In this document: positions 1 through 64,000 of the stretch, one piece after another | Position numbering within the stretch: the stretch's first letter is position 1 | How the letters are laid out: every line of letters starts with the position of its first letter | From: an uncultured Gammaproteobacteria bacterium | GTDB taxonomy: Bacteria > Pseudomonadota > Gammaproteobacteria > GCA-001735895 | Reading direction: 5' to 3' | NCBI GenBank assembly: GCA_947260025.1 | Contig: CAMYON010000001.1 | Location: 11,410 to 75,409, forward strand | Length of the DNA stretch: 64,000 nucleotides | Notes under the pieces: generated by a model | The model's input: the letters and a program-made list of their open reading frames with translations, nothing else | Databases searched by the model: none | What the model was told of the DNA's origin: nothing | Position numbers and translations under genes: made by a program

Positions 1-1019
1 TTACCGAGATTCGAAATCGTATCGTCAATGGTGAAAGTTTCGCGGACCTGGCGCGTGAATTTTCCGAGGACCCGGGCTCAGCCAGCGATGGTGGCAACCT
101 TGGAGAGATCGAGCGCGGCATCATGGTTCAGACATTCGAAGCCGCGCTGTTTGCATTGGAGGTCGACCAACTTAGTGAGCCGGTAAAGACCGGGTTTGGT
201 TGGCACCTGATAAAATTGCATTCCATTAGCGGAGGTGAAACGCAATCCTTCGAATCATTGCAGGCCGATCTCGAGGATGAAATCAGGGCGGAACTGGCGG
301 AAAGCCAGATTTACGATCTGGTCGAAAACCTGGCGAACCTTGCCTACGAGCAACCCGATTCCCTGTTGCCTGCGGCCGAGCAATTCGACCTTAAGCTGCA
401 GACCAGTAACTGGTTTGGCCGTTTCTCCAACGAGGGGATTGCGGCCGAAAGTAAAATCCGTCAAGCGGCTTTCTCTTCCGAGGTTTTGGAACAGGGTCTC
501 AATAGCGAAGCCATCGAACTGGGTAATGAGCGGGTAGTATTTATTCGATTGAACCAGTTTAAACCTGCGGAGCAGAAGCCGCTCGAGCAAGTCAGGGAAG
601 AGGTAATAAATGAGCTGACCGTGATAAAGCTTCGAGATATGGGCCGCAGTATCGGTACCGCCGCGTTGGCCGAACTCGAAGCCGGCAAAACTCTGGATGA
701 TCTGGCGCGGGAATGGTCATCGTCGATCGATGATCGCGGGTTTGTTCAGCGCCAGCAGGCCGAAATTGATACAGCTATTCGCGATCTGGCATTCAAGTTG
801 CCTAAACCGGAGCAGGGGGCCGTCTACGACGGACTTTCGCTATCGACTGGTGAATATGTGGTAGTGGAATTATCGGCGGTTGTTTCAAACGATAGCGATG
901 TCGATCAGGAGGCGCTTGACAGCCTTGCAGAGGCTCTCAGTGCTTCCGAGTACCAGTCTGCCACGAAAATGCTTTCCAGCCGCGCAGACGTGGTCAGAAC
1001 GCCGCTAGACGAGCTCTAG
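1..1019 (+). CDS. ppiD: Periplasmic chaperone / peptidyl-prolyl isomerase PpiD, C-terminal part (5'-truncated by window edge)
   Basis: The frame is open from position 3 and reads TEIRNRIVNGESFADLAREFSEDPGSASDGGNLGEIERG...GFGWHLIKL, a parvulin-like PPIase motif followed by the C-terminal chaperone region. The same frame continues into the listed 123..1019 ORF. It lies next to fabI, as in Pseudomonas (ppiD-fabI). Confidence 0.85.
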   Translation, partial: TEIRNRIVNGESFADLAREFSEDPGSASDGGNLGEIERGIMVQTFEAALFALEVDQLSEPVKTGFGWHLIKLHSISGGETQSFESLQADLEDEIRAELAESQIYDLVENLANLAYEQPDSLLPAAEQFDLKLQTSNWFGRFSNEGIAAESKIRQAAFSSEVLEQGLNSEAIELGNERVVFIRLNQFKPAEQKPLEQVREEVINELTVIKLRDMGRSIGTAALAELEAGKTLDDLAREWSSSIDDRGFVQRQQAEIDTAIRDLAFKLPKPEQGAVYDGLSLSTGEYVVVELSAVVSNDSDVDQEALDSLAEALSASEYQSATKMLSSRADVVRTPLDEL

Positions 1020-1050
1020 GTACAATCCACCGCGGCGAACGTTTCGGCTG

Positions 1051-1848
1051 CTATTCGAGCACGCCCATACTAACGATATTGTAGCCAGAGTCGACGTAGA
1101 TATTCTCGCCGGTTATTCCCGCGGCGAGATCCGAACAAAGAAAAGCTGCCGCATTACCCACTTCCTCTATGGTTACATTCCGTCTTAATGGCGCATTACT
1201 GGAAACTTCATCGAGAATCTTTTTGAAATTTCCGATTCCAGCTGCGGCCAGGGTCTTGATCGGCCCTGCCGAAATCGAATTGACGCGAATGCCTTCCGGT
1301 CCCAGCGCTGCTGACAGGTAGCGCACACTCGCTTCGAGACTGGCTTTGGCGACGCCCATGACATTGTAGTTGGGTAGCGCTCTTTCCGATCCGAGGTAGG
1401 TCATGGTGATAATCGCGCCATTGGTGTTTTGCATCATAGGTCGAGCCGCTTTGGCCATCGCGGTAAGGCTATAGGAACTAATATCGTGTGCGATTCGGAA
1501 GCCCTCGCGGTCGAGGTTTTCCAGGTAGTCGCCCGCCAGGGCCTCGCGCGGAGCGAAGGCTACCGAATGTACCAGGGCATCGAGCCTGTCCCAGCGATTT
1601 CCCAGTTTCGTGAATAGATCGGTGACTTCCTCATCACTGGTGACGTCGCAGGGTAGTACGACATCGGAGTCAAACTCGGCGGCAAATTTTTCTACCCGTG
1701 GCTTTAATTTATCGTTAGCGTAGCTGAAGGCGAGTTCGGCGCCTTCGCGATGCATCGCCTGCGCGATACCGTAAGCGATAGATCGATTGCTGGCGATACC
1801 GACGATTAGTGCTTTTTTACCGGCTAGAAAACCCATGCTTGCTCCCAC
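1051..1848 (-). CDS. fabI: Enoyl-[acyl-carrier-protein] reductase (NADH), FabI
   Basis: 265 aa, beginning [39 protein letters not shown]. It has an SDR fold with the FabI-typical N-terminus and YxxMxxxK-like catalytic region. Confidence 0.9.
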
Positions 1849-2014
1849 AAATAAAATCTATTTTCTCAGCCTCCAGCGTCCCATGCAATCATAAAACCTG
1901 TTCCAGCTGTTTTTTGTCCTCGCTGTAATGCGATCGATAAAGCCCGGTCCGGACCGGATTGTTTGCAGGCTTTCGACAGACGCCCGGATAACAGGCATCG
2001 CGCCGAGCCGGTCG

Positions 2015-2416
2015 CTAGGCATCGATAAAAAGCTGCTTCAATGCTTCGGGCAAAAAGGGTCGCCCTGTTTCATTTAGCGACGTACCGGTGATGCGCGCTG
2101 CCAGCATCAGGGTTTCATCTGGCAAGCGGTAGATGTCCTGCTGAAACTCGAAGCGAATCCTTGATACCGGACGCAGCAGGCTGCGGACAATAAACCGATC
2201 ATTGCTGGCCAGTGATTTTTTATAATCAAGCTCTGCCCGCACCACCACCAGATGGATGCCCGCCGAGGTTACCTCGGCAAAATTGATTCCGCGAGATTGC
2301 AGGAACTCGTGGCGTGCGTGTTCCAGGTAGTTCTGATAAACGGCGTTATTGACGACACCCTGCATATCGCATTCGTAGTCGCGCACTTTGAACTCCAGTT
2401 CGTGAGAATATTGCAT
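2015..2416 (-). CDS. Acyl-CoA thioesterase, 4HBT/YbgC-like hot-dog fold
   Basis: 133 aa containing YECDMQGVVNNAVYQNYLEHARHEF, the signature of YbgC/4-hydroxybenzoyl-CoA thioesterase family proteins. Confidence 0.7.
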   Translation of the reverse strand: MQYSHELEFKVRDYECDMQGVVNNAVYQNYLEHARHEFLQSRGINFAEVTSAGIHLVVVRAELDYKKSLASNDRFIVRSLLRPVSRIRFEFQQDIYRLPDETLMLAARITGTSLNETGRPFLPEALKQLFIDA

Positions 2417-2561
2417 GCGAATTCCGCCTCCCGAGACGGATGGTGCCAGATTGATTTACCGAGTCAACCTGAACCCAGATCAAGTTCAGCGCTAAAAACA
2501 GTTGCATTTTTATTAGTTGCTGTCCGTAATTGTAGCGTTAACAACAATGCTGCAGGACACG

Positions 2562-3800
2562 ATGAATCTTTCAGACTTTGGAGAACGCTTCCGCGGATAC
2601 TCAGGCATAACCCACCTGATGGATGATTTGAGTGAAGGATTGGCGCAACCCGAAGTTGTAATGCTGGGAGGCGGCAATCCCGCTGACATTCCCGAGGTCA
2701 AGGCGATACTCGACACGGTGTTGGTGAAGCTGCAGCAGTCGGGCAGGTTGATCGAAACCCTGGCTAACTATGACGGGCCGCAAGGTAAATCCGGCTTCCT
2801 CGAAACGCTCGCCGATTTTTTTCGGCAGCAATACGGCTGGAACATCAGTAGTCGCAATATAGCCCTGACGCACGGCAGCCAGAGTTCGTTTTTTATTCTG
2901 TTCAATTCGTTTGCGGGCAAGACGGGCTCGTTGCAGAAGCGGGTGCTTATACCACTGGTACCCGAGTACATCGGCTATAGCGACGTCGGCATCGAAGATG
3001 GTCTGATCACCAGTCAGGAAGCTAAAATCCAGCACCTTGAAGACGGATTTTTCAAGTACCTGGTAGATTTCGAACAGTTGCAGGTAGACAAAACAACCGG
3101 GCTGATTTGTGTTTCACGCCCGACTAATCCCAGCGGTAATGTCCTTACCGATGCGGAATGTGCGCAGCTCGACAAAATCGCGCGCCGCCACGACGTTCCG
3201 CTGTTGATCGACAGTGCTTATGGCACCCCGTTCCCCGATATCATTTTCAGCGAGGCCAAGCCGTTCTGGAACGACAACTGTATCGTATGCATGAGCTTGT
3301 CGAAGCTGGGAATGCCGGGAGCGCGCACCGGCATCGTAATCGCCAACGAGGAGGTGATTAAGTATTTTTCGAACATGACCGCGATAACCAGCCTGGCACC
3401 GTCAGGGCTGGGTGCAGAGATCCTCGGTCAGTTAATTGCCGATGATGCCTTGCTCGGCCTTTGTGACGAGATAATACGTCCTTTTTACCGGCAGCGGTCG
3501 GAGTTGGCGGTCAGACTGTTGCGGGAAGCGATTGACGATCCGCGGCTGCATATCCACAAACCCGAAGGTTCGATGTTTTTATGGCTATGGTTCGAAAATC
3601 TTTCCATCAGCAGCAGTGAATTATATCAACGACTAAAGCAGCGGGGCTTGCTGATAGTTCCTGGAAAATATTTCTTCCCGGGTCAGGCGCAGGCGACGCA
3701 GCATGCGGAAAGCTGTGTGCGAATGAACTATGTGCAGAGTGAGGACGAGTTGGCAAAGGGTATCGAAATACTGGCGCGTGAGCTGCGCGCTTGCTGGTAG
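2562..3800 (+). CDS. avtA: Valine--pyruvate aminotransferase (alanine-valine transaminase)
   Basis: MNLSDFGERFRGYSGITHLMDDLSEGL...MLGGGNPADIPEV aligns residue-for-residue with the E. coli AvtA N-terminus (MTFSLFGDKFTRHSGITLLMEDL...MLGGGNPAQIPEM). The start was therefore moved to the internal ATG at 2562 rather than the 2517 track start. Confidence 0.8.
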   Translation: MNLSDFGERFRGYSGITHLMDDLSEGLAQPEVVMLGGGNPADIPEVKAILDTVLVKLQQSGRLIETLANYDGPQGKSGFLETLADFFRQQYGWNISSRNIALTHGSQSSFFILFNSFAGKTGSLQKRVLIPLVPEYIGYSDVGIEDGLITSQEAKIQHLEDGFFKYLVDFEQLQVDKTTGLICVSRPTNPSGNVLTDAECAQLDKIARRHDVPLLIDSAYGTPFPDIIFSEAKPFWNDNCIVCMSLSKLGMPGARTGIVIANEEVIKYFSNMTAITSLAPSGLGAEILGQLIADDALLGLCDEIIRPFYRQRSELAVRLLREAIDDPRLHIHKPEGSMFLWLWFENLSISSSELYQRLKQRGLLIVPGKYFFPGQAQATQHAESCVRMNYVQSEDELAKGIEILARELRACW

Positions 3801-3815
3801 TTTCTGAACCCTGGA

Positions 3816-6047
3816 TTACTTGGTGGTGTGGGTGAACACGCCGTCCCAGTTTTCGCCTGGTGGCTCCCTGCGATAAACCGCGATTCGATCGAGGTACACT
3901 TGATAAAGCAGGCGCTCGGGGTGACTGCGGTTAAGGTTAAAGAAATCGGGCTCCGCCTTGTCCCATGACTGGGCGCGGAAATACCTTAATGCCTGCTTGT
4001 AAGCGGTAAGCTCTGAAGTAACCGATTTATCCAGATCATTCTTATGACCAACCGGTTCGAATATTGCTACCGGTTCATTCTTGCCCTTGACCCGCACCAG
4101 GTCGAGTTCCCGAAATACAAACTCGGGAATCGCATCCTTGGTGGTTTCGCTGACGATAATATTAGTCCCGTAGTTTTTGGTCAGGCCCTCGAGCCTCGAG
4201 CCGAGGTTGACCGCGTCACCGAGCACCGTGTAGGCCATGCGAAATTCCGAACCCATGTTACCGACGTTCATGTTACCGGTGTTTATCCCGATGCCGATAT
4301 CGACCTCTGGCCAGCCGTTCCGTTTGAAATCTTCCTGCATTATCTTGAGTTCGTTCATCATTTCCAGCGCCGCGTAAAGCGCATGCCTGGCATGCTCGGA
4401 ATCGACCAATGGCGCGCCCCAGAATGACATGATGGCGTCACCCATGTACTTGTCGATGGTGCCGCGATTCTTATGAATCACCCTGGTCATGGGGGTTAGC
4501 AGCGCGTTCATTAGCTGGGTGAGCTGTTTTGGGTCCATTCCTTCGGAAATGGAGGTAAAGCCACGCACGTCGGAAAACAAAACAGTCATTTCGCGATTTT
4601 CACCCTCGAGCGAGTATTCCTCGGGCGACTCGCTCATCTCGTCGACCAGTTCCGGTGGAATGTAATGGCCAAACAGATGGGCAAGCTGGCGCTTGCCGCG
4701 CGACTCGATAAAGAACCCGTAAGACATGTGCAGGATGAACATCAGCAGGATCAGCAACAGGGGACTGGCTAACGGTAGTATCAGATTGGCATTCCAGGCG
4801 ATAAAGGTGCCCGCCAGCACGACTACTGTCAGGGCGAGCGTTCCCGCGGCTGCGAGTAGCGGAGAAAGCAGGGGCAGCAGTAAGGCCATGGCGATAGCTA
4901 TAATTACCAGCAGCACAAACTCGTAACCGATCGTCCATGCCACCTTGTGTTTAATGCGATCGTCGAGAACGCCGGAAATGATATTAGCGTGAACCTCTAC
5001 TCCGGGATAAATGTTTTGTACCGGTGTCGAGCGCAGGTCGAGTAATCCCGGAGCCGTAGTGCCAACCAGCACGATTTTATCCTTCAGCGCCATGGGGTCG
5101 GTTTTACCGCTAAGTACCTCGTGAGCCGGGATATACGGAAAGCTGCCCTGTTGTCCGCGGTAGGGCACGAACACCGCGCCATTGGCGTCGACCGGGATGT
5201 GATAATCCTTGAGTTTAATCGTTTCGAGTGCGTAATAATCCTTGTCACCGCGCGTGCCCTCGGTTTTAACCTCCAGTTCGACCCCTGCAGAATCGAAGTA
5301 AGCCTGGGTGACGGCTAGCGCCAGCGAGGCAAACAAGTAGCCGTCGTAGGACTGCACCAGGGGTACGCGGCGAAATACGCCATCGGCGTCGACAAAAGGG
5401 TTATCGAAGTAACCGCCTGACCCGGCTGAAGATTGCAGTATCTCGAGGTTACCAGCGTAGCCGACTGCGTTGTTGATGGGCAGGCGTTCGCTCCACTGCA
5501 TGTCCATCCTTGTTAATGCTGGCGGCAGCAGGCCGGTAACCCCGTTTTCGCCTTGCTGCAGTTTCGACTTGAAGTAATACCCGAGAACGACATTTTTACC
5601 GATCAGGCTGTCGGCGAAGATCTCGTCATGCTTGAGGCTGGGGCGAATTTCGTCGAGCGCCTGTTGATACTGTGCATTATTCTTGAGCGAAGTCTGCGCC
5701 AGCTGTTCAAACATTTCCAGACCCGAACTCGTGTCTTTCTCTGCGAAAACAATATCGAAACCCACGACGTCGGCTTGATAGAGATTGAACAGGTTGTCGA
5801 CGATGGTCGCGAGCTTGTCCCGACCCCAGGGCCAGCGGCCAACTTCGGCCAGCGAGTTCTCATCGATATCGACAATGACGATGCGCTCGTCGATAGTATC
5901 GCTACGAGTGAAATTGAGCCTGGCATCGTAGGTCCAGTCCTCGAGTTGCTTGATAAACGGGTATTGGTAAAGCCCCGAGGTATCGATCAGCAACACAAGC
6001 AGGATGAAGGCGCTAAGTACCAGCCTGATTATGCGCTGTAGTTGCAT
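3816..6047 (-). CDS. CHASE2 sensor domain-containing class III adenylate cyclase
   Basis: 743 aa. It has an N-terminal signal/TM segment and a periplasmic CHASE2-like region, then a hydrophobic multi-TM block. The C-terminal cyclase domain carries LFSDVRGFTSISE...GTIDKYMGDAIMSFWGAP. The Lys in DKYMGD is the adenine-specifying position, so it reads as AC-type rather than GC-type. Confidence 0.8.
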   Translation of the reverse strand: MQLQRIIRLVLSAFILLVLLIDTSGLYQYPFIKQLEDWTYDARLNFTRSDTIDERIVIVDIDENSLAEVGRWPWGRDKLATIVDNLFNLYQADVVGFDIVFAEKDTSSGLEMFEQLAQTSLKNNAQYQQALDEIRPSLKHDEIFADSLIGKNVVLGYYFKSKLQQGENGVTGLLPPALTRMDMQWSERLPINNAVGYAGNLEILQSSAGSGGYFDNPFVDADGVFRRVPLVQSYDGYLFASLALAVTQAYFDSAGVELEVKTEGTRGDKDYYALETIKLKDYHIPVDANGAVFVPYRGQQGSFPYIPAHEVLSGKTDPMALKDKIVLVGTTAPGLLDLRSTPVQNIYPGVEVHANIISGVLDDRIKHKVAWTIGYEFVLLVIIAIAMALLLPLLSPLLAAAGTLALTVVVLAGTFIAWNANLILPLASPLLLILLMFILHMSYGFFIESRGKRQLAHLFGHYIPPELVDEMSESPEEYSLEGENREMTVLFSDVRGFTSISEGMDPKQLTQLMNALLTPMTRVIHKNRGTIDKYMGDAIMSFWGAPLVDSEHARHALYAALEMMNELKIMQEDFKRNGWPEVDIGIGINTGNMNVGNMGSEFRMAYTVLGDAVNLGSRLEGLTKNYGTNIIVSETTKDAIPEFVFRELDLVRVKGKNEPVAIFEPVGHKNDLDKSVTSELTAYKQALRYFRAQSWDKAEPDFFNLNRSHPERLLYQVYLDRIAVYRREPPGENWDGVFTHTTK

Positions 6048-6090
6048 TTATGCTCCCGGGTGGAGTTCGGACGAGCAGAATTGAGATTTG

Positions 6091-6813
6091 TTACTTGAGG
6101 TAGAATTCCATCTTTACGCCAGCGACTTCGATGATGTCGTGGCTTTTGAGTTCGTGTGCGTTTGATCCGATTGGTGAGCCGCCAACTTTAGGCACGCTAT
6201 TATTTGGGCCACCATCGACGTGAATCAGAAAAAATCCCTGAGGCCGGCGGGTAATAGCCGCTACCTGCACCCCGGGTTGACCAATCGTGGTCAGTGCCTT
6301 GGTCAGTACCAGTTCCTTACCGGCGTTGGCGCCGCTGAGTAATTGCAGGCAGGCTTCCCTGTTCGCCATCGGTGAAGCGGCGGTCGTGGCTGCCTCGGAA
6401 GCGATAGCGGCAGAAATTTTCTGTACCGACTTGTCAATCTCCTTGCCACCAGCTTCTTCGGGCATTCCAGCTTCGCCCGGGCGTATGATCATGGTTTGCT
6501 CGAAATCCTGCTCACCGCCGCCGGAATTGTTTTGGTAGGTAATCTGATACTTGCCAAGCGTAATATTGTCGCCGTTTTCCAGGGCATGCTTTTTGACCAG
6601 TTTGCCGTTAACGTAGGTGCCATTGGTGCTGCCCAGGTCTTCCAGGAATGAATCTTCAAGAATGGTAATGACCTGCGCATGTCTGCCACTGACAGACAAA
6701 TTATCGATTTGTATGTCATTGCCTGGTTTGCGCCCAATCGTAGTTGTTTCGTTGACCAACTCGTACTCGGTTTTTTCGCCCGTGCTTGATGTAGTGATCA
6801 GTTTTGCGACCAT
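6091..6813 (-). CDS. FHA domain protein (N-terminal canonical FHA, C-terminal degenerate FHA-like domain)
   Basis: The N-terminus has TTIGRKPGNDIQIDNLSVSGRHAQV...GSTNGTYVNGKLV, which carries the G-R, S-x-x-H and N-G FHA motifs. A low-complexity Gly/Ala/Glu linker follows. The C-terminus has a second beta-rich FHA-like domain (TTIGQPG...IEVAGVKMEF) that lacks the SxxH/NG motifs. Confidence 0.75.
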   Translation of the reverse strand: MVAKLITTSSTGEKTEYELVNETTTIGRKPGNDIQIDNLSVSGRHAQVITILEDSFLEDLGSTNGTYVNGKLVKKHALENGDNITLGKYQITYQNNSGGGEQDFEQTMIIRPGEAGMPEEAGGKEIDKSVQKISAAIASEAATTAASPMANREACLQLLSGANAGKELVLTKALTTIGQPGVQVAAITRRPQGFFLIHVDGGPNNSVPKVGGSPIGSNAHELKSHDIIEVAGVKMEFYLK

Positions 6814-6857
6814 GTTATTATCCAGCCTCTAGAGTAGTTTCTACTGGGTGTATTCCG

Positions 6858-7682
6858 TTAATCGAACCAAGCGGCAAACTTTTTAAACCAGCCCTGCTTG
6901 GTCGAAAAATCTTCGTCAATTCGGCACAGCATTACCGAAATATTGTCCTTTCCGCCATTCTGGTTTGCCTTTGTAATCAATTGCTTGGCAGCTTCTTCTA
7001 GATTAGCACTAAATTCCTTAATAGTGTAGTCTATATCTTCATCTTCAACCAGATCGGTTAGTCCGTCTGAACATAGCAGATATATATCATTTTTCAGGAC
7101 TATATCTTCCTGAATGTCTGGCATGACGATTGGATCGATGCCCAGGGCACGCGTAACGAGGTTTTTATTCATCGAGTTACGGGCCTCTTCGGGCGTATAG
7201 AATCCGCGATCAATGAGCTCCTGCAGCAGCGAGTGATCCTTGGTAATTTGCTCAAACTTGTCGTTACGCAGTCGATAGCAGCGTGAATCGCCTATGTGGG
7301 CGAGTGAAAAGGAATTGTTGTAAAACTGCAGCACCACGATGGTCGTCCCCATACCCTTGTGTTCTGCGTTATCTTCGGCTGTCTTGTAGACAAGTTCGTT
7401 AGCGGCGACAACGGCGTCCTGAATGCAAATCGACTCCAGCGAGAAGCCGCTGGCATCGTCTATCTCTCCGGGAGTGATTTCGGGCAGACGCTGTTGCAGC
7501 AGCTCGATGATGGTGTCGACGGTCATGCTGCTGGCTATTTCGCCGCCGCGATGTCCGCCCATGCCATCCGCTAGCACCACGAGACCCAGCGCGCTGTCGT
7601 AACCTATCGCGTCCTCGTTCTTGCTACGAACCATGCCGGTATCGGTCAAGCCTTTTATCGTTATCTTGTTTTGCAAGTTCAT
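6858..7682 (-). CDS. PP2C-family Ser/Thr protein phosphatase
   Basis: 274 aa with GMVRSKNEDAIGYD, LADGMGGHRGGEIAS and a DG..D metal-binding signature typical of bacterial PP2C (Stp1/PppA-like). Confidence 0.85.
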   Translation of the reverse strand: MNLQNKITIKGLTDTGMVRSKNEDAIGYDSALGLVVLADGMGGHRGGEIASSMTVDTIIELLQQRLPEITPGEIDDASGFSLESICIQDAVVAANELVYKTAEDNAEHKGMGTTIVVLQFYNNSFSLAHIGDSRCYRLRNDKFEQITKDHSLLQELIDRGFYTPEEARNSMNKNLVTRALGIDPIVMPDIQEDIVLKNDIYLLCSDGLTDLVEDEDIDYTIKEFSANLEEAAKQLITKANQNGGKDNISVMLCRIDEDFSTKQGWFKKFAAWFD

Positions 7683-7695
7683 ATGACTGCCAAGA

Positions 7696-10416
7696 CTAGC
7701 TCTTTAAAAACGCTTTTAGCGCATTCGCAAATTCAATTCCGGTTTGAAAGCGCTGCTCCACGTCCTTGATCAAAGACTTGTTGATAACCGCCGACAAGGG
7801 CTCCGGTACCTCGGGGCGAATCGTTCTGACATCCGCCGCTTCCTCGTTGGTAATTTTAAACATCAGGCTGGCCATTGAGTCGGCTTTGAACGGCAACGAG
7901 CCCGACAGCATCTGGTACAACATGACACCCAACGAGAACAGGTCGGAACGGCCGTCAACTTTTTTACCGGCCAACTGCTCTGGCGACATGTACGAGGGTG
8001 TGCCCAGTACCGTGCCGGTTTTGGTTTTACTTGAATCGGTGATGCGAGCGATGCCGAAATCGGTGATCTTGACGGTATCGGATTCCGGTTCATACATAAT
8101 GTTTGCCGGCTTGATGTCGCGGTGCACGACGTTTTGTCGATGCGCGTAATCGAGACCCTCGGCGGCACGTGCAACGATACTTAGTACCAGGCGCATTTTC
8201 AACAAGTTATCGGGTTTGCAATATCTCGCGAGATCGTGCCCCTGCAGGAATTCCATCGCAATGTAGGCCAGGTCGTGCTCTTCCCCGGCGTCATAAATGG
8301 TAACGATATTGGGATGATTGAGGCGGCCCGCGGTCTCGGCTTCACGGAAGAACCGCTGCTTGACCTCTTCCAGTTCGTCGGCATCGAATTCCTGGGCCAG
8401 CGCCAGGGTCTTGATCGCAACCACGCGGCTTATTTTTGGGTCCTTGCCGAGATAGACGATACCCATCGCACCCTTGCCGAGTTCTTTTTCAACTTCGTAG
8501 CGACCCAGCATCGGTTTCTCGACACCATCCTGGTCCAGCATCAGGGTGCCGCCGGCGTGAGCGCCGCTGCTACCCAGCATGACGGTATCTTCCAATTTCT
8601 GCGCCCGGTTCATTCTGTTTTCGACGTCACGGAAGCCTTTCTCGTGCTTGGTCATGTACTGGTACACCGAGGTGGCCTTGTTAAACTGGCGCTTGCGTTC
8701 GAAATCGAGCGCCAGGTTATACATGGCCTCCAGCACCTGCTCATCGACCGGGCTGCATTTGCGGAACTTTTCGAATGCCATGTCGAGCTGCCCCTGGGTT
8801 TGAAACGCTATACCCAGCATCCGATTACTCTCGGCTGATTCCTCGTCCGACCTTGCCTTGCCGCGCTCGGTCACCAGGAAGCGCTTGGTCGTGATCAGCA
8901 GGTACCCGATGACCAGCAGGGCTCCAGGCGTCATCACCTGGACCCACATGGTGTTGCTGGTCATCAACAAGTAGTGCGTGACCACCAGCGCCAACACCAG
9001 CATCAGTGAGACGACAAACGCGACTCCAGCCTTGAGACGCGGCATCAACAGCATCAGGTAAAAGGCAACCAGCAGAAAAACGCCCAGGCGAGCCCAGAAA
9101 CCCCACTCCGGTTCGATAAAGAAATCCTCGTTGAGTATGCTCGAAACCGAGTGCGCCAGCGTCAGTACCGGTGCCATCGAAGGATTGATAGGCGTTACCT
9201 GGGGAGTACCGACACCGGTTGCCGTGGGCCCGATCAAGACGATTTTATCCTTGTATTTCTCGATAGGAATCTTGCCGGTAAATACGTCGTAGTAAGAATC
9301 TACCGAGAAGGCGGGAAACCCCTGGTTATCAGAGTAGAAAAAGGTATTCATTTGTAGCTGCGAGTCGGTCTTGATGGCCAACGATCCCAGTTCCACGCTC
9401 TCGCCAAGATTTATCCGTATATCGTTAACGTCGAGGTTAAGACTTCTGGCTGCAATCTGCAGCGATATGGAAGGATAGTAGCGATCGTAATGCAGCATTA
9501 CCAGAGGTTCAGAGCGGACGCCGCCATCAGGATCCGGCAGCTTGTTCAAATGGCCAATTGCCGAGGCAAACTGACCGACGTCGTCGATTGGCGGTAACGC
9601 GGCAACGGTGGAGACGGGGTACAACCCGTTAGCCTGTGCAGATACTCGGTCGCGCACCTGGTTGATTGAATTATTGAGCACGAAACCGGGCAGCTCTGCA
9701 TCCGGATTGCCGCGTGGAATACCCGGGTAAAACAGCATTGCCAGCACAACGTTGCTGGCATTTTCGATACTGGCCGCTAGCTTGGCATCGGTGTTGAGCG
9801 CCTGCTCGGCCTCGAACAGGCTCGATTTCAGGGTTTCGATGTCCTGACTGAGGCGTGTATTCATACTGGATTGCAGGTAAAACTCGAGAATTTCGGTGAC
9901 CGCCTGGTTGTTACCTTCGAACTCCAGCATTGCTCCTAACGCGTCGACATCTGCGGCTATATCGCCAAAACTGGCATTGGAGAAAAACTCGATTAGTTCG
10001 CGGATGTACAGTGCTCCAGGATCTATTTGCGGTTCCAGAAAAAATACGGTCTGACCAATGACCTTGGCACCACCCTCGGACAGGCGGTTGATCAGTTCGG
10101 CATGCAGATCTCGCGGCCAGGGCCAGCGGCCAATATTATCGATACTTGCATCGTCGATAGCGATTACGGCAATTTTTTCGGTAGGTTGACGGTCGGTAGA
10201 TCGGACACCCCAGTCGTAGAAGCTGCGTTCGAGACTCTGGAACGGGGCTGCTCCCGAAAACAGGACCACCACGATGGTAATCATCAGCCCAGCGAACCAG
10301 TCGCTACTCCAAAAACGGGTTCTCATACCGTCTCCATAGTTCAAATTATTATTAGCCGTCCTGCTGTTTATCGTGGTTTCTTGCAGGACTTGCGACTGGA
10401 TAAAACCAGATTCCAA
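7696..10416 (-). CDS. CHASE2 sensor domain-containing Ser/Thr protein kinase
   Basis: 906 aa. It has an N-terminal TM segment and a periplasmic CHASE2-like domain (IAVIAIDDASIDNIGRWPWPRD), then a TM segment and a helical/TPR-like region. The C-terminal Hanks kinase domain carries GKGAMGIVYLGKD...AIK...HRDIKPANIM...DFG. The true start may be the internal Met (MRTRFWSSDWFAG) about 30 codons downstream. Confidence 0.85.
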   Translation of the reverse strand: MESGFIQSQVLQETTINSRTANNNLNYGDGMRTRFWSSDWFAGLMITIVVVLFSGAAPFQSLERSFYDWGVRSTDRQPTEKIAVIAIDDASIDNIGRWPWPRDLHAELINRLSEGGAKVIGQTVFFLEPQIDPGALYIRELIEFFSNASFGDIAADVDALGAMLEFEGNNQAVTEILEFYLQSSMNTRLSQDIETLKSSLFEAEQALNTDAKLAASIENASNVVLAMLFYPGIPRGNPDAELPGFVLNNSINQVRDRVSAQANGLYPVSTVAALPPIDDVGQFASAIGHLNKLPDPDGGVRSEPLVMLHYDRYYPSISLQIAARSLNLDVNDIRINLGESVELGSLAIKTDSQLQMNTFFYSDNQGFPAFSVDSYYDVFTGKIPIEKYKDKIVLIGPTATGVGTPQVTPINPSMAPVLTLAHSVSSILNEDFFIEPEWGFWARLGVFLLVAFYLMLLMPRLKAGVAFVVSLMLVLALVVTHYLLMTSNTMWVQVMTPGALLVIGYLLITTKRFLVTERGKARSDEESAESNRMLGIAFQTQGQLDMAFEKFRKCSPVDEQVLEAMYNLALDFERKRQFNKATSVYQYMTKHEKGFRDVENRMNRAQKLEDTVMLGSSGAHAGGTLMLDQDGVEKPMLGRYEVEKELGKGAMGIVYLGKDPKISRVVAIKTLALAQEFDADELEEVKQRFFREAETAGRLNHPNIVTIYDAGEEHDLAYIAMEFLQGHDLARYCKPDNLLKMRLVLSIVARAAEGLDYAHRQNVVHRDIKPANIMYEPESDTVKITDFGIARITDSSKTKTGTVLGTPSYMSPEQLAGKKVDGRSDLFSLGVMLYQMLSGSLPFKADSMASLMFKITNEEAADVRTIRPEVPEPLSAVINKSLIKDVEQRFQTGIEFANALKAFLKS

Positions 10417-10662
10417 ATCGTATATTATTCAATAGTTTATACGATCACCATGAACTGGTTAACAGCTAGAAGTCTACGCGCCCACCAATTAAATCGCGAT
10501 GGCCTTAGACTATAAGGTTGTATGCCCTTTTTTACCAGAGCTAAGCCCTAAAAAGTTGATTAAGATTTCCAATTTGAAATGCTCGTTAATTGACCTGGAC
10601 TTGATTCGATCTGCGTCTGATTATCCCGTTTCCCCTTTGCAGGTCGGGTATCGACAAATGTC

Positions 10663-10828
10663 AGAATTGCTCCGGAGAATCGAACGGCTTGAGGATCAGC
10701 ACATCGATCCGGATATATTTGAAGTCTTCATCCGTGAAAGGGTTTGCCTGGACTATGCGGAAGCGTTTCTGGATCCAGAACAGATAGATGAGATCGATGA
10801 AAGCCTGATACCAGGTTATGCAGGCTAG
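10663..10828 (+). CDS. Hypothetical small acidic protein (MSELLRRIERLEDQHIDPDIFEVF...); alternative longer ORF from 10499
   Basis: It lies in the AT-rich gap between the STK and cNMP-rhodanese genes, on the opposite strand. I recognise no family. The start is ambiguous, the Shine-Dalgarno is weak, and the coding potential is uncertain. Confidence 0.2.
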
Positions 10829-10852
10829 TCGCCAAATGATGCCTGCAGAGAA

Positions 10853-11908
10853 TCAGGCGGTTTCGAGATCGGAAGGCTCGGCAGTATCGACTCCGTCCCT
10901 TAATACGTAAGTTTCGATATCTTTTTCGTTTAGCAGAAATGAGGCGGCCGAGCTGCGGCGACCGGTGTCACAGTAAATGACGTATTTCTTGTCGGTATCG
11001 AGTGAATTTGCTTTCATGCGTAAAAAAATCAACGGAATGTTGATACTGCCCTTGATGTGTTTGGCCTTGTGCTCGGTCGGCAAGCGCACATCGAACCAGA
11101 CCGCACCTTCCGCCACCAGCTTCTTGCCTTCATCGTACTCGACCCAGTTAAGTAGCGGTTCGTTGAGCAGAGAGTTGAAATCCTCCTTGTTCAGTCGCAT
11201 CAGGTGGCCATCGGTAAGCATGGTAATGGTAGCGTTACGTTTGCTGTCGGAAATCAGGGCTTCCTCACCGAAGCTGTCTCCAACCGACAGGGTTGCAAGT
11301 TTGACACCGTTGGGATTGGCGGGTGTCGACCGGGTTACCAGGCAGCGACCTTCCTTGATGATGTAAAAGTAGTCACCCTCGGCATCCTGCTCGATGACTT
11401 TATCTCCGGGTTTATAGCTTACCGATTCCATGCGCATGAACATTGCCTGGATGTTGGCCGGTGGGATGCGATGAAAAGCCCGGGTTTGAAGGATTCGCGT
11501 CATCCAGTCGGTTTCGTCGTCATCTTCGTCGACTGCTTCAACCGAGTAACTGCCGGTTTGATCCCAGGTCAACATGATATCGAGCATGTCGCTATTGATC
11601 TTGGTGATTACGACAGCGGATTTGGCGCGTGCCGAAACCGGGCGCGGAAAGCCGTGAGCGATTGGCTGCAGCCCGTCTGGCGAGCCCGCCTTGATGACCT
11701 TTACCACTTTCTTGTCCTGCAGCAGTTCGATTTCACCCTGGAGCAGGTAAACATGAACCTTGTCCAGGTCACCTTTCTTGAAAATATAGTGGCCTGACTG
11801 TAACGGGGTAGCGGATATTTTTTTGATTAATTCTTGAGCGTTTTCAGGATTCAGAGAATTGATCGGGGAAAGTGATTTTATTTGATTGGGATCAATTTCA
11901 AGGCTCAT
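10853..11908 (-). CDS. Tandem cyclic-nucleotide-binding (CAP_ED) domain protein fused to a C-terminal rhodanese domain
   Basis: It has two cNMP-binding beta-barrel regions (..YIFKKGDLDKVHVYLLQGEIEL.. and ..GDYFYIIKEGRCLV...GDSFGEEALIS..). The C-terminal rhodanese domain has an intact active-site loop, YCDTGRRS (Cys-X4-Arg). Confidence 0.8.
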   Translation of the reverse strand: MSLEIDPNQIKSLSPINSLNPENAQELIKKISATPLQSGHYIFKKGDLDKVHVYLLQGEIELLQDKKVVKVIKAGSPDGLQPIAHGFPRPVSARAKSAVVITKINSDMLDIMLTWDQTGSYSVEAVDEDDDETDWMTRILQTRAFHRIPPANIQAMFMRMESVSYKPGDKVIEQDAEGDYFYIIKEGRCLVTRSTPANPNGVKLATLSVGDSFGEEALISDSKRNATITMLTDGHLMRLNKEDFNSLLNEPLLNWVEYDEGKKLVAEGAVWFDVRLPTEHKAKHIKGSINIPLIFLRMKANSLDTDKKYVIYCDTGRRSSAASFLLNEKDIETYVLRDGVDTAEPSDLETA

Positions 11909-12024
11909 GTCTTATTCGGGAATCCTTTGCATGCAGCATAAATAAATCGCTATTTTGGCGCTTGGTACCCGATAAAGCAACTACTGCAACCAAATAATCG
12001 AAGTGGGTCACAGTCCGTCCAATA

Positions 12025-13845
12025 TTATCCCGATTGGCTTGTTATATCCACGTAGAGCTTGAGCTTCTGACCGGGTTGCAGGTATTTGCCGATTCGATTC
12101 CAGCGTTTGATGTCGGCCACGCGGATATTAAAGCGATCCGCGATGCGATGCAGTGAATCTCCCTTGCGGACGGTGTAGCGCAGCGCATGCAGTGCATTGC
12201 TGGGGCGCGTCTGGTTGATACTGACGGTCTGCGACAGCTTGCCTCTGGTCCATACCACCAGTTTCTGGCCAACGCGCAGCGTATCGATCGGCGCCATCCC
12301 GTTCCACTTGGCCAGTGCCTTGGTGGTGACGCCGTAGTTTCTGGATATACTCCACAGGCTCTGACCGGGCCGGACGATGTGCACCTGCTTGGTACCCGAA
12401 CGATTGGTATTCTGAATTTGAGCGATGCGAGAATTTTCGCTTAGCGTGTAGCTTTTCAGCGACTTGGTTGCGGTGGGAACCATCAGGTACTTGCCGGCAC
12501 GGATATTGGTGCCGCGTATATTGTTGACGTCCTTTATCAGGGCAACAGAGGTCCGGTACTTGTTCGAGATATGGCTCAGGGTTTCGCCGTTTCTGATCTT
12601 GTGCCGTACCCAGTTGATTCGCTTGCTCGGCGGTACCTTGGCGACCTCAATCTTGAATTGCTCTGCGCTGCCGCGCGGCAGTAGTAATCGATGCGGGCCG
12701 TTGGGCGCCGTTGCCCAGCGATTGAATGCCGGATTCAACTGGTATAGCTGGTTAACCGAAATACCGGCGAGATCTGCCGCCAGTGCCAGGTCGATCTGAC
12801 CATCGAGTTCGACGATTTCGTAGCTGACCTGGTTGCCAACCGGGACCAGGTCTAACTGGTACTTCTCGGGATGGGCGAACAATTCCTTGAGGGCGAACAT
12901 CTTGGGCACGTAGTTACGGGTTTCCTTGCGAATCCTGGTCAGGTGCCAGAAATCCGTGGGACGCTTGCGCTTCTTGTTGTAACGCACGGCGCTACGTATC
13001 TTGCCGGGACCGGCATTGTAGGCGGCCAGCGCCAGTTCCCAATCGCCGTTGAACTGGCGTGCGAGGCTGTCCAGGTAGCTTATTGCGGCGTGTGTCGATT
13101 CGATGATATCGCGGCGACCATCGTACCACCAGTTTTGCTTGAGCCCGAGGAAACGGCCCGTCGACGGAATAATCTGCCACATGCCCGAAGCGCGGCCGTG
13201 CGAGTAGGCGAAGGCCTGGTAAGCGGATTCCACGATCGGCAACAGGGCCAGTTCGGTCGGCAGGCCGCGTTGCTCTAGTTCGTCGAGGACGAAAGGTAAA
13301 ATCGGCCGAGCGCGCTCCATCACGCGCTGCATGTAACCCGGATGGTCGAGAAACCACTTGAGCTGCGCCCTGACCCGGGGATTATCAACCGCCGCCATTT
13401 GCATGCCATTTTGCAGCCGGTACCAGGCGTTATGCTTGTTGCGGGTTTCCGCTAGCGAAGCCTTGATCGCGGCCACTACCGCGGCTTCTTCCTGTTGCTG
13501 TTTTTCAAGCGCCAGTGCGGTCTGCGCTGCTTCAAATTCATAATCGACGGGCAGCGACCTTGCTACTGGTTCGGGCTCGGTTGAATCTGTAGGCCCGGTT
13601 GAATCTGGTCGGCTCTCCATCGAAACGACGGTAGCGGCGGAATAATCGTCTGTTTCCAGCGGTGATGCCGCGGTTGCCGGGGATGCGGAAATCTGGGATT
13701 CCAACGGGGTCGCTAGCGCTGTTGCAGCCTCGTTTTGCCTGGTTGGAGCGGTGCCCGTACTCGCGCACCCGGCTAGCATCAACACGATCAATGCGGCGGC
13801 AAATATATTCCTTTCCCCGAAAAGGGGCTGATGCTTGATAAACAT
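12025..13845 (-). CDS. mltD: Membrane-bound lytic murein transglycosylase D with C-terminal LysM repeats
   Basis: It has a lipoprotein-like N-terminus (LAGCAS) and an SLT catalytic region (ESAYQAFAYSHGRASGMWQIIPSTG...AYNAGPGKI). Several LysM repeats follow (e.g. YTVRKGDSLHRIADRFNI). Confidence 0.85.
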   Translation of the reverse strand: MFIKHQPLFGERNIFAAALIVLMLAGCASTGTAPTRQNEAATALATPLESQISASPATAASPLETDDYSAATVVSMESRPDSTGPTDSTEPEPVARSLPVDYEFEAAQTALALEKQQQEEAAVVAAIKASLAETRNKHNAWYRLQNGMQMAAVDNPRVRAQLKWFLDHPGYMQRVMERARPILPFVLDELEQRGLPTELALLPIVESAYQAFAYSHGRASGMWQIIPSTGRFLGLKQNWWYDGRRDIIESTHAAISYLDSLARQFNGDWELALAAYNAGPGKIRSAVRYNKKRKRPTDFWHLTRIRKETRNYVPKMFALKELFAHPEKYQLDLVPVGNQVSYEIVELDGQIDLALAADLAGISVNQLYQLNPAFNRWATAPNGPHRLLLPRGSAEQFKIEVAKVPPSKRINWVRHKIRNGETLSHISNKYRTSVALIKDVNNIRGTNIRAGKYLMVPTATKSLKSYTLSENSRIAQIQNTNRSGTKQVHIVRPGQSLWSISRNYGVTTKALAKWNGMAPIDTLRVGQKLVVWTRGKLSQTVSINQTRPSNALHALRYTVRKGDSLHRIADRFNIRVADIKRWNRIGKYLQPGQKLKLYVDITSQSG

Positions 13846-13908
13846 TAGTATCGATCGGCTTTAGTGGCTAGAATATATAGATTGTAACTGCTGATTCGTA
13901 AGTTTCAA

Positions 13909-14673
13909 ATGAGATTTTGGCGACAAGCCACTGAAAAAAAAGGATTTGCCAGTATCGATGACTGGTATCTAGGAGAAAGCGGACAGTTGTTGTTCAACGA
14001 ACTGGAAGAGCGCATCAGCCCGATTCTGTCAACTACATTTGGCTATTATTCGTTGCAAATCGGTTGTTCGCAATTAGCCGGCCGACTGCAGCAAAGCTGT
14101 CGTGTGAAACACCAGTTTACCCTCGACGAGATCGAATCAGAGGCAAAGGTGCACGCCAATCCGTCGATGCTGCCGATTGCTTCGGATAGTGTCGATCTGG
14201 TTATCCTGATGCATCATCTTTCGAATACCGCCGAGCCACATGCGGTGCTGCGCGAGGCTTTTCGCATTCTGATTCCGGAAGGCAAACTGATTATCATCGA
14301 CTTCAATCCGGTGTCGCTTTGGGGATTACGTCATTTCGTGCAGTCGTGGCTGGAGCAGGTCCCTTTCAAGGGTCACTTCTATACCGCCAGGCGGATCGAT
14401 GACTGGATGCGGCTGCTCGGTTTCGATCAGGATCACTTTTTCCGGGCCGGCTATCTGCCGCCAATTCAAAAAACATCGATTACCAGGCACATGGGCTGGC
14501 TGGAGAAGGGAACTCGCAACTGGTTGCCGGTGCTGGGTGCCGTAAACCTTTTGTTTTACAGTAAGAATATTTCACCCTTGACCCCGGTACGGCACCGCTG
14601 GGTAACGCGCAAGATACTGCCCGGCAAGATTGCCCGCCCCAGCGTCGGCCGTGGCATGAAGTACGATTCTTGA
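13909..14673 (+). CDS. Class I SAM-dependent methyltransferase (YafS-like)
   Basis: It has a Methyltransf_11-like core ([10 protein letters not shown]...[17 protein letters not shown]). It sits between mltD and rnhA, where yafS sits in E. coli and Pseudomonas. Confidence 0.7.
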
Positions 14674-14680
14674 ACCGGGC

Positions 14681-15118
14681 ATGAGCAACAAGGTCGTGAT
14701 GTATACCGACGGCGCCTGCCGCGGAAATCCCGGTCCGGGTGGCTGGGGGGTTGTCTTGAGTTACCAGGATAGTCGCAAGACCCTGCGTGGTTACGATCCC
14801 GAGACAACCAATAATCGCATGGAGTTGACCGCGGTAATCGAAGGGTTGCGCGCGTTGAATCGCTCCTGTGACGTCGCAATCTATACCGATTCGAAGTATG
14901 TCATGCAGGGTATCAGCGAGTGGATTGCAAACTGGAAACGCAATGGCTGGAAAACTGCCGCGAAGAAGCCGGTGAAAAATTACGACCTTTGGCAGCTACT
15001 GGATAAAGAGGTTGCCGTGCATAGCATCGACTGGAACTGGGTAAAAGGCCATTCCGGCATCGAGGGTAACGAGCTTGCCGATCAATTGGCGAACGCCGCG
15101 ATCGACGCTGAGGGTTAG
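14681..15118 (+). CDS. rnhA: Ribonuclease HI
   Basis: [26 protein letters not shown]...[14 protein letters not shown] is the classic RNase H fold with catalytic DEDD residues. Confidence 0.9.
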
Positions 15119-15120
15119 AC

Positions 15121-15819
15121 ATGAGACAGATCGTACTGGATACGGAAACCACCGGACTCGAGGTTAGCCTGGGGCACCGCATTATCGAAATCGGCTGCAT
15201 CGAACTGGTAAATCGCCGTGTTACCGGCAACCACTGGCACTATTACGTCAATCCGCAGCGGGAAATCGATAGCGGCGCCTTCGAGGTTCATGGGATTAGC
15301 AGCGATTTCCTGCAGGACAAGCCCCTCTTCGAGGAGCTGGCGCAAGATTTTGTAAGCTATGTCGCTGGTGCCGAGCTGGTAATCCATAACGCGGCTTTCG
15401 ATCTTGGATTCCTGGACAACGAGCTGGCACTGCTGGAGCCACCGGTGGCAGCGCTGCAGGAAAGCTGCACGATTCTCGATACGCTAATGCTGGCTCGGCA
15501 AAAGCATCCGGGGCAGAAGAATAATCTCGATGCCCTGTGCAAGCGTTACGATATCGATAACAGCAAGCGCAGCCTGCACGGTGCGCTGCTCGATGCCCGC
15601 ATTCTGGCCGATGTCTACCTCGCCATGACCGGCGGTCAGACCAGTCTCGGGCTTGATGCAGGGCAGGGCGGTGGCACTCAGCACGAGCAGGTCGAGGTCC
15701 AACGCATCGAATCCGGGCAACCGCTAGCGCTGTGGCAGGTCGACGAAGTTGCGCAGCAGGCAAACCGCGAATACATCGAGTTCCTCGCCACCCAGCACGA
15801 CGATCCCGCCTGGAAATAA
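15121..15819 (+). CDS. dnaQ: DNA polymerase III epsilon subunit (3'-5' proofreading exonuclease)
   Basis: MRQIVLDTETTGLE...HGALLDARILADVYLAMTGGQ gives Exo I-III motifs. It is adjacent to rnhA. Confidence 0.9.
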   Translation: MRQIVLDTETTGLEVSLGHRIIEIGCIELVNRRVTGNHWHYYVNPQREIDSGAFEVHGISSDFLQDKPLFEELAQDFVSYVAGAELVIHNAAFDLGFLDNELALLEPPVAALQESCTILDTLMLARQKHPGQKNNLDALCKRYDIDNSKRSLHGALLDARILADVYLAMTGGQTSLGLDAGQGGGTQHEQVEVQRIESGQPLALWQVDEVAQQANREYIEFLATQHDDPAWK

Positions 15820-15874
15820 ACCCACTGGTTCTATCCTGAATACTGTCTTCCAATTGCGGAGACTGGCCTGGGAG

Positions 15875-16348
15875 CTACGAAGATTTGAGCATTCGGGCCT
15901 GGTCGCGTTTCCAGTCGCGATCCTTGATGCTGGCGCGCTTGTCGTGCGCCTTCTTGCCCTTGGCGATTCCGAGCTTGAGTTTGGCGCGACCGCGGCTCCA
16001 GTAGGCCGACAACGCGACCAGCGTGTAACCTTTGCGTTCGACCATGCCGACCAGGCGGTCTATTTCACCTCGATGTGCAAGCAGTTTCCGGGTTCGGGTC
16101 GGGTTGGGTTTAACATGGGTGGACGCGCTGTTTAGCGGGCTGATATGAGCGCCGATCAGCCAGATCTCCCCGTTTTTGACCATGACATAGCTCTCCTTGA
16201 GCTGCAGGTTTCCACTACGCAAGCCCTTGACTTCCCAGCCCTCGAGCACGATCCCGACCTCGATCTCGTCTTCGATGAAATAGTCGTGGCGGGCAACGCG
16301 GTTGACCGCAATCGTGTTAGAAGGAGCTTTGGATTTTTTCTTGCCCAT
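15875..16348 (-). CDS. smpB: SsrA-binding protein
   Basis: 157 aa. [46 protein letters not shown] is a near-textbook SmpB. Confidence 0.9.
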
Positions 16349-16480
16349 ACTGGGGAGATCTCTGTTGACTGCAACTGGCGCGCCATATTCTCGGGTTAAT
16401 TAGAGGCCATGACAAGCGAATCGCGTTAATCGCTTCTTGAAACCTGACCAGCCTTCGCTATACACTCTCGCCCTTGCAAT

Positions 16481-16595
<115 letters not shown>

Positions 16596-16632
16596 GTTTT
16601 CCGGTTGATTACGCCACCTCCACTGAGTCTGA

Positions 16633-18393
16633 ATGAGTTACCAGGTATTAGCGCGCAAATGGCGGCCGGCCAATTTTCAACAAATGGTTGGCCAGGAGCA
16701 CGTGCTGCAGGCACTGGTCAACGCACTCGACAGTAATCGACTTCATCATGCCTACCTGTTTACCGGCACCCGCGGTGTTGGCAAGACGACGATTGCGCGC
16801 ATCTTCGCCAAATCGCTCAACTGCGAGCAGGGCATCACGTCGGAGCCCTGCGGCAGCTGCTCTTCCTGCAGCGAGATCGATGAAGGCCGTAGCGTCGACC
16901 TGATCGAAATCGATGCGGCTTCGCGCACCGGGGTCGACGATATGCGCGAACTGCTCGACAACGTACAATACGCCCCCACTCGCGGTCGTTTCAAGATTTA
17001 CCTGATCGACGAAGTCCACATGCTGTCCAGGCACAGTTTTAACGCCTTGCTGAAAACCCTGGAAGAGCCGCCGCCGCATATCAAATTCCTGTTGGCGACC
17101 ACCGATCCGCAAAAAGTGCCGGTAACGGTCTTGTCCCGCTGCCTGCAGTTCAACCTCAAGCGCATGTCGCGGGCGCAGATACTGTCACAGCTGCAGTTTC
17201 TCACCGAGCAGGAATCGGTAGATGCGGATGTCGCGGCCCTCGGGCAACTTGCAGCGGCCGCCGATGGCAGCATGCGCGATGCGCTCAGCCTGTTGGACCA
17301 GGCGATTGGCTATGGCGGCGGCGCGGTCAAGCAGGATGCGGTCGAGGCTATGCTCGGTTCTATATCACGCGATTACCTGCAGCGCCTGTTCGACGCGCTG
17401 CAGGGGCAGCAGGCGGCGACGCTGTTACGCGAGGCCCGTGCGGTTATCGAACATAATCCCGACTACCAGCGCGTTTGTGCCGAAATGCTGTCCCTGCTGC
17501 AGCAGGTGGCGCTCTACCAGAGCGATCCAGGCCTGGTTGGCGACGGCGATGTCTCGATCGAAATGCTGCAACGCTACAGTTCGGCCTGGTCGCCGGAAGA
17601 GGTCCAGCTGTATTACCAGATTATGCTGCAGGGCCGGCACGACCTGTTGATCAGTCCCGACGAGGCCGCCGGCTTCGAAATGCTGATGTTGCGCCTGATT
17701 GCTTTTTCGCCTGCAGCAGAAACCGCCGGCAGTGAGCGCGAGGTAAAAAAAAAGCCTGAAAACTCCGCAGGCATAAAGCCGCAACTCAGCGAGGATCTGA
17801 CACCGCCAGAGGCCATCGTTGACCCCGATAATTCCGCGTCCGACGGCGAGCGGGAAGCGGCCGATACGAGCCAGGCCGATGTCTTCGCTGCCGCATGCGA
17901 CGATGCTGGCTCCGAAACTCAGGAAGCCAGCCCGACTGCGGTAAAAACCACTCCACCCGTGGCGCCCGGCACGGCCGAACCTGATGCCGCTACCGGTCCG
18001 CTCCTCGAATGGCCCGAACTGGCGTACGATCTCGGGCTGGATGGTCTGGCGCAGGAAATTGTCGCCAACAGCGTGCTCGAATCCTGGCAGGACGAGCGCA
18101 TGAAACTGGCTTTACTGCCCGAGATCCAGGATCTGGTAAACCCTCAAATCGAATCCGAAATTAGGCGGGCCCTCGAGGAAAAACTTGGGGTATCATTGCA
18201 GCTTGAAATGAGCGCCAGGGATTCGTTGACCGGCGAAACACCGCTGCAGGCAAAGCTGCGGCGGCTGGAGCAGGAGCGGCTCGCGGCGATAGATGCGATT
18301 CGGGAAGACGCGGTGGTGCTGAAACTGCAACAGGCGTTTTCCGCCGAACTCGACGAAAGCAGTGTTGTGAAGATCGAAAATATCGGTAAATGA
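16633..18393 (+). CDS. dnaX: DNA polymerase III subunits tau/gamma
   Basis: It has an AAA+ clamp-loader N-terminus (GTRGVGKTT, DEVHML, SRC) and a Cys4 zinc module (CGSCSSC). It contains an internal programmed -1 frameshift site (separate feature). Confidence 0.9.
   Translation: MSYQVLARKWRPANFQQMVGQEHVLQALVNALDSNRLHHAYLFTGTRGVGKTTIARIFAKSLNCEQGITSEPCGSCSSCSEIDEGRSVDLIEIDAASRTGVDDMRELLDNVQYAPTRGRFKIYLIDEVHMLSRHSFNALLKTLEEPPPHIKFLLATTDPQKVPVTVLSRCLQFNLKRMSRAQILSQLQFLTEQESVDADVAALGQLAAAADGSMRDALSLLDQAIGYGGGAVKQDAVEAMLGSISRDYLQRLFDALQGQQAATLLREARAVIEHNPDYQRVCAEMLSLLQQVALYQSDPGLVGDGDVSIEMLQRYSSAWSPEEVQLYYQIMLQGRHDLLISPDEAAGFEMLMLRLIAFSPAAETAGSEREVKKKPENSAGIKPQLSEDLTPPEAIVDPDNSASDGEREAADTSQADVFAAACDDAGSETQEASPTAVKTTPPVAPGTAEPDAATGPLLEWPELAYDLGLDGLAQEIVANSVLESWQDERMKLALLPEIQDLVNPQIESEIRRALEEKLGVSLQLEMSARDSLTGETPLQAKLRRLEQERLAAIDAIREDAVVLKLQQAFSAELDESSVVKIENIGK
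17748..17759 (+). other. dnaX: dnaX programmed -1 ribosomal frameshift site (A AAA AAG slippery heptamer, UGA two codons later in -1 frame) producing gamma
   Basis: Zero frame reads GAG GTA AAA AAA AAG CCT GAA (E V K K K P E). The heptamer A AAA AAG is identical to the E. coli dnaX slip site. After a -1 slip the reading is AAA AAA GCC TGA, which adds one Ala and then stops. An internal SD-like GAGG lies 5-8 nt upstream, and a short hairpin GCCTG-N9-CAGGC starts at the slip site. Confidence 0.6.
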
Positions 18394-18406
18394 AGAGGTT
18401 AAGCTA

Positions 18407-18730
18407 ATGAAAGGTGCGCTCGGCGATATGATGAAAAAGGCGCAGGAAATGCAGGAAAACCTGCAAAAAGCGCAAAGCGAACTAGCCAGTAAGGAGGTAA
18501 CCGGGGAAGCCGGTGGAGGCATGGTTACCGTAGTAATGCGCGGCACCCATGAAGTCAATCGGGTAACCATCGATCCGTCGCTGGTGGATGAAGATGTCGA
18601 AATGCTCGAAGACCTGGTGGCTGCTGCCGTCAACGATGCCGTGCACAAGGTCGCTAAATCCAACGAAGCGGCTATGCAGGAAATGACGGCCGGGCTTAAT
18701 TTACCGCCCGGGTTCAAGCTGCCGTTTTAA
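18407..18730 (+). CDS. ybaB: Nucleoid-associated protein YbaB/EbfC
   Basis: 107 aa. MKGALGDMMKKAQEMQENLQKAQSELA matches YbaB. The dnaX-ybaB-recR order is conserved. Confidence 0.9.
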   Translation: MKGALGDMMKKAQEMQENLQKAQSELASKEVTGEAGGGMVTVVMRGTHEVNRVTIDPSLVDEDVEMLEDLVAAAVNDAVHKVAKSNEAAMQEMTAGLNLPPGFKLPF

Positions 18731-18733
18731 TCG

Positions 18734-19330
18734 ATGTCATCATCTAGCCTGGAGCAGATGATCGCGGCGTTGAGATGCCTGCCGGGAGTCGGGCAGAAAT
18801 CGGCGCAGCGGATGGCCCTGCATTTGCTGGAGCGCGATCAACAGGGCGCCCGACGCATCGCCGAGACCATCACCCAGGCGCTGGATACGGTTCGACACTG
18901 CAGCAAATGTCGCAATTTCTCGGATTCGGACTTATGCGATATTTGCAGCGACCAGGGGCGCGAGCAAAATATCATTTGTGTCGTCGAAACTCCGGCCGAC
19001 GTGCTGGCGGTCGAATCTTCGGCCGCATACCGTGGCCGTTACTTCGTTTTGCTGGGACGGCTGTCGCCGCTGGACGGCTTCGGGCCGGCGCAGTTAGGCC
19101 TGGAAGATCTCGAGCAACAGCTGAGCGAGAATGGAATCAAGGAAGTCATTCTCGCCACCAGCGCTACTGTCGAAGGTGATATTACCGCGCAGTATATCGC
19201 CGACTTCGCGACCCGGCAGGGCATTACCAGTAGCCGCCTGGCGCGCGGTATCCCGCTGGGGGGAGAGCTTGAATTCGTCGATGGCGGAACCCTGTCTCGC
19301 GCCCTGACCGGACGCCAGCAAATCGACTAG
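18734..19330 (+). CDS. recR: Recombination protein RecR
   Basis: It has LPGVGQKSAQRMALHLL (HhH), a C4 zinc finger CSKCRNFSDSDLCDIC, and a Toprim domain. Confidence 0.9.
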   Translation: MSSSSLEQMIAALRCLPGVGQKSAQRMALHLLERDQQGARRIAETITQALDTVRHCSKCRNFSDSDLCDICSDQGREQNIICVVETPADVLAVESSAAYRGRYFVLLGRLSPLDGFGPAQLGLEDLEQQLSENGIKEVILATSATVEGDITAQYIADFATRQGITSSRLARGIPLGGELEFVDGGTLSRALTGRQQID

Positions 19331-19356
19331 TTCCAGAAAACCACAGGGGAAAACTC

Positions 19357-19704
19357 ATGTCCGAAACTTTATTTACCCGGATAATCAAACGCGAACTGCC
19401 GGCCGATATCGTCTATGAAACCGATGACATAATAGCGATCCGCGACATCAATCCACAGGCGCCGACGCATGTGCTGGTGATCCCCAGGGTTGAAATCGCG
19501 ACGGTCAACGATATCCAGCCCGGGCAGGCCGAGCTGATTGGCAAGATGGTGCTGGCCGCGCAAAAGATTGCGAGCGACGAAGGCATTGCGGAGGATGGCT
19601 ATCGACTGGTAATCAATTGCAATCGCCACGGTTGCCAGGAAGTGTTCCACCTGCACCTGCACCTGGTTGGCGGCAGGCAGTTGCGAGGTATTTCGGCTTC
19701 CTAA
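19357..19704 (+). CDS. HIT-family nucleotide hydrolase (HinT-like)
   Basis: 115 aa with the histidine triad HLHLHLVGG near the C-terminus. Confidence 0.8.
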   Translation: MSETLFTRIIKRELPADIVYETDDIIAIRDINPQAPTHVLVIPRVEIATVNDIQPGQAELIGKMVLAAQKIASDEGIAEDGYRLVINCNRHGCQEVFHLHLHLVGGRQLRGISAS

Positions 19705-20657
19705 CCAGCCGTTAGCTGCTGCAACATCTTAAGGTAATTTTGATAGCGGGATTCTGCGATGATACCGGAGTCGACCGCCTCGATGACCGCGCATTTCGGT
19801 TCATTACGATGCAGGCAGTTGTGAAAGCGGCAACCCTCCCCGATTTCCCTGATTTCCCTGAATCCCAGGGCCAGCGGCCTCTTGTCATCGATGAACGGGC
19901 TGAATCCCCTGACCCCGGGGGTGTCGATCAAATCACCGCCGCCGGGTAAATGATACAGGCGACTGGCGCGGGTGGTATGCCGTCCTTCCTCGTTGGCTTC
20001 GGAAATGCTCGCGACCTTGATTTCTTCCTGTGGCAGGAGCCAGCTGGTTAGCGATGATTTCCCCACCCCGGAGACCCCGCTCAGCACCGATACCTGGCCC
20101 GGCAATAGTGCGTTAAATTCCTCCATACCGGCTCCCGAAACAACGCTGGTATCGACCTGCCGGTATCCCAGCGGCTGATAAATTCGGCGCAGTCCGTACG
20201 GGTCCTCCCTGTCTGTGGCGAGATCGATCTTGTTGAGCAGAATGCAGGCCTCGATCTGCTGTTGCTCAGCCGACAGCAGGTACTGGTCGAGCAGGAAAAG
20301 GTTGGGTTCGGGAGAAACCGCAAGGCATACGAACAACTGGCTGATATTGGCCGCAACGGATCTGACCTGACCGAAACCGTCGACGCGCTGTAACAGGTTA
20401 TCCCGCTCCAGTATCCCGACGACTCGATGTTGCTGCTGCGCCGTGGTTTCGATCGCTACACGATCGCCGCAAACGATGGTACCGAGATTGGACTTGATCT
20501 TGCACTCGATAGTTGTTGCCGAATCGCGTTCGACCAGGAGTTGGCCGCCCTGGTGAGAAACTACCAGCCCGCGGTCGTAATCATCGTGTTCCGAAATGGC
20601 GTCCTGGGCCGCCTGAATCCGATTCTGCTGCTGCTGGCTAAGCCTGCGCTTTGCCAT
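19701..20657 (-). CDS. rsgA: Small-subunit-dependent ribosome biogenesis GTPase RsgA (YjeQ)
   Basis: It has an OB-fold N-terminus, a circularly permuted GTPase (VLSGVSGVGKSSL) and a C-terminal zinc knuckle CRFHNCLHRNEPKCAV. Confidence 0.85.
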   Translation of the reverse strand: MAKRRLSQQQQNRIQAAQDAISEHDDYDRGLVVSHQGGQLLVERDSATTIECKIKSNLGTIVCGDRVAIETTAQQQHRVVGILERDNLLQRVDGFGQVRSVAANISQLFVCLAVSPEPNLFLLDQYLLSAEQQQIEACILLNKIDLATDREDPYGLRRIYQPLGYRQVDTSVVSGAGMEEFNALLPGQVSVLSGVSGVGKSSLTSWLLPQEEIKVASISEANEEGRHTTRASRLYHLPGGGDLIDTPGVRGFSPFIDDKRPLALGFREIREIGEGCRFHNCLHRNEPKCAVIEAVDSGIIAESRYQNYLKMLQQLTAG

Positions 20658-20700
20658 GAAGAGGCCTGCTGGTCAAAGGGGTAACAGGGCGCAAATCGTG

Positions 20701-22008
20701 CTAACCGGACGGCTCACCGGCGGCGATAGCTTCAAGATGGTCGATGCGGATCATCGCCGGGGGATGCGAATCGTAAAACATCGAATGGACAGGATCGGGC
20801 GTCAGGGTGCTGGCGTTTTCCCGGTAGAGGCTTACCAGGGCCGAAATCAGCGCCTTGTAGTCGCTATTGGAATGCGCAAATTCATCCGCTTCGAATTCAT
20901 GCTTGCGCGACAGTGCCGAGAACAGCGGGCTAACGAAATAGGTAAATACCGGCATGATCGTCATGAACAGGATCAGTGCGGCGTGGGTCGATGCGGTCTC
21001 CACGCCGAGCGAGCTATAAAACCAGTCGGAAGACATTAGCCAGGCCAGTAACGCGAATCCAGCCAGGGAAATAGCGCTCGACAGCAGCAGCGATTTCTTT
21101 ATGTGATTGCGCTTGAAGTGCCCGAGTTCGTGCGCCAGCACCGCTTCTACCTCGTCTGCCGACAGCGACTCCAGCAAGGTGTCGAAAAAGACGATACGCT
21201 TGTTGCGGCCGAAGCCGGTGAAATAGGCGTTGCCATGCGATGATCGCCTGGAGCCGTCGACGACAAATACGCCCTGGCTCTGGAAACCGCAGCGCTGCAG
21301 CAGGTTCTCTATACGGGTACGCAGCGTCGCATCCTGTAGCGGACTGAACTTGTTGAACAGCGGAGCGATAAACGCCGGATAGGCCCAGATCATGACCAGA
21401 CTGAAACTCATCCACAATAGCCATGCGTAGAGCCACCAGTTGGCGCCGGCCTGGTTCATCAACCACAGTATCGCCGCCACCAGTGGCGCCCCGATCACGA
21501 CCAACAAAAGCGCTGTCTTCACCAGATCGAGTAGCCAGGTCTTAAGCGTCGTTTGATTGAAGCCAAAGCGTTCTTCGATGACAAAGGTCTGGTAAAGCGA
21601 AAACGGCAGATCGAGAATCGATGTGATGAGAGTCAGTGAAAAAATCACTGCGATGCCGGCAACTAGCGGACCGTATTCGTAACCCGCCCACCACTGGTCG
21701 ATCAGGTTAATTCCGCCGCCGATAGTCCACAGCAGCAGCCACAGCGTCTCCCAGGCGAGGGTAACCCGGCCCAGCCGTATCTTGGTGCAGCTATAGTCCG
21801 CAGCGCGGTGATGGTCCTCGAGCGAGATCTTGTCGGCGAAAGCGGCGGGTACCTCGGCATAGTGCGCGCGGATATGATTGACCTGGCGCTGACTTAGCCA
21901 CAGGCGAACCAGCACGGTTGCGACAACAAAGCTCAAAAATACTGTGGTGAATAAATGCATTAAGCTACCAGGCCTCAAAAACTTGCTATAGTTTAGCGCA
22001 TATTGCAT
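20701..22008 (-). CDS. M48-family (Ste24/HtpX-like) integral-membrane zinc metallopeptidase
   Basis: 435 aa with a multi-TM N-terminal half. It has [11 protein letters not shown] (HExxH) and a downstream Glu. Confidence 0.7.
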
Positions 22009-22012
22009 TCAT

Positions 22013-22576
22013 ATGAAGCCCGACGACATGACGTTAATTGACGATGACAACCTGATCTGGATAGATCTCGAAATGACTGGCCTGGATCCGCAAACGGATG
22101 AGATCATCGAGATTGCGACCGTGGTCACCGACGCCAGGCTCAAGCTGTTGGCACAGGGTCCGGTTATCGCCATCCATCATCCGGCGTCGATCATGAATGC
22201 GATGGATGAGTGGAACACTAGTCATCATGGCAAATCGGGGCTTACCGAGAGAGTCAGGGAGAGCGATAGCAGCACCGAGGATGCCGAGCGCGAAACCCTT
22301 GATTTTCTGCGTCGCTACGTGCCCCCCGGTAAATCGCCGATGTGCGGTAACAGTATCTGCCAGGATCGTCGTTTCATGGCCCGGCTAATGCCCGAGCTGG
22401 AAGCATTTTTTCACTATCGAAATCTCGATGTGAGTACACTCAAGGAACTGGCGCGATTGTGGAAGCCCGAGCTGATCTCCGGATTTGCCAAGAAGGGTGC
22501 GCACCTGGCGCTGGACGATATTCTCGAGTCGATCGATGAAATGAAGTATTACCGCGAACACTTCATCCGCTGCTGA
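22013..22576 (+). CDS. orn: Oligoribonuclease
   Basis: [28 protein letters not shown] is a near-identical Orn N-terminal motif. It is a DEDDh exonuclease. Confidence 0.9.
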
Positions 22577-22758
22577 GCCCGTCGAGGCTGCGGATCCAAT
22601 GCCTGGTCGACGGTTTTAGCCAGGTTCCCGAAGCCTGAGCCGTGGTCCACAGCGGCCCGGTTGCTGCCGTTTAAGCTCGCTTAAACCAACGCTTTTATGC
22701 CAAACATCCTCGATACCGCTCGCGTTGACGAAGCGCTACCGAAAAATGATCGCCAGGT

Positions 22759-22787
22759 TTAAAGATTCCCGTTTTGCTGCCGATCTA
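22759..22787 (+). promoter_or_regulatory. Candidate sigma-28 (FliA) promoter upstream of motA
   Basis: TAAAGATT-N11-GCCGATCT compared with the FliA consensus TAAAGTTT-N11-GCCGATAA. It lies about 45 nt upstream of the motA ATG. Confidence 0.5.
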
Positions 22788-22828
22788 AGGGGCGTCACCA
22801 GTTCTGTTACGGCGCATTTGGGAGCACT

Positions 22829-23602
22829 ATGGATCTTGCCTCGTTAATCGGCATCATTTCCGGTATTGGACTTATAGTTTCCGCGATTATTCTCGGCGGC
22901 GATGTGCACCATTTCATGAACGTGCCGGGAATCATGATTGTTCTGGGTGGCACCATGGCGGCAACCCTGTTGACGTTCCAGTTCAGGGACGTCTGGACCG
23001 CCTTCAAAAGCGCCTATTTCGTGTTTTCGTCGCCCAAACAGGATTCGCAGGAATTGATCAATACCATGATCAAGCTCGGCACTATCAGCCGTCGCAAGGG
23101 GTTGCTCAGTTTGATGGATGTTAAAACCAACTCGCCCTTCCTGAAACGCGTATGCACTTTGATCGCCGACGCGGCCGACGAGGAGACGCTGCGCAGTGCG
23201 ATGCGCACCGAAATCGAATCAATGCAAATGCGCCATTACATCGTGCAGGATGTGTTTCGCAAGATGGCGATGTACGCGCCGTCCTTCGGTATGCTCGGTA
23301 CGCTGATCGGTTTGATCCAGATGCTGTCGCTGCTGGCGAGTCCGGATAACCTCGGTCCGGCGATGGCGATTGCATTGCTGACCACTTTTTACGGCACCCT
23401 GTTATCGACCGCGATATTTCTGCCTATCGCCGGTAAACTGCGATCGCGGACCCTGGCCGAGGTAATGAACTTCGAAATAATCTTTCAGGGTGCGGTCAGT
23501 ATCCTGCAGGACAATAATCCACTCTCGGTATACGAGAAATTATCTTCCTTCGTGCCGGCCAGGCAGCGCAAGCCGATGCAGAAGCTAAGGGAGCGCAGCT
23601 AA
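22829..23602 (+). CDS. motA: Flagellar stator protein MotA (MotA/PomA family)
   Basis: 257 aa. It has four TM segments in the MotA/TolQ/ExbB arrangement and a cytoplasmic charged loop. It is followed by an OmpA-domain partner. The rsgA-orn-motAB neighbourhood matches Pseudomonas PA4951-PA4954. Confidence 0.8.
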   Translation: MDLASLIGIISGIGLIVSAIILGGDVHHFMNVPGIMIVLGGTMAATLLTFQFRDVWTAFKSAYFVFSSPKQDSQELINTMIKLGTISRRKGLLSLMDVKTNSPFLKRVCTLIADAADEETLRSAMRTEIESMQMRHYIVQDVFRKMAMYAPSFGMLGTLIGLIQMLSLLASPDNLGPAMAIALLTTFYGTLLSTAIFLPIAGKLRSRTLAEVMNFEIIFQGAVSILQDNNPLSVYEKLSSFVPARQRKPMQKLRERS

Positions 23603-24354
23603 TGTCGGCCAGCTCGCTAAGCAATATGTTCGAGGACGAAGAGGGCGGCAGCGCCTGGGTGGTAACCTTTGCCGATATGATGACCTTGATTCTGGTATTT
23701 TTCATTTTGCTTTACACGCTTGCAGATTTTGAAGACGAGGCCTACAAGGAGCTGATCGAGTCGGTGCAGGTGATCGACGGTGATGGCAGTCAGATCAGTG
23801 TTATCGATTTCGCCACACGCAAAGGCAGAAACCCGGAGCCGTTGCAGGCAGTCGAGGACATGCTGGGCATGAATCCCGGTACGGTTCCGATAGACACCGT
23901 AAAACCAGCCCTGGTCTCGGAAATGGAAAGCATGATCGATTATTCGGATATCGCCGATAGCGTAGAGCTGACCTATAACGGAGACCAGATCAATCTACAG
24001 ATCGACGGCCGCTATCTGTTTGCGTCGGGCCAGGCCGAGCTCAAGGACCGTGCCCGCTATATATTCGCCAATCTCGGACAAATGTTCCGCGATTATGCCG
24101 ACTATCGAATTGCGATTCGTGGGCATACCGACGATCAGAATATTCAGACCGCCCGCTATCCGTCCAACTGGGAGCTATCGGCAGTGCGCGCAACCACCGT
24201 GTTGCGATTTTTTATCGAGCAGGGCATCGATCCCGAGCGCATGACGGCCACCGGTTATGCGGATTATTTGCCGCTGGTCGAAAACAATAGTACCGATAAC
24301 AGGGCAAGAAATCGGAGAGTTGAATTTGTTCTGGAAAAACAAAAAGACAATTGA
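23602..24354 (+). CDS. motB: Flagellar stator protein MotB (OmpA-like peptidoglycan-binding C-terminus)
   Basis: It has a single N-terminal TM segment with the conserved Asp (FADMMTLILVFF), a plug region, and a C-terminal OmpA-like domain (RIAIRGHTDDQ...SNWELSAVRATTV). Its start overlaps the motA stop (ATGA). Confidence 0.8.
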   Translation: MSASSLSNMFEDEEGGSAWVVTFADMMTLILVFFILLYTLADFEDEAYKELIESVQVIDGDGSQISVIDFATRKGRNPEPLQAVEDMLGMNPGTVPIDTVKPALVSEMESMIDYSDIADSVELTYNGDQINLQIDGRYLFASGQAELKDRARYIFANLGQMFRDYADYRIAIRGHTDDQNIQTARYPSNWELSAVRATTVLRFFIEQGIDPERMTATGYADYLPLVENNSTDNRARNRRVEFVLEKQKDN

Positions 24355-24709
24355 GGTCGCTCTCGATTCGCGTCACAGCGATAATCGGGCGGCCTATCGA
24401 ATCGCGCCAGACAGCGATCGTCCCGTAATCATTTCGATCAAGGACGAGGACTTCAATGCGCTCAATATCAGCGGCACCGGCATCGCGTTTCGCGCAGACA
24501 GGTTCGAGGTCGGCAGCCGTTATGCGGCAAAAATTCGGTTACCCGGTGAAGGCAAGGTTTTCCGGGTGATTCTAGAAGTGGTGGCAAAACAGGAGGATCT
24601 CTGCAGATGTTGCTTTAGGGATATTCACGAAGAGGCTGAAAATCTACTACACTCTTATATCCTTGAGCTGCAAAAGTCGAAAATTAGGCAAAATCATGGT
24701 GAAGTTTGA
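24257..24709 (+). CDS. PilZ-domain protein (putative c-di-GMP receptor); start uncertain (only ATG at 24257, TTG candidates at ~24320/24326)
   Basis: PilZ motifs are present: NRAAYRI (RxxxR) and NISGTGIAF (D/NxSxxG). The ORF overlaps the 3' end of motB in another frame. Confidence 0.6.
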   Translation: MRIICRWSKTIVPITGQEIGELNLFWKNKKTIEVALDSRHSDNRAAYRIAPDSDRPVIISIKDEDFNALNISGTGIAFRADRFEVGSRYAAKIRLPGEGKVFRVILEVVAKQEDLCRCCFRDIHEEAENLLHSYILELQKSKIRQNHGEV

Positions 24710-24899
24710 TGCATTTTTGCCAATTTGTGCTAGCTTCAAGGGTATAGAAAGTTTCTGAGATTTCAGGCATTTATTAGGGCATTCTATTGAATTGGATTGA
24801 TTTTCAGGCGGAAATCAGCCATCATTGCTGGTCGGTTGGCGGTATAAGAGCGATCAGCGCTAACTATCTGAATTTTTTCATGTTTTTTGGGAAGCGGTC

Positions 24900-25814
24900 T
24901 TGATTAAACAGCGCACGTTGAAAAATGTCATTCGCGCCATGGGTGTGGGTTTGCATACAGGTAAAAAAGTGTATCTAACACTGCGGCCAGCACCGATCGA
25001 TTCCGGTATCCGTTTTCGCCGCATCGACCTGGATGAGCCGGTCGAAATCCTGGCTCGTCCCGAAAAAGTCGGTGATACCAATTTGTCGACCACGCTGGTG
25101 GAAGACGGTGTCCGTATTTCTACAGTCGAACACCTGCTGTCAGCAATCGCGGGTCTCGGTATCGATAACGCCTATATCGATCTCAGTGCCGACGAAGTGC
25201 CGATTATGGACGGTAGCTCCGGACCTTTTGTCTTCCTGATTCAGTCTGCTGGAATCGTCGAGCAGAACCAGGCCAAGAAATTCATCAAGATTAAAAAGAC
25301 CGTGCGTGTCGAAGAAGGCGACAAGTGGGTGGAATTCCAGCCTTTCAATGGTTTCAAGGTCAGTTTCGAAATCGATTTCGATCACCCTTTGTTCACCAGG
25401 CAAAAGCAAACCTGTCACATCAATTTTTCCACCACTTCGTTTGTCAAGGAAGTTAGCCGTGCCCGCACCTTCGGTTTTCAAAAGGACATCGAGTATCTGC
25501 GAGCCAATAATCTTGCGCTCGGCGGTAGCCAGGACAATGCCATCGTGCTCGACGATTACCGGGTATTGAACGAGGACGGCCTGCGTTACGACAACGAGTT
25601 CGTCAAGCACAAGATCCTGGATTCGATTGGAGATTTATATCTGCTCGGTCACAGTCTCATCGGCGCCTTTTCTGGCTACAAGTCGGGACATGCTCTTAAT
25701 AATCGACTGTTGCTGGCCCTGCTGGCCGATACCGACGCCTGGGAAGAGGTGACATTCGAAGACGCCTCGACCGCGCCGATATCCTACGCGCAGCCCGTGG
25801 AAGCAGCGATATAG
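24900..25814 (+). CDS. lpxC: UDP-3-O-acyl-N-acetylglucosamine deacetylase
   Basis: It starts at TTG. (M)[31 protein letters not shown] matches E. coli Lpx[33 protein letters not shown] from the first residue. Confidence 0.9.
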
Positions 25815-25821
25815 GTGACCC

Positions 25822-26736
25822 GTGAATATACTGTTTCTGTCATCAAATCGAGGCCAAATCTGCGGACTTAATCTTAAGAAGCCGCTGCATTTGCTTGTGA
25901 TGACGGTAATGCTCGGCCTGCTAGTGTCGGGTTCCGTTTACGTCGGTTACAGCATGAACCCAAGCCAGGACAACCAGGCCCTGATCGACGAATGGCAGGC
26001 AGATGTTCATCGTCAACAGGTACAACTCAAACATATCCGCGAAGAGGCCGACGCCAATATCGACGCATTGTCGTCGCGTATCGGTCTGCTGCAGGCGCAC
26101 GTGATGCGACTCGACGCCCTGGGGCGTAAACTGGTGCACATGGCCAGCATCGACAAGGCCGAGTTCGATTTCGATCTGACCCCCGCCCTCGGTGGGCCTG
26201 AAACCATCACCAACAAGGGACTGGCACCCGACGAATTATCTCAGGCAATCGAGCAGTTGAGCTTCGAACTTGAAAACCGGGAAAATCAGCTCGTGGTGTT
26301 GGAAAACCTGGTGCTGGACGAAAACCTGCAAAAGGAAGTTCAGCCCAGCGGCCGTCCGATCACCAAGGGCTGGATTTCGTCCTATTACGGCATGCGCACC
26401 CACCCGCTTTCAGGGCGGCGAGAGATGCATAAAGGTATCGATTTTGCCGGAAAACTGGGCGGGCAGGTCATTGCAGTTGCCAAGGGCGTGGTTACCTACG
26501 CCGGCAAGCGCTACGGTTACGGCAGCGTTATCGACATTGCGCACGGTAACGGTTATACAACACGCTATGCGCATAATTCTCGCCTGCTGGTATCGGTGGG
26601 TGATACAGTCGAGAAAGGTTTTCAAATCGCTGAAATTGGCTCATCAGGCCGTTCTACGGGTCCCCACGTGCACTTCGAAGTGCTGAAGAACGGACGCCAG
26701 ATGAATCCTGTACGATTTATCCGCGCTACGAATTGA
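25822..26736 (+). CDS. M23-family peptidoglycan endopeptidase with N-terminal TM/coiled-coil region
   Basis: The C-terminus has HKGIDFAGKLGGQVIAVAKGVV...GNGYTTRYAHNS...GSSGRSTGPHVHFEV, which is the LytM HxxxD/HxH signature. It lies between lpxC and secA, as Pseudomonas PA4404 does. Confidence 0.8.
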   Translation: MNILFLSSNRGQICGLNLKKPLHLLVMTVMLGLLVSGSVYVGYSMNPSQDNQALIDEWQADVHRQQVQLKHIREEADANIDALSSRIGLLQAHVMRLDALGRKLVHMASIDKAEFDFDLTPALGGPETITNKGLAPDELSQAIEQLSFELENRENQLVVLENLVLDENLQKEVQPSGRPITKGWISSYYGMRTHPLSGRREMHKGIDFAGKLGGQVIAVAKGVVTYAGKRYGYGSVIDIAHGNGYTTRYAHNSRLLVSVGDTVEKGFQIAEIGSSGRSTGPHVHFEVLKNGRQMNPVRFIRATN

Positions 26737-26823
26737 TCGAGGCGACGTTTATTTCAGCTGCCCGCTTGAAACCTTTCAAGTAAACTCCACCTCTGATAAC
26801 AGTTCTGTTAAAGCAGTCGTACG

Positions 26824-29517
<2,694 letters not shown>

Positions 29518-29525
29518 GTTAGTCC

Positions 29526-30737
29526 GTGGCCGTAGGTTTACAGACCCCTCAGAATCTCTACCCGGTCAGGGGCCTCCGCCTCGCGGCAATGCATAGTGGA
29601 ATCAAGAACGACAGCACTGCAAAAGACCTGACCTTGATCGAAATTGCGCCAGGAGCGAGCCTGGCTGGCGTGTTTACCCAGAGCCATTTCAGTGCGGCCC
29701 CGGTACAGCTGTGCCAACAACACCTGTCGCTGGATTCAGATGCTCGTTTCCTGTTGATAAACTCCGGCAACGCCAATGCGGGTACCGGCGCTGCGGGACT
29801 GCGTGATGCGATCGCATGCTGCGAAGCCCTTGCCGAAGCCACGGGCGTGGATCGCGATCAGGTATTGCCTTTTTCAACCGGGGTGATTGCCGAACGGTTG
29901 CCGGTCACGCCAATAAAGAAAGCGATTCCCGAACTGCTTGCCCGGCTCGATGCCGACAACTGGCTCGAGGCCGCGCAGGGTATCATGACAACCGATACGC
30001 TACCCAAGGCAGTTAGCGTCCAGCTCGAAATCGACGATAAAGCCGTTTTCATAACGGGTATGGCGAAAGGTTCGGGCATGATCAAGCCGGATATGGCGAC
30101 GATGCTCAGTTACATCGCAACCGACGCCGTTATCGAGCAAGGCGAACTGTCGCAAATGCTTGGGCAGATGGTTACAGGCAGTTTCAATTCAATAACCGTC
30201 GACGGCGATACCTCGACCAACGATTCCTGCGTATTGATCGCCACCGGCGCTTCCGCCGTAAACGTGAATCGAGGCCAGGAGGAATTCTGCCAGGCCCTGC
30301 AACTGGTATTCGAAAAACTCGCGCAGGCGATTATTCGAGATGCCGAGGGCGCTACCAAGTTCGTCGAGGTCAACGTCGAGGGTGCTGCAACCGAGAGCGA
30401 CGCGCGCAGTGTCGCGTTTACCATCGCGGAGTCGCCTTTGGTAAAAACTGCGCTCTTTGCATCGGATCCGAATTGGGGACGATTCATTATGGCTATCGGC
30501 CGCGCGCCGTTATCGCAAATAGACCCCGAACATGTCGATCTTTACCTTGGCGCGGTGCGCCTGCTGCACCAGGGATTACCCGACCCTGAGTATAGCGAAG
30601 CACTGGGGCAGGCAGAAATGTCGCGCTCGGAAATCACCATCCGGGTTAACCTGAACCTGGGGGATGCGAGGGCCCGTGTCTGGACCTCGGACCTGTCTTA
30701 CGACTACGTAAAAATAAATGCGGAATACCGCAGTTAG
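29526..30737 (+). CDS. argJ: Bifunctional glutamate N-acetyltransferase / amino-acid acetyltransferase ArgJ
   Basis: 403 aa with the ATML autoproteolysis site context (GMIKPDMATMLSYIATD) and the ArgJ fold. The secA-argJ-mutT order is as in Pseudomonas. Confidence 0.9.
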   Translation: MAVGLQTPQNLYPVRGLRLAAMHSGIKNDSTAKDLTLIEIAPGASLAGVFTQSHFSAAPVQLCQQHLSLDSDARFLLINSGNANAGTGAAGLRDAIACCEALAEATGVDRDQVLPFSTGVIAERLPVTPIKKAIPELLARLDADNWLEAAQGIMTTDTLPKAVSVQLEIDDKAVFITGMAKGSGMIKPDMATMLSYIATDAVIEQGELSQMLGQMVTGSFNSITVDGDTSTNDSCVLIATGASAVNVNRGQEEFCQALQLVFEKLAQAIIRDAEGATKFVEVNVEGAATESDARSVAFTIAESPLVKTALFASDPNWGRFIMAIGRAPLSQIDPEHVDLYLGAVRLLHQGLPDPEYSEALGQAEMSRSEITIRVNLNLGDARARVWTSDLSYDYVKINAEYRS

Positions 30738-30778
30738 CTGGAAAGGCGTAAGGCCTGTCGAATTGCGATTAGCTTGAA

Positions 30779-31240
30779 ATGACGCCGAATCCCATCGTCA
30801 ATCCGGTTTCCATCGATGAAGATCATATCCATGTTGTTGCCGCGATAATCTGGAACCAGCTTCAGCCTGACCGGTTTCTGATAGCGCAACGTCAAAAGGG
30901 CAAACATCTCGAAGACTATTGGGAACTACCCGGCGGTAAACTGGAACCTGGAGAGACCGCCTGGCAAGCTTTGCAGCGTGAGATTACCGAGGAAATCAGC
31001 ATTCGGGTGATCGCGGCATCCCCTTACATGAGGGTTTACTTTCGTTATCCGGAGCGCAATATTTTACTCGATACCTGGGTCGTTGATGATTACCGGGGCG
31101 AAGTCGAAGCCAGGGAACAGCAGCCTGTCGCCTGGATTGGTTCGAACGAAATAGATTGCTACCGCTTCCCGCCGGCAGATATACCGATTCTTGACGCTAT
31201 AAAGTACAGCGCGAAAGCAGGAACTCGACGTCTTCCTTGA
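30779..31240 (+). CDS. mutT: Nudix hydrolase, 8-oxo-dGTP diphosphatase-like
   Basis: The Nudix box is GGKLEPGETAWQALQREITEEISI. Its position downstream of secA-argJ matches mutT. Confidence 0.75.
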   Translation: MTPNPIVNPVSIDEDHIHVVAAIIWNQLQPDRFLIAQRQKGKHLEDYWELPGGKLEPGETAWQALQREITEEISIRVIAASPYMRVYFRYPERNILLDTWVVDDYRGEVEAREQQPVAWIGSNEIDCYRFPPADIPILDAIKYSAKAGTRRLP

Positions 31241-31970
31241 CCTGGGTTGGAACCGCGGTAATCGAATTCACGCGCATGAACCTGACCGAGTAGCGGTGCT
31301 TGCCGGCGCTGATCTCCGGGTATATCAGTTCGTCTGCAGCGATACCGATGCGAATCAACTGGGTCGATTGCTTGGTATCCAGAGGCTTTTGGTAAAATCC
31401 CTTATCCGCGACCACCGGCCTGGAAGCGGCGCTGTCGCGAATGGTTTTCAGGACCAATTCGATTACTTCCTCCAGCCGACAGTAGGGCTCGACCCATTCC
31501 TGCAGGTTGGCAACCCGCTCCTCGTGCTCCCGGTTCAGCCAGAAACGCAGCTGTGGCAGATCGAAATCGCAGGAGCCGCCGGGTATCGAGGTACGCTGTT
31601 TGATGCCCAGCAAGAAATCGTCACGTTTTAAATGCTCGCCCAGTTTGCCATCGAGACGATGCAGTCGTTCCAGCGCATCCTTCTGCTTACTCAGTATGAT
31701 GTCGAGCTTCGAGTGATCGATTTCCTGATGCTTGCTTAGCGCTTTGAGCGCACCGTGCTGGCGCTCCAGCTCCTTCATAAGCTCCTGCTTGAGATCCCCA
31801 CGTTCCAGCAACGAGGTAAGCTCGAGAATGGTCAGCAGTGCGCTATAAGCGCTCCAGTCGCCTTTCAACGCTTCGAAGTAATGAAAGCGTTTCATCAGGG
31901 TTTCGACTCGCAAACACATACGGATGCGTTCGTTTAATGGCTGCTCGAATGTTTGGTATCTGCCCGACAT
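31197..31970 (-). CDS. zapD: Cell division protein ZapD (YacF)
   Basis: 257 aa. MSGRYQTFEQPLNERIRMCLRVETLMKRFHYF matches the ZapD family N-terminus. It is convergent with mutT, and its 3' end overlaps mutT by about 44 nt. Confidence 0.8.
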   Translation of the reverse strand: MSGRYQTFEQPLNERIRMCLRVETLMKRFHYFEALKGDWSAYSALLTILELTSLLERGDLKQELMKELERQHGALKALSKHQEIDHSKLDIILSKQKDALERLHRLDGKLGEHLKRDDFLLGIKQRTSIPGGSCDFDLPQLRFWLNREHEERVANLQEWVEPYCRLEEVIELVLKTIRDSAASRPVVADKGFYQKPLDTKQSTQLIRIGIAADELIYPEISAGKHRYSVRFMRVNSITAVPTQVKEDVEFLLSRCTL

Positions 31971-32056
31971 CGCTCGTGAAGTAATGCAAAACCCTTAAAG
32001 TATAGCCGAAAACAATAGGTTAATGTCGACGCTACGAATGCGAGCCTGACCTATTT

Positions 32057-32656
32057 TCATTGACTCGACATCTGCAAGTAAAGCTGGTGCAACGATTCGA
32101 CCTGGGACTCAAGGTCGGCGTCTATGGATCGATTATCGATGATATCGTGAGCCCGTGCTATTCGCTCGTCGTTGGACAACTGCTGTGCCAGCATTTTGCG
32201 TGCCAGCGCCTCATCGATATGGTCTCGCTTGATCAGGCGCTCGATTTGTTGCTCCGCCGGGCAGTCAACCACCAGAATCCGGTCGACCAGTGATTGAAAA
32301 TTGGTTTCGAACAGCAGCGGTATTACGACCAGGACATAGTTCGCGGTCGAGTAAGCGGCAATCGCATCATGACTGCGTTGAAAGATCAAGGGATGCAGCA
32401 TGGTCTCTAGCCAGGATTTCTCGTCACGCTGACTAAAAACGATTTCGCGTAACCGGCTACGATCGATTGCTCCATCGGATTTGATTATACGATCGCCAAA
32501 ATGTGCGCAGACCTGATCAAAGGCAAGTTCACCCGGCTCCAGCAATTTACGGCTGATAACGTCGGTATCGACCACGGGAACCTCGAGCCTGGTAAACAGG
32601 TTGCTGATCGTGGTTTTACCCGACGCGATGCCCCCTGTTAATCCGACTGCAAACAT
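32057..32656 (-). CDS. coaE: Dephospho-CoA kinase
   Basis: It has MFAVGLTGGIASGKTT (P-loop) and sits downstream of pilD, as in Pseudomonas and E. coli. Confidence 0.9.
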   Translation of the reverse strand: MFAVGLTGGIASGKTTISNLFTRLEVPVVDTDVISRKLLEPGELAFDQVCAHFGDRIIKSDGAIDRSRLREIVFSQRDEKSWLETMLHPLIFQRSHDAIAAYSTANYVLVVIPLLFETNFQSLVDRILVVDCPAEQQIERLIKRDHIDEALARKMLAQQLSNDERIARAHDIIDNRSIDADLESQVESLHQLYLQMSSQ

Positions 32657-32671
32657 GGCATTAACGACTGG

Positions 32672-33547
32672 CTATAAACCGAAAAGTGAATAGTAAAACT
32701 GCATCAGCTCATTACCCCACAGCAGGGTCATCCAGCCCGCCGCGGCGAGATAGGGGCCAAAAGGAATCTGGGTGCCGCGCTCGGTCATTTTCAGCAGGAT
32801 CATGCCGATACCGATGAAAGCGCCAACCAGGGAAGAGGTCAGGATAACCACGAACAGCGGCTTCCAGCCAAGCCATGCGCCAAGCATCGCAAGCAGCTTG
32901 AAATCGCCGTGCCCCATGCCTTCCTTGCCGGTTACCAGCTTGAACAGGATATACACGCTCCATAAGCTCATATAGCCTGCCATCGCGCCCATCACGCTGG
33001 ATTCGAGATCGACGAACACGTTGAACAGGGACAGCAGGATACCGAGCCACAGCAGGGGCAGGGTGATGCTGTCGGGTAACAGTTTATGTCCGATATCGAT
33101 ACCGCTGGCGGCGATCAGGCACCAGCTTAAAAACAGGGCTGCAAGCGCCTGCAGGCTGACGCCGAAATGCCAGCCAACGACCACCGAAACCAGCGCGGTG
33201 AACAGCTCCACCAGCGGGTACTGCAGCGATATACGGGTGTTGCAGCTGGAGCATTTGCCGCCCAAAACCAGGTAGCTAACAATCGGTATGTTTTCGAGTA
33301 CCGTGATTTGATGGCCGCACTGCCCGCAACGCGAGCGGGGGGTGCTGAGGTTGAACTTTTCGCTCCCGGCTTCGGCCGGTTGCTCGAGAAACTCGAGGCA
33401 GTCATGGCGCCATTCGCGCTGCATCATGACCGGCAGGCGGTAAATTACGACGTTCAGAAAACTGCCGACCGCGGCCCCGAAAACGAACAGGGTGGCGAGA
33501 TAGACAACCGGCTGCTGTTCGAACAGAGAGATAAAGGGATCGAACAA
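32672..33547 (-). CDS. pilD: Type IV prepilin leader peptidase / N-methyltransferase (A24 family)
   Basis: It has the tetracysteine motif CGQCGH...CSSC in cytoplasmic loop 1 and a multi-TM A24 peptidase architecture. Confidence 0.9.
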   Translation of the reverse strand: MFDPFISLFEQQPVVYLATLFVFGAAVGSFLNVVIYRLPVMMQREWRHDCLEFLEQPAEAGSEKFNLSTPRSRCGQCGHQITVLENIPIVSYLVLGGKCSSCNTRISLQYPLVELFTALVSVVVGWHFGVSLQALAALFLSWCLIAASGIDIGHKLLPDSITLPLLWLGILLSLFNVFVDLESSVMGAMAGYMSLWSVYILFKLVTGKEGMGHGDFKLLAMLGAWLGWKPLFVVILTSSLVGAFIGIGMILLKMTERGTQIPFGPYLAAAGWMTLLWGNELMQFYYSLFGL

Positions 33548-33558
33548 GCAGCTGTACC

Positions 33559-34782
33559 TTAGACCACGGCACCCAGTTTGAAGATCGGCAGGTACATCGC
33601 CACGATCAGGCCGCCGACGAGTACGCCGAGAACAGCCATGATGATCGGTTCCAGCAGCGAGGTTAAAGCGTCAACCGCGTTGTCGACCTCGGCCTCGTAA
33701 AAATCCGCGACCTTTGCCAGCATGGCATCGAGCGAACCGGCTTCCTCACCGATCGAAACCATCTGGATCGCCATATTGGGAAACAACCCGGTATTGCGCA
33801 TCGAGGTCTGTAGTTGCGTACCCTGGGAAACCTCGTCCCTGATCTTCAGGCTCGCGTTGTGATAAATGATGTTGCCGGTAGCACCGGCCACCGATTCCAT
33901 CGCCTCGACCAGCGGCACACCGGCCGCCGACATGGTTTCCAGCGTGCGCGCGAAGCGGGCGATCGCGGACTTGGTCGCGATTTCCCCGACCACCGGCGCT
34001 TTTAACGCCATCCGGTCCCAGGATTCCTGTAACTTCGGGGAAGTCTTCTTGATCCTGAAAAACACGTAGACCCCGCCGGCGATACCACCTGCAATCACCC
34101 ACCACCAGTCTTGCATGAACTCTGACAGATCGATGACGAACCGGGTCAGTGCCGGCAGATCGGCGCCGAACGAGTTGAACAGTTCCTCGAACTGGGGTAC
34201 GACGAATACCAGCAGAATAACGGTTACCACGAACGCGACGATCAAAACCGCTATCGGGTAAAACAGCGCCTTTTTCACCTTGGCCTTCAGGGCTTCGACT
34301 TTCTCCTTGTAGGTCGCCAGCTTGTCCAGCATGGTTTCGAGCGCACCCGATTGTTCGCCGGCGTTGACCAGGTTGATGAACAGCGGATCGAAGTAAAGTG
34401 GCTCCTTGGACAGTGCTTCCGCCAGCCCGACACCGCCCTCGACCTCGTTCTTGATGCCCATGATGAGTTTTTGCATCGACTGGTTGTCGCTACCCTGGGC
34501 GATGATTTCGAAGGATTGTACCAGCGGTACGCCCGCCGACATCATGGTTGCCATCTGGCGTGCAAATATCGAGATATCGGAGGGTGTAATTTTCTGGGCA
34601 CCACCAAACAGCGCTTTCGGCTTTTTCTTGACCTTGAGCGGGTTAATGCCCTGCTTGCGCAGTTCGTTCTTGGCCAGCGCATCGTTAAGCGCGAATATTT
34701 CTCCCTTAACCTTCGAGCCCCCACGATTGGTGCCTTCGTAGAGAAATTCTATTTTTTCAGCCGTTGCTGCTTTCGCTGCCAT
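33559..34782 (-). CDS. pilC: Type IV pilus inner-membrane platform protein PilC (GspF family)
   Basis: 407 aa with duplicated GspF domains and three TM segments. Confidence 0.9.
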   Translation of the reverse strand: MAAKAATAEKIEFLYEGTNRGGSKVKGEIFALNDALAKNELRKQGINPLKVKKKPKALFGGAQKITPSDISIFARQMATMMSAGVPLVQSFEIIAQGSDNQSMQKLIMGIKNEVEGGVGLAEALSKEPLYFDPLFINLVNAGEQSGALETMLDKLATYKEKVEALKAKVKKALFYPIAVLIVAFVVTVILLVFVVPQFEELFNSFGADLPALTRFVIDLSEFMQDWWWVIAGGIAGGVYVFFRIKKTSPKLQESWDRMALKAPVVGEIATKSAIARFARTLETMSAAGVPLVEAMESVAGATGNIIYHNASLKIRDEVSQGTQLQTSMRNTGLFPNMAIQMVSIGEEAGSLDAMLAKVADFYEAEVDNAVDALTSLLEPIIMAVLGVLVGGLIVAMYLPIFKLGAVV

Positions 34783-34785
34783 GGT

Positions 34786-36492
34786 TTAGTCCTTAGTTAC
34801 TCGGTTTGCTTCTTCGAGGCTGATCAGGCCCTGTTTGACTTTCTTCAATGCGGAGCGACGCAAATCGTCGACCCCTTCCTTGCGTGCCTGGTCGGCAATA
34901 TCGATCGAGTTGGCGCCACCCATGATCAGGCGGCCCATTTCCTCGGAAATACCCATTACCTGGTAGATACCGACCCGGCCCTTGTAGCCGCCGGTGCATT
35001 TGTCGCAACCCACGGCCTTGTAAATCTTGAAATCCTCGGCCAGGTCCTGCTTGGTGAAGCCTTCCTTGAGCAACACTTCCTTGGGTATATCGTCCGGTGT
35101 CTTGCAATCGCCGCACAGGCGTCGGCCCAGGCGCTGGGCAATAATCAGCGTTACCGAAGTGGCGATGTTGAATGCCGGCACGCCCATGTTCATCAGTCGG
35201 GTCAGGGTTTGCGGACCGTCGTTGGTGTGCAGGGTCGACATGACCAGGTGGCCGGTTTGCGCGGCCTTGATCGCGATACTCGCGGTTTCGAGATCACGTA
35301 TCTCACCTACCATGATGACGTCCGGGTCCTGCCGCAGAAAGGCCTTCAGGGCCTCGGCGAAGGTCAGCCCGACCTTGTCGTTGACGTTTACCTGGTTGAT
35401 TCCCTCGAGATTTATTTCAGCCGGGTCTTCCGCGGTCGAAATATTGGTTTCCGGCACGTTAAGAATGTTCAACCCGGTATACAGCGAGACGGTTTTACCG
35501 CTACCGGTCGGGCCGGTAACCAGGATCATGCCGTAGGGATTGGCCAGCGCTTTCATGTAAAGCTCTTTTTGTTCCGGCTCGTAACCCAATGCATCGATAC
35601 CGAGCTGGGCGCTGGACGGATCGAGGATACGCAGCACCACTTTCTCGCCGAACAATGTCGGGCAGGTGTTGACACGAAAGTCGATGGCTCGCTTCTTCGA
35701 TAACTTCAGCTTGATGCGGCCGTCCTGCGGCACGCGTCGCTCGGATATGTCCATGCGCGACATGACCTTGACGCGAGCGGTCAGTTTGGCGGCGATGTTG
35801 ATCGGTGGCGAGGCGACTTCCGACAGGATGCCGTCGATACGGTAGCGTACTCGATAGCGTTTTTCGTAGGGCTCGAAATGGATATCGGAGGCGCCCTTGT
35901 TGATCGCATCGAGCAGAATCTTGTTGACGTACTTAACGACCGGTGCATCGTCAGCCTCGTCCTTGGTCGGGCCGGAATCGTCGTCTTCCTCGGCGCCGAT
36001 ATCGAGGTTTTCGAGATCGTCGTCGAGCATTTCGTCCATTCCGGTATCCATGGCGCTGGCGGCTTTATCGATGAACTCTGCCAGCTGGGTATCCTGCACC
36101 AGGATCGCCTCGGTCGAGAGGCCGGTGGCAAACTTGATCTCATCCAGCGCCTGGGTATTGGTCGGGCTGGATATGGCGACGAACAGACGGTTGCCGCGCT
36201 TGAACAGCGGCACGGCGTTGAGCTTGGTTATCAACTTTTCTTCGATAATTCCGAATGCCGCCATCTCGGTATCCATGACGTCGAGATCGAATACCGGCAG
36301 GCCGAACTCCTGCGATGAAATCATCGCAATAACGGAAGCAGGAACGATTTTATTGTTAACCAGGTAGCTTGTGAGCTGAATGCCTTCCTTGTTGGCCTTC
36401 TCGACTGCCTCAAGCGCTGCCGCCTCGTCCAGATGGTTTTCCATGACCATCTTGCGGGCGATGCCGGTCAAATTTACGTTAGTTGCGGACAT
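34786..36492 (-). CDS. pilB: Type IV pilus assembly ATPase PilB (GspE family)
   Basis: It has Walker A GPTGSGKT, Asp/His boxes, and the tetracysteine motif CGDC...CDKC. Confidence 0.9.
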   Translation of the reverse strand: MSATNVNLTGIARKMVMENHLDEAAALEAVEKANKEGIQLTSYLVNNKIVPASVIAMISSQEFGLPVFDLDVMDTEMAAFGIIEEKLITKLNAVPLFKRGNRLFVAISSPTNTQALDEIKFATGLSTEAILVQDTQLAEFIDKAASAMDTGMDEMLDDDLENLDIGAEEDDDSGPTKDEADDAPVVKYVNKILLDAINKGASDIHFEPYEKRYRVRYRIDGILSEVASPPINIAAKLTARVKVMSRMDISERRVPQDGRIKLKLSKKRAIDFRVNTCPTLFGEKVVLRILDPSSAQLGIDALGYEPEQKELYMKALANPYGMILVTGPTGSGKTVSLYTGLNILNVPETNISTAEDPAEINLEGINQVNVNDKVGLTFAEALKAFLRQDPDVIMVGEIRDLETASIAIKAAQTGHLVMSTLHTNDGPQTLTRLMNMGVPAFNIATSVTLIIAQRLGRRLCGDCKTPDDIPKEVLLKEGFTKQDLAEDFKIYKAVGCDKCTGGYKGRVGIYQVMGISEEMGRLIMGGANSIDIADQARKEGVDDLRRSALKKVKQGLISLEEANRVTKD

Positions 36493-36912
36493 TAGGCACT
36501 CTTTGAATTAGCGAGATTCGGAATGTTTCACCAAACTTAAAGTATATTATAGTTTCACGATATTTTTGATAAATCTGTTCCCTAATTAAAGCACAATAAT
36601 GGCCAAAGTTTGGAAATTTTGTCTGAGAAGTATTTCGTATGAAATCAGACGCTTATTAGGCAAGATTAAATCAGTTTATCAATAGCTTTTTACCCCTGTA
36701 CCGGCCCTTGTCGAGGCCTGCGACACCGATGTCTGATTAGCGGGATTCAAAGTGATTACTTGGCCATATATCTTTTGATACCTGAGCAGGCGGTGCAAGG
36801 AGAATGGTGCCGACTTCTTTGAGTACCACCATGAGTGTCCTAGACTCGACACGCCGCTGACTGCGGCACCCCAAATACAGGGCTCAACAGAAACTAATCG
36901 GGGGGTTCAATA

Positions 36913-36952
36913 ATAAAAAAAAGGGGGTAAGACCTTTGGGTCTTACCCCCTC
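36913..36952 (-). terminator. Rho-independent terminator downstream of pilA
   Basis: The perfect hairpin GGGGGTAAGACC-TTTGG-GTCTTACCCCC is followed on the minus strand by a T8 run. It lies about 35 nt past the pilA stop. Confidence 0.65.
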
Positions 36953-36987
36953 GTTATCATTCAGAAATTCGAATGACGATGTAGATA

Positions 36988-37467
36988 TTAGATTCTACAT
37001 TCAGCCGGCAGGAACTGAACCGGGATAGTAGTACCTGCATCTGCGTTGGTGCAGCGCCAAACGACACTACCAGTCGCGTTAGCATCAGAGATAGCGAGGT
37101 TGTTAATAAACGGGGCGAACATCAGCTGGTTGGTCGCAGCCAGCTGTGGGATGTTACCCATAGTGATTGTGATTAATCCACTACCACCGGTAACACCGAC
37201 TGCAGAAATCTTGTCAGTTTGCAGTTCACCCGCCGCACTGGCAGCTGCTACTTCAAGGGCATAAGCGGCTACACCGGCCATACCACTGTTAGCGAACATT
37301 TCTGTAACGCCTACTTTGATGGCACTGGCAGCGATGGCGCCTTCTGAAACCTTGGCACGTACCGTGTAATCCTGGTAAGCAGGCAGCGCAACCGCGGCCA
37401 GAATACCGATGATTGCAACTACGATCATCAATTCGATCAATGTAAAACCAGCTTGTACTTTTTTCAT
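36988..37467 (-). CDS. pilA: Type IVa major pilin PilA
   Basis: [34 protein letters not shown] gives the class III signal peptide and the Gly-1/Phe+1/Glu+5 cleavage context. It has a C-terminal disulfide loop C...C and a strong SD (AGAGGA). Confidence 0.9.
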
Positions 37468-37540
37468 TTTGAGTTTCCTCTTTTCAAAAAATTAAATTCA
37501 ATTTTGAAATCGACTTATGCCGTTTCATGCTGTAACAGGA

Positions 37541-37556
37541 TGCAATCGTGATGCCA
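37541..37556 (-). promoter_or_regulatory. Sigma-54 (RpoN) -24/-12 promoter for pilA
   Basis: The minus strand reads TGGCAT-CACGA-TTGCA, a perfect match to the GG-N10-GC spacing of TGGCAC-N5-TTGCW. It lies about 75 nt upstream of the pilA ATG, and the NtrC-family activator PilR is encoded immediately upstream. Confidence 0.65.
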
Positions 37557-37641
37557 ACTCTGCTATTTTTTATAAAAGCTATTAAAAACAATAACTTGCG
37601 ATTATTGGATCTTGAGCAGTAAGGTGCCCGGGAGCAAATGT

Positions 37642-37657
37642 TTGACAAAATTGTCAA
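37642..37657 (-). promoter_or_regulatory. Palindromic candidate enhancer (PilR upstream activating sequence) for the pilA sigma-54 promoter
   Basis: TTGACAAAATTGTCAA is a perfect inverted repeat about 90-100 nt upstream of the -24 element. Additional TGTCA/TGACA half-sites lie nearby (atGTCAgat, GTGTaaa). Confidence 0.35.
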
Positions 37658-37701
37658 GTTTTTACACGGAATGTCAGATATTTACCGGGATTCTGCCCGG
37701 T

Positions 37702-39033
37702 TCAGTCGTTTTTCAGCTGCAGCTTGTCGATGCGATAGCGCAACTGGCGTAAAGTCAGTCCCAGCGCACGCGCGGTTGCGGATTGGTTCCAGCGGTTGTC
37801 CTCGAGTGCGCTGATTATTTGTGCTTTCTCCAGATTCTGCGTCATTTCCCCCAGGCTGGGCGTTTTGCCGTTGTTTTCCGTGGCAACCTCCGGTAGCTGC
37901 AGGTCATCGACCTCGATGGATTCGTTCTCGCACAGCGCCAATGCGCGCTCGAGAATGTTTTCCAGTTCACGCACGTTGCCTGGAAACGGGTAGGCGTTCA
38001 GCGCGGCCACGGCTGCGTCGTTGATGGTAATGTTGCTGCGGTTGAGGAAGTTATGCTTCTGAATCAGGTAGTCGGCGAGTTGTGCGATATCCTCGGTCCG
38101 CTCCGACAAGGTGGGTACGATGATACCGATGACGTTGACTCGGTAGTATAAATCCTGGCGAAAACTGCCGTCGGCCACCATCGTGTCGATATTCTTGTGC
38201 GAGGCGCTGATAATGCGGACGTCGATGGGCTCTTCCTGCTGCGCACCGACCGCGCGGATCGATTTTTCCTGGATCACGCGCAGCAGCTTGACCTGCATCG
38301 CCAGCGGCAAATCGGCGATCTCGTCGAGAAACAGCGTGCCGCCGTTGGCTGCCTTGAACAATCCCTCGTTGTCGCTGGTGGCACCGGTAAAGCTACCTTT
38401 CAGGTGCCCGAAAAATTCGCTTTCCATCAATTCAGAAGGTATCGCGCCGCAGTTAACGGCGATAAATGCCGCGCCGGAGCGCGAGCCCTGCAGGTGTATC
38501 TGCCGCGCCACCAGTTCCTTGCCGGTGCCCGAGGCGCCGCTAATAAACACCGGTGCCTGGCTACGGGCGAATTTTGCGATCGAGCGCTTGAGCTCCTCCA
38601 TCACGGCCGAATCGCCGATGATCTGGTACTTTGTATCCGCCGGATCGCCGGCAAGCTGGGGCGAGCTGGGCAGGGTCAGCGCCTTGTCGACGAGATTGCG
38701 CAGGGTTTCCAGCGACACCGGTTTGGAGACGAAGTCGAACGCACCGCATTTCATTGCCTTGATTGCAAGATCGATGCTGCCATGCGCGGTAATGACCGCG
38801 GTCGGCGTGTTCGGGCAGTGCTGTTGAATATATTCGACCAGCGCGATGCCATCGCCATCCGGCAATTTCATATCCGTCAGGCAAAGGTCGAAGGATTCGT
38901 CGTGCAGTATTCGTGTAGCGTTGCTGTAGTCTTCGGCGCTGCGCGTCTCGAGCCCCATGCGCAGCAGCGTAATTTCCAGTAATTCCCGGATATCGGGTTC
39001 GTCATCGACGATTAAAACGCGTTGCCTGGTCAT
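37702..39033 (-). CDS. pilR: Sigma-54-dependent two-component response regulator PilR (NtrC family)
   Basis: It has a REC domain ([14 protein letters not shown]...D54 context) and an AAA+ sigma-54 activator domain ([21 protein letters not shown]). The C-terminal Fis-type HTH is [20 protein letters not shown]. Confidence 0.9.
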
Positions 39034-40655
39034 TGATCCATCCCAGCTTCCGCTCCCATCGCGAGCGAGGTCATCTGCAGTATGAAACTGGTGCCGTTAA
39101 ACCGGTTTGTCCTGGCGGTGATAAACGCATTATTGAGTTCGCATAGTTGCCCGCAGATGTACAGTCCGAGACCGGATCCCTCGTGACTGGTGGTGTAAAA
39201 AGGTTCGAAAATCTGGTCCAGGATTTCGGCGTCGACGCCGGGTCCCCGGTCGGCAACCTCGATACAAAGGGGATAAGCCTCGGTGGCGAAGACCCTAATC
39301 GTAATCGGGTCATCGTTGTCACCGTGAACCACCGCGTTGGTGCACAGGTTGGTCAGAATTTGCGCCAGGTGGCCGGCGTCGAACAGCAGTACCGGATGCC
39401 CCACTTCCATTTCGAGTTCGAATGATTCAGGTCGAGCCAGTCCGGATTGACAGAAATCATCGATAAAGCCGGGCAGCCAGGTTTCGAGGTCGATTTGCTC
39501 CTTGGCGGTCGGGCTGCTGCGCGAGATCTTCAGGATATCTTCGATGATGTTATTGATGCGCAACGTGTGCAGGTTGATGATTTCGATCATGCGCTCGTCC
39601 GTCTCGGCAAGTTCCTCGTTCTCGTTGAGCAACTCGGCCGCGTAAGAGATCGCTCCCAGCGGGTTCCTGATTTCATGCGCGATACTCGCGGTCAGGTGAC
39701 CTAAGGAGGCCAGCTTGGCTTGTTGCATGCTATCGCGAATCGACGATACGTCGTTGAGAAATACCATCGTATTGGGCTGGCCCTCGCTTTGCAGTTCGCG
39801 AAAGCTGATCTGAATATTGGCCATCCCCGCCTCGGGTGGCAGCGAGCCCGACGCATCTCCTGAATTGTTACGCCAGGCCTCCAGTGCGGCCAGCACGCCG
39901 GGACAATCCTTTTCCAGTGAAATCGATTTGATGTTTGCCAGATGCAACATGTCCAGTGCGGCCTGGTTGATGTGTCGGATCCGGTCGTTACGGCTGAGCA
40001 CGATAACCCCTGCCTGCAGGTTCTCGATAATTTCCTGGTTCAGTGCCGACAATAATGCAACATCGCGTTCGCGTTGCTGAATCAACTGCTCGCTGCTGCG
40101 AATCCGCGTCATCAGGTTATGCGTCACGATTGCCGTGGCGATTAGACTCGCGCCAAGAATACCCACCTGGGTCGAGGTCCCGGTATAGCCGGGCAGGTTG
40201 ATTACCGAGTAGATGTGTTCGGCCAGCAATCCGAGCGACGCCAGCGAGGCAAACAGTATAGCGAGCGCCTGCTCGGTCAGCAGACTCGACACCGCCACCG
40301 AGATGATCAGCAGCATGCCAAGACCGCTGGAAATACCGCCGCAGGCATGCATCAGCAGGATAATCATGATGGTATCGCTATAGATTTGCAGCGTAACCTG
40401 GTTCTGAAAACCACGCCTCTCGATCCAGGCCGCTACGATCCAGATCATGGCCAGCAGCAGGAAGGCGAAGCTGGTCCAGGAATACAGTGAGAGATAGACG
40501 ATGTTCAGCAGAGGGGAGGGGCTGACAAAGCTTTGCGCAAAAAATATAGCCGCCAACCCGAGGCGATAGACGTTCAGCAGCCGAACCGAGGTCCAGTTGG
40601 TCGAACGTGGCCGGTAACCGCGCGCGAGCGGATTACTGCTGATCAAGCTCTGCAT
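39030..40655 (-). CDS. pilS: Sensor histidine kinase PilS (six-TM N-terminus)
   Basis: It has a hydrophobic 6-TM N-terminal region, the HisKA H-box SIAHEIRNPLGAI, and a HATPase_c domain with N/G1/G2 boxes. Its stop overlaps the pilR start. Confidence 0.85.
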   Translation of the reverse strand: MQSLISSNPLARGYRPRSTNWTSVRLLNVYRLGLAAIFFAQSFVSPSPLLNIVYLSLYSWTSFAFLLLAMIWIVAAWIERRGFQNQVTLQIYSDTIMIILLMHACGGISSGLGMLLIISVAVSSLLTEQALAILFASLASLGLLAEHIYSVINLPGYTGTSTQVGILGASLIATAIVTHNLMTRIRSSEQLIQQRERDVALLSALNQEIIENLQAGVIVLSRNDRIRHINQAALDMLHLANIKSISLEKDCPGVLAALEAWRNNSGDASGSLPPEAGMANIQISFRELQSEGQPNTMVFLNDVSSIRDSMQQAKLASLGHLTASIAHEIRNPLGAISYAAELLNENEELAETDERMIEIINLHTLRINNIIEDILKISRSSPTAKEQIDLETWLPGFIDDFCQSGLARPESFELEMEVGHPVLLFDAGHLAQILTNLCTNAVVHGDNDDPITIRVFATEAYPLCIEVADRGPGVDAEILDQIFEPFYTTSHEGSGLGLYICGQLCELNNAFITARTNRFNGTSFILQMTSLAMGAEAGMDQ

Positions 40656-40860
40656 GTTCCTGGCAGCAATAGGGTTGGTCGTTGACTGATATCACCGATG
40701 ATTCGGGTACGTGCACGCCGCAATACCTGCATTGACGCATGTTTTCGGATTTGGACGACTCCAGTTGTTCCGCGTCTGGATCTCCGCTGAACAGGCGCTT
40801 TACCAGCCACAGCAGCGTCAGCACGAGAGCGAGTAAAATTATCAGGCGTAAGAGGAACAT
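40633..40860 (-). CDS. Small membrane-anchored protein with C-terminal TRASH/YHS-like Cys motif (PP0621-like)
   Basis: 75 aa from the internal ATG. It has an N-terminal TM helix (MFLLRLIILLALVLTLLWLV), then CRYCGVHV...PYCCQEHAE (CxxCG..V...YCCxEH). It is immediately upstream of and slightly overlapping pilS. The 5' extension of the track ORF has no supporting features. Confidence 0.45.
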   Translation of the reverse strand: MFLLRLIILLALVLTLLWLVKRLFSGDPDAEQLESSKSENMRQCRYCGVHVPESSVISVNDQPYCCQEHAELDQQ

Positions 40861-41146
40861 GGGATCCTGGTTTGAGGTTGCTTTACATTTAGCGGATAAG
40901 TCTATGATTATAGCGATAAAACAATAAAGCGCATGCAATTCTTGCTGATCCAGGGCCGGCTGGTCCGGTACGCAGGAAAACGTCTGGTCAGGCCGCTGAG
41001 CAGCCGAAAATCCCATGAAAATGGATCACATTTCGGTAGAAATCAAACTGGCTAATAAAAAGTCCTCTGGCGACTTGCTGAACTGAATAAACGTCCCTAT
41101 ACTCCCCGCCTTTTATTGTTACGGGTTATCACTGGAGAGCGAATCA

Positions 41147-41563
41147 ATGACAGTAGAATTACCCGAGGGCTACAAGCCTTCCCCCAAAGAAGATTACATG
41201 TCACCGACGCAGCTCGAGTACTTTCGCCAGAAACTGCTGTCCTGGCGGGCTGAGCTGTTGCAGGAATCGGAAAATACTATTTCACATCTGAAAGAAGAGA
41301 ACTGGCAGGAACCCGATATCAATGATCGCGCTTCGCTGGAAACCGACGCCGCGCTGGAACTGCGTACTCGCGACCGTTACCGCAAGCTGGTTAACAAGAT
41401 CGATGCGGCGCTTTCCCGGGTTGCCGACGGCAGTTACGGGTATTGCGATGATACCGGTGAAGAGATCGGGTTGTTCCGGCTGGAAGCAAGGCCAATCGCC
41501 ACGCTTACCGTGGAAGCCCAGGAAAAGCACGAGCGGCTGGAGAAGCAGCGCCGCGACGATTGA
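41147..41563 (+). CDS. dksA: DksA-family RNA polymerase-binding transcription factor lacking the canonical Cys4 zinc finger
   Basis: It has a coiled-coil with DxxDxA-like tip context and a C-terminal globular region aligning to E. coli DksA ([28 protein letters not shown]). Here that region reads YGYCDDTGEEIGLFRLEARPIATLTVEA, so only the first of the four Cys residues is retained. Confidence 0.8.
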   Translation: MTVELPEGYKPSPKEDYMSPTQLEYFRQKLLSWRAELLQESENTISHLKEENWQEPDINDRASLETDAALELRTRDRYRKLVNKIDAALSRVADGSYGYCDDTGEEIGLFRLEARPIATLTVEAQEKHERLEKQRRDD

Positions 41564-41590
41564 CCAGCGGTACCACCCCGAAATAATAAA

Positions 41591-41620
41591 ACGGCCTGTT
41601 GATCAGGCCGTTTTCGTTTC
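41591..41620 (+). terminator. Rho-independent terminator after dksA (likely bidirectional with the convergent downstream gene)
   Basis: ACGGCCTG-TTGA-TCAGGCCGTTTTCGTTT. A’s lie on the 5' side, so it can also act on the minus strand. Confidence 0.55.
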
Positions 41621-42529
41621 ATCGTCCCGGTGGGGCACCCGTGCAGTGGGCACGACCTGGGCTGCGCCTTCGCAATGCTGATGCTGATCATCGAAAAAGA
41701 TATGAGGCGCAAAGGACTCGAGTATCTTGTGCTTGGGTACGCCTCCCAGGAAAAAAGTCTCGTCGATGCGCACGTTCCAGGTGCGCAGCGTGCGAATGAC
41801 TCTTTCGTGCGCCGGGCTGTTGCGGGCCGTTACCAGTGCGGTGCGAATCGGTGGCTGGTTCTGGGCGAATTTACTATCCAGGTCGAACTGCAGGAAGGAC
41901 AGTGTCTTCAGTAGTTTGGCAAAAGGTCCCTCCGGCAACGGCTGCTGCGCATTCGCCTTTTCGTGTGCAATGAACGCTTCGAGTCCCTGTTGCTGGTAAA
42001 TCATTTCCGATTCCTTGGAGAACAGTACCGCGTCACCATCGAAGGCTATCCTGATTTGCTTCAACGGATCTTCGCGGTTGTGACTGGGACCATCGTAGAT
42101 CAATCCGGCGGCGACATTCGATTCGACCGCGGCCTGCACGTCTTCCTCGGTGGCCGAGAGGAACAGGTCTACCTCGAAGGCGTTCAGATACTTGGCCACC
42201 GGCTCGCCGCCGGTGAAGGCCGCGCGCGTGATGTCGAGGCGATAATTGTCGATCGAGTTCGAAATGCGCAAGCTGGTATCGGCTGAATTACGCGAAATAA
42301 TCACGACCTCGGTGCGCCGCACGCCGGCTTCGATGTCGTTAATGCCAAGGATCGCCTCGATCAGTGCAAAACCGGTGCCCGGCTTCAGAACATCGTTTTC
42401 GTGGTCTAGTTGATAACGGCAATAGGCTTCGAGTCCCTCGTTTTCGTAGATCTCGTTCTCCAGGCTGAGATCGAACAGGGCGCGCGATGAGACGCCAATG
42501 ACCAGATAGTTGCTGAGGTCGTATGGCAT
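41603..42529 (-). CDS. Putative 5'-nucleotidase (Pfam 5_nucleotid / cN-IA-like family)
   Basis: 308 aa, soluble. This is family-level recognition of the cytosolic 5'-nucleotidase fold from overall sequence character (e.g. IRIAFDGDAVLF, FFDDQ). The assignment is less certain than for its neighbours. Confidence 0.5.
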   Translation of the reverse strand: MPYDLSNYLVIGVSSRALFDLSLENEIYENEGLEAYCRYQLDHENDVLKPGTGFALIEAILGINDIEAGVRRTEVVIISRNSADTSLRISNSIDNYRLDITRAAFTGGEPVAKYLNAFEVDLFLSATEEDVQAAVESNVAAGLIYDGPSHNREDPLKQIRIAFDGDAVLFSKESEMIYQQQGLEAFIAHEKANAQQPLPEGPFAKLLKTLSFLQFDLDSKFAQNQPPIRTALVTARNSPAHERVIRTLRTWNVRIDETFFLGGVPKHKILESFAPHIFFDDQHQHCEGAAQVVPTARVPHRDDETKTA

Positions 42530-43830
42530 CAGATCGACCTGTTCAGAATTTTCGAGCCGCGCTCGGGACTGTATTTTTCACGTTTCGAGGCGGGCAGCAC
42601 GAAGTCCCTGGACTCGCTGAAGCCGTTTTCGATAAACCAGTGCGAGGTACGCGTAGTCAAGGTATAGAGCTGCGAAATGCCATGCTTCAAAGCCTGCTGT
42701 TCGGCGCTATGCAGCAACTGGCGCCCCAGCCCGGTGCCCTGGTAATCTTCGTGTACCGCGAGACAGGCGATTTCGGCAATTTTTTCTTCCTCGTCCGGTA
42801 TACAGGCGATGCAGGCGATAATCATGCCGTCTTTTTCGATTACCTGAAAATACCTGATTTCGAGCTCCATTTGTTCGCGTGATCTGACCACCAGCACACC
42901 GCTGGCTTCGAGCGGTTCGATCAGGCTGAGGATCCCCCCGACGTCGTCGATGTTGGCGCTGCGGCTGCCTTCGTAGAAAAGATTGGTCACCATTATGCCG
43001 TAACCATCGCGGGTGAACAGCTCGAGCAGCAGACCGCCATCGACTTGCTGGTCGATGATGTGCACCCGCTTAACCTGTGCCTGAATTGCCTGGATCGCCT
43101 GGCGCAGCAGGTTTTTCAGGTCTTCGGGCGTGTTATCGTCTGCCAGCAGTTGCTCGCACTGGCTGGTTGACAACGTACTCGCGGGGTTGTTTGCGTCGGC
43201 ACGTTGTTGCTGCACATATATAAGCTTGTCGGCTTTCAGCGCGCGTGCCACTTCGGCGGCGAGCTCTTCGGTGGGCAGGTTGAAAACTTCTCCGGTGCGC
43301 GAGTACCCGAGGTTCGATAACAGCACCACATGATTCATTGCCAACAGGTCATTGATTGCTTCGTGCCTGATCGCACGCACCTTGCCCGAATGCTGCATAT
43401 CGACGCCGTCGATGACACCCAGCGGCATGCCGATGACAAAGTTGCCACCGGTCAGCGAAATCTCCGATCCGGACATGGGCGTGTTCGGCAAGCCCATCGA
43501 CAGCTGTGATTCGAAGTAGGTTTTTACTTCGTTGATGGCCTGCACCACGAAAGGCAGCGTCTCGGAATCGGTTATCCTGATATTGTTGTGAAACCGGGAT
43601 TTCAGATTGTTGTCTGCCAGGTGCTTGTCGATACTGTTACGGCTGGCGTGCAGTATGACCAGCTTGATACCGAGATGGTTGAGCAGGGCGATGTCGTGCA
43701 CCAGCCCGATGAAACGGTCTGAATAAACCACTGCATCCGACACCATGATGACGAGGGTTTTCTTGCTGTGTGCCTTGATGTAGGGCGCGGCGCCCCGAAA
43801 CCATTGCACGTAATCCTGCGTGTTGCTCAT
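42529..43830 (-). CDS. argA: Amino-acid N-acetyltransferase (N-acetylglutamate synthase)
   Basis: 433 aa. It has an N-terminal amino-acid-kinase fold (KTLVIMVSDAVV) and a C-terminal GNAT domain (QGTGLGRQLL). The length and architecture match ArgA. Confidence 0.85.
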   Translation of the reverse strand: MSNTQDYVQWFRGAAPYIKAHSKKTLVIMVSDAVVYSDRFIGLVHDIALLNHLGIKLVILHASRNSIDKHLADNNLKSRFHNNIRITDSETLPFVVQAINEVKTYFESQLSMGLPNTPMSGSEISLTGGNFVIGMPLGVIDGVDMQHSGKVRAIRHEAINDLLAMNHVVLLSNLGYSRTGEVFNLPTEELAAEVARALKADKLIYVQQQRADANNPASTLSTSQCEQLLADDNTPEDLKNLLRQAIQAIQAQVKRVHIIDQQVDGGLLLELFTRDGYGIMVTNLFYEGSRSANIDDVGGILSLIEPLEASGVLVVRSREQMELEIRYFQVIEKDGMIIACIACIPDEEEKIAEIACLAVHEDYQGTGLGRQLLHSAEQQALKHGISQLYTLTTRTSHWFIENGFSESRDFVLPASKREKYSPERGSKILNRSI

Positions 43831-43945
43831 GTTTGCTGCTATCCGCTAAACTCGAAACAGACTATATTACATTCGATGTGGCTAACATAGACCACAAAGG
43901 GAATTCGAGATCAACAGCGAAAGCCACTCAATCAGTAGTCATCAG

Positions 43946-45106
43946 TTGCAGCAGCAGGAACTCGTTGCATTTCTCTACCATCGCTTCCGCTTCGGCATCT
44001 TCATTACTACCTTCGTATCACTGCTTGCGGCTTCGCTGGCATACGTGGAATTGTCGATTCAGGGTCGCGAATACTGGGTTGTCGGATGGTTCGGACTGCT
44101 CTGCGTGGTCCTGCTGGTACGTTGGCGCGGGCTGCAGCGTTTCCTCAGTATTCGCAACAAGTCGTTTTATCCTTACCGGCTCTGGCATCAGCGATTCTTT
44201 GTCGGCGTTGTGATTACCGGCCTGGTTCTCGGTGGCGGTGCCGCGATTTTGATGCCTTACATAACGGCCAACGTGCAAATTATCCTGCATGCGATGTTGT
44301 TGACGATGTGTGCCGGCGCGATCGCCTACCTGTCGACCTCGTTCGGGGTATATATTTCCTACATGGTGACGATGATGGCACCGGTTACGATCTGGTTGTT
44401 TTTACAGAATAATCCAACCAGTTATGTGCTCAGTTGCCTGTATATATTTTTCATGATTGCCGGCTGGATTAGCGTAAAGCGCATGAACCAGCTGGTGCAT
44501 GACGCGCTCTACTATCGTTACGACAACGAGGCCCTGATCGAGGACCTGCAGCGCCTGCTCGAATCGGTGTCGCAAAGTAACAAGGCGCTGGAAAAAATCT
44601 CGACCACCGACGAACTAACCGGGCTTTTCAACTACCGCGCTTTCCGGGTTCACCTGGAAGACACCTGGCGTCAGTTTCAGGGCAACAACTTACCGATTTC
44701 GTTGATAAAACTGAATATCGATTACTACCACGAATTCAACGCGCACTACGGGCTGGACACCGGCGATCGCTACCTGCGCCAGGTTGCCACCATGCTGGGC
44801 AACCAGATTTCGCATCAAAGCCAGATGGCGGCGCGCCTGCATGGTGCCGAATTTGCGTTGCTGTTGCCCGGGATCAGTTGCGAAAATGCGCGTCAAATCG
44901 CTGCGGGCATCATGCAGGAACTGGCGCAGCAAGAAATCGAACATGCCAAGTCTCGCGTGGGTCCTTACCTGACCATGAGTGTCGGTCTCGGCAGCCAGAA
45001 CGTGAAGCCCGGCTCATCGTCGCGCGAATTGTTGGGCCGGGTCGATACCGCGCTCAAGCTAGCCTCGGAACGCGGTCGCAACCGGCTCGAAGTGCTCGAA
45101 GGTTAA
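43946..45106 (+). CDS. Multi-TM membrane protein with C-terminal degenerate GGDEF domain (HGAEF in place of GGDEF)
   Basis: The N-terminal ~200 aa is hydrophobic with 6-7 TM segments. The GGDEF fold ([13 protein letters not shown]...) has the signature motif reading [13 protein letters not shown], so Gly1 becomes His and the Asp/Glu becomes Ala. Confidence 0.7.
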
Positions 45107-46014
45107 ACCGAGGGTCGCAGCAGGGTTTCGAGCAGTGCCTTCTGAGCGTGCAGCCGGTTTTCGGCCTCTTCCCAGATCACCGACTGCGCGCTTTCCAGCA
45201 CTTCGCTGGTCACTTCTTCGCCGCGATGTGCCGGCAGGCAGTGCATGAAAAGTGCGTCCTTATGGGCCTGTGCCATGACTTGCCGGTTAACCTGGTAACT
45301 CGCAAAAGTCTCTATCCTTTGCTGCTGTTCTTCTTCCTGTCCCATGCTCGCCCAGACGTCGGTAACCACCAGGTCCGCACTCATGGCGGCCTCGGTCGCG
45401 CTGTGGTGCAGGCTGATGCGGTCTCCCCCGGATTCGAGCAGGGCGGAATCGGGTTCGTGTCCGATGGGGCAGGCGATACGCAGGCTGAAATCAAAGCGGA
45501 GCGCCGCGTTGATGTAGGAATGACACATATTGTTGCCGTCGCCGATCCAGGCGACGGTGGCGCCGGCGATGTCGCCTCGCTGTTCGAACCAGGTCTGCAT
45601 GTCGGCAAGCAACTGGCAGGGATGCAGCAGGTCGCTGAGGCCATTGATGACCGGAACGCGCGAGTTTTGCGCCAGGGTTTCGATTCGATCGTGACCGAAG
45701 GTACGAATCAGGATGCCGTCCACCATGCTCGAGATGACCCGGGCACTATCCTCGATGGGTTCGCCCCGTCCCAGGTGGCTGTCGCGCGGCGATAAGAACA
45801 TCGCCTGGCCGCCGAGCTGGTACATGCCCGCTTCGAAAGAGACGCGCGTTCGGGTCGATGACTTTTCGAAGATCATCGCCAGCAGTTTGCCCGCCAGCGG
45901 CGTATGCGAAACTCCCTGTTTCAGCTTTTGTTTGACGTCGATGGCATGAGCAATCAATGCCCGCAGTTCGTCGCTGGTGAAATCCAGCAGGCTCAAAAAA
46001 TGACGAGTCGACAT
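45103..46014 (-). CDS. argF: Ornithine carbamoyltransferase (anabolic)
   Basis: [17 protein letters not shown]...STRTRVSFE...HCLP aligns from its first residue with P. aeruginosa ArgF (MSVRHFLSFMDYSPEEL). The start was set at this ATG rather than the 46047 track start. Confidence 0.85.
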
Positions 46015-46018
46015 AATA

Positions 46019-47191
46019 TTACCCGGTGAGCGTGTTGATACAGTCAATCAGCCTGGTGGCCAGTTCGGTGGTCTGCGCTTGATTCATGATCAGCGGTGGA
46101 AGCAGGCGCACGACGTTTGCGGCGGTCACGTTGATCAGCAATCCCTGTGCCAGCGCGTGGCTTACCAGTTGCGGGCATGGATTTTTCATCTCCACCGCCA
46201 CCAGCAGCCCGAGATGGCGCACTTCCGCTACCTGACTATTGTCCGCGAGGCCTTGCCGCAGCTCGCCAAACAGTTGCTGGCCGCGCTGTTCCGCATTGTC
46301 CGCAATCCGGTTTTTTATCATGTAGTCGAGCACCGTGAACGCGGCGCGGCTGGCGAGTGGATTGCCACCAAAGGTAGAGCCGTGATTGCCGGGTTGGATG
46401 ACCTCGGCGGCTTTGCCCGCGCAAAGACAGGCGCCTATAGGCACCCCGTTTCCGAGCGCCTTTGCCAGGGTCATGACGTCGGGTATGACGGCTTCGTGCT
46501 GGCAGGCAAACAGCTTGCCGCTGCGGCCCATGCCGGTCTGAACTTCGTCCAGCATCAGCAGCCAGTTGTTTTGATCGCAAATCTGTCGCAGCGCTTGCAG
46601 GTAACCCTCGTCAGGAATCACGATTCCGGCCTCTCCCTGCACCGGCTCAACCAGGATTGCTACGACATTACGATTATTTTCGGCAACCGCCCTGATCGCA
46701 TCGATATCGTTGTAGGGGGCACGGACGAAGCCCGATACCAACGGCTCGAAACCGGCCTGCACCTTGCGGCTGCCGGTGGCGCTCAGGGTCGCCATGGTGC
46801 GACCGTGGAAACCGTTCTGCATCACCACGATTTGTGGATTTTCGATCTCCTGCTGATGGCCATAAAGACGCGCCAGCTTGATCGCGGCCTCGTTGGCCTC
46901 GGCGCCCGAGTTACCGAAGAAAACCCGGTCCATCTGCGCGCTTTCGCAAAGCAGGTCCGCCAGTTTTTGCTGCCATGTGATGGAGTACAGATTCGACGTA
47001 TGCAGCAGGGTGGCCGCCTGTTCCTGGATCGCGTCGGTTAGCGCCGGCAGGTTATGCCCGAGGCTCGTCACTGAAATGCCGCAGAGTGCATCCAGGTACT
47101 GTTTGCCGTCGCTATCCCACAGGTAGCAACCATCGCCGTGAGTGAAACTCACCGGCATCGATTGATAGGCATGGACGAGATGATCTGACAT
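46019..47191 (-). CDS. argD: Acetylornithine aminotransferase (class III PLP aminotransferase)
   Basis: 390 aa with PLP-binding Lys context and an AT-III fold. It is translationally coupled to argF downstream. Confidence 0.8.
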
Positions 47192-47308
47192 CGGCTTTGT
47201 GCGTGAAAAAAGCGGTCAAACATACATTGATTTACAGCGATTTCAAGCTTTTTAGAGCAAAAAAAAGCCCCGCCATGGCGGGGCTTTGCCAATCTTCGCG
47301 GTAGTCGG

Positions 47309-47905
47309 CTAGAAAGGGTAACCGCCGTGCGCATAGGCTGTCATCGACAACAGCATTGGAATCGATAGCGCGGTGTTGGTGCGTGAGGCCATCAACGCGA
47401 CAGTCTTGGCCTTGGCGATCACCTCAGGCTCGTGGGATTTTCCGTCAAGACCAAGGATTTTTTTCTGGTTAGGCCAGATCAATACCCAGACATTGAACAG
47501 CATGATGGTACCCATCCATGCGCCTACGCCAATGACCGCAGCGCCCTCCTGGAAGGTAAAGGCGGCACCCAGAATGCCGTAACTGGCGAGTAACGAGGCT
47601 CCCGATAGCCAGGTTACAACTGCTGCCCAGCGAAACCACAGCAGCGCGTTAGGCGCTACATACTTATTGATTGCCGCCGGTCCGGGGCCTCCGCTATCGG
47701 CCTCGGACAGCGCCTTGGCTACACCCGGAACCTGCACGAAGTTGAAGTAGTAGAGCAAACCAATCCAGGCGACGCCAGACAGGGCGTGTAACCAGACGGT
47801 CCACTGCACAGAACTGCTAATGCCATCGGCAAATATAATCATCACGATCGCGGCGATGACCACGCCGGTTACGATGGTGCCAGTGATTGATTTTAACGGA
47901 TTCAT
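47309..47905 (-). CDS. Hypothetical inner-membrane protein (4-5 TM)
   Basis: 198 aa, strongly hydrophobic. I recognise no family. Codon usage is consistent with the genome. Confidence 0.45.
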   Translation of the reverse strand: MNPLKSITGTIVTGVVIAAIVMIIFADGISSSVQWTVWLHALSGVAWIGLLYYFNFVQVPGVAKALSEADSGGPGPAAINKYVAPNALLWFRWAAVVTWLSGASLLASYGILGAAFTFQEGAAVIGVGAWMGTIMLFNVWVLIWPNQKKILGLDGKSHEPEVIAKAKTVALMASRTNTALSIPMLLSMTAYAHGGYPF

Positions 47906-48048
47906 GGATGACTCCCGATTATAAATGTTTAGAATACGGTTGTTGGTATGTGTGGTTGCCCACGCCCGCTACACGCGGCGCAGTATAAGGACTTTCGGAA
48001 TAGGGTGCAATGAATCTCTAGGTCGGCTGGCCTGGGCTTAAATAGTAT

Positions 48049-49842
48049 TTGCGAGGTTATATGTGCGGCTTGTTTGGTGCCCTGAGTTTCGATGGAAATG
48101 CGATCAATTCCGAGCATGCAGATTGCATGTCGAAGCGGGTTGCGCGGCGCGGCCCGGATGACAGGGGGGAGTTTTTCGATGGCCCGGTAATGCTCGGGCA
48201 TAGACGGCTGTCGATCATCGACCTGTCACCTGCCGGCCATCAGCCGATGCAGGACAGCAGCGGTCGTTACGCGATCGTTTTTAATGGCACCATTTATAAT
48301 TACCCCGAGTTACGCGAGATCCTGATCGGCAAGGGCTACCGTTTCAATTCCCATAGCGATACCGAGGTGATCATCAACGCCTACGCCTGCTGGGGCGAAG
48401 ACTGTGTCGAACGCCTGCACGGCATGTTTGCCTTTGCCATCTGGGATTCGCGCCAGCAAAATCTGTTCCTGGCGCGTGACCGCATGGGTATCAAGCCGCT
48501 TTATTACGCGGTTTCGGCGGCCGGGTTTTACTTCGCTTCGAATCCCCAGGCATTACTGGCGACCGGTTTGTTCGCCACCGATATCGATCCGGTCGGACTG
48601 CATCACCAGTTAAGCCTGCATGCGGTTATTCCCGCGCCACGCACGCTGATCAAGTCGATCAGGAAATGTCGTCCCGCGTATTCGATGCGAATCACTCCGG
48701 ACGGCAGGATCTCGGAACAGCGCTACTGGTCGCTGCGGGCATCGCGTCCCGCCGAACCCATGACCGCCGAGGAATGGAACGACGCGATTCACGATTCGTT
48801 GATGCAGGCGGTCAAGAAACGACTCACCATTGCCGATGTGCCGGTGGGCGTGCTGCTCTCCGGCGGGCTGGACTCGAGTTTGCTGGTGGCGTTGCTGGCC
48901 GAAGCCGGGCAGCACGATATCCGTACCTTTAGTATCGGTTTCGAAGACCAGCCGGAGGAGCGCGGCAACGAGTTTGAGTTTTCCGATCCGGTGGCGCAGC
49001 GTTATGCCACCGACCATCAAAAATTCCTGATACCCAACGACGAGGTGCTGACCCGCTTGCCGGAAGCGGTGGCCGCGATGGCGGAGCCGATGGTTGGCCA
49101 GGATGCGGTTGCCTTTTACCTGCTGTCCGAGCAGGTTTCGAAATCGGTCAAGGTGGTGCAAAGCGGGCAGGGAGCGGACGAGGTATTCGCCGGTTATTTC
49201 TGGTATGCGCAAATGTGGGCCGCGCAGGACGAGCCTGCGTTGCCGCGTTTTGCAAATCGCTATGTCGATCGTGGCCATGACGAATTTTGCGATAGCGTGG
49301 CTGCCGCCTACCGCGGCGAAGACCACACCGCGCAGTTGATCGAGGACAACCTGAATACCGACCAGGCCGATAGTTTCCTCGATGCCGTGCTGCGCTTCGA
49401 TGTAACCACGCTGATCGTCGACGACCCGGTCAAGCGTGTCGACAATATGACCATGGCCTGGGGCCTGGAGGCGCGGGTGCCTTTCCTGGATCACCAACTG
49501 GTCGAACTGGCGGCTTCGTGTCCGCCAGAGTTGAAACTGAAACACGAGGGCAAGGGTCTGCTAAAGGAGATTGCCCGCGGTCGAATTCCTGATGCCGTGA
49601 TCGATCGACCCAAGGGATATTTCCCGATGCCGGCTTTAAAATACGTGCGCGGCGATTTTTACCAGTTCATGTCGGATACGCTCAACAGTCGGCGCAGCCT
49701 GGAACGAGGCCTGTTTAACCGGGCATACATCGATCGTCTGCTGGCCGAGCCCGAGCAGCATTTCACCCGACTCAACGGCAGCAAGCTGTGGCACAGTGCG
49801 CTGCTGGAATACTGGCTGCAGCAGCATATCGATGCCCCGTGA
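48049..49842 (+). CDS. Asparagine synthetase B-family glutamine amidotransferase
   Basis: It has the N-terminal nucleophile MCGLFG (Ntn GATase class II) and the PP-loop SGGLDSS in the synthetase domain. Confidence 0.8.
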   Translation: MRGYMCGLFGALSFDGNAINSEHADCMSKRVARRGPDDRGEFFDGPVMLGHRRLSIIDLSPAGHQPMQDSSGRYAIVFNGTIYNYPELREILIGKGYRFNSHSDTEVIINAYACWGEDCVERLHGMFAFAIWDSRQQNLFLARDRMGIKPLYYAVSAAGFYFASNPQALLATGLFATDIDPVGLHHQLSLHAVIPAPRTLIKSIRKCRPAYSMRITPDGRISEQRYWSLRASRPAEPMTAEEWNDAIHDSLMQAVKKRLTIADVPVGVLLSGGLDSSLLVALLAEAGQHDIRTFSIGFEDQPEERGNEFEFSDPVAQRYATDHQKFLIPNDEVLTRLPEAVAAMAEPMVGQDAVAFYLLSEQVSKSVKVVQSGQGADEVFAGYFWYAQMWAAQDEPALPRFANRYVDRGHDEFCDSVAAAYRGEDHTAQLIEDNLNTDQADSFLDAVLRFDVTTLIVDDPVKRVDNMTMAWGLEARVPFLDHQLVELAASCPPELKLKHEGKGLLKEIARGRIPDAVIDRPKGYFPMPALKYVRGDFYQFMSDTLNSRRSLERGLFNRAYIDRLLAEPEQHFTRLNGSKLWHSALLEYWLQQHIDAP

Positions 49843-49931
49843 AAAAATTTGCCGATCCGATTTTCATGCTTGAAAAAAACGGTTATGATAATACCTTAGC
49901 ATTTTACTTGGTTATTCTTTAGAGGTATTGA

Positions 49932-50258
49932 ATGGACGTCCTGGAACGCATCAAGCAGCAAGTCGAAACTTACCCGGTCCTTATTTATATGAAAGGCACG
50001 CCGCAACTACCGCAGTGTGGATTTTCCAGTCGCACCGCCGAAGCGCTGAAATCGCTGGGCATCGAGTTTGCCTACGTCAATGTATTATCCGATCCGGAAA
50101 TTTTTCAAAATTTGCCGCGCTTTGCCGACTGGCCCACTTTTCCACAGGTTTATGTCGACGGCGAGTTGATCGGCGGTTGCGATATCACGCTGGAAATGCA
50201 CCAATCGGGCGAACTCGAAAAGCTCGCCACGGCGGCGCTCGAAAAGCAGGCTAGCTGA
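49932..50258 (+). CDS. grxD: Monothiol glutaredoxin Grx4 family
   Basis: 108 aa with the CGFS active site (PQCGFSS). Confidence 0.9.
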   Translation: MDVLERIKQQVETYPVLIYMKGTPQLPQCGFSSRTAEALKSLGIEFAYVNVLSDPEIFQNLPRFADWPTFPQVYVDGELIGGCDITLEMHQSGELEKLATAALEKQAS

Positions 50259-50280
50259 CGCCGCCCTAAGGCGGCGTCAT
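50255..50280 (+). terminator. Hairpin overlapping grxD stop (candidate bidirectional terminator between convergent genes), followed by a second hairpin at ~50281-50309
   Basis: GACGCCGCC-CTA-AGGCGGCGTC is a perfect 9-bp stem. The second hairpin is ATCCCGG-N13-CCGGGAT. Neither has a U-tract. Confidence 0.3.
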
Positions 50281-50369
50281 CCCGGAAACGCGTCAGCGTT
50301 ATCCGGGATCTTGCAATTTACCCATGGTTTAAAAAATCTCCCGTATTGCGGGAGACTTGCTGCTGCCGA

Positions 50370-51299
50370 TTACTGTATCGGCGCAGAAGCCTGGTGGACG
50401 TTGCTGATAATATCGGCCACGGAAGGCGCGGGATCGAAGGCGTGGCCGTGCCAGACTCCAATTGCGATACTCAGCTGCTTGCCCTGGTCGGTGGTCTGCA
50501 TCGTGTGGCGTTTGATGCTTTGAATCAGGCGATTGAACAGGTCTGGATTGAAAACCTGGGGATCGTGATAATGCACCGATACGGCGAAGGTATTGAGGTT
50601 GAAGCGCGCGACCATGTCCATCGGCCGCAGCGATAGCTGGATCGAATTGGCGATGGTCTTCAAGGTACCCAGGCGCAACTCGTTGTTCGATGAATTAACC
50701 TCGATCATACCAACCCCGATGCCGCCCCCGCGCGCCTTGCAGTGCTCGATCAGAGACTCGATATGCAACTCGAGCTGGGCCCGGTTCGGCAGGTTGGTTT
50801 CCGGGTCCTGCAGATTGGATTGCTTGACGCGCAGAAACTGGCTGCTGACCCTGCGCATGCGTTCGCGCAGGGCGTTTTGCTGGTAGGCATTGCGGCCGGC
50901 GCCAAACACCCTGGCCGCGAGCTCGAACTGGTTGGCGGATTTCGATATGAAATCGTCGACGCCGCGGTCAAATGCAACCACGATACTCGAGGCCGTATCT
51001 TCCGCGGTCAACAGTACGATACCGGTGTAACGGTCATTGTTTTCATCCCAACGGCGAATCAGATCGGTCATCTCGAGGCCATTCATCCCGGGCATCCAGA
51101 AATCGGCAAGCACGACATGCGCACGGCGCTGATTGAGCAGATAGAGTGCCTCGTCGGCTGACGCCGCGGTGCGAATATCCGAGAAGCCTGATTTGCCGAG
51201 GCCGGATTTGACGACTTCTCGACTGAATTGAAGGTCATCGACGACGATTATGGAGAGGTCTTCTTTGCGCAAGGTGAGGGGAATTGAGTTGATTGACAC
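50370..51299 (-). CDS. Response regulator: REC domain fused to a degenerate GGDEF domain (signature motif absent)
   Basis: It has an N-terminal REC (IIVVDDLQF...VLADFWMPGMNG...K). The C-terminal GGDEF fold is recognisable (NLPNRAQL...), but the position of RxGGEEF reads ARFNLNTFAV. Confidence 0.7.
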   Translation of the reverse strand: MSINSIPLTLRKEDLSIIVVDDLQFSREVVKSGLGKSGFSDIRTAASADEALYLLNQRRAHVVLADFWMPGMNGLEMTDLIRRWDENNDRYTGIVLLTAEDTASSIVVAFDRGVDDFISKSANQFELAARVFGAGRNAYQQNALRERMRRVSSQFLRVKQSNLQDPETNLPNRAQLELHIESLIEHCKARGGGIGVGMIEVNSSNNELRLGTLKTIANSIQLSLRPMDMVARFNLNTFAVSVHYHDPQVFNPDLFNRLIQSIKRHTMQTTDQGKQLSIAIGVWHGHAFDPAPSVADIISNVHQASAPIQ

Positions 51300-51320
51300 G
51301 AGTATAAGTTAATTTTCGGA

Positions 51321-51932
51321 TCAAGGTTGTAGAAAACCGAAATCATTAACAATTTTGCAAAACAGCGACGCGGTCATCTCGGCGTCGTAGATCGCCGAGT
51401 GCGCCTCGTTCGGGTCCCATTCCATGCCTGCCGATTTGATCGAGCGGGCGAGTACCGTCTGGCCGTAGGCCAGGCCGGCCAGGGTTACCGTGTCAAAGGT
51501 GCTGAAGGGATGAAACGGATTACGCTTGATGCCGCTGCGCACCGCGGCCGCATTTATGAACTTGAGGTCGAAATGCGCGTTGTGCCCAACCAGTATCGCC
51601 TTGTTGCAGCCGTGACTCCTGATCGCGCCGCGTACCGGTTTGAAAATTTTCGGCAGCGCCTGTTTTTCATCCAGCGCCAGGCGGAACGGATGGTCGACAT
51701 CGATACCGTTTACCTCCATCGACTTGGGATCGAGGTTGGCTCCTTCGAAAGGATTCACGTGACAGGAAATGGTATCGACACAATAGAGTCGACCTTTTTC
51801 GTCAATATCGAGTAGCACCGCCGCGATTTGCAACAGGGCATCGGTAACCTCGTTGAAGCCCCCGGTTTCGACGTCGACCACCACCGGTAGATAGCCGCGA
51901 AAGCGCTGCGCCATCAGCGAGGATTCAGTCAT
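51321..51932 (-). CDS. rnt: Ribonuclease T
   Basis: [17 protein letters not shown] matches E. coli RNase T FRGFYPVVIDVETAGFN. It is a DEDDh exonuclease. Confidence 0.9.
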
Positions 51933-52965
51933 CGATGATCTGTTTCCAGTGCAGGGTTTCTCCAGCCCTGAAAGGTATCAATCCGACATCCGGGTATGGC
52001 AACGACGCGGGCAAGGTCCAGGCTTCGCGCACGAGCCTGGTTTTGCCCTGGTTTTGCGATAAGCCGTAGAAGTCCGCACCGTTGCGGCTCATGAAGGATT
52101 CGAAATGAGTAAAGTCTGCAGCCAGATCAAAAACTTCCGCGTACAGTTCGAGCGCGCTGTGCGCCGAGTAAATGCCTGCGCAACCGCAGGCCGATTCCTT
52201 GGCCGGTACGCTGTGTGGCGCGCTGTCAGTGCCGGCGAAGAATCGCTTGTCTCCGCTGACGGCCGCTGCGACCAGCGCCAGTCGGTGCTGCTCGCGTTTG
52301 GCAATCGGCAGGCAATAATAATGAGGTCGAATACCGCCCTTAAAAATTGCGTTGCGATTGATCAGCAGGTGGTGCGGCGTAATCGTCGCCCCCAGGTTTG
52401 TGTCGGCGGCGCGCACGTAATCCACGGCGTCCTGGGTCGTGATATGTTCGAAGACGATTCTCAGTTCGGGAAAATCACGACGAATCCGCTCCAGGCTTTG
52501 CTCGATAAAGACTTTTTCGCGGTCGAAAACATCGACTTCGGGTGCGGTAGCTTCACCGTGTACCTGCAACATGAAACCGTGCTGCTGCATGGCCTCGAAT
52601 ACGCGCCCCAGTTTCGACAAATCGGTCACCCCGAAATCCGAATTGGTGGTCGCCCCCGCGGGGTATAACTTGGCGCCATGGATAAACGGCGAAGCGCTGG
52701 CGGCCTCGATGTCGTCGACCCGCGTATTGTCCGTCAGGTAAAGAGTCATCAGTGGCTCGAACTCGCAGCTTGCCGGCAGCGCCGCCAGGATACGCTCGCG
52801 ATAAGCCAGCGCGTCTTCACAGTTGCGCACCGGTGGATTTAGGTTGGGCATGATGATTGCGCGTCTGAACTGTCGCGCTGTATCGGCGACGACTGCTTCG
52901 AGGTATGGAGTATCGCGCAAATGCAGGTGCCAATCATCGGGCGTGACGATAGAAAGGTTATTCAT
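51925..52965 (-). CDS. pyrC: Dihydroorotase (class II, homodimeric type)
   Basis: [18 protein letters not shown] matches E. coli PyrC ([13 protein letters not shown]). The pyrC-rnt adjacency is as in Pseudomonas. Confidence 0.9.
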
Positions 52966-53042
52966 CTATTGCAGTATCTGAATATAGGGTAATAATATTG
53001 GCATAAATTATAATGATTGCCCCAGAGGGCAAATTAATTTGC

Positions 53043-53050
53043 TGTATAAT
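53043..53050 (+). promoter_or_regulatory. Extended -10 element (TGTATAAT) upstream of aceE
   Basis: TGnTATAAT lies about 30 nt upstream of the aceE GTG start. The -35 is not obvious. Confidence 0.35.
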
Positions 53051-53079
53051 CCCGCCAATTTACAACAAAGGCAACGCAC

Positions 53080-55737
<2,658 letters not shown>

Positions 55738-55758
55738 ACGTCGAGCAGGAGCAACCCA

Positions 55759-57099
55759 GTGGCAGAAACCAAGACAATTGCACTACCCGATGTCGGTGAC
55801 TTCAAGGATATCGAGATCATCGAAATTCTGGTTGCGGCGGGCGACCAGGTCGAGCCGGAACAGTCGATCATCGTGCTCGAATCCGACAAGGCGACGATGG
55901 AGATTCCGAGCCCTTACTCCGGCACTATCGAATCGATCGTAGCCAGCGTTGGCGACCGCGTAAACGAGGGCGATGCGATCGCGACTATCAGCACCAGCGG
56001 CGCCCCGGAAAAACCTGCCGAGCCGGAACCGGCTGCGGCCGCGGAACCAGAGCCGCCAGCGACTCCGGCCGCACCGGAAACGCCCCCGCCGGTCACGGCT
56101 GCGGCAGACGAAACCGCTCCAAAGCCCGACGTGATGCCTGGCAAGACTATGAAACCCCATCCCGGGGCCGGTGCCAGCGGTGCCCCTGCGAGCGGCATGA
56201 CCATTCATGCCAGTCCCTCGATCCGCCGCTATGCGCGCGAGCTCGGGGTTAATCTCGAGCAGGTAATCGGCAGCGGCCCGAAAGGGCGAATCGCCAAGGC
56301 CGACGTCAAGGCGTTTATCAAATCGAGCATGACGGCCGGCGCAGGTGCCGGCAGCGGCGGTATAACGGTCAGCGCCCAACCTGAAATAGATCATTCCAAA
56401 TTCGGTGAAGTCGAGACGGTTGCGTTGAGCCGTATCAAGAAGATTTCCGGGGCGCACCTGCATCGTAGCTGGGTTACGGTGCCGCACGTGACGCAGTTTG
56501 ACGAGGCCGACATCACCGAACTCGAAGCCTTCCGCAAGTCGCTGGCAAAAGAAGCCGAGCAGAAATCGGTACGCCTGACGCCGCTGATATTCTTGATGAA
56601 AGCAGTGGTCAGCGCGTTACGCGAATACCCGAATTTCAACGCTTCGCTCGACGCCAGCGGTGAAAACCTGGTCATGAAAAAATACTTCCATATTGGTATT
56701 GCGGTGGATACGCCTAACGGTCTGGTGGTGCCGGTGGTGCGGGATGTCGACCAGAAAGGGCTGTTCGAGCTGGGCGCCGAACTCGGCGAAATTTCGGGGC
56801 GCGCGCGCGACGGAAAACTCTCGCCAACCGAAATGCAGGGCGGATGTTTTACCATATCCAGCCTGGGCGGAATCGGGGGTACCTATTTTACGCCGATCGT
56901 CAACGCACCCGAGGTCGCAATTCTCGGTGTTTCGCGTTCCAGGATGCAGCCGGTATATATCGACGGTGATTTCAAACCAAGGTTAATGCTGCCAATGGGG
57001 CTGTCTTACGATCATCGCGTAATCGATGGTGCGCAGGCGGCACGTTTCACCAATTTTCTGAGCCAGGTAATTTCCGACATTAGAAGGGTACTTTTATAA
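55759..57099 (+). CDS. aceF: Dihydrolipoamide acetyltransferase (PDH E2) with a single lipoyl domain
   Basis: It has one lipoyl domain (ESDKATMEIPS), an Ala/Pro linker, a PSBD (IHASPSIRRYAREL), and a catalytic domain with DHRVIDGA. Confidence 0.9.
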   Translation: MAETKTIALPDVGDFKDIEIIEILVAAGDQVEPEQSIIVLESDKATMEIPSPYSGTIESIVASVGDRVNEGDAIATISTSGAPEKPAEPEPAAAAEPEPPATPAAPETPPPVTAAADETAPKPDVMPGKTMKPHPGAGASGAPASGMTIHASPSIRRYARELGVNLEQVIGSGPKGRIAKADVKAFIKSSMTAGAGAGSGGITVSAQPEIDHSKFGEVETVALSRIKKISGAHLHRSWVTVPHVTQFDEADITELEAFRKSLAKEAEQKSVRLTPLIFLMKAVVSALREYPNFNASLDASGENLVMKKYFHIGIAVDTPNGLVVPVVRDVDQKGLFELGAELGEISGRARDGKLSPTEMQGGCFTISSLGGIGGTYFTPIVNAPEVAILGVSRSRMQPVYIDGDFKPRLMLPMGLSYDHRVIDGAQAARFTNFLSQVISDIRRVLL

Positions 57100-57101
57100 T
57101 C

Positions 57102-58868
57102 ATGAGCGAAATAGATCTGTTATTGCCGGATATCGGTGATTTTGAAAACGTCGAAATAATCGAAATTCACGTCGCCGCGGGAGACAGGGTCGAGGCCGAG
57201 GATCCGATATTAACCCTGGAGTCGGACAAGGCAACGATGGATATTCCATCGCCATCTGCCGGCACCATCAGGAAAGTCAGCGTTGCGGTCGGTGACAAGA
57301 TTTCCGAGGGTAGCAAGCTTGGCACGATAGAAAGTGCCGAGGCCGCGGCAGAAAAGCCGGCCAAAGCTGCGCCCACTAAAAAAGCTGCGCCTGCGAAAAA
57401 GGCGGCACCCACCAAAAAAGCTGCCCCCGCCAGCTCGGATAAACCCGATGGCGGCGGTGAGATTAACACCGAAGTCCTGGTGCTGGGCGCCGGGCCGGGC
57501 GGTTATACCGCCGCTTTTCGCGCTGCCGACCTGGGTAAAAAAGTGGTGCTGGTTGAGCGCTACGACTCGCTCGGCGGCGTTTGTCTGAATGTCGGCTGCA
57601 TCCCCTCGAAAGCGCTGTTGCATACCGCGCTGATTATCAACGAGGCCGCGCACATGAAGGCCAACGGTGTAACCTTCAACAAGCCCAAAATAGACTTGAA
57701 GGGTATCAATAGTTTCAAGAGCAAGGTGGTCGGCAAGTTGACCGGCGGACTCGCCGGGCTGGCGAAGCAGCGCAAGGTTACCGTGATTCACGGCGTCGGC
57801 GAATTTATCGATCAGAATACTTTGCAGGTCGACAATAACGGTGAGCTTACCCGCGTCAGTTTCGAAAACTGCATTATTGCCGCCGGGTCGCAACCAACCG
57901 AGATACCACCGTTTCCGAACGATGACCCGCGTCTGATGGACTCGACCGACGCGCTCGAACTGAAAGACGTGCCAAAGAAACTGCTAATCGTCGGTGGCGG
58001 CATCATCGGGCTTGAAATGGCCACCGTTTACCATGCGCTCGGTTCCGAGATCACCGTGGTCGAGTTCATGGATAGCCTGATACCTGGTTGCGACAAGGAC
58101 CTGGTACGCGGCTTGAACAAAATCATATCCGCGCGCTACAAGGCGATCTACCTGAAGACCAAGGTGTCCGAAATCAAGGCGCAGAAAAACGGGTTGAAAG
58201 TGTTCTTCGAGGGTGACAAGGCGCCGAAACCAGCGCTGTTCGACAAGGTTCTTGTCGCCGTCGGACGTCGCCCCAACGGCCACAAGATCGCCGCGGACAA
58301 GGCCGGGGTCAAAGTGGACGAGTCCGGTTTCATTCCGGTCGACAATCAGATGCGCACCAATGTCGCCCATATCTTTGCCATCGGAGACATCGTCGGCAAC
58401 CCGATGCTGGCGCACAAGGCGACGCATGAGGGTAAGGTGGCCGCTGAAGTCATCGCCGGCATGAAGTCTGTATTCGAGCCATTAACGATTCCATCGGTGG
58501 CTTACACCGACCCCGAAGTGGCCTGGATGGGATTGAGCGAAACCGAAGCCAAGGCGCAGGGCATAGATTATGAGAAAGGCGCGTTCCCCTGGGCTGCGAG
58601 CGGCCGTTCTCTCGGTGTCGATCGCGACGAGGGCATGACCAAGATCCTGTTCGACAAGGAGACGAAACGTATTCTCGGCGCCGGTATCGTCGGGCCCAAT
58701 GCCGGTGAATTGATTGCGGAAGCGGTTTTGGCGCTGGAAATGGGGGCCGATGCCGAGGATATTGGATTGACGATTCATCCGCATCCGACCCTGTCGGAGA
58801 CATTCAATTTTGCCGCGGAAATGGCCGAAGGCACGATCACCGACCTGTACATACCACGCAAGAAGTAA
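57102..58868 (+). CDS. lpdA: Dihydrolipoyl dehydrogenase (E3) with an N-terminal fused lipoyl domain
   Basis: It has an N-terminal lipoyl domain (LESDKATMDIPS) and an (A/P/K)-rich linker PTKKAAPAKKAAPTKKAAP. The E3 domain follows: GAGPGGY FAD site, redox disulfide GGVCLNVGCIPSK, and C-terminal His-Pro...Glu. Confidence 0.9.
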   Translation: MSEIDLLLPDIGDFENVEIIEIHVAAGDRVEAEDPILTLESDKATMDIPSPSAGTIRKVSVAVGDKISEGSKLGTIESAEAAAEKPAKAAPTKKAAPAKKAAPTKKAAPASSDKPDGGGEINTEVLVLGAGPGGYTAAFRAADLGKKVVLVERYDSLGGVCLNVGCIPSKALLHTALIINEAAHMKANGVTFNKPKIDLKGINSFKSKVVGKLTGGLAGLAKQRKVTVIHGVGEFIDQNTLQVDNNGELTRVSFENCIIAAGSQPTEIPPFPNDDPRLMDSTDALELKDVPKKLLIVGGGIIGLEMATVYHALGSEITVVEFMDSLIPGCDKDLVRGLNKIISARYKAIYLKTKVSEIKAQKNGLKVFFEGDKAPKPALFDKVLVAVGRRPNGHKIAADKAGVKVDESGFIPVDNQMRTNVAHIFAIGDIVGNPMLAHKATHEGKVAAEVIAGMKSVFEPLTIPSVAYTDPEVAWMGLSETEAKAQGIDYEKGAFPWAASGRSLGVDRDEGMTKILFDKETKRILGAGIVGPNAGELIAEAVLALEMGADAEDIGLTIHPHPTLSETFNFAAEMAEGTITDLYIPRKK

Positions 58869-58907
58869 ATCTTGCGCCGACCGCGGTCGATCGGGTAGAT
58901 CAACATC

Positions 58908-59681
58908 ATGCCGGAATTGAGCTATACCAGTCGCGGCGAAGGTCGACCGCTGGTGGTGTTGCACGGTTTGTTTGGGTCGGGCAAGAACTGGCAATCGCAT
59001 ACGCGCCAGTTCGCTGACCGTTTCGAGGTAATCAACGTCGATCTGCGCAATCATGGGCAATCCTTCCATTCCGACGAGATGAATTATCCGGTCATGGCCG
59101 ACGACGTCGCGCAGCTGTTGCAGGTGCTGGGCCTGCGTAATTGCAACATTCTGGGGCACAGCATGGGCGGCAAGGTGGCGATGACGCTTGCCGTTAAACA
59201 TCCGGCACTGGTTGCTCGCCTGGTGATTGCCGACATCGCGCCGGTCAGCTATTTCCACCACTACGACGATTTGATCGAACCCATCCTGGCATTGCCGTTG
59301 GCAACGCTGGCTTCGCGCGCCCAGGCCGATCAGATGCTGCGGCAGAATATTCCGGAAGACCAGTTACGCGCGTTCCTGCTGCAAAACCTGGTGCGCGAGC
59401 CCGACGGCTGGCGCTGGCGAGTCAACTGGCGAGCGATTCAACGCGACATGGAATTTCTGACCGGATTCGCTGATTTGCCGGAGGACTGGACGATCGAGCG
59501 GCAAACGCTTTTTATTCGCGGGGCGCGTTCGGACTACGTCGGCGATGACGAGGTCGAGGCTATCGAACGTCATTTCACCGATGTGAGCATCGCCACGATC
59601 GAAGACGCGGGCCACTGGCTGCATGCCGAGAAACCGGAGCAATTTTCCGAACTGGCGCTCGAGTTCCTGACGCGGGACTAA
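58908..59681 (+). CDS. Alpha/beta-hydrolase esterase, YbfF-like
   Basis: VVLHGLFGSGKNW, GHSMGG and AGHWLHAEKP align closely with E. coli YbfF. Confidence 0.8.
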   Translation: MPELSYTSRGEGRPLVVLHGLFGSGKNWQSHTRQFADRFEVINVDLRNHGQSFHSDEMNYPVMADDVAQLLQVLGLRNCNILGHSMGGKVAMTLAVKHPALVARLVIADIAPVSYFHHYDDLIEPILALPLATLASRAQADQMLRQNIPEDQLRAFLLQNLVREPDGWRWRVNWRAIQRDMEFLTGFADLPEDWTIERQTLFIRGARSDYVGDDEVEAIERHFTDVSIATIEDAGHWLHAEKPEQFSELALEFLTRD

Positions 59682-59738
59682 TTCTCAAGATTTACCTGAA
59701 TACGCCGATAAACAGTCAAGTTTATCGAACATTCACGG

Positions 59739-60602
59739 TTGGCAATGCCTTTCAAAAGCAGCATTCTGTTGATAATGATGTTGAGCCTCGGCACCAGCGT
59801 ACAGGCGTTGGAGCGGCGCTACGTGGCGACTATGGACGATGCGAAATGGACGCTGACCGAGAGCAGTTCGCTCATCTGCCGTATCGAACACCCGATTCCG
59901 CGTTTCGGCAAGGCGGTTTTTACCCGGGAGGCGGGTCGCGCCATGAAACTCGAGCTGCGAACTCACCATCAGTTCGAACGGGGCATCAACGTCGAGCTCA
60001 GGTCCGAATCCGCAGGCTGGAACAGTCGCCAAACGCGGGCCGTGTTAGCCCGATTCGAGACCAGCGGCCGCCAGACGCTGTTCAAAATTCCGCCGGGAGT
60101 CGCCGAGCAAGCCTATTACGAATTACGCCAGGGATACCAGCCCGGGTTCCTGTTTTACGAAGATAATCCGCTGATAGCCTCGCTCTCTACCGTCAGGTTC
60201 GGCGAGGTCGAAGCCGAGTTTACGCGCTGTGCGGCACAGTTATACGAACGTAATTTTGAAGACGTCCGCGTCAGCAGCATTCATTTCAAACCGGACAACG
60301 AGTTTGCCAGCATTCGGGAAGAAGAAACCGCGTTCACCCGGATGTTCGACTATCTTCGAATCGATGATGCCATTTCCGAAATAGTGATTACCGGCCATGC
60401 CGATAATACCGGGTTGGCCTGCTACAACGAGGGTTTGTCGGAACGTCGCGCCTGGTACGTCTACGATTTACTGGTTGCTCGCGGCATCGATTCGAGCCTG
60501 CTGCGGGTCGACTATGCCGGCGAGTCGAGACCGGCGAGCAAGGGTAGCAACAACAAGGCCCACGCCGCCAATCGCCGGGTAACGGTCGAACTTCGACGCT
60601 GA
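59739..60602 (+). CDS. motY: Flagellar T-ring/stator-associated protein MotY (signal peptide + N-domain + OmpA-like C-domain)
   Basis: It starts at TTG and has a signal peptide. RRYVATMDDAKWTL...CRIEHPIPRFGKAVF resembles the Vibrio and Pseudomonas MotY N-domain (RYVA...C.L.HPIP.FG.AVF). The C-terminal OmpA-like domain is NTGLACYNEGLSERRA. In P. aeruginosa motY is adjacent to pyrC. Here it is 7 kb from pyrC with the PDH operon between. Confidence 0.6.
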   Translation: MAMPFKSSILLIMMLSLGTSVQALERRYVATMDDAKWTLTESSSLICRIEHPIPRFGKAVFTREAGRAMKLELRTHHQFERGINVELRSESAGWNSRQTRAVLARFETSGRQTLFKIPPGVAEQAYYELRQGYQPGFLFYEDNPLIASLSTVRFGEVEAEFTRCAAQLYERNFEDVRVSSIHFKPDNEFASIREEETAFTRMFDYLRIDDAISEIVITGHADNTGLACYNEGLSERRAWYVYDLLVARGIDSSLLRVDYAGESRPASKGSNNKAHAANRRVTVELRR

Positions 60603-60622
60603 AACCCGGGTGCGGGCCGGCG

Positions 60623-61192
60623 TTAATCGCTAGTGCGATTCAGCCGCGAGTACTTGGAATTCCAGTAAACCTCGCCAGCGTCCTCGAACTGCGATTGTGC
60701 TCGCGCCAGGATAAACAGTAAATCCGATAGCCGGTTGATATAACGGCTGGTAACCGGATTGACAATTTCGTTCTCGCCCAGGGTCACCAGCTGACGCTCG
60801 ACGCGTCGACAGACCGTGCGCGCCAGATGCAGGCTGGCCACTGCCTGCGAACCGCCGGGGAGGATAAATTCCCTGAGTTCGTCGAGCCTGGCGTTGAATT
60901 CATCGGCACTTTTTTCGAGCTCGCTAACGTAGTCGTCGGTAATCAGGTGTTTGCCGGGCTGGCAAAGTTCGGCCCCTATATCGAACAGGTCGTGCTGCAC
61001 CGAGAACAGTAGCTGCTGCAGCGGACCGTCGTCGAGCAGGCTCAATGCGAGCCCGAGGCAGGCGTTGAGTTCATCAACCTCGCCCATGCAGTGCACGCGC
61101 GGGTCGTTTTTCGGACGACGGCTGCCGTCTGCCAGGCCGGTGCTGCCCTGGTCCCCGGTGCGGGTGTAAACTCTTGTCAGTCGATTTCCCAT
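60623..61192 (-). CDS. PduO-type ATP:cob(I)alamin adenosyltransferase
   Basis: MGNRLTRVYTRTGDQGSTGL is the PduO/MMAB N-terminal signature. It is co-directional with and immediately downstream of the btuB-like receptor. Confidence 0.85.
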   Translation of the reverse strand: MGNRLTRVYTRTGDQGSTGLADGSRRPKNDPRVHCMGEVDELNACLGLALSLLDDGPLQQLLFSVQHDLFDIGAELCQPGKHLITDDYVSELEKSADEFNARLDELREFILPGGSQAVASLHLARTVCRRVERQLVTLGENEIVNPVTSRYINRLSDLLFILARAQSQFEDAGEVYWNSKYSRLNRTSD

Positions 61193-63150
61193 TATTCGAA
61201 ACTATAGCTTGCGGTTAAAGTGTAATTGCGTTCCGGGCTGGGCTGGTAGGCGGCCCCGAAGCCGTTATTGGTGACAAATTCGGCATATTCTTCGTCTGCC
61301 AGGTTATTAACCCTGAAGTTTACATCCCAGGCATGGTATTGGTAACCGATTCCTGCATTGTATACGGTGATCGAATCCAGCTTGTCAAATTCATTGGCAT
61401 TGTCGCCCTGCGCATACTTGGGCGAGCTGTAGTTATACTCGAGGTAAGTCAAAAATCGATAGTTGAGTCGATAGTCGACGCGCAGCTTCGCGATGGTGTC
61501 GGCAACGCCGGAGACCTCGTTGCCGTCGAAGCTGCCCGACCTGAATTCGGCGTCGACGTACCCGAGATCGATTTTCAGAGCAAACGACGGACCGAGCTGG
61601 CTAGATAACGACAGCGTCAAACCGTCGCGCCGGGTGTCGTCGAGATTTACATTTTCGCCGAAGGGCGGCACGTTTGGATCGAATTCGATTTCATCTTCGA
61701 GGTCCAGCCGGTAAATAGAGGCGATTAGCCGGTGATCGCCCCGGGTAAGATCGAGACCGATCTCGAAGGATTCGCCGGTCTGGGTGTCGAGTATTTCCCC
61801 TGGTTTGGCCAACGCGAGTTCGTTGACCTTGGCAAAACGAAAGTTCTGGTCGTAGCGCAGCTTGATCCGGGTTTGCGCATCGATGAAGTAGGCGAGACCG
61901 AGTTCGCCAACGGTAACGTCGTCGTCATATTCTTCTCCATCCGGGAAAGCGTTACCGTCGGTAAAATCGTTTTCAACCGAGGTGTGCCGCATGCCGAAGG
62001 TAAGCTGCAAGCTGTCACTCAGCTGGGGGTTGAGCTGGAAGTACAGGCTCTGGCTGTCCTGTTCGTTGCTGGAAGTCGTTATCCCGGGGCCGAAAAAGAA
62101 AAAAGGAATTTCAAGCTCGTAGTCGACTTCTTCGAGATCGATACCGACCACGTAAGGTATATCGACCACGGCATGGAAGCTGCCGGACAACTTCGGATTC
62201 AGGCTATTGTTTTCACGATCGTCGAAACCGGTCTCGGGGCTCGGCGAGTTGCGGAAACTCTGCCGAATATCGGCCTCGGTCTCGCGTTGGGTTGCATCTA
62301 TGCTGAAGCGATGATCGCCAAAGTCGCGCGCGTACCCCAGTCTGATAACGGTGATATCTTCATTTCGGAAATCGTCGATAAAACCCGAATTGACCTGGGT
62401 GGGGTCATCCTCGAACTCGGTTTCGGACAGGGCACCGGGCAGTTCCAGGTCGTTGCTGATATCCTGTACCTCGATAAAAAAGTTGTTCTGCGCCTTATCG
62501 TATTCCAGCAAACCGGTGAAACTGGTGTTTTCCTCGGCGTTGTTGTCGCGGTAGTTGTCGGTTTCGAAACTGCCGGCCGACAGGCGATAGGCCAGGGTCG
62601 GGGTCAGCCGACGGGACGAATTGAAATCGATGCCGCGGTAGTCGAAACTGCCGGCACGAGCGCTGACCTGGTGAAAACTCTCGACTGGTTTTTTGGTGAT
62701 GATATTGATCACGCCGCCAACCGCCTGGTCGCCGTAGAGGCTACCCGCGCTGCCCGCGAGCACCTCGATGCGTTCGATATCCTTGAGCGGCACATGGTGT
62801 AAATCCGGTGAGGCGGTATCGCTGTAGTTGAGGCGTCGACCGTTCACCAGCACCAGCGTATTGGCATTGGCGCTCGAGGAGAATCCCCGCAACCCAACGT
62901 TGGCTTCGCTGCCATTGCCGAACAGGTCATCGATTTGCACTCCAGGTATGCCGCGCAAGACCTGGCTGGTCGACGTGGCCCCGCTCGATTCTATTTCGCT
63001 TGCGGTGACGACGTACACGGTGGCGCTGGATGTGTTTCCCGCCTGTTCGGTTCGGGTCGGGGTGATGACGATCGGGCCGAGTTCGGCGTAAGCCTGGGCT
63101 GGGGTAACAGCCAGGTAAAGGCCTATCAACAAGGGATTATAGATCTTCAT
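61192..63150 (-). CDS. btuB: TonB-dependent outer-membrane receptor, cobalamin-type (BtuB-like)
   Basis: It has a signal peptide, a TonB box (PIVITPTR), a plug domain, and a 22-strand barrel ending in the terminal aromatic YSF. The start was set at the second ATG (MKIYNPLL) because GGAGA lies 8 nt upstream of it. A cobalamin riboswitch is in the leader. Confidence 0.8.
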   Translation of the reverse strand: MKIYNPLLIGLYLAVTPAQAYAELGPIVITPTRTEQAGNTSSATVYVVTASEIESSGATSTSQVLRGIPGVQIDDLFGNGSEANVGLRGFSSSANANTLVLVNGRRLNYSDTASPDLHHVPLKDIERIEVLAGSAGSLYGDQAVGGVINIITKKPVESFHQVSARAGSFDYRGIDFNSSRRLTPTLAYRLSAGSFETDNYRDNNAEENTSFTGLLEYDKAQNNFFIEVQDISNDLELPGALSETEFEDDPTQVNSGFIDDFRNEDITVIRLGYARDFGDHRFSIDATQRETEADIRQSFRNSPSPETGFDDRENNSLNPKLSGSFHAVVDIPYVVGIDLEEVDYELEIPFFFFGPGITTSSNEQDSQSLYFQLNPQLSDSLQLTFGMRHTSVENDFTDGNAFPDGEEYDDDVTVGELGLAYFIDAQTRIKLRYDQNFRFAKVNELALAKPGEILDTQTGESFEIGLDLTRGDHRLIASIYRLDLEDEIEFDPNVPPFGENVNLDDTRRDGLTLSLSSQLGPSFALKIDLGYVDAEFRSGSFDGNEVSGVADTIAKLRVDYRLNYRFLTYLEYNYSSPKYAQGDNANEFDKLDSITVYNAGIGYQYHAWDVNFRVNNLADEEYAEFVTNNGFGAAYQPSPERNYTLTASYSFE

Positions 63151-63162
63151 GTGGTTCTCCAT

Positions 63163-63365
63163 TCAGAGAGACACACACAGTTGGCGATAATGGAACAACG
63201 CGACAAGCTGTGAGAACTACCACCCGCAGTTCTGGTCTTGTTAAATCACTTTCAGGCCGGTCTCCGGACTTCGAAGACATTAGCTGACTTCGTTACCGTT
63301 GCGGGGGCAGTACTCGATTTGCACGAGTTTCCCGATTCTCGCGACTGGCGCGCACCTGAAAACGT
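63163..63365 (-). promoter_or_regulatory. Cobalamin (AdoCbl) riboswitch in the btuB leader
   Basis: The minus strand has GAGAATCGGGAAACTCGTGCAAATCGAG (compare E. coli btuB AATAGGGAATCCAGTGCGAATCTGGAG). It continues CTGCCCCCGCAACGGTAA, then the B12 box AAGTCCGGAGACCGGCCTG. P1 pairs TCAGG with CCTGA. A downstream hairpin AGAACT-N9-AGTTCT lies just before the RBS. Confidence 0.7.
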
Positions 63366-63497
63366 GGGCCTAATCTTTGATAAAATGTGTCTCGATGTCC
63401 AGTAAAAGGAGGGCACGATGTCGCAGATAGACTATATTTGCGTCGATACTGGTTCTGTCGCATGATCCCATTCTCGAATTATCGCCGCTAACTATCC

Positions 63498-64000
63498 GTG
63501 TTTAGTTTCAAATCAAGAGCCTGGCAATTAGGTTTAACCACGATTCTGCTGGTGTCTACCTACTTACTCAGCCTGACCTCGACTGTTTCGACCTTCGAGG
63601 GTAATTTTTTTCTGTATATCCTGGGTTTACAGCCGGAAGACCGGGAGTTAATCGCGATCTCATCGATGCGTATCGCTCCCCAGTGGAGCCTGCTACTGGT
63701 TTATGCGCTGATACTTGCCATTTACGTGAGCAAGTACACGCGCTCGCGCACCACGGCGGTCTCGATCCTGACGATGATACTGGTGCTCTTCGGGCTGTTG
63801 ATGCTGGAAGTCATGCTTGCCGTTTTTGTGCAAATCTTTTTGCCGGTAGTATTTCCCGCACTCGTCATGTTGCTGGTTTCGGCGATTTTCTGGGCGCTGG
63901 ATCTTTACCAGGGTTTCGCTACCAGCATGCTGACCCAGCAAAAAACCATTGCCCTGTCCGACGTGCAAACGCGCATCGAAAAGGGAGATTTGCGTACCGC
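63498..64000 (+). CDS. Hypothetical multi-TM membrane protein, 3'-truncated by window edge
   Basis: The frame is open from GTG 63498 to the window end, VFSFKSRAWQLGLTTILLVSTYLL...MLLVSAIFWALDLYQG, with alternating hydrophobic helices. It is not in the track because there is no stop. The 63693..63968 (-) track ORF is its low-complexity antisense. Confidence 0.3.
   Translation, partial: MFSFKSRAWQLGLTTILLVSTYLLSLTSTVSTFEGNFFLYILGLQPEDRELIAISSMRIAPQWSLLLVYALILAIYVSKYTRSRTTAVSILTMILVLFGLLMLEVMLAVFVQIFLPVVFPALVMLLVSAIFWALDLYQGFATSMLTQQKTIALSDVQTRIEKGDLRT

Follow-up and report, generated by a model that had tools for sequence, protein, structure and literature searches.

Gene Content and Organization of the Locus

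The window analyzed here, a 64,000-nt stretch of DNA from an uncultured Gammaproteobacteria bacterium, carries a group of signaling genes between mltD and fabI. A first-pass annotation had described five minus-strand genes for sensing, phosphorylation, and cyclic-nucleotide signaling. ORF calling recovered all five, and Pfam searches matched CHASE2, Guanylate_cyc, FHA, PP2C, Pkinase, cNMP_binding, and Rhodanese; this architecture is therefore borne out, with catalytic and ligand-binding residues intact. Starting at mltD, the gene order is cNMP-rhodanese, the opposite-strand remnant of a GAF-HD-GYP gene, Ser/Thr kinase (STK), PP2C phosphatase, FHA protein, adenylate cyclase (AC), and aminotransferase. 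The aminotransferase gene (about 2562-3800) and a thioesterase gene (2015-2416) lie between fabI and the cluster. Tight packing is confined to the kinase, PP2C, FHA, and cyclase genes, which are separated by gaps of 13, 44, and 43 nt, and the cNMP/rhodanese gene lies 526 nt upstream of this group. In place of the five-gene operon originally envisaged, the locus thus comprises a unit of four genes, a reader gene standing apart, and the relic of a sixth gene in divergent orientation. Judging by their spacing, the four packed genes may be cotranscribed; promoter and terminator scans of the locus gave signals at chance level.

The sixth gene, encoding a GAF and HD-GYP protein, was located by tblastn and survives as a 56-codon ORF on the plus strand (10658..10828). 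With the 530-aa protein of the relative L001 as query, residues 1-13 aligned at 77% identity and residues 463-529 at 52% (E = 7e-20). As read across the junction, the remnant joins the first 11-12 codons in frame to the final ~44, and the deletion of about 1.4 kb removed the sequence encoding both domains. The gene is full length in L001, L003, and L090; L094 and L095, the relatives nearest to the window, have an internal deletion of their own that is smaller than the one here. Since the gene is complete in relatives and a remnant persists here, the ancestral locus had six genes. The non-coding stretch that separates the kinase start from that of the remnant (10327..10657) is nearly identical in the window and in L094/L095 and is presumably the old divergent promoter region; a promoter scan that included it returned no signal above chance.

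The CHASE2-sensor class IIIb adenylate cyclase (3816..6047, minus strand; 743 aa) matches CHASE2 (2e-58) and Guanylate_cyc (1.8e-22) in Pfam. Transmembrane prediction places one N-terminal helix before a periplasmic CHASE2 domain, followed by three further helices, the cyclase domain, and a conserved C-terminal tail of 60 aa. The best solved relatives are Pseudomonas aeruginosa CyaB (3R5G) and Cya2 (2W01). Among natural proteins of solved structure, CyaB comes closest to the cyclase domain (E = 3e-35), with an engineered Cya2-based chimera, 6FHT, scoring slightly above it. Residues were assigned by reading the alignment with solved relatives against published class III numbering: the metal-binding Asp residues are present in FSDVRGFT and MGDAIM, as are the Lys (IDKYMGD), the Thr (AYTVLG), and the Asn and Arg (AVNLGSRLE). 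The Lys/Thr pair, which CyaB shares, is the usual one in class IIIb enzymes specific for adenylate; cAMP is the predicted messenger. The membrane domain of CyaB is MASE2 rather than CHASE2.

The second CHASE2 protein is a Hanks-type Ser/Thr kinase (7696..10326, minus strand; 876 aa; Pkinase, 2.3e-57; CHASE2, 1.6e-49). Its ORF (7696-10416) reaches to a TTG at 10416; the most likely start is the ATG at 10326, which is accompanied by a GGAGA ribosome-binding site and yields 876 aa, matching the 874-878 aa of relatives. A transmembrane helix, CHASE2, and three more predicted helices precede a linker and the C-terminal kinase domain, whose translation contains the motifs GKGAMG, VAIK, HRDIKPAN, DFG, and SPE. 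The linker, ~120 aa long and conserved, had no Pfam match. The PP2C-type Ser/Thr phosphatase (6858..7682, minus strand; 274 aa; Pfam PP2C, 6.6e-14) scores 251 bits against the NCBIfam Stp1/IreP family NF033484, above the cut-off of 230.

The cNMP-rhodanese protein (10853..11908, minus strand; 351 aa) matches cNMP_binding in two stretches (3.4e-27) and Rhodanese (1.5e-12). Of its two cNMP domains, the first has degenerated and the second retains a complete phosphate-binding cassette; the rhodanese domain keeps its active-site Cys. The motifs FGEEAL...R224-N-A and C313-x-x-x-R-R-S are invariant across homologues from gamma- to betaproteobacteria that share 33-38% identity. The protein is a candidate cAMP receptor.

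A Tandem-FHA Protein with a Conserved Linker Threonine

The most conserved member of the locus is the FHA protein (6091..6813, minus strand; 240 aa), with 92-93% identity to L001 vs. 67-70% for the CHASE2 domains. Pfam finds one FHA domain (1.2e-21), and the C-terminal 120 aa had no Pfam match. The AlphaFold model nevertheless contains two beta-sandwich domains. In a structure search, the C-terminal domain alone matched the FHA domains of OdhI/GarA (TM 0.73-0.78, E = 2e-5), and its profile matched them at E = 1e-3. The description "dual-FHA" therefore holds at the level of fold, although a single FHA domain is detectable with Pfam. The canonical N-terminal domain spans residues 1-95 and has G27, R28, S42, H45, T63, N64, and G65 as invariant residues of the alignment; the divergent C-terminal fold (153-240) lacks the GR/SxxH phosphothreonine-binding residues. 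Between them, a disordered linker (about 100-150) contains the conserved motif [DE]-F-E-K-T107-M-[VI]-[IL]-R-P. Of 44 FHA-protein sequences, 38 have T107 and six have another residue in its place; Ile, Leu, Met, or Val occupies position +3 in 35 of the 44. As a point of difference from GarA/OdhI, the protein reaches 67.5 bits against model NF041660, below the cut-off of 200. One JGI source labels a homologue "predicted component of type VI protein secretion system".

Distribution and Decay

Close relatives show recurrent decay of two genes: HD-GYP is a remnant or absent in 24 of 52, and the kinase has been lost or reduced in 10 of 37. Where the kinase is affected, PP2C, FHA, and cyclase remain intact and highly conserved; the locus can therefore do without an adjacent kinase. 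Together with cNMP-rhodanese, these three retain 76-100% domain identity in relatives missing other members, e.g., L132 and L153.

The genes also co-occur further afield. In a species-level survey of 80 gamma- and betaproteobacterial genomes, in which denominators differ per neighbor, a PP2C homologue directly preceded the FHA gene in 75 of 77 genomes; PP2C and tandem-FHA form an almost invariant pair. Adjacent to it were a kinase (47/74), a CHASE2-kinase (22/70), and a CHASE2-cyclase (16/65); an MBL-fold class-II-like cAMP phosphodiesterase (34/68) and a PilB-like GAF-MshEN-T2SSE ATPase (17/68) were also present. Of 60 more distant species genomes, most of them betaproteobacterial, 12 have the complete four-gene core. 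In betaproteobacterial loci, GAF-HD-GYP and cNMP-rhodanese appear again in another arrangement, and linkage thus survives rearrangement. The remaining recurrent neighbors of the pair are housekeeping genes.

We consider it probable that the locus is a vertically inherited, ancestrally six-gene signaling locus in which an FHA adaptor controls cAMP. An unlikely but not negligible alternative is that PP2C and tandem-FHA constitute a general-purpose phospho-adaptor whose target is unrelated to cAMP, with the other genes nearby by inheritance in a decaying locus. The low frequency of an adjacent cyclase and of complete four-gene sets in the survey is consistent with this alternative, as are the losses of HD-GYP and kinase genes and the dead HD-GYP gene in the window itself. 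However, cAMP-related genes are the only non-housekeeping families that recur beside the pair; cyclase, MBL phosphodiesterase, GAF proteins, and cNMP-rhodanese do so in both classes and in varied orders. Moreover, cyclase and cNMP-rhodanese remain intact alongside PP2C and FHA in L132 and L153, where other members were lost.

Inheritance in Place

The cluster had been interpreted as an island occupying a strain-variable slot, with fabI on one side and mltD on the other. In related uncultured Gammaproteobacteria, all contigs of adequate length share the order from mltD to the aminotransferase gene, including those of relatives fetched with the cNMP/rhodanese protein as query, and the position is unchanged in all covering relatives, even where the cNMP protein is as little as 70% identical. 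The flanking housekeeping genes span a range of GC, GC3, and codon usage that includes the values of the cluster (GC3, 0.58-0.67). No tRNA genes were found within the window, and no mobile-element genes (integrase, transposase) among its annotated ORFs. Recent acquisition might be suggested by a slight dip in GC (0.47-0.50) over the PP2C/FHA and cNMP genes and by differing content past the aminotransferase gene, where L001 has a sulfite reductase and L002 a peptide ABC transporter; the latter variation, however, lies outside the cluster. A recently acquired island is accordingly highly unlikely and already largely refuted: the cluster is inherited in place.

Comparison with Known Signaling Systems

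The PpkA/PppA/Fha1-TagH pathway of type VI secretion systems (T6SS) in P. aeruginosa and Agrobacterium likewise encodes a membrane Hanks kinase, a PP2C, and an FHA protein (PMC3953482; PMC5995506). In both cases the kinase bears an extracytoplasmic sensor, and an FHA reader of phosphothreonine is the switch, as predicted for the locus. Unlike that pathway, the locus has a CHASE2 kinase sensor, a C-terminal kinase domain, and cAMP output genes. It is very improbable that the locus is a pathway of this type regulating a secretion system encoded elsewhere. The shared three-part logic, a weak match to the TagH model TIGR03354 (9.8e-12), and the JGI name quoted above speak for such a role. The TagH match, however, is confined to the FHA domain and, at 45 bits, falls far under the cut-off of 120, and the 240-aa protein has a second FHA fold in place of the long C-terminal region of Fha1/TagH. 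As the first-pass annotation had stated, no T6SS genes occur among the window ORFs scanned; none was found among the recurrent neighbors in the 80 genomes either.

CHASE2 cyclases are known from other settings. CyaD1, CyaD2, and CyaK of Sinorhizobium meliloti are CHASE2 adenylate/guanylate cyclases (PMC13001267), and a cluster in Campylobacterota combines a CHASE2 cyclase with phosphodiesterase, FecR, and TPR genes (PMC9239204). These cyclases share the CHASE2 sensor, transmembrane helices, and class III cyclase domain with the enzyme of the locus, and, just as the Campylobacterota cluster includes a phosphodiesterase, a cAMP phosphodiesterase is a frequent neighbor in the wider PP2C-FHA family. 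Neither system was described with a Hanks kinase, PP2C, or FHA partner, and the locus, in turn, lacks the FecR and TPR genes of the Campylobacterota cluster. No paper describing the gene unit was found in a literature search, which agrees with the original impression that this combination had not been described.

A Pycsar-like anti-phage system of cyclase and cNMP-binding effector is scarcely credible: PADLOC matches (cyclase to PycC, 1.1e-32; cNMP domain to Pycsar effectors, 1.9e-10; kinase to the PD-T4-6 and Mad6 kinase models) are limited to generic catalytic or binding domains, the cyclase has an adenylate-type Lys/Thr pair and an extracytoplasmic sensor, the effector domain is a rhodanese rather than a TIR or membrane toxin, and the stable position beside housekeeping neighbors across a wide clade is unlike that of defense islands.

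Proposed Mechanism and Implications

In the favored reading, FHA-adaptor control of cAMP, the kinase and PP2C would set the phosphorylation of T107, in its pT-x-x-I/L context, within the linker of the tandem-FHA protein; alternatively, the phosphorylated site could lie on the kinase or the cyclase. The canonical N-terminal FHA domain would bind the phosphothreonine, and the C-terminal fold, devoid of phosphate-binding residues, would hold a partner independently of phosphorylation. The adaptor could thereby switch cAMP synthesis by the neighboring cyclase or, in relatives with the phosphodiesterase, may instead switch cAMP turnover. The cNMP-rhodanese protein, intact here, and the GAF-HD-GYP phosphodiesterase, destroyed here, are taken as cyclic-nucleotide readers. 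cAMP would be read by the second cNMP domain in the rhodanese fusion; in relatives, GAF-domain proteins might read it too and pass the signal to c-di-GMP hydrolysis and a PilB-like ATPase.

Precedents for the individual steps, by analogy, come from several FHA proteins. GarA and OdhI of Actinobacteria, which the C-terminal FHA fold matched best in structure and profile searches (identity 21-24%), are small proteins in which a phosphorylated Thr motif outside the domain is bound by the protein's own FHA domain. They regulate TCA-cycle enzymes and have a single FHA domain, compared with two in the locus protein. In Bdellovibrio bacteriovorus DgcB, binding of a phosphorylated tail by the FHA domain controls a second-messenger synthase, the messenger being c-di-GMP. 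This FHA-GGDEF protein (PDB 6HBZ, 6HC0, 6HC1) is also a fold match of the C-terminal FHA domain; its FHA domain is fused to the synthase, whereas that of the locus is separate and the predicted messenger is cAMP. Rv1747 of Mycobacterium tuberculosis has two FHA domains connected by an unstructured linker, in which PknF phosphorylates Thr sites (PMC8339232), an arrangement mirrored here by FHA-linker-FHA, a conserved linker threonine, and a partner Hanks kinase. Unlike Rv1747, an ABC transporter fusion, the locus protein stands alone, its second FHA fold lacks canonical phosphothreonine-binding residues, and phosphorylation of T107 is predicted.

Given that the cyclase adjoins only about one quarter of the wider PP2C-FHA loci, the primary role of the pair may be other than cAMP control. 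In this organism, the genes constitute a real, uncharacterized signaling locus, which brings together a kinase, a phosphatase, and a two-FHA adaptor with an adenylate cyclase and a candidate cAMP-binding protein.

Components of the Cluster

Pfam recovered all of the domains that the first-pass annotation had assigned to the minus-strand cluster at 3816-11908 (CHASE2, Guanylate_cyc, FHA, PP2C, Pkinase, cNMP_binding and Rhodanese). The ORF at 3816-6047 (minus strand) carries CHASE2 (198.4 bits) together with Guanylate_cyc (PF00211; 80.2 bits, cut-off 21.9), and its best PDB matches are Pseudomonas aeruginosa CyaB (3e-35) and Synechocystis Cya2 (6.7e-34). The motifs FSDVRGFT, IDKYMGD, AYTVLG and AVNLGSRLE are present, and alignment to CyaB and Cya2 indicates that both metal-binding Asp residues, the substrate Lys and Thr, and the transition-state Asn and Arg are retained; the roles of these residues we take to follow published class III numbering. 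Judged by this residue set, the protein is a class III adenylate cyclase of subclass IIIb with an adenine-specific Lys/Thr pair, and its predicted product is cAMP. Hydropathy peaks lie at residues 3-21, 377-395, about 406-426 and 422-440 of the cyclase, and by hydropathy both CHASE2 proteins of the cluster possess one N-terminal hydrophobic segment and three after the sensor. To our knowledge, no ligand of CHASE2 is known.

The second CHASE2 protein is encoded by the ORF at 7696-10416 (minus strand; Pfam), in which the sensor is combined with Pkinase (194.8 bits). Its translation shows the Gly-loop (GKGAMG), the VAIK Lys, the HRD catalytic loop (HRDIKPAN) and the DFG motif (DFGIA). Its probable start codon is the ATG at 10326, in front of which lies a GGAGA site; the resulting 876 residues compare with 874-878 in relatives. 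The non-coding stretch upstream of it (10327-10560) is near-identical to that of loci L094 and L095, while the adjacent coding DNA diverges more, and it may be a site of conserved regulatory sequence. The PP2C gene (6858-7682, minus strand; Pfam) scores above the curated NCBIfam cut-off of the Stp1/IreP family (NF033484; 251 bits versus 230); this family assignment apart, NCBIfam and PADLOC returned only generic domain matches for the cluster proteins. The catalytic machinery of the kinase, PP2C and cyclase thus looks intact at the level of sequence.

The gene at 10853-11908 (minus strand) encodes two cNMP_binding stretches followed by a Rhodanese domain (Pfam). The first cNMP domain is without a phosphate-binding cassette, and the second possesses one (FGEEAL...KRNAT), in which G214, E215, R224 and A226 are invariant. 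The active-site Cys of the rhodanese belongs to a six-residue loop (C313-D-T-G-R-R-S), with the Cys, R317, R318 and S319 invariant; its match to PspE is at the domain level (39.7 bits versus an NCBIfam cut-off of 102). Gammaproteobacterial and betaproteobacterial homologues that share 33-38% identity show no variation in the pocket of the second cNMP domain (FGEEAL...R-N-A) or in the Cys loop of the rhodanese. By its cassette and Cys loop, the protein is a putative cyclic-nucleotide receptor fused to a rhodanese sulfurtransferase.

A Tandem-FHA Protein with One Canonical Domain

For the gene at 6091-6813 (minus strand), Pfam reported a single FHA domain (PF00498; 77.3 bits) at the N-terminus and no match in the C-terminal 120 residues. 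In an AlphaFold model built from 44 homologues, two beta-sandwich domains are predicted with confidence, and a low-confidence linker of ~50 residues connects them. Modelled singly, the C-terminal domain reached a pLDDT of 88.5; its top fold matches are the FHA domains of OdhI and GarA (Foldseek; TM 0.73-0.78, E 2e-5), which its sequence profile also matches at E 1e-3. Therefore, the earlier description of a "dual-FHA" protein is right, with the qualification that the phosphothreonine-binding residues are kept in the N-terminal domain and not in the C-terminal one. In the former, G27, R28, S42, H45, N64 and G65 are invariant across the 44 homologues, and by its Gly-Arg, Ser-x-x-His and Asn-Gly elements it is of the canonical phosphothreonine-binding type. 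In the latter, Gly-Arg is changed to Gly-Gln in the window and to Gly-Lys in the consensus, and Ser-x-x-His is absent.

The linker contains a conserved motif, [DE]-F-E-K-T-M-[VI]-[IL]-R-P, whose threonine (T107) is found in 38 of 44 homologues; in 35 of the 44 the +3 position is hydrophobic. Threonine with a hydrophobic residue at +3 is a context preferred by many FHA domains. A known protein with two FHA domains, Rv1747, is phosphorylated on linker threonines (PMC8339232).

Throughout the comparison, conservation within the cluster is highest for the FHA protein and lowest for the periplasmic CHASE2 domains. Between the window and L090 (a related locus in GCA_976014215.1), the FHA protein is 98% identical although the adjoining DNA is just ~70-78% identical, which indicates unusually strong purifying selection on this small adaptor. 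Other genes of L090 are interrupted, with the kinase in parts of 707 and 133 aa, lon broken in three, and fabI seemingly missing beside an over-long ppiD call; these splits suggest assembly frameshift errors rather than biology.

A Lost HD-GYP Gene and Modular Decay

The cluster had been counted as five genes, a count that overlooked a sixth. The kinase and cNMP-rhodanese genes are separated by 526 nt, within which comparison with relatives revealed a 56-residue ORF at 10658-10828 on the plus strand, opposite to the cluster. The ORF has no Pfam match, and tblastn was needed to recognise it: its first 11-12 residues correspond to the N-terminus, and its last ~44 to the C-terminus, of a ~530-aa GAF and HD-GYP protein that occupies exactly this position in relatives. 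Since the remnant matches both termini, the gene as read in the window is marked by an in-frame internal deletion of ~1.4 kb that removed both domains. The exact 26-nt pattern across the deletion junction had no match in JGI metagenome contigs, so the exact allele is known from the window alone; exact-sequence look-ups found no recorded copy of the window's cNMP protein, cyclase, kinase or 56-aa remnant. The nearest relatives, L094 and L095 (cNMP protein 97% identical), carry a different, smaller internal deletion in the same gene, and the decay is therefore a genuine lineage feature and no assembly artefact. Of 52 related loci spanning the gap, 28 have an HD-GYP gene of intact length, 10 a remnant and 14 none. 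Elsewhere, the window encodes two GGDEF proteins (43946-45106, plus strand; 50370-51299, minus strand), one of which has a receiver domain, so the genome keeps c-di-GMP signalling despite the dead HD-GYP gene of the cluster.

The kinase gene is also subject to loss. It is full length in 27 of 37 related loci spanning it and reduced in 10 (L128, L130-L132, L139, L142, L153, L162, L163 and L165), where a fragment of the kinase domain is left or the gene is reduced in some other way, with PP2C, FHA, cyclase and cNMP-rhodanese still intact. For example, in L132 the kinase is a 186-aa fragment in which HCD replaces HRD and the N-lobe is missing, and the HD-GYP gene is gone; the cNMP-rhodanese, PP2C, FHA and cyclase genes remain intact, and the FHA protein is 96-98% identical by domain to that of the window.

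Genomic Context

The cluster had been described as an island in a strain-variable slot between fabI and mltD, a reading that the comparison contradicts. Cluster proteins served as bait in the look-ups and the scan of metagenomes that gathered approximately 90 related loci, a design to which relatives without the cluster are invisible. Every sufficiently long locus among them has the same order: mltD, cNMP-rhodanese, GAF-HD-GYP on the opposite strand where present, CHASE2-kinase, PP2C, FHA, CHASE2-cyclase and aminotransferase. Variation between relatives is confined to the region past the aminotransferase gene. GC content (0.49-0.54), GC3 (0.58-0.67) and codon usage of the cluster are inside the range set by the housekeeping genes on either side, the window contains no tRNA or rRNA, and no integrase or mobile-element genes were found among its annotated ORFs. 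With no compositional deviation, no tRNA, integrase or mobile-element boundary and no presence/absence polymorphism among these cluster-bait relatives, a genomic island was rejected. As to the supposed operon-like organisation, a promoter and terminator scan of 3500-12200 gave counts equal to shuffled expectation and is uninformative.

Elsewhere in the window, a standard type IV pilus block lies at 31197-36492 (minus strand), comprising pilB (MshEN and T2SSE, without GAF), pilC, pilD, coaE and zapD, and is followed by pilS/pilR at 37702-40655 (minus strand); it is ~23 kb off the cluster, and a link is not evident. A TonB-dependent receptor gene (61192-63162, minus strand) is directly preceded by a cobalamin riboswitch (63238-63374, minus strand; 85 bits), an ordinary B12-uptake arrangement. 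A bacterial small SRP RNA gene is located at 16490-16585 (plus strand), between smpB and dnaX.

Distribution in Gamma- and Betaproteobacteria

A large family is characterised by the tandem-FHA architecture; it comprises 353 clusters at the 50% identity level (E < 1e-30). When one genome per species was scanned with a profile, at least 565 matches were confirmed, of which the best 80, from Gamma- and Betaproteobacteria (33-54% identity), a non-random sample, were compared; neighbours were counted by domain-wise tblastn, whose thresholds may miss divergent domains. Among these best 80 of at least 565, PP2C is directly upstream of the FHA gene in 75/77 loci and a kinase is upstream of PP2C in 47/74; a CHASE2-kinase is near the FHA gene in 22/70, and a CHASE2-cyclase is downstream of it in 16/65. 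The recommended check, namely whether the five genes co-occur elsewhere, thus gave a positive answer: the order is the same in close relatives, and all four core genes are present in 12/60 of the wider loci. The same best 80 of at least 565 include an MBL-fold, class-II-like cAMP phosphodiesterase in 34/68, a GAF-MshEN-T2SSE (PilB/GspE-like) ATPase in 17/68, GAF-HD-GYP in 7/68 and cNMP-rhodanese in 4/68.

In Burkholderiales and relatives, these genes run in a single long array, all in one direction, in the order kinase, PP2C, FHA, cyclase, phosphodiesterase, in some cases cNMP-rhodanese, GAF-ATPase and GAF-HD-GYP. The genes after the cyclase are co-directional in, for example, L011 (9020-16846) and L047 (8754-15780), and also in L017, L019, L028, L037 and L087. 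In arrays of this type, the MBL-fold phosphodiesterase has 255 aa and the GAF, MshEN and T2SSE ATPase ~800 aa; a GAF-fused secretion/pilus ATPase is unusual, and no description of one was found. Duplication of the core pair is indicated by two further loci, L072 (3249-8696) and L086 (3484-8684), each with a kinase gene on the opposite strand between two tandem PP2C and tandem-FHA pairs.

After shadow ORFs of high-GC loci were removed by an overlap filter, the remaining recurrent neighbours in the 80 best-matching loci (of at least 565) proved to be housekeeping genes (sucCD, radA, alr, dnaB, rplI and rnr). Among the matches listed, therefore, the only non-housekeeping partners of PP2C/FHA are kinases and cyclic-nucleotide genes. 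The association persists although genes are ordered differently in the two classes; this favours a functional connection over adjacency that was simply inherited.

Proposed Mechanism and Alternatives

The direct basis for a mechanism is the parts list, the intact active sites, the tight spacing of four genes and the conserved linkage. The mechanism that we propose from these as the most likely would begin with the kinase and PP2C, which would control whether T107 in the linker of the FHA protein, or else a residue of the kinase or cyclase, is phosphorylated. The phosphothreonine would be bound by the canonical N-terminal FHA domain and a partner held, independently of phosphate, by the degenerate FHA fold, and the adaptor would thereby control cAMP output. 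Its readers would be the cNMP-rhodanese protein and, where present, the GAF proteins. Precedents are Rv1747 with its phosphorylated linker threonines, GarA and OdhI, which gave the top fold matches, and Bdellovibrio DgcB, a second-messenger synthase under FHA control.

The simplest form of this mechanism is weakened by the loss of the adjacent kinase in about one-quarter of close relatives, and by the cyclase not being next door in most of the wider loci (best 80 of at least 565). The core pair may have other kinases and other targets. An alternative is that the PP2C/FHA pair serves as a general phospho-adaptor whose target is unrelated to cAMP; given the restricted set of non-housekeeping partners on one side and the frequent distance of the cyclase on the other, we consider it unlikely. 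A T6SS phosphorylation pathway was rejected: the FHA protein failed the Fha1/TagH model (TIGR03354; 45.4 bits versus a cut-off of 120.25), and T6SS genes are absent from the annotated ORFs of the window, as the first-pass annotation had stated, and from the recurrent neighbours in the 80 best-matching loci (of at least 565). Pycsar-like defence was likewise dismissed: the PADLOC matches are generic only, the cyclase has an adenine-type Lys/Thr pair, the effector domain is a rhodanese, and the surroundings are housekeeping genes.

On a broader reading, possible but doubtful, PP2C and the tandem-FHA protein would be the core of a widespread gamma- and betaproteobacterial system in which a Ser/Thr phospho-switch on the stand-alone adaptor gates cAMP synthesis, by the CHASE2 cyclase, or breakdown, with a cNMP-gated rhodanese, a GAF-gated HD-GYP protein and a GAF-gated PilB-like ATPase as outputs. 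If this gating of cAMP by a phospho-switch is correct, eukaryote-like phosphorylation would be wired directly to bacterial cyclic-nucleotide signalling, with components lost modularly in natural populations, and a GAF-gated HD-GYP protein would give cross-talk from cAMP to c-di-GMP.

Relation to Known Systems and Significance

Parts of the cluster have counterparts in described systems, including CHASE2 cyclases in S. meliloti (PMC13001267), a gene cluster of Campylobacterota in which a CHASE2 cyclase is accompanied by phosphodiesterase, FecR and TPR genes (PMC9239204), CHASE2 kinases in cyanobacteria (PMC2176072) and the T6SS threonine-phosphorylation pathway (PMC3953482). The gene combination, which the first-pass annotation did not know to have been described as a unit, was not found described in the searchable literature either; that literature is incomplete, many subscription papers lying outside it, and an earlier description is possible. 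The component families are all familiar; uncharacterised are their conserved combination, the tandem-FHA protein as a stand-alone adaptor and cNMP-rhodanese as a reader. By genomic inference, the unit appears conserved, widespread and testable. Cultured carriers exist among distant relatives (Chitinimonas, Acidovorax, Rubrivivax and Methylotenera), so experiments are feasible; two such strains are Chitinimonas viridis CECT 7703 (L047) and Acidovorax delafieldii DSM 64 (L064).

In Proteobacteria, triads of Hanks kinase, PP2C and FHA protein have been worked out chiefly for type VI secretion. The present locus points to another use of the triad, one that is widely conserved and linked genetically to cAMP synthesis, breakdown and cyclic-nucleotide readers. 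Its stand-alone tandem-FHA adaptor is distinctive and ranks with the best-conserved proteins encoded there. The locus opens testable routes to the integration of Ser/Thr phosphorylation with cyclic nucleotides in bacteria, to the role of a cNMP-gated rhodanese, and to the reason for the repeated loss of HD-GYP and kinase genes in environmental populations.

Follow-up and report, generated by a model that had tools for sequence, protein, structure and literature searches.

The gene at positions 10853-11908, on the minus strand of the window (the whole stretch of 64,000 nucleotides that was analysed), encodes a 351-aa protein in which two cyclic-nucleotide-binding (CNB) domains, CNB-A and CNB-B, are followed by a rhodanese domain. 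Judged by its domains, the product is plausibly a soluble, cytoplasmic cyclic-nucleotide receptor with the rhodanese as its output or as a coupled element, a reading that we hold tentatively, at a little less than even weight. About equally tentative is the proposal that CNB-B gates a Cys-dependent persulfide step in this putative cAMP receptor.

To our knowledge, what is understood of cAMP signalling in bacteria concerns CRP-type transcription factors almost exclusively. The direct, non-transcriptional cAMP effectors that we know to have been characterised are few: a lysine acetyltransferase, an EAL phosphodiesterase, ion channels and CbpA. If confirmed, a cAMP-gated rhodanese would extend this group to persulfide and sulfur trafficking. 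It would also provide sulfur oxidisers with a post-translational connection from an envelope-sensing CHASE2 cyclase to the handling of sulfur. Literature searches returned no published characterisation of a CNB-rhodanese fusion.

Architecture of the CNB-rhodanese protein

The gene is real and under selection. Its interval, as given in the initial annotation, matches exactly a 351-aa open reading frame that starts with ATG, and 14 nt upstream there is an AAGGA motif resembling a Shine-Dalgarno sequence. Across syntenic relatives the protein is 72-96% identical, which is a higher conservation than that of the flanking dnaQ and rnhA. A scan of the locus for promoters and terminators gave sites no more numerous than in shuffled controls.

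The Pfam scan of the 351-aa protein reports cNMP_binding at 94.7 bits, in two stretches, and Rhodanese at 48.3 bits (cut-off 22.2). The order of the domains is CNB-A, an acidic linker, CNB-B and a single-domain rhodanese. The features are the following.

10853-11908, minus strand: CNB-A / CNB-B / rhodanese gene, short form of the family; 351-aa ATG open reading frame with PF00027 twice and PF00581, and 72-96% identical orthologues in 58 syntenic loci
11561-11866, minus strand: CNB-A (aa 15-116), cyclic-nucleotide-binding fold with a degenerate phosphate-binding cassette, from PF00027 (33 bits alone), Foldseek and AF2
11624-11686, minus strand: pseudo-cassette of CNB-A (aa 75-95), GSPDGLQPIAHGFPRPVSARA, from a gap-free HMMER alignment to the PKG cassette
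11507-11560, minus strand: acidic linker (aa 117-134), QTGSYSVEAVDEDDDETD, predicted disordered (pLDDT <50 for aa 118-133)
11144-11506, minus strand: CNB-B (aa 135-255), canonical cyclic-nucleotide-binding domain (PF00027, 66.5 bits alone)
11228-11272, minus strand: phosphate-binding cassette of CNB-B (aa 213-227), FGEEALISDSKRNAT, aligned column for column with the PKG cassette FGEAALIHNTQRSAT
10889-11143, minus strand: single-domain rhodanese (aa 256-340), about 5 residues from the CNB-B hinge helix
10952-10972, minus strand: rhodanese active-site loop CDTGRRS (aa 313-319), with Cys313 at the catalytic position, from alignment and family conservation

No HTH_Crp or other DNA-binding family was detected in the 351-aa protein by Pfam at E<=0.01. 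A CRP/FNR transcription factor is ruled out, as the C-terminal helix-turn-helix is absent after the CNB domains and a rhodanese stands in its place.

The protein had been described as carrying two cNMP-binding domains, with an alignment of the G..GE...R.A cassettes proposed as a check. Both folds are indeed present, but by sequence the two domains are not equivalent, and only CNB-B is canonical. CNB-A alone (aa 1-126) scores 33 bits against the PF00027 cut-off of 27.5, and its AF2 model has a pLDDT of 81-94 per 10-residue block (aa 11-110). When CNB-A is aligned without gaps to the CNB domains of PKG, the cassette Glu is replaced by Leu80, where the family consensus is Arg, and the [ST]-Ala after the Arg by Pro90-Val91 (family consensus Gln-Leu/Val). 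Arg89 of the cassette is retained, but with its Glu lost CNB-A falls under the refuting condition that the initial annotation had set. All residue conservation counts refer to 146 family members, among which P88 is found in 146 and R89 in 139. The canonical pattern, Gly-Glu and then Arg-x-Ala-[ST], is absent from CNB-A and present in CNB-B.

CNB-B scores above the PF00027 gathering cut-off and has the beta-sandwich fold. It is the best conserved domain of the protein, with a mean top-residue frequency of 0.63 versus 0.52 for CNB-A. Its cassette is near-invariant among the 146 members (F213 in 144, G214 and E215 in all 146, R224 in 142, N225 in 133 and A226 in 134). The Asn that follows the cassette Arg is uncommon, Ser, Thr or Ala being usual there, and for this reason cAMP can be named only as the putative ligand of CNB-B. 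As for CNB-A, which is degenerate yet conserved in a pattern of its own (Pro88-Arg89), it would act as a dimerisation, docking or auto-regulatory domain and not as a second cAMP site.

The rhodanese belongs to the PF00581 fold. Its catalytic Cys had been predicted at the canonical position and is found there: Cys313, in a six-residue loop, aligns with the catalytic Cys of PspE. CDTGRR occupies aa 313-318 (nt 10955-10972), and YCDTGRRS is in gap-free register with YCNAGRQS of PspE and with SCHSGLRS of a CoA-persulfide reductase (8a56). In the family, C313 is conserved in 139 members, D314 in 128, R318 in 127 and S319 in 139. Every short form keeps Cys313; the seven Cys-less members are all mid or long forms.

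In the rhodanese/Cdc25 superfamily, loop length separates sulfurtransferases (six residues) from phosphatases (seven, CX5R). The Cdc25-like phosphatase activity offered as an alternative in the initial annotation does not hold, since the loop is CX4R, of PspE length, versus CX5R in Cdc25. A phosphatase of the Cdc25 or arsenate-reductase type is ruled out on the same ground, C313-D-T-G-R-R318 having six residues where seven are needed. By its six-residue loop with the predicted catalytic Cys, the domain is of the sulfurtransferase type.

The full-length model has a pTM of 0.41, with the disordered linker between CNB-A and CNB-B. Modelled alone, CNB-B plus rhodanese reaches a pLDDT of 92.8 and a pTM of 0.80, and the prediction, a confident one, is that the two pack into a single compact unit. 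We infer that cAMP binds CNB-B. The hinge helix (aa 241-250) leads straight into the first rhodanese strand, and ligand binding would move this helix. Such a movement would change how accessible or reactive Cys313 is, or else alter the face by which the rhodanese binds partners. In this way cAMP would control the formation or transfer of persulfide (sulfane sulfur).

Gene neighbourhood and a possible source of cAMP

The locus is part of the core genome, syntenic with dnaQ-rnhA-mltD in many species. Between the CNB-rhodanese gene and the cyclase, and including the latter, we find the following genes.

10499-10828, plus strand: GAF-HD-GYP remnant of 109 aa (550 aa in relatives) that has lost ~1.43 kb internally at about 10690-10694 and is convergent with the CNB-rhodanese gene
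7696-10416, minus strand: CHASE2 / TM / TPR-like / Hanks Ser/Thr kinase, 906 aa (Pfam CHASE2 and Pkinase)
6858-7682, minus strand: PP2C (Stp1-type) Ser/Thr phosphatase (NCBIfam NF033484, 251 bits, cut-off 230)
6091-6813, minus strand: FHA-domain protein (Pfam FHA)
3816-6047, minus strand: CHASE2 / TM / class III adenylate cyclase (Pfam CHASE2 and Guanylate_cyc), 4.8 kb downstream of the CNB-rhodanese gene

The GAF-HD-GYP gene is intact in one relative (locus L002, 11082-12734), with the deletion breakpoints taken from blastn, and Pfam finds GAF and HD_5 in this gene in loci L076 and L078. Among the closest relatives (CNB-rhodanese at least 85% identical) the FHA gene is the best conserved of the island, with 94-100% aa identity versus 70-96% for its neighbours. 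The other genes of the window that were looked at are ordinary housekeeping genes (among them fabI-like, recR, rsgA, motAB, lpxC, dnaX and smpB). There were no sulfur-oxidation genes among the window genes looked at, and no sulfur-metabolism gene appears as a conserved neighbour of CNB-rhodanese genes.

The cyclase had been placed next to the CNB-rhodanese gene. It actually lies 4.8 kb away, with the GAF-HD-GYP remnant (on the other strand), the kinase, the PP2C phosphatase and the FHA gene in between. The two genes are ancestrally separate transcription units, because an opposite-strand GAF-HD-GYP gene and the CHASE2-kinase/PP2C/FHA set stand between them.

In the cyclase, the motif GTIDKYMGD carries a Lys as in the adenylate cyclase CyaB, a position held by Glu in the guanylate cyclase Cya2. 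The closest solved domain is also that of P. aeruginosa CyaB. As the residue is the Lys of CyaB and not the Glu of Cya2, cAMP is the likely product. The cAMP that would reach the receptor may come from this CHASE2 adenylate cyclase, from other cellular cyclases, or from both.

The supposed association of cyclase and receptor survives in part. The cyclase is present without exception in relatives of 72% identity or more whose downstream sequence extends to 9 kb or beyond, and cyclases occur near homologues in two other lineages. In locus L087, an orthologue of the CHASE2 cyclase (42% identical) lies 3.5 kb from a 45%-identical CNB-rhodanese gene, with a different gene order and orientation, and in Sulfuriflexus mobilis a class I CyaA directly follows the homologue. 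On the other hand, no cyclase is found in the loci of the 54-55% identical homologues (L076, L078), which keep the kinase, PP2C and FHA neighbours, nor within the flanks in about 12 further lineages. By a rough estimate, the enrichment for cyclase proximity is only P ~0.01-0.06. The cAMP link thus has some comparative support from gene order, and it is not general.

These same observations bear on the alternative that the protein is a cyclic-nucleotide receptor unrelated to the island cyclase, their proximity being mere synteny and the ligand possibly cGMP or another cyclic nucleotide. It would account for the cyclase missing in the 54-55% relatives and in most other lineages, for the opposite-strand gene ancestrally between receptor and cyclase, and for the atypical Asn after the cassette Arg. 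It fits poorly with the adenylate-type Lys of the island cyclase and with cyclases of two classes beside homologues in three separate lineages, and we consider it improbable.

A further possibility concerns the neighbouring kinase. The protein could be an inhibitor of the CHASE2 Hanks kinase in the manner of a PKA regulatory subunit, released by cAMP. The tandem CNB fold is closest to PKA-R and PKG (Foldseek groups it with them at E ~1e-18, in alignments of 250-300 columns), and the Ser/Thr kinase, 437 bp downstream, is syntenic down to relatives of 54% identity. Yet the protein has no RRx[S/A] pseudosubstrate, only 14 residues precede CNB-A, and just one cassette is canonical. The kinase is moreover missing from six close relatives that keep the CNB-rhodanese gene, as it is wherever a lineage of less than 54% identity retains the module, and the conserved rhodanese Cys would be left unexplained. 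We regard such an inhibitor as very unlikely. Membership in the PKA regulatory subunits proper is rejected, given the lack of a pseudosubstrate or inhibitor site and the degenerate cassette of CNB-A.

Lastly, a cyclase together with a CNB-domain effector recalls Pycsar-like anti-phage modules, and PADLOC matches CNB-B with PycTIR effector models and the cyclase domain with PycC, in both cases at the domain level. These matches pick up no more than the CNB domain and the class III cyclase domain in general. In place of a TIR or TM effector domain there is a rhodanese; the cyclase, a membrane sensor of the CHASE2 type, lies four genes away, so that no adjacent pair exists; and the locus is syntenic and of the core genome. 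This gene anatomy and core-genome synteny contradict a defence system, which we think scarcely conceivable here.

The wider family and its long forms

Relatives of the CNB-rhodanese protein number 7,233 at E<=1e-5, and the three-domain module family comprises 1,329 cluster representatives at E<=1e-30. A profile search for more diverse homologues mostly returned the same close clade. All the organisms so far named among the family are sulfur-oxidising gammaproteobacteria or MAGs assigned to such groups, namely Inmirania thermothiophila, Sulfuriflexus mobilis, Thiohalobacteraceae, Thiotrichales, Acidiferrobacterales and the Olavius Gamma 3 symbiont. Metagenomes of sediments and symbionts also contain the family in abundance.

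Many family members are proteins of ~1,000-1,900 aa that have the module at their N-terminus. In these long forms there follow a coiled-coil-like stretch (median 869 aa; 355-1,086 aa across long forms), a membrane segment and an FGE-sulfatase domain, and no additional enzyme domain was detected on the cytoplasmic side. These giant forms are an unexplained architecture in their own right. Because the module heads long coiled-coil-like membrane proteins, and because 7 of the 146 members lack the Cys, a non-catalytic role of the rhodanese, as sensor or scaffold, is possible.

One such role would reverse the direction of signalling, with the rhodanese as the input. Persulfidation or oxidation of Cys313 would report on sulfane sulfur or on redox state, and the module would integrate this with cAMP and signal through protein contacts or localisation. 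Long forms would then signal along the coiled-coil tail to the membrane and periplasm, and the short form would dock onto a partner, for example the FHA/kinase/phosphatase set. Several observations agree with this: the head position in proteins of ~1,000-1,900 aa is the usual one for sensors, the seven Cys-less members are all mid or long, every named organism is a sulfur-oxidising gammaproteobacterium or a MAG of such a group, and the kinase/PP2C/FHA synteny reaches down to 54% identity. However, the solved bacterial CNB fusions have the CNB as regulator and the C-terminal domain as the regulated enzyme, and the conservation of the Cys and its loop (139/146) is equally consistent with catalysis. 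Six close relatives keep the gene without the kinase, and the synteny parallels that of housekeeping genes and may reflect common descent only. The rhodanese as an input is in our judgement possible, though on the less likely side.

Returning to the rhodanese as output or coupled element, the family allows a broader and more doubtful proposal. The module might represent a signalling head not described before, which would belong, it appears, to sulfur-oxidising Gammaproteobacteria and connect cAMP with persulfide chemistry. The short form would then be a diffusible, cAMP-gated persulfide carrier or sensor, and the long forms would be the same head tethered, by the coiled-coil-like stretch and the membrane segment, to a periplasmic FGE-sulfatase-like domain. 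We rate this as unlikely. If it is true, the long forms are a new transmembrane scaffold or signalling device between periplasmic events and cytoplasmic cAMP and sulfur status. The family is large and unstudied, and through it cAMP signalling may act on sulfur chemistry instead of transcription. Its cultured members, Sulfuriflexus mobilis and Inmirania thermothiophila, make it directly testable.

Comparison with known systems

The structural neighbours include solved bacterial CNB-enzyme fusions, namely the Rv0998 acetyltransferase, the Bd1971 EAL enzyme and PycTIR. Rv0998 (MtPat, the mycobacterial cAMP-regulated lysine acetyltransferase, PDB 4ava) has a GNAT output and Bd1971 (the Bdellovibrio cAMP-regulated EAL phosphodiesterase, PDB 6hq5) an EAL output, neither of them a rhodanese. 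Each has a single CNB domain, in contrast with the degenerate-plus-canonical tandem described here. By analogy, regulation of the CNB-rhodanese protein may work as in these two enzymes.

Eukaryotic PKA regulatory subunits and the CNB-A/B pair of PKG are the best matches in sequence and fold, and cover both CNB domains. Unlike them, the CNB-rhodanese protein has no dimerisation/docking domain and no pseudosubstrate inhibitor site, possesses one intact cassette, and ends in a rhodanese in place of a kinase or of a kinase-binding function. Degenerate CNB domains do occur in the PKA-R/PKG group, such as the third CNB of Plasmodium PKG.

A similar degenerate-plus-functional pair is reported for CbpA of Pseudomonas aeruginosa (PA4704), a polarly localised, cAMP-binding protein, which we liken to CNB-A/CNB-B at the domain level and by description. 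CbpA reportedly combines an N-terminal degenerate and a C-terminal functional CAP domain, localises in a cAMP-dependent manner and is not a transcription factor. It has no rhodanese domain.

Finally, the single-domain rhodaneses PspE, GlpE and YgaP and the rhodanese domains of CoA-persulfide reductases share the fold, and their Cys loops, likewise of six residues, align in register. NCBIfam and the PDB give PspE and GlpE the name thiosulfate sulfurtransferase. PspE, GlpE and YgaP are stand-alone and the CoA-persulfide reductase domains are fused to redox enzymes, none of them to a CNB domain. Compared with the loops of all these rhodaneses, that of the CNB-rhodanese family, CD[TS]GxRS, is distinguished by an acidic residue that follows the Cys and is specific to the family (D314 in 128/146).

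Domains of the CNB-rhodanese protein

10853-11908, minus strand: CNB-rhodanese gene, a 351-aa ATG open reading frame
aa 15-116: CNB-A, the first cyclic-nucleotide-binding (cNMP-binding) domain, which taken alone passes its Pfam cut-off (33 bits against 27.5)
aa 135-255: CNB-B, the second such domain, with a canonical phosphate-binding cassette

The reading frame agrees exactly with the interval initially annotated. It is preceded by an mltD-like gene, with a gap of 116 bp, and by an AAGGA ribosome-binding motif 14 nt upstream. Pfam assigns cNMP_binding in two stretches (94.7 bits) and then Rhodanese (48.3 bits, cut-off 22.2), with the loop CDTGRR at aa 313-318, so the initial description of cNMP-binding domains fused to a rhodanese was correct. 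NCBIfam gave domain-level matches only, far under any equivalog cut-off. A transcription factor was excluded because Pfam finds no HTH in the protein.

In a collection of 5.8 billion proteins we found 7,233 relatives at E<=1e-5, and 1,329 representatives of 50%-identity clusters match at E<=1e-30. Amino acid identity is 72-96% across the syntenic relatives, with dnaQ, rnhA and mltD less conserved in the same set. Judged by sequence, this is a real gene under constraint. Among named organisms, the Olavius algarvensis Gamma 3 endosymbiont is closest (91%), and the remaining close relatives come from uncultured sediment Gammaproteobacteria.

For the full-length protein, AlphaFold2 predicts three domains that are well folded, with the acidic linker at aa 118-133 disordered (mean pLDDT 79, pTM 0.41). 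In Foldseek, the first two domains match the tandem CNB-A/B of PKA regulatory subunits and PKG (E ~1e-18, 250-300 aligned columns). The CNB-B cassette, FGEEALISDSKRNAT, aligns column for column with functional PKG cassettes. Its residues are highly conserved when the window protein is aligned with 145 representatives of the family (n=146): F213 in 144, G214 and E215 in all 146, R224 in 142, N225 in 133 and A226 in 134.

The initial annotation counted both domains as effectors and proposed a check of the cassettes by alignment, which CNB-B passes and CNB-A does not. In gap-free alignments to PKG domains, the cassette Glu of CNB-A is replaced by Leu80 (family consensus Arg), and the [ST]-Ala after the Arg by Pro90-Val91 (family consensus Gln-Leu/Val). 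Because of these replacements CNB-A is degenerate as a cNMP site, yet it shows its own pattern of conservation, with Pro88 and Arg89 nearly invariant in the family. Only CNB-B is a plausible nucleotide site. Having no inhibitor site and a single working cassette, the protein is not a PKA-R orthologue; a PKA-R-like inhibitor of a kinase, suggested by the shared fold, has a small probability.

The rhodanese retains Cys313 and is, by its sequence, of the sulfurtransferase type. The suggested Cdc25-like phosphatase activity was discarded, since the loop length does not fit that type. A model of aa 131-351 alone (33-sequence alignment) reached pLDDT 92.8 and pTM 0.80, which indicates that CNB-B and rhodanese form one compact, rigid and confidently oriented predicted unit. 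Only about 5 residues lie between the CNB-B hinge helix and the first rhodanese strand. None of the structural neighbours is a solved structure spanning both domains. The canonical cNMP site, the Cys-intact rhodanese and the predicted unit are all three strongly conserved.

Family forms and carriers

About 340-375 aa: short forms, stand-alone
Mostly about 400-1,200 aa: mid forms, many ending in a coiled-coil-like tail and some perhaps cut off at contig ends
1,040-1,808 aa: long forms, with module, linker, hydrophobic segment and FGE-sulfatase domain (PF03781)

Of the best 150 cluster representatives, 149 begin with the whole CNB-A/CNB-B/rhodanese module, N-terminally truncated sequences included. 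The window protein falls within a contiguous block of 17 short forms in a neighbour-joining tree without support values. In 60 of the long forms (long forms include P0124, P0126, P0128, P0131, P0160 and others; loci L075 and L080-L083), the linker after the module has a median of 869 aa and consists of 67% A/E/Q/R/L/K and 5% P+G, the coiled-coil character of linkers and tails being judged by composition and eye only. A single hydrophobic segment follows, and the C-terminal PF03781 domain starts about 100 residues later. The window protein is thus a short form of a large family with giant coiled-coil-like membrane proteins. Four of the five long-form loci have a pair of ABC-2 transporter genes 1-3 genes downstream of the module gene.

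The rhodanese Cys is replaced by Ser or Gly in 7/146 module sequences (P0211, P0220, P0223, P0242, P0246, P0259 and P0261), all mid or long forms and none short. The main rival to a cAMP-gated rhodanese is that the rhodanese senses persulfide or redox and the module is a two-input head signalling by protein contacts. The N-terminal position of the module in giant proteins and the Cys-less long forms speak for such a sensor or scaffold, and the giant membrane relatives keep it under consideration, as a reading less likely than the gated rhodanese.

Named carriers are Inmirania thermothiophila, Sulfuriflexus mobilis, Thiohalobacteraceae, Thiotrichales, Acidiferrobacterales, Candidatus Muproteobacteria and the Olavius Gamma 3 symbiont (a small sample with no null), which we take to belong to sulfur-oxidising gammaproteobacterial groups. 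Source annotations are generic, such as "cyclic nucleotide-binding domain-containing protein" or [quoted passage not shown].

The gene island and the cyclase

10499-10828, plus strand: 109-aa ORF, in the 437-bp gap that separates CNB-rhodanese from the kinase
7696-10416, minus strand: CHASE2/TM/Hanks Ser/Thr kinase, downstream of CNB-rhodanese and on its strand
6858-7682, minus strand: Stp1-type PP2C phosphatase, downstream
6091-6813, minus strand: FHA protein, downstream
3816-6047, minus strand: CHASE2/TM/class III cyclase, downstream

The cyclase, initially placed next to the CNB-rhodanese gene, is 4.8 kb away, with the kinase, PP2C and FHA genes between; it belongs to the same signalling island but is not a neighbour or operon partner. 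Its closest match is P. aeruginosa CyaB. Its Lys in GTIDKYMGD (Glu in the guanylate cyclase Cya2) and its Thr in YTVLGD, as in CyaB, predict cAMP as the product.

The 109-aa ORF is what remains of a 550-aa GAF-HD-GYP gene, intact in most relatives, after an internal deletion of ~1.43 kb at about 10690-10694 (11216-12651 in the relative L002). As this gene is convergent with CNB-rhodanese and divergent from the kinase operon, CNB-rhodanese and cyclase were then ancestrally in different transcription units. The island is fluid in gene content. The HD-GYP gene is lost in at least three relatives (L004, L023, L053) and the kinase in six close ones (L013, L022, L024, L027, L032, L052), which keep CNB-rhodanese, PP2C, FHA and, where the contig is long enough, the cyclase. 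Their PP2C and FHA proteins are left without an adjoining cognate kinase.

The FHA protein is the most conserved island gene, with 100% amino acid identity to L002 and 94-99% to other close relatives, against 70-96% for its flanking genes; its C-terminal half matches no Pfam family. Elsewhere in the window are a bacterial small SRP RNA upstream of dnaX (16490-16585, plus strand, 62.7 bits) and, near the end, a cobalamin riboswitch (63238-63374, minus strand, 85 bits).

The cyclase is present in every relative at least 72% identical with at least 9 kb of downstream sequence. It is absent in two 54-55% relatives (L076, L078), both keeping mltD, GAF-HD-GYP, kinase, PP2C and FHA, and near the homologue in about 12 further lineages, among them all five long-form loci. 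At L087 (10001-16785), genes for a TPR protein and a FecR-domain protein come after a homologue of 45% identity, and next to them is a CHASE2 cyclase in convergent orientation, probably orthologous to the window cyclase (42% identity over full length), with gene order and orientation different. In the cultured Sulfuriflexus mobilis (L084 9001-12926, AP018725.1), a class I adenylate cyclase (CyaA), from a family not related to the class III of the window, lies in convergent orientation ~100 bp beyond a 346-aa short-form homologue. A more distant association is seen at L085, with a class III cyclase 7.5 kb upstream.

Close-clade synteny parallels housekeeping synteny, so the two distant cases alone count as independent. 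If a 3-4 Mb genome is assumed to have 10-20 cyclase genes and the search span is +/-5 kb, a cyclase nearby in three of ~15 lineages gives a rough P of ~0.01-0.06, an enrichment that is suggestive, not conclusive. The cyclase link is supported in only some lineages. That the ligand is not cAMP, or the cyclase is unrelated to the protein, has a small probability, as does a Pycsar-like defence role.

Proposed mechanism and known systems

A cAMP effector with sulfur-transfer output, as initially proposed, is still the best single explanation, held tentatively and at somewhat under even chances, with one plausible CNB domain in place of two and a lineage-restricted cyclase link. In such a cAMP-gated rhodanese, cAMP would occupy CNB-B, and the hinge movement typical of CNB domains would pass directly to the rhodanese, gating access to Cys313 or a partner surface; CNB-A may serve as a docking or auto-regulatory domain. 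This reading is by analogy with Rv0998 and Bd1971, bacterial CNB-enzyme fusions of solved structure that are both among the structural neighbours.

CNB domain and rhodanese are both textbook families, and bacteria are known to have CNB-regulated enzymes. P. aeruginosa CbpA is reported to have a degenerate-plus-functional CNB pair and is the nearest analogue of the CNB-A/CNB-B pair, but it is not known to carry a rhodanese. CbpA is cited in PMC11139211. No description of a CNB-rhodanese fusion was found in the literature searched. With PKA regulatory subunits and PKG the protein has the tandem CNB-A/B fold in common, but not the inhibitor site. The new element would be the fusion of CNB to rhodanese; the domains themselves were already known.

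Follow-up and report, generated by a model that had tools for sequence, protein, structure and literature searches.

A conserved run of nine adenines in a gammaproteobacterial dnaX as a candidate site of programmed transcriptional slippage

Architecture of the proposed dnaX recoding site

The window, i.e. the whole 64-kb stretch of DNA that was analysed, carries a dnaX gene for whose product Pfam reports DNA_pol3_delta2 (residues 20-178), the ATPase lid (182-230), gamma domain III (232-358) and tau domain V (DNA_pol3_tau_5; 459-578). A run of nine A's occupies codons 371-374 of 586, straight after domain III and before domain V, which begins at residue 459. The features of the gene and of this site are as follows:

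16633..18393, + strand: dnaX coding sequence, the zero frame encoding tau (586 aa, 64.1 kDa; from the ORF list and Pfam)
17745..17753, + strand: run of nine A's (T9 in the template strand), the conserved slippage-prone element and proposed RNA polymerase realignment site
17748..17754, + strand: in-phase A_AAA_AAG heptamer, i.e. codons 373-374 plus the preceding A, a possible secondary -1 ribosomal frameshifting site
17753..17776, + strand: +1 frame tail AGC CTG AAA ACT CCG CAG GCA TAA, predicted to end a second gamma form (380 aa, 42.0 kDa)
17754..17759, + strand: -1 frame tail GCC TGA, the predicted end of a 375-aa gamma (...VKKKA) reached if the transcript has one A more or if ribosomes shift by -1
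17755..18390, + strand: tau-only C-terminal region (linker and domain V, the binding domain for the alpha subunit of the polymerase; from Pfam), missing from both predicted gamma forms

Across the site the zero frame reads GAG GTA AAA AAA AAG CCT GAA, in which AAG is codon 374 and A_AAA_AAG is correctly phased as X_XXY_YYZ. A sequence-only reading of the window had located this heptamer 374 codons into dnaX and had proposed that a -1 slip adds one Ala before a UGA; sequence and frame arithmetic agree with the position, and GCC (17754-56) and TGA (17757-59) can be read directly. The product sizes given there hold as well, with computed masses of 64.1 kDa for tau and 41.5 kDa for the predicted 375-aa gamma with its C-terminus ...KKKA. 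Two properties of the site had been overlooked, the heptamer being the 3' portion of a nine-A run and the +1 frame also running into a stop, after seven codons. This +1 tail, whose stop lies at 17774-76, would be reached if the transcript had lost one A or gained two. The site very probably serves for recoding of dnaX where domains III and IV meet, and it almost certainly gives, beside tau, a gamma predicted at about 41 kDa.

Within the window, the run and the heptamer are not exceptional by number. The A9 in dnaX is the only one in 64 kb, which is not significant alone (37 of 100 shuffles), and the bare A_AAA_AAG heptamer is not rare (17 observed vs 9.25 expected). Both counts would fit an explanation without programmed recoding, according to which the A9 run merely encodes Lys-Lys-Lys in a flexible linker, tau is the only product and the stops are coincidental. 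Against this explanation, the run sits exactly at the boundary between the gamma and tau domains, and A9 runs in coding regions are generally selected against because they slip (PMC1088944). Of the dnaX codon positions, 4.3% have a -1 stop as near as that of GCC TGA and 2.2% combine a -1 stop no more than one codon away with a +1 stop no more than seven away, a +1 stop within seven codons alone being only mildly unusual (24.6%). E. coli-type shifting goes with one tRNA-Lys(UUU) that reads AAG and with the lack of tRNA-Lys(CUU), a tRNA that would make slippage on AAG much weaker; the 64-kb window holds no tRNA genes.

Conservation among relatives and across dnaX loci

The sequence-only reading had proposed comparing the site across related genomes, and this comparison bears the site out: an A9 or A10 run is present at the same codon in all of the ten closest relatives, whose identity is 64-78% in the best matched segment. 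The run itself is invariant within an alignment having a mean column identity of about 53% around it. All six clade members with tau in frame keep the A_AAA_AAG phase and the immediate -1 UGA (GYC TGA); in L001 the +1 stop is 29 codons away. In the five in-frame species with A9 the codon preceding KKK is GTA, GTA, CTA, CTA and GTA, the encoded amino acid thus varying and its third-position A, which is the ninth A and lies outside the heptamer, being constant. In the genome of the window, GTA accounts for 15% of Val codons, CTA for 3.8% of Leu codons and AAA for 38% of Lys codons; 13% of third codon positions are A. Judged by these codons, the run length is kept beyond what coding or the heptamer would need, and constraint acts on the synonymous position of the ninth A.

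Among 159 surveyed dnaX loci, runs of A6 (n=20), A7 (n=1), A8 (n=0), A9 (n=16) and A10 (n=8) were counted, and this bimodal distribution of 6-7 vs 9-10 A's suggests two classes of site. The classes differ in the distance to the +1 stop, with a median of 3 codons for loci with at least nine A's vs 13 for short heptamers (Mann-Whitney p = 2.9e-6, p-values being optimistic because the loci are phylogenetically related). Near stops in both alternative frames, as seen in the class with nine or more A's, are predicted by transcriptional slippage and not by -1 frameshifting. Of the 159 loci, 115 are without such a site, so the earlier remark on non-enteric bacteria, many of which were said to make only tau, is broadly right as regards the signal.

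One neighbouring lineage has the opposite arrangement. Five species with 73-84% mutual identity (L004, L005, L006, L083 and L084) form a monophyletic sister group, in which it is gamma that the A9 run of the site NAA AAA AAA AGY CYG TAA leaves in the genomic frame. In four of the five species the -1 frame encodes an intact tau C-terminus (tblastn E 1e-21 to 1e-28), the L084 locus stopping short of the tau C-terminus and being left out of this support. The run of the sister group has neither the terminal in-phase G nor a conserved hairpin. The more distant L140 likewise encodes a gamma ending just past the poly-A run, with the -1 frame carrying tau. In E. coli tau is essential, and with tau out of the genomic frame the essential tau of the sister group must come from efficient, unstimulated recoding. 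A swap of the in-frame product by a single nucleotide is expected if the efficiency is near 50% (PMC5009743), and the paired sister clades support recoding of about this efficiency. As to direction, the configurations with gamma by -1 and with tau by -1 fit both +1A slippage and -1 frameshifting.

These comparisons bear on two of the alternatives. That recoding is absent altogether is in line with the many related dnaX loci having no site. Yet this explanation has to contend with an exact run kept through saturated synonymous divergence and against codon bias, with a -1 stop within one codon in six of six in-frame clade members and with a sister lineage that could not produce tau if it did not recode; we consider it very unlikely. 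The second alternative, by which A9 and A10 interchange at the DNA level through replication slippage (phase variation) or were miscalled in the assemblies and the two configurations would reflect population or technical variation instead of expression, draws on homopolymers being hot spots for indels and on the two subclades being one nucleotide of phase apart, so that at least one DNA-level indel must once have been fixed. We judge it still less probable as an account of the site: the tau-out-of-frame state is common to five divergent species of one clade, this clade has its own co-evolved TAA two codons past the run, the assemblies are independent (by contig names at least two MEGAHIT-style k141, one MetaBAT bin and two JGI metagenome contigs), and, tau being essential in E. 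coli, an OFF state would be lethal. A search of public assemblies for the exact DnaX, sought for an independent A9 count or transcript variants, gave no record.

Possible ribosomal frameshifting and its candidate stimulators

The sequence-only reading had held that the site reproduces the E. coli mechanism, and had named two stimulators:

17740..17743, + strand: GAGG, SD-like, 4 nt from the heptamer, not conserved (duplex scan with E. coli control)
17754..17772, + strand: hairpin GCCUG-N9-CAGGC, 5 bp, -7.5 kcal/mol in isolation, spacer 0, not conserved

The likeness to E. coli concerns the same gene, a gamma without the tau C-terminal domains, the identical in-phase A_AAA_AAG and one sense codon preceding the -1 UGA (GAG UGA there and GCC UGA in the window). 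At the E. coli site there are only six A's, AGGGAG precedes the heptamer by 10 nt and a stem-loop of about -19 kcal/mol follows it after 6 nt; the site also differs from the present one in being located at codon 430, past a longer linker.

GAGG is present where it had been noted, but its role does not stand up. An SD stimulates -1 shifting from a distance of 9-14 nt, 3 nt being the spacing for +1 shifting (PMC5009743), and being mis-spaced at 4 nt and not conserved GAGG is probably not a stimulator of a -1 shift. The best anti-SD duplex at 7-14 nt reaches -4.7 kcal/mol in the window vs -7.4 kcal/mol at about 10 nt in E. coli. Duplexes at this distance range from +0.4 to -4.6 kcal/mol in the relatives, and the duplex scan found an SD 7-14 nt upstream in none of them, the E. 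coli control being positive at about 10 nt.

The hairpin, for its part, can pair as proposed, with the arms GCCTG (17754-58) and CAGGC (17768-72) and its start at the last base of the heptamer. The usual spacer between a slippery heptamer and a stem-loop is 5-9 nt (PMC5009743); having a spacer of zero, only 5 bp and no conservation, the hairpin is probably not a stimulator either. Across the alignment of the relatives its positions can pair in 58.5% of cells vs 55.9% in shuffles, RNAalifold on the same alignment returns zero consensus pairs, and the downstream structures of the relatives are differing or absent. Downstream segments of 61 nt and 126 nt fold no more than expected from shuffling (z = -0.38 and -0.59). 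The Rfam family RF00382 has no match at E<=1 in window positions 15000-20000 or in the ten relatives, the positive control, E. coli L161:3065-3129, scoring 96.8 bits. With both stimulators failing and RF00382 finding no match, the claim that the E. coli mechanism is reproduced is not upheld, the conserved part being the A9/A10 run. An upstream nascent-RNA hairpin was considered as a conserved stimulator of slippage and rejected, as the folds were inconsistent (z -3.4 to +1.3) and their geometry was not shared. The sole Rfam match obtained in permissive scans of the window and the relatives was SRP RNA.

We regard E. coli-type -1 ribosomal frameshifting as the main route to gamma as unlikely, whether stimulated by GAGG and the hairpin or by something unrecognised such as the A run, and several observations are on its side. 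The in-phase heptamer and the immediate -1 UGA are retained in every tau-in-frame clade member, the dinucleotide 3' of the heptamer is CC, which is the most shift-prone context for -1 frameshifting (PMC5009743), and 21 other gammaproteobacterial loci have AAAAAAG-YCTGA with six A's, which is naturally read as frameshifting. Thermus dnaX also bears a comparable translational frameshift signature, the route used during overexpression in E. coli being described as unclear (PMC4320859). Without stimulators, however, A_AAA_AAG shifts in E. coli at about 0.3% and at most at about 3.7% (PMC4066793). Apart from the mis-spaced GAGG, the short hairpin and the missing RF00382 match, this explanation does not account for the constrained ninth A, for the near +1 stops of the class with nine or more A's or for the essential tau that the sister lineage makes from a stimulator-less A_AAA_AAA.

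Proposed transcriptional slippage and its relation to known dnaX systems

Two textbook routes lead to gamma, frameshifting by the ribosome in E. coli and slippage during transcription in Thermus. As a Thermus-type run includes the heptamer of E. coli, they are easily confused from sequence alone.

For Thermus thermophilus dnaX, transcriptional slippage is reported to have been shown experimentally (Larsen et al. 2000 PNAS 97:1683, as cited in PMC1088944, PMC3711429 and PMC4320859), with an efficiency at its A9 run given as about 50% (PMC1088944). The present site shares with it the A9 in the dnaX sense strand with tau in the genomic frame, the identical 15-nt core A9GCCTGA (Thermus sequence as printed in PMC3711429 Fig. 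S3), the UGA as second codon of the -1 frame (as described in PMC4320859) and a GAGG close upstream, with GAGG-T-A9-GCCTGA in the window and GAGG-GAG-A9-GCCTGA in the Thermus sequence of the same figure (PMC3711429 Fig. S3). In both, a stop in the other frame makes two gamma forms possible, and the embedded A_AAA_AAG was first taken as a signature of ribosomal frameshifting. The distance to the second stop is 7 codons in the window vs 16 in Thermus by the account in PMC4320859. Thermus belongs to Deinococcus-Thermus and the window to Gammaproteobacteria, the present site being known from its sequence, and with the two in different phyla the resemblance is probably convergent. The slippage propensity of RNA polymerase differs among bacteria (PMC1088944).

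We favour the interpretation that the dnaX run works as in Thermus, as a site of programmed transcriptional slippage to which ribosomes may add a minor share, and consider this reading fairly probable; its fit to the Thermus site is much better than that to the E. coli frameshift signal. According to this model, RNA polymerase transcribing the T9 template would form an all-rA:dT hybrid that realigns, resulting in mRNAs with A8, A9, A10, A11 and so on. Messages with A9 (and A9 +/- 3n) would encode tau of 586 aa, A10 messages would bring GCC UGA into frame and give gamma of 375 aa, and A8 and A11 messages would yield the 380-aa gamma with the C-terminus SLKTPQA. A small extra amount of the 375-aa product would come from -1 slippage of ribosomes on A_AAA_AAG_CC. 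Translation may contribute to gamma in this manner, given that the terminal G and the A_AAA_AAG phase are conserved in the subclade of the window and that CC is the most shift-prone context. Ribosomes sliding on long A runs represent another translational route. Both the occurrence of slippage in this organism and its level, transcription or translation, are what we infer from the site and its relatives.

A more far-reaching proposal, which we put forward tentatively and hold to be possible, is that one family-level lineage among uncultured gammaproteobacteria uses a bare A9, without RNA stimulators, as a switch of about 50:50 that is read by both RNA polymerase slippage and a ribosomal -1 shift on the A_AAA_AAG within it, that this switch flipped once between a tau-templated and a gamma-templated state, and that its 15-nt core converged on that of Thermus.

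The sister lineage has just the architecture of the reversed dnaX genes of Antonov et al. 2013 (PMC3711429), in which tau needs recoding at a poly-A run, and this architecture is shared by L140; the window differs from them in having a single 586-aa ORF with tau in frame, so that it does not belong to this group. The poly-A cases that Antonov et al. name (PMC3711429) come from Chlorobi, Bacteroidetes and Verrucomicrobia and have mostly A10, those described here being gammaproteobacterial and having mostly A9.

For annotation, this suggests that dnaX genes with A9 or A10 runs should not be called ribosomal slippage by default, and that "pseudogene" is the wrong label for the split dnaX genes of the sister lineage. 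The sister lineage extends the reversed dnaX architecture to Gammaproteobacteria. The known picture is unchanged by the present site, which would be a further example of an established recoding trick. If the two-level A9 switch of about 50:50 were true, the clade would be a natural paired experiment on the share of each level, and would also bear on why the tau:gamma ratio is maintained.

A probable recoding site within dnaX

The window dnaX, from an uncultured gammaproteobacterium, encodes a clamp-loader protein of 586 aa. Pfam places gamma domain III at residues 232-358 and tau domain V at 459-578, alongside the ATPase module and the lid. The neighbouring exonuclease, SmpB, HIT-family and RsgA genes are ordinary housekeeping genes, with no signs of a mobile element or island near dnaX.

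Features of the dnaX region
15121-15819, + strand: RNase_T-family exonuclease (DnaQ-like)
15875-16348, - strand: SmpB
16490-16585, + strand: small SRP (4.5S) RNA gene, directly upstream of dnaX (RF00169, 62.7 bits)
16633-18393, + strand: dnaX (ORF listing)
18407-18730: ybaB, downstream of dnaX
18734-19330: recR, downstream of ybaB
19357-19704, + strand: HIT-family protein
19701-20657, - strand: RsgA GTPase

The order SRP RNA, dnaX, ybaB, recR is maintained in relatives, the SRP RNA being matched in L002-L006, L081, L083 and L084; E. coli instead has apt ahead of dnaX.

The zero frame from 17740 reads GAG GTA AAA AAA AAG CCT GAA. A sequence-only reading had proposed an E. coli-type -1 frameshift signal here, and direct inspection of the sequence confirmed the A_AAA_AAG heptamer at 17748-17754 in the correct phase, with AAG as codon 374, and GCC TGA following in the -1 frame; the expected product sizes also agree with our predictions (full-length tau 64.1 kDa; short gamma 41.5 kDa, 375 aa). 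That reading missed that the heptamer closes a nine-A run at 17745-17753, the sole A9 run within the window, and that the +1 frame ends fast as well (AGC CTG AAA ACT CCG CAG GCA TAA), which would yield a further predicted product of gamma size, 380 aa long. With 17 occurrences in the window versus 9.25 expected, the heptamer alone is common and thus carries no evidential weight on its own.

Candidate stimulators of E. coli type

The positive control was dnaX of E. coli (L161, annotated frameshifting element at 3065-3129), which Rfam model RF00382 recovers with 96.8 bits; neither the window nor ten relatives gave a match at E<=1. The E. coli 3' stem-loop (about -19 kcal/mol) begins 6 nt past AAG, within the usual spacer of 5-9 nt (PMC5009743), whereas the window hairpin GCCUG-N9-CAGGC (17754-17772) has 5 bp and -7.5 kcal/mol and starts at the G of AAG, leaving zero spacer. 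With the heptamer in the P and A sites, established ribosome geometry would already place its 5' arm inside the ribosome. When eleven clade members are compared, 58.5% of cells allow the proposed pairs versus 55.9% in shuffles, and RNAalifold returned zero consensus pairs for the clade alignment. The GAGG at 17740-17743 pairs with the anti-SD as well as the E. coli element does (-7.4 kcal/mol at about 10 nt), but lies only 4 nt from the heptamer, while SD stimulators of -1 shifts work over 9-14 nt, a spacing of 3 nt being that of +1 shifts (PMC5009743); among relatives no SD comparable to that of E. coli was found at 7-14 nt. Both proposed elements are present, the hairpin as a possible pairing, but their assignment as stimulators is not upheld, nor is the claim that the E. 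coli mechanism is reproduced.

In single-sequence folds, the U-rich stretch that codes for a conserved Ala-Phe-Ser-Pro motif (GCUUUUUC) often pairs with purine-rich bases immediately before and at the start of the A-run (window 17700-17750 and equivalent positions in the relatives L082, L005 and L006). We did not accept this as a conserved structure, the z-scores being inconsistent (-3.4 to +1.3).

Conservation of the run and a sister lineage with tau out of frame

Scans of genome and metagenome collections provided 160 related dnaX loci. Of the ten closest relatives, which are 64-78% identical in their best matched segment, nine carry A9 at the same codon and L082 carries A10 there, and A9-G-Y-C-Y-G-W-A forms an invariant island in a clade alignment whose flanks show 53% mean column identity. 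In the five species with A9 in frame, the codon preceding Lys-Lys-Lys is GTA, GTA, CTA, CTA and GTA; the residue differs while the third-position A is constant, against the codon usage of 32 window ORFs (GTA 15% of Val codons, CTA 3.8% of Leu codons, AAA 38% of Lys codons, A at 13% of third positions). The constraint on the run extends past the heptamer.

Five species of 73-84% mutual identity form a monophyletic group, sister to the window's subclade (neighbour-joining, N-terminal 360 residues). L004, L005, L006 and L083 have their N-terminal 360-374 residues in one frame and an intact tau C-terminus in the -1 frame (tblastn E 1e-21 to 1e-28), the junction being exactly the A9 run (genomic frame NAA AAA AAA AGY CYG TAA). 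L084 has the identical run and early stop, its locus ending ahead of the tau C-terminus. In all five, the genomic frame encodes a gamma of 374-379 aa.

A9 runs of the sister lineage
L004: 2612-2620
L005: 2624-2632
L006: 1619-1627
L083: 1616-1624
L084: 2115-2123

We rejected assembly error as the cause: the split has persisted across considerable divergence and comes with its own co-evolved stop. Tau is essential, as established for E. coli, so this lineage must recode efficiently at a bare run, which offers only A_AAA_AAA in phase and no conserved structure. Unstimulated A_AAA_AAG yields about 0.3% in E. coli and, in the most favourable 3' context, no more than about 3.7% (Sharma et al., PMC4066793), far under what this lineage requires for tau.

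The five split genes resemble, within Gammaproteobacteria, the 'reversed' dnaX, in which tau needs recoding. Antonov et al. (2013, PMC3711429) reported it in other phyla, for 17 genes of 12 genera, the named poly-A cases belonging to Chlorobi, Bacteroidetes and Verrucomicrobia. A more distant gammaproteobacterial dnaX (L140, 63% identity) looks like an independent second case of tau out of frame, with an A10 run (2248-2257) followed by C, a zero-frame stop 7 codons past the run and a -1 frame in which the tau C-terminus stays open over 161 codons.

Run lengths across dnaX loci and the mode of recoding

Classes in the survey (159 loci classified)
Without site: 115 loci
Short in-phase A_AAA_AAG, -1 stop within 3 codons: 21 loci (A6 in 20, A7 in 1)
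Run of at least nine A, tau in frame: 18 loci, the window among them
Run of at least nine A, tau out of frame: 6 loci

The distribution of run lengths is bimodal, with values of 6-7 and 9-10 and zero loci at 8. The +1-frame stop lies at a median of 3 codons in the long-run class, while the median for the heptamer class is 13 (Mann-Whitney p = 2.9e-6, optimistic because the loci are phylogenetically related). Near stops in both alternative frames are a prediction of transcript-length heterogeneity, while a -1 ribosomal shift needs none, and some long runs continue with C, so that the efficient heptamer is entirely missing.

Several gammaproteobacterial lineages that are unrelated to one another, including Brumicola, Pseudohongiella and Thiohalomonadaceae MAGs, have A9/A10 runs at the boundary of dnaX domains III and IV. 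These are followed by C without A_AAA_AAG in L055, L074, L075, L118 and L125 and by G in L021, L066, L076, L102, L114 and L036; in all of these both alternative frames stop within 1-7 codons. The motif AAAAAAG-[CT]CTGA, encoding Lys-Lys-Pro/Ser-Glu/Asp with TGA as second -1-frame codon, recurs in many gammaproteobacterial dnaX at codon positions 378-662 (L041, L050, L054, L062, L077, L113, L124, L135, L139, L143, L154, L160 and others) and in Thermus, a sequence recurrence suggesting repeated convergence on one short solution.

Thermus thermophilus dnaX carries nine A's, from which, according to the account of Larsen et al. (2000) in Baranov et al. (PMC1088944), RNA polymerase makes mRNAs of variable run length, those non-3n stopping nearby and gamma making up about 50% of product. 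A second account confirms the phase: slippage by -1 puts a UGA in frame two codons on, and the second frame gives a longer gamma, a doublet being seen (PMC4320859). The Thermus gene was likewise noted there to bear a translational frameshift signature, as the sequence-only reading concluded for the window. The site printed as GAGG-GAG-AAAAAAAAA-GCCTGA (Antonov et al., PMC3711429, Fig. S3) compares with GAGG-T-AAAAAAAAA-GCCTGA in the window. The reading of the site as gamma-producing is retained, but in place of the E. coli-type mechanism the main route is probably transcriptional slippage of the Thermus type, with the A9 run as its site. Mainly ribosomal frameshifting is unlikely, though the embedded A_AAA_AAG_CC possibly adds a minor ribosomal contribution. 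That no recoding occurs here is highly improbable, and variation at the DNA level more so still.

Annotation pipelines would probably call the sister-lineage dnaX genes pseudogenes or two separate genes. With its tau out of frame, the gammaproteobacterial sister clade modestly extends the finding of Antonov et al.

Follow-up and report, generated by a model that had tools for sequence, protein, structure and literature searches.

Is the small open reading frame (ORF) that overlaps the 3' end of motB a genuine gene, where does its translation begin, and on what might its product act? These questions are raised by a 64-kb stretch of DNA (hereafter the window; all features given below lie on its + strand) in which motA, motB and a pilZ gene directly follow one another. 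A sequence-only reading of the window had proposed the product as a candidate c-di-GMP-dependent flagellar brake. Braking of flagella by c-di-GMP is understood mainly for two-domain YcgR-type proteins, and its target is still debated.

A pilZ gene that starts within motB

The ORF is present where it had been proposed. It runs from an ATG to a stop codon at 24257..24709 (150 aa), in another frame than motB (23602..24354), and its product carries a PilZ domain. The candidate start codons also lie as described, with the ATG 98 nt inside motB and two TTG codons, at 24320 and 24326, placed 35 and 29 nt inside (about 30 nt in the sequence-only reading). Among 5.8 billion proteins searched, 120 homologues of the PilZ protein were recovered, for nearly all of which the gene-caller length is 127 aa, and the homologues share N-termini of the form M/L-F-W-K-K-K-K. 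We fetched 27 genomic loci, which together with the window make up a close set of 28; all 27 are metagenome-assembled genomes (MAGs) of uncultured Gammaproteobacteria, and the Gamma 3 endosymbiont of Olavius algarvensis is one source among them. Across this set, the codon aligned with TTG 24326 is TTG in 28/28 loci, a GGAG lies 8 nt upstream in 28/28, and the motB stop follows 20-29 nt past the TTG. At the position of TTG 24320, five loci (L008, L017, L020, L023 and L025) carry an in-frame TAG, which rules out both this TTG and ATG 24257 as the conserved start and leaves TTG 24326 as the only universal one. With this start the pilZ gene spans 24326..24709 (127 aa, +1 frame relative to motB). 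A start inside motB, as originally proposed, is thereby retained, while the proposed length of 130-150 aa gives way to 127 aa and the ATG to TTG 24326. The Shine-Dalgarno sequence of the gene, GGAG (24314..24317), is embedded in an Arg-Arg codon pair of motB, and the 29-nt dual-coding overlap (24326..24354) is read as FVLEKQKDN followed by the stop codon in MotB and as MFWKNKKTI in PilZ.

The strongest single evidence for this start is a codon-by-codon count in motB across the 28 loci. The motB codons of the overlap from the TTG onward (codons 0 to +4), TTT GTT CTG GAA AAA, show zero synonymous variation in 28/28 loci, and the Arg-Arg codons that hold the GGAG are restricted to [CA]GG AG[AG]. 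By the same count, other conserved motB codons use 4-6 synonymous codons each, and other conserved Arg positions use 5-6. Besides the selection on MotB itself, this restriction therefore reflects selection for the Shine-Dalgarno sequence, the start codon and the N-terminus of PilZ. In motB, the TTG falls where the last beta-strand of the peptidoglycan-binding domain is encoded. Across 23 aligned loci of Gammaproteobacteria and Desulfobacterales, conservation extends over the block GGAG.GT.GA.TTTGTTCTGGAAAAA, the GGAG of the pilZ gene being found in the Desulfobacterales loci as well, and residues F2 and W3 of PilZ are invariant even among members only 30% identical.

An ORF that lies in an alternative frame and overlaps a conserved gene could be a chance overlap or a mis-called gene, and the A-rich runs (GGAAAAACAAAAAG) at the motB/pilZ junction could hint that PilZ is made solely as a MotB-PilZ fusion through frameshifting. 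We find this scarcely credible, and the conservation data have effectively refuted it already. Outside the overlap, dN/dS of pilZ is 0.04-0.20 between the window and eight relatives; the family profile is matched by 380 cluster representatives; and the Shine-Dalgarno sequence and TTG are invariant. The C-terminal domain of MotB is periplasmic and c-di-GMP is cytoplasmic. A fusion would place PilZ in the periplasm with that domain, away from c-di-GMP, and frameshifting in the A-run was rejected on this topology and on the conserved Shine-Dalgarno sequence and start that PilZ has of its own. The pilZ gene is confirmed as real and under purifying selection.

That the overlap implies translational coupling to the stator genes was not borne out: a Shine-Dalgarno sequence and a start of its own are conserved for pilZ, and neither is masked by a conserved RNA structure. 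An RNA hairpin that masks the start codon is the classic coupling device. No hairpin masking the pilZ start was detected (window fold z = -1.5; consensus structure -1.1 kcal/mol, with no covariation). Co-transcription is guaranteed by the overlap; translational coupling of pilZ to motB is possible, and independent initiation is equally possible.

Predicted fold and nucleotide-binding motifs

The PilZ protein matches the Pfam family PilZ (PF07238) with E=1e-9 and 39 bits against a cut-off of 22.5, over profile positions 2-101 of 102, and this is the only domain that Pfam assigns to it. No YcgR-N (PilZN) domain was found by Pfam, the N-terminal part consisting of 18 disordered residues. No family was matched in an NCBIfam search, and a PDB search by sequence returned nothing even at E<=10. 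The AlphaFold model (mean pLDDT 82) comprises disordered residues 1-18, a six-stranded beta-barrel at 25-100 and a helix at 102-125. When this model was compared with the PDB by Foldseek, the top matches were all PilZ domains: MapZ in complex with CheR1 (5xly_B, the best), Alg44, YcgR (5y6f), MotI (5vx6), BcsA and others. These matches share 14-23% identity with the protein, and those to the PilZ domains of MapZ, Alg44, YcgR and MotI, which are c-di-GMP-bound structures, have a probability of 1.00. Pfam, the AlphaFold model and Foldseek thus agree with the earlier description of a stand-alone, single-domain PilZ protein, which is predicted to form a canonical PilZ barrel with a conserved C-terminal helix.

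Both c-di-GMP motifs are intact, as had been read from the sequence, and are invariant across 115 homologues: RxxxR as R21-A-A-Y-R25 (24386..24400) and [D/N]xSxxG as N47-I-S-G-T-G52 (24464..24481). Alignment of the 115 members gives D19, R21, R25, N47, S49, G50, G52, C93, F97, I100, L108, H109, I112 and L113 as invariant residues, and R21 and R25 are likewise invariant in the alignment of 27 distant sequences. It is this invariant predicted binding site that points to c-di-GMP as the probable ligand. After the c-di-GMP motifs, the most conserved segment of the protein is the C-terminal helix (residues 102-125, 24629..24700; EAENLLHSYILELQKxKIRQN), which is modeled with a pLDDT of about 90. Within it, A104, E105, N106, L107, Y111, L115, Q116, K117, K119, I120 and R121 are at least 90% conserved among the 115 homologues, and its H, L and Q persist among distant members. 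A Cys-x-Cys...His...His metal site was also considered for the C-terminal part of PilZ. Of its residues, C93 and H109 do not vary within the close family, but distant members keep neither the second Cys nor H101, and the site was discarded.

A PomA/MotC-like stator in a flagellar setting

The gene motA (22829..23602, 257 aa) encodes a PomA/MotC-like stator subunit A with a Pfam MotA_ExbB match (E=8e-24), and its stop codon shares one base with the start of motB (TAATG). The product of motB (23602..24354, 250 aa), stator subunit B, matches MotB_plug (E=5.5e-14) and OmpA (E=3.8e-16) in Pfam. The two proteins together therefore show the marks of a stator, i.e. a MotA_ExbB domain in MotA and, in MotB, a plug, a transmembrane Asp and an OmpA-like domain; the Asp, read from the sequence as D25 in TFADMMT, is at the position of the conserved channel Asp. 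The best NCBIfam models are PomA, followed by MotP, for MotA, and MotD, followed by MotS, for MotB, all below their curated cut-offs. MotA aligns without gaps to Vibrio alginolyticus PomA (8bri; E=2e-47, 36% identity), and the solved structures closest to it are all flagellar stators. Of the PomA residues, R88, P151, T158, T185, T186 and P199 are kept, whereas K89 is replaced by R, E96 by M and E97 by D. Throughout the MotA proteins that are accompanied by this PilZ, R88/R89 are invariant; at positions 96/97 the window has M and D, and Desulfobacterales have non-acidic residues. Judging from these substitutions, the rotor interface of such MotA proteins may be atypical, with the E96/E97 acidic pair of PomA not kept.

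A sigma-28 (FliA)-type promoter, TAAAGATT-N11-GCCGATCT, lies at 22760..22786, about 45 nt upstream of the motA ATG. The sigma-28 consensus is TAAAGTTT-N11-GCCGATAA. The motA box matches it closely and is the sole exact match to TAAAG-N14-GCCGAT within the 64-kb window. Of the 26 related loci that include this region, 25 have a relaxed sigma-28 motif at the equivalent site before motA; the intergenic DNA around the box is otherwise divergent among relatives. The window also contains motY (59739..60602, 287 aa; Pfam MotY_N E=2.4e-26, OmpA E=1.4e-13), which encodes a T-ring-type stator-associated protein and is preceded by a sigma-28-type box of its own, TCAAGATT-N11-GCCGATAA (59685..59711). Because of the promoter upstream of motA and the motY with the same box in the window, the organism should have a flagellum, the stator is very probably flagellar and its operon very probably belongs to the late flagellar regulon, in keeping with the earlier assignment of pilZ to the stator genes. 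A PomA/MotC-like stator and motY in one window point to a polar-type flagellum or motor. A literature search on flagella of the Olavius Gamma 3 symbiont found nothing.

The Desulfobacterales loci present a different promoter. No sigma-28 box was found in them save a weak match in the locus of Desulfobacula toluolica (L028), and a sigma-70-like promoter, TTGACC-N17-TATAAT, stands in its place. Most of these operons lie amid ABC-transporter and DinB-like genes. Such surroundings would suit a MotAB-like motor that serves another envelope process and is made c-di-GMP-responsive by PilZ, as would the position of MotA and MotB below the NCBIfam cut-offs of every named flagellar stator family and the lack of conservation of the PomA E96/E97 pair. 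We nevertheless hold a non-flagellar motor to be very unlikely: the clade of the window keeps the sigma-28-type promoter upstream of motA, with the same box at motY, MotB has the plug, channel Asp and OmpA domain, and the nearest solved structures are all flagellar stators.

A conserved module in two phyla

All 27 MAG loci share the gene order rsgA, M48 peptidase, orn, motA, motB, pilZ, lpxC, M23 peptidase, secA. Compared with the window, their MotA proteins are 87-99% identical, their MotB proteins 66-97% and their PilZ proteins 47-94%. When 1.84 billion cluster representatives were searched with a profile, 380 PilZ relatives were recovered at E<=1e-3 and 190 at E<=1e-10, but no more than 8 at E<=1e-30. 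At about 30% identity, the distant members are stand-alone PilZ proteins of 120-145 aa with an N-terminal MFWKKK and a C-terminal C.C.F...H.Y.L..QK..IR, and the named ones belong to Desulfobacterales, the cultured Desulfobacula toluolica Tol2 included. The names of PilZ cluster members read 'hypothetical protein' only, and no Shewanella-named protein was found among the family matches.

In 7/7 distant contexts the order is again motA-motB-pilZ, the pilZ start lies 14-32 nt inside motB, and the same junction, aGGAGggtNgaatTTGttctggaaaaa, recurs. One of these loci (L031) has cheY, cheA, cheW, cheD and cheB just downstream of the three genes. The MotA of the window is 57-65% identical to the corresponding Desulfobacterales MotA proteins as against 36% to Vibrio PomA. 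Since pilZ follows motB with an overlapping start in all 28 close and all 7 distant loci, MotA, MotB and PilZ travel as one unit. By sequence comparison, motA-motB-pilZ is a distinct stator module common to two phyla.

A candidate MotA-directed brake

We favor, at a probability of about 0.58, the reading that PilZ is a c-di-GMP-triggered, MotA-directed brake or clutch of this stator operon. According to this proposal, motA-motB-pilZ is a three-gene flagellar stator operon transcribed from the FliA (sigma-28)-type promoter. When c-di-GMP is high, the nucleotide would be clamped by the flexible RxxxR loop at the PilZ N-terminus together with the NxSGxG strand. The liganded PilZ would then use its RxxxR region and conserved C-terminal helix to dock on its cognate MotA from the cytoplasmic side. 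Docking could then lower torque generation or stator engagement, providing a brake or clutch dedicated to this stator type. MotA is favored as the target because the RxxxR region and the C-terminal helix, both implicated in published precedent, are the most conserved parts of the protein here. It is by analogy with MotL and with the PilZ domain of YcgR that PilZ is proposed to bind c-di-GMP, to act on MotA and to inhibit the motor.

Several observations weigh against a brake. No active diguanylate cyclase was found in the window, whose two GGDEF-domain proteins are both degenerate (NLNTF and HGAEF), and no c-di-GMP synthesis is thus evident from the window. The MotA proteins of the module are without the PomA E96/E97 pair, and the Desulfobacterales promoter is sigma-70-like rather than sigma-28-like. 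Other stand-alone PilZ proteins act on chemotaxis proteins, and the PilZ-fold protein FlgX is a positive stator partner.

The last two of these lead to rival functions. PilZ may, like FlgX, be a positive or structural partner on which assembly, stability or recruitment of the stator depends; c-di-GMP would then modulate this partner, or even promote stator function, instead of braking the motor. Co-inheritance with motAB that is obligate in 35/35 contexts, with a start hard-wired into motB, would suit a dedicated subunit, as would the extreme conservation of MotA (87-99%). FlgX itself, a PilZ-fold protein, sits under MotA pentamers and is required for motility (PMC11725899), and deletion data for MotL suggest a possible speeding of lateral flagella at low c-di-GMP (PMC8203827). 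We regard a positive role as unlikely all the same. FlgX is without c-di-GMP motifs and has two extra, tetramer-forming helices (PMC11725899), whereas the motifs are invariant here and the model predicts just one helix at the C-terminus; the pace of evolution is much higher in PilZ than in MotA (47-94% versus 87-99% identity); and the TTG start suggests that less PilZ than MotB is made, as is more typical for a regulator.

Alternatively, PilZ may be a c-di-GMP adaptor for a target other than the stator, such as a chemotaxis protein or the C-ring, and simply share its expression with late flagellar genes. Foldseek ranks MapZ bound to CheR1 (5xly_B) first, but at just 16% identity to MapZ this match reflects the PilZ fold in general. 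A CheW homologue is bound by FilZ, another stand-alone PilZ protein whose gene lies in a flagellar cluster (PMC10304486), and the co-localisation of MotL pointed to the C-ring or motor rather than to a proven contact with MotAB (PMC8203827). The chemotaxis genes just downstream in the one distant locus (L031) would also fit an adaptor. Against these points, the linkage is specific to motB and holds in two phyla with otherwise unrelated neighboring genes, and we think an adaptor of this kind quite unlikely.

A further reading is possible, though we consider it doubtful. Here motA-motB-pilZ would be an ancient stator class, present in two phyla, that has a c-di-GMP receptor as one of its dedicated subunits, PilZ being made at the membrane beside each nascent stator, so that the stator itself would be c-di-GMP-gated rather than subject to a diffusible brake. 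The ribosome-binding site, the TTG and the invariant Phe-Trp-Lys-Lys would, as part of the same reading, be written into the codons of the last MotB beta-strand.

PilZ as encoded here is minimal: it corresponds to only that part of YcgR reported to bind MotA, and its gene is tied to a single stator subfamily in both phyla. Should PilZ bind MotA, the module would offer a clean system for resolving the PilZ-stator interface structurally and for testing whether contact with the stator alone suffices to brake the motor. The motB/pilZ locus is, in addition, a clear example of a long-lived dual-coding junction, where conserved codons that encode the fold of one protein fix the start of a second gene. 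The module is carried by sulfate reducers and by abundant Gammaproteobacteria of sediments and symbioses, the Olavius Gamma 3 symbiont among them.

Comparison with known systems

Literature searches aimed at motB-overlapping or pomAB-linked PilZ genes found nothing on this PilZ family. The closest described arrangement is MotL (Sputcn32_3446) of Shewanella putrefaciens CN-32, a 144-aa stand-alone PilZ protein encoded 34 bp downstream of the lateral motB, which exerts c-di-GMP-dependent control of lateral-motor output and for which a direct interaction with MotAB could not be demonstrated (PMC8203827). The two proteins are alike in their single PilZ domain, in intact RxxxR and DxSxxG motifs and in the placement of their genes directly after motA-motB on the same strand (PMC8203827). 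They differ in that the motL gene is separated from motB by the 34-bp gap, with no overlap, whereas pilZ starts inside motB here, and in that MotL, compared by its published description, belongs to a proton-driven lateral (secondary) system while the stator here is PomA/MotC-like and accompanied by MotY.

The YcgR, FlgZ, MotI and PlzD proteins share the PilZ fold (Foldseek matches 5y6f and 5vx6), and the elements conserved here are the same two, the RxxxR region and the C-terminal helix. Those proteins have two domains, whereas PilZ here has 18 disordered residues before RxxxR in place of YcgR-N and shares 17-23% identity with them. Because YcgR-N is absent, the contact that this domain makes with FliG could not be made in the same way. 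The genes of the YcgR group are not generally linked to motAB, unlike pilZ here.

FlgX of Campylobacter jejuni belongs to the tetrameric PilZ family, i.e. it forms tetramers through its extra pair of helices, is without c-di-GMP motifs and is needed for motility (PMC11725899). Against this family, which includes XCC6012 and in which two additional long helices form the tetramers and c-di-GMP motifs are often missing, the protein described here stands apart by its invariant motifs and single predicted C-terminal helix. MapZ (PA4608) and FilZ resemble it in size and in the succession of N-terminal loop, barrel and C-terminal helix, and both influence flagellar behavior. Their targets, however, are CheR1 for MapZ and a CheW homologue for FilZ (PMC10304486), and their genes are not coupled to motB.

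The stator itself resembles the PomAB/MotCD/MotPS clade in the gapless alignment of MotA to PomA, in the plug, channel Asp and OmpA domain of MotB and in the presence of motY. It differs from that clade in its 36% identity to PomA, its scores below the NCBIfam cut-offs, an E96/E97 pair that is not kept and the overlapping pilZ gene that is always present. As a kind of system, a stand-alone PilZ protein encoded behind motAB is already known. What is new is the tie of such a protein to a PomA/MotC-like stator subfamily, its spread over Gammaproteobacteria and Desulfobacterales, and the conserved dual-coding junction, by which both a TTG start and an FWKK N-terminus are set within the final conserved MotB strand.

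Conservation of the stator proteins and of PilZ

Across the related MAG loci (L001-L027), MotA identity is 87-99%, which exceeds that of SecA (76-97%) and is comparable with that of LpxC (91-100%). Judged from these identities, the constraint on MotA is unusually strong for a stator protein. Two contigs carry the labels Acidimicrobiia and Urechidicola (Bacteroidota) (L024 and L026), yet their synteny, rsgA-orn-motAB-pilZ-lpxC-secA, is gammaproteobacterial, and they are probably mis-binned in the Acidimicrobiia and Urechidicola MAGs. Assembly errors or gene decay in the MAGs concerned are the likely reason why the PilZ reading frame has just 98 codons at L017 and why motA and motB at L023 are each split into two frames.

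Within PilZ, the pattern C93-R-C95 ... H101 ... H109 (residues 93-109; 24602..24652) is kept in the close family of 115 aligned homologues, while distant members, with approximately 30% identity, retain only C93 and H109. Its conservation among the close homologues suggests a candidate metal site or redox-sensitive pair in this protein.

Promoters and motility genes

The gene for MotY (287 aa, with MotY_N and OmpA domains), together with the near-perfect sigma-28 box (TCAAGATT-N11-GCCGATAA) ahead of it, occupies 59685..60602 on the + strand, adjoining pyruvate dehydrogenase genes at a distance of 35 kb from the stator operon. In place of a sigma-28 box, the Desulfobacterales copies of the module at L028, L029 and L032-L034 have in common a sigma-70-like TTGACC-N17-TATAAT (AGCATGGG) upstream of motA; from these promoter sequences, the motA-motB-pilZ module may be regulated differently in the phylum of the Desulfobacterales. 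The window also contains type IV pilus genes (32672..40655, - strand), comprising pilD, pilC, pilB, whose product carries an MshEN-type domain at its N-terminus, pilR, pilS and a pilin gene; the organism therefore has pili as well as a flagellum.

Nucleotide signaling in the genomic neighborhood

Two GGDEF-domain proteins are encoded in the window (43946..45106, + strand; 50370..51299, - strand), and both have degenerate active-site motifs: HGAEF in the membrane GGDEF protein and NLNTF in the REC-GGDEF response regulator. Both may be receptors or inactive proteins, and they are no evidence of c-di-GMP synthesis. A compact signaling cluster (3816..11908, - strand) encodes a CHASE2-adenylate/guanylate cyclase, an FHA protein, a PP2C phosphatase, a CHASE2-Ser/Thr kinase, and a protein with cNMP-binding and rhodanese domains. 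Directly upstream of motA is orn (22013..22576, + strand), the gene for oligoribonuclease, the enzyme that clears pGpG; the gene occupies this position in each of the 24 related loci whose sequence reaches far enough upstream of motA. In Pseudomonas aeruginosa, the neighbors of motAB presumably also include orn and rsgA.
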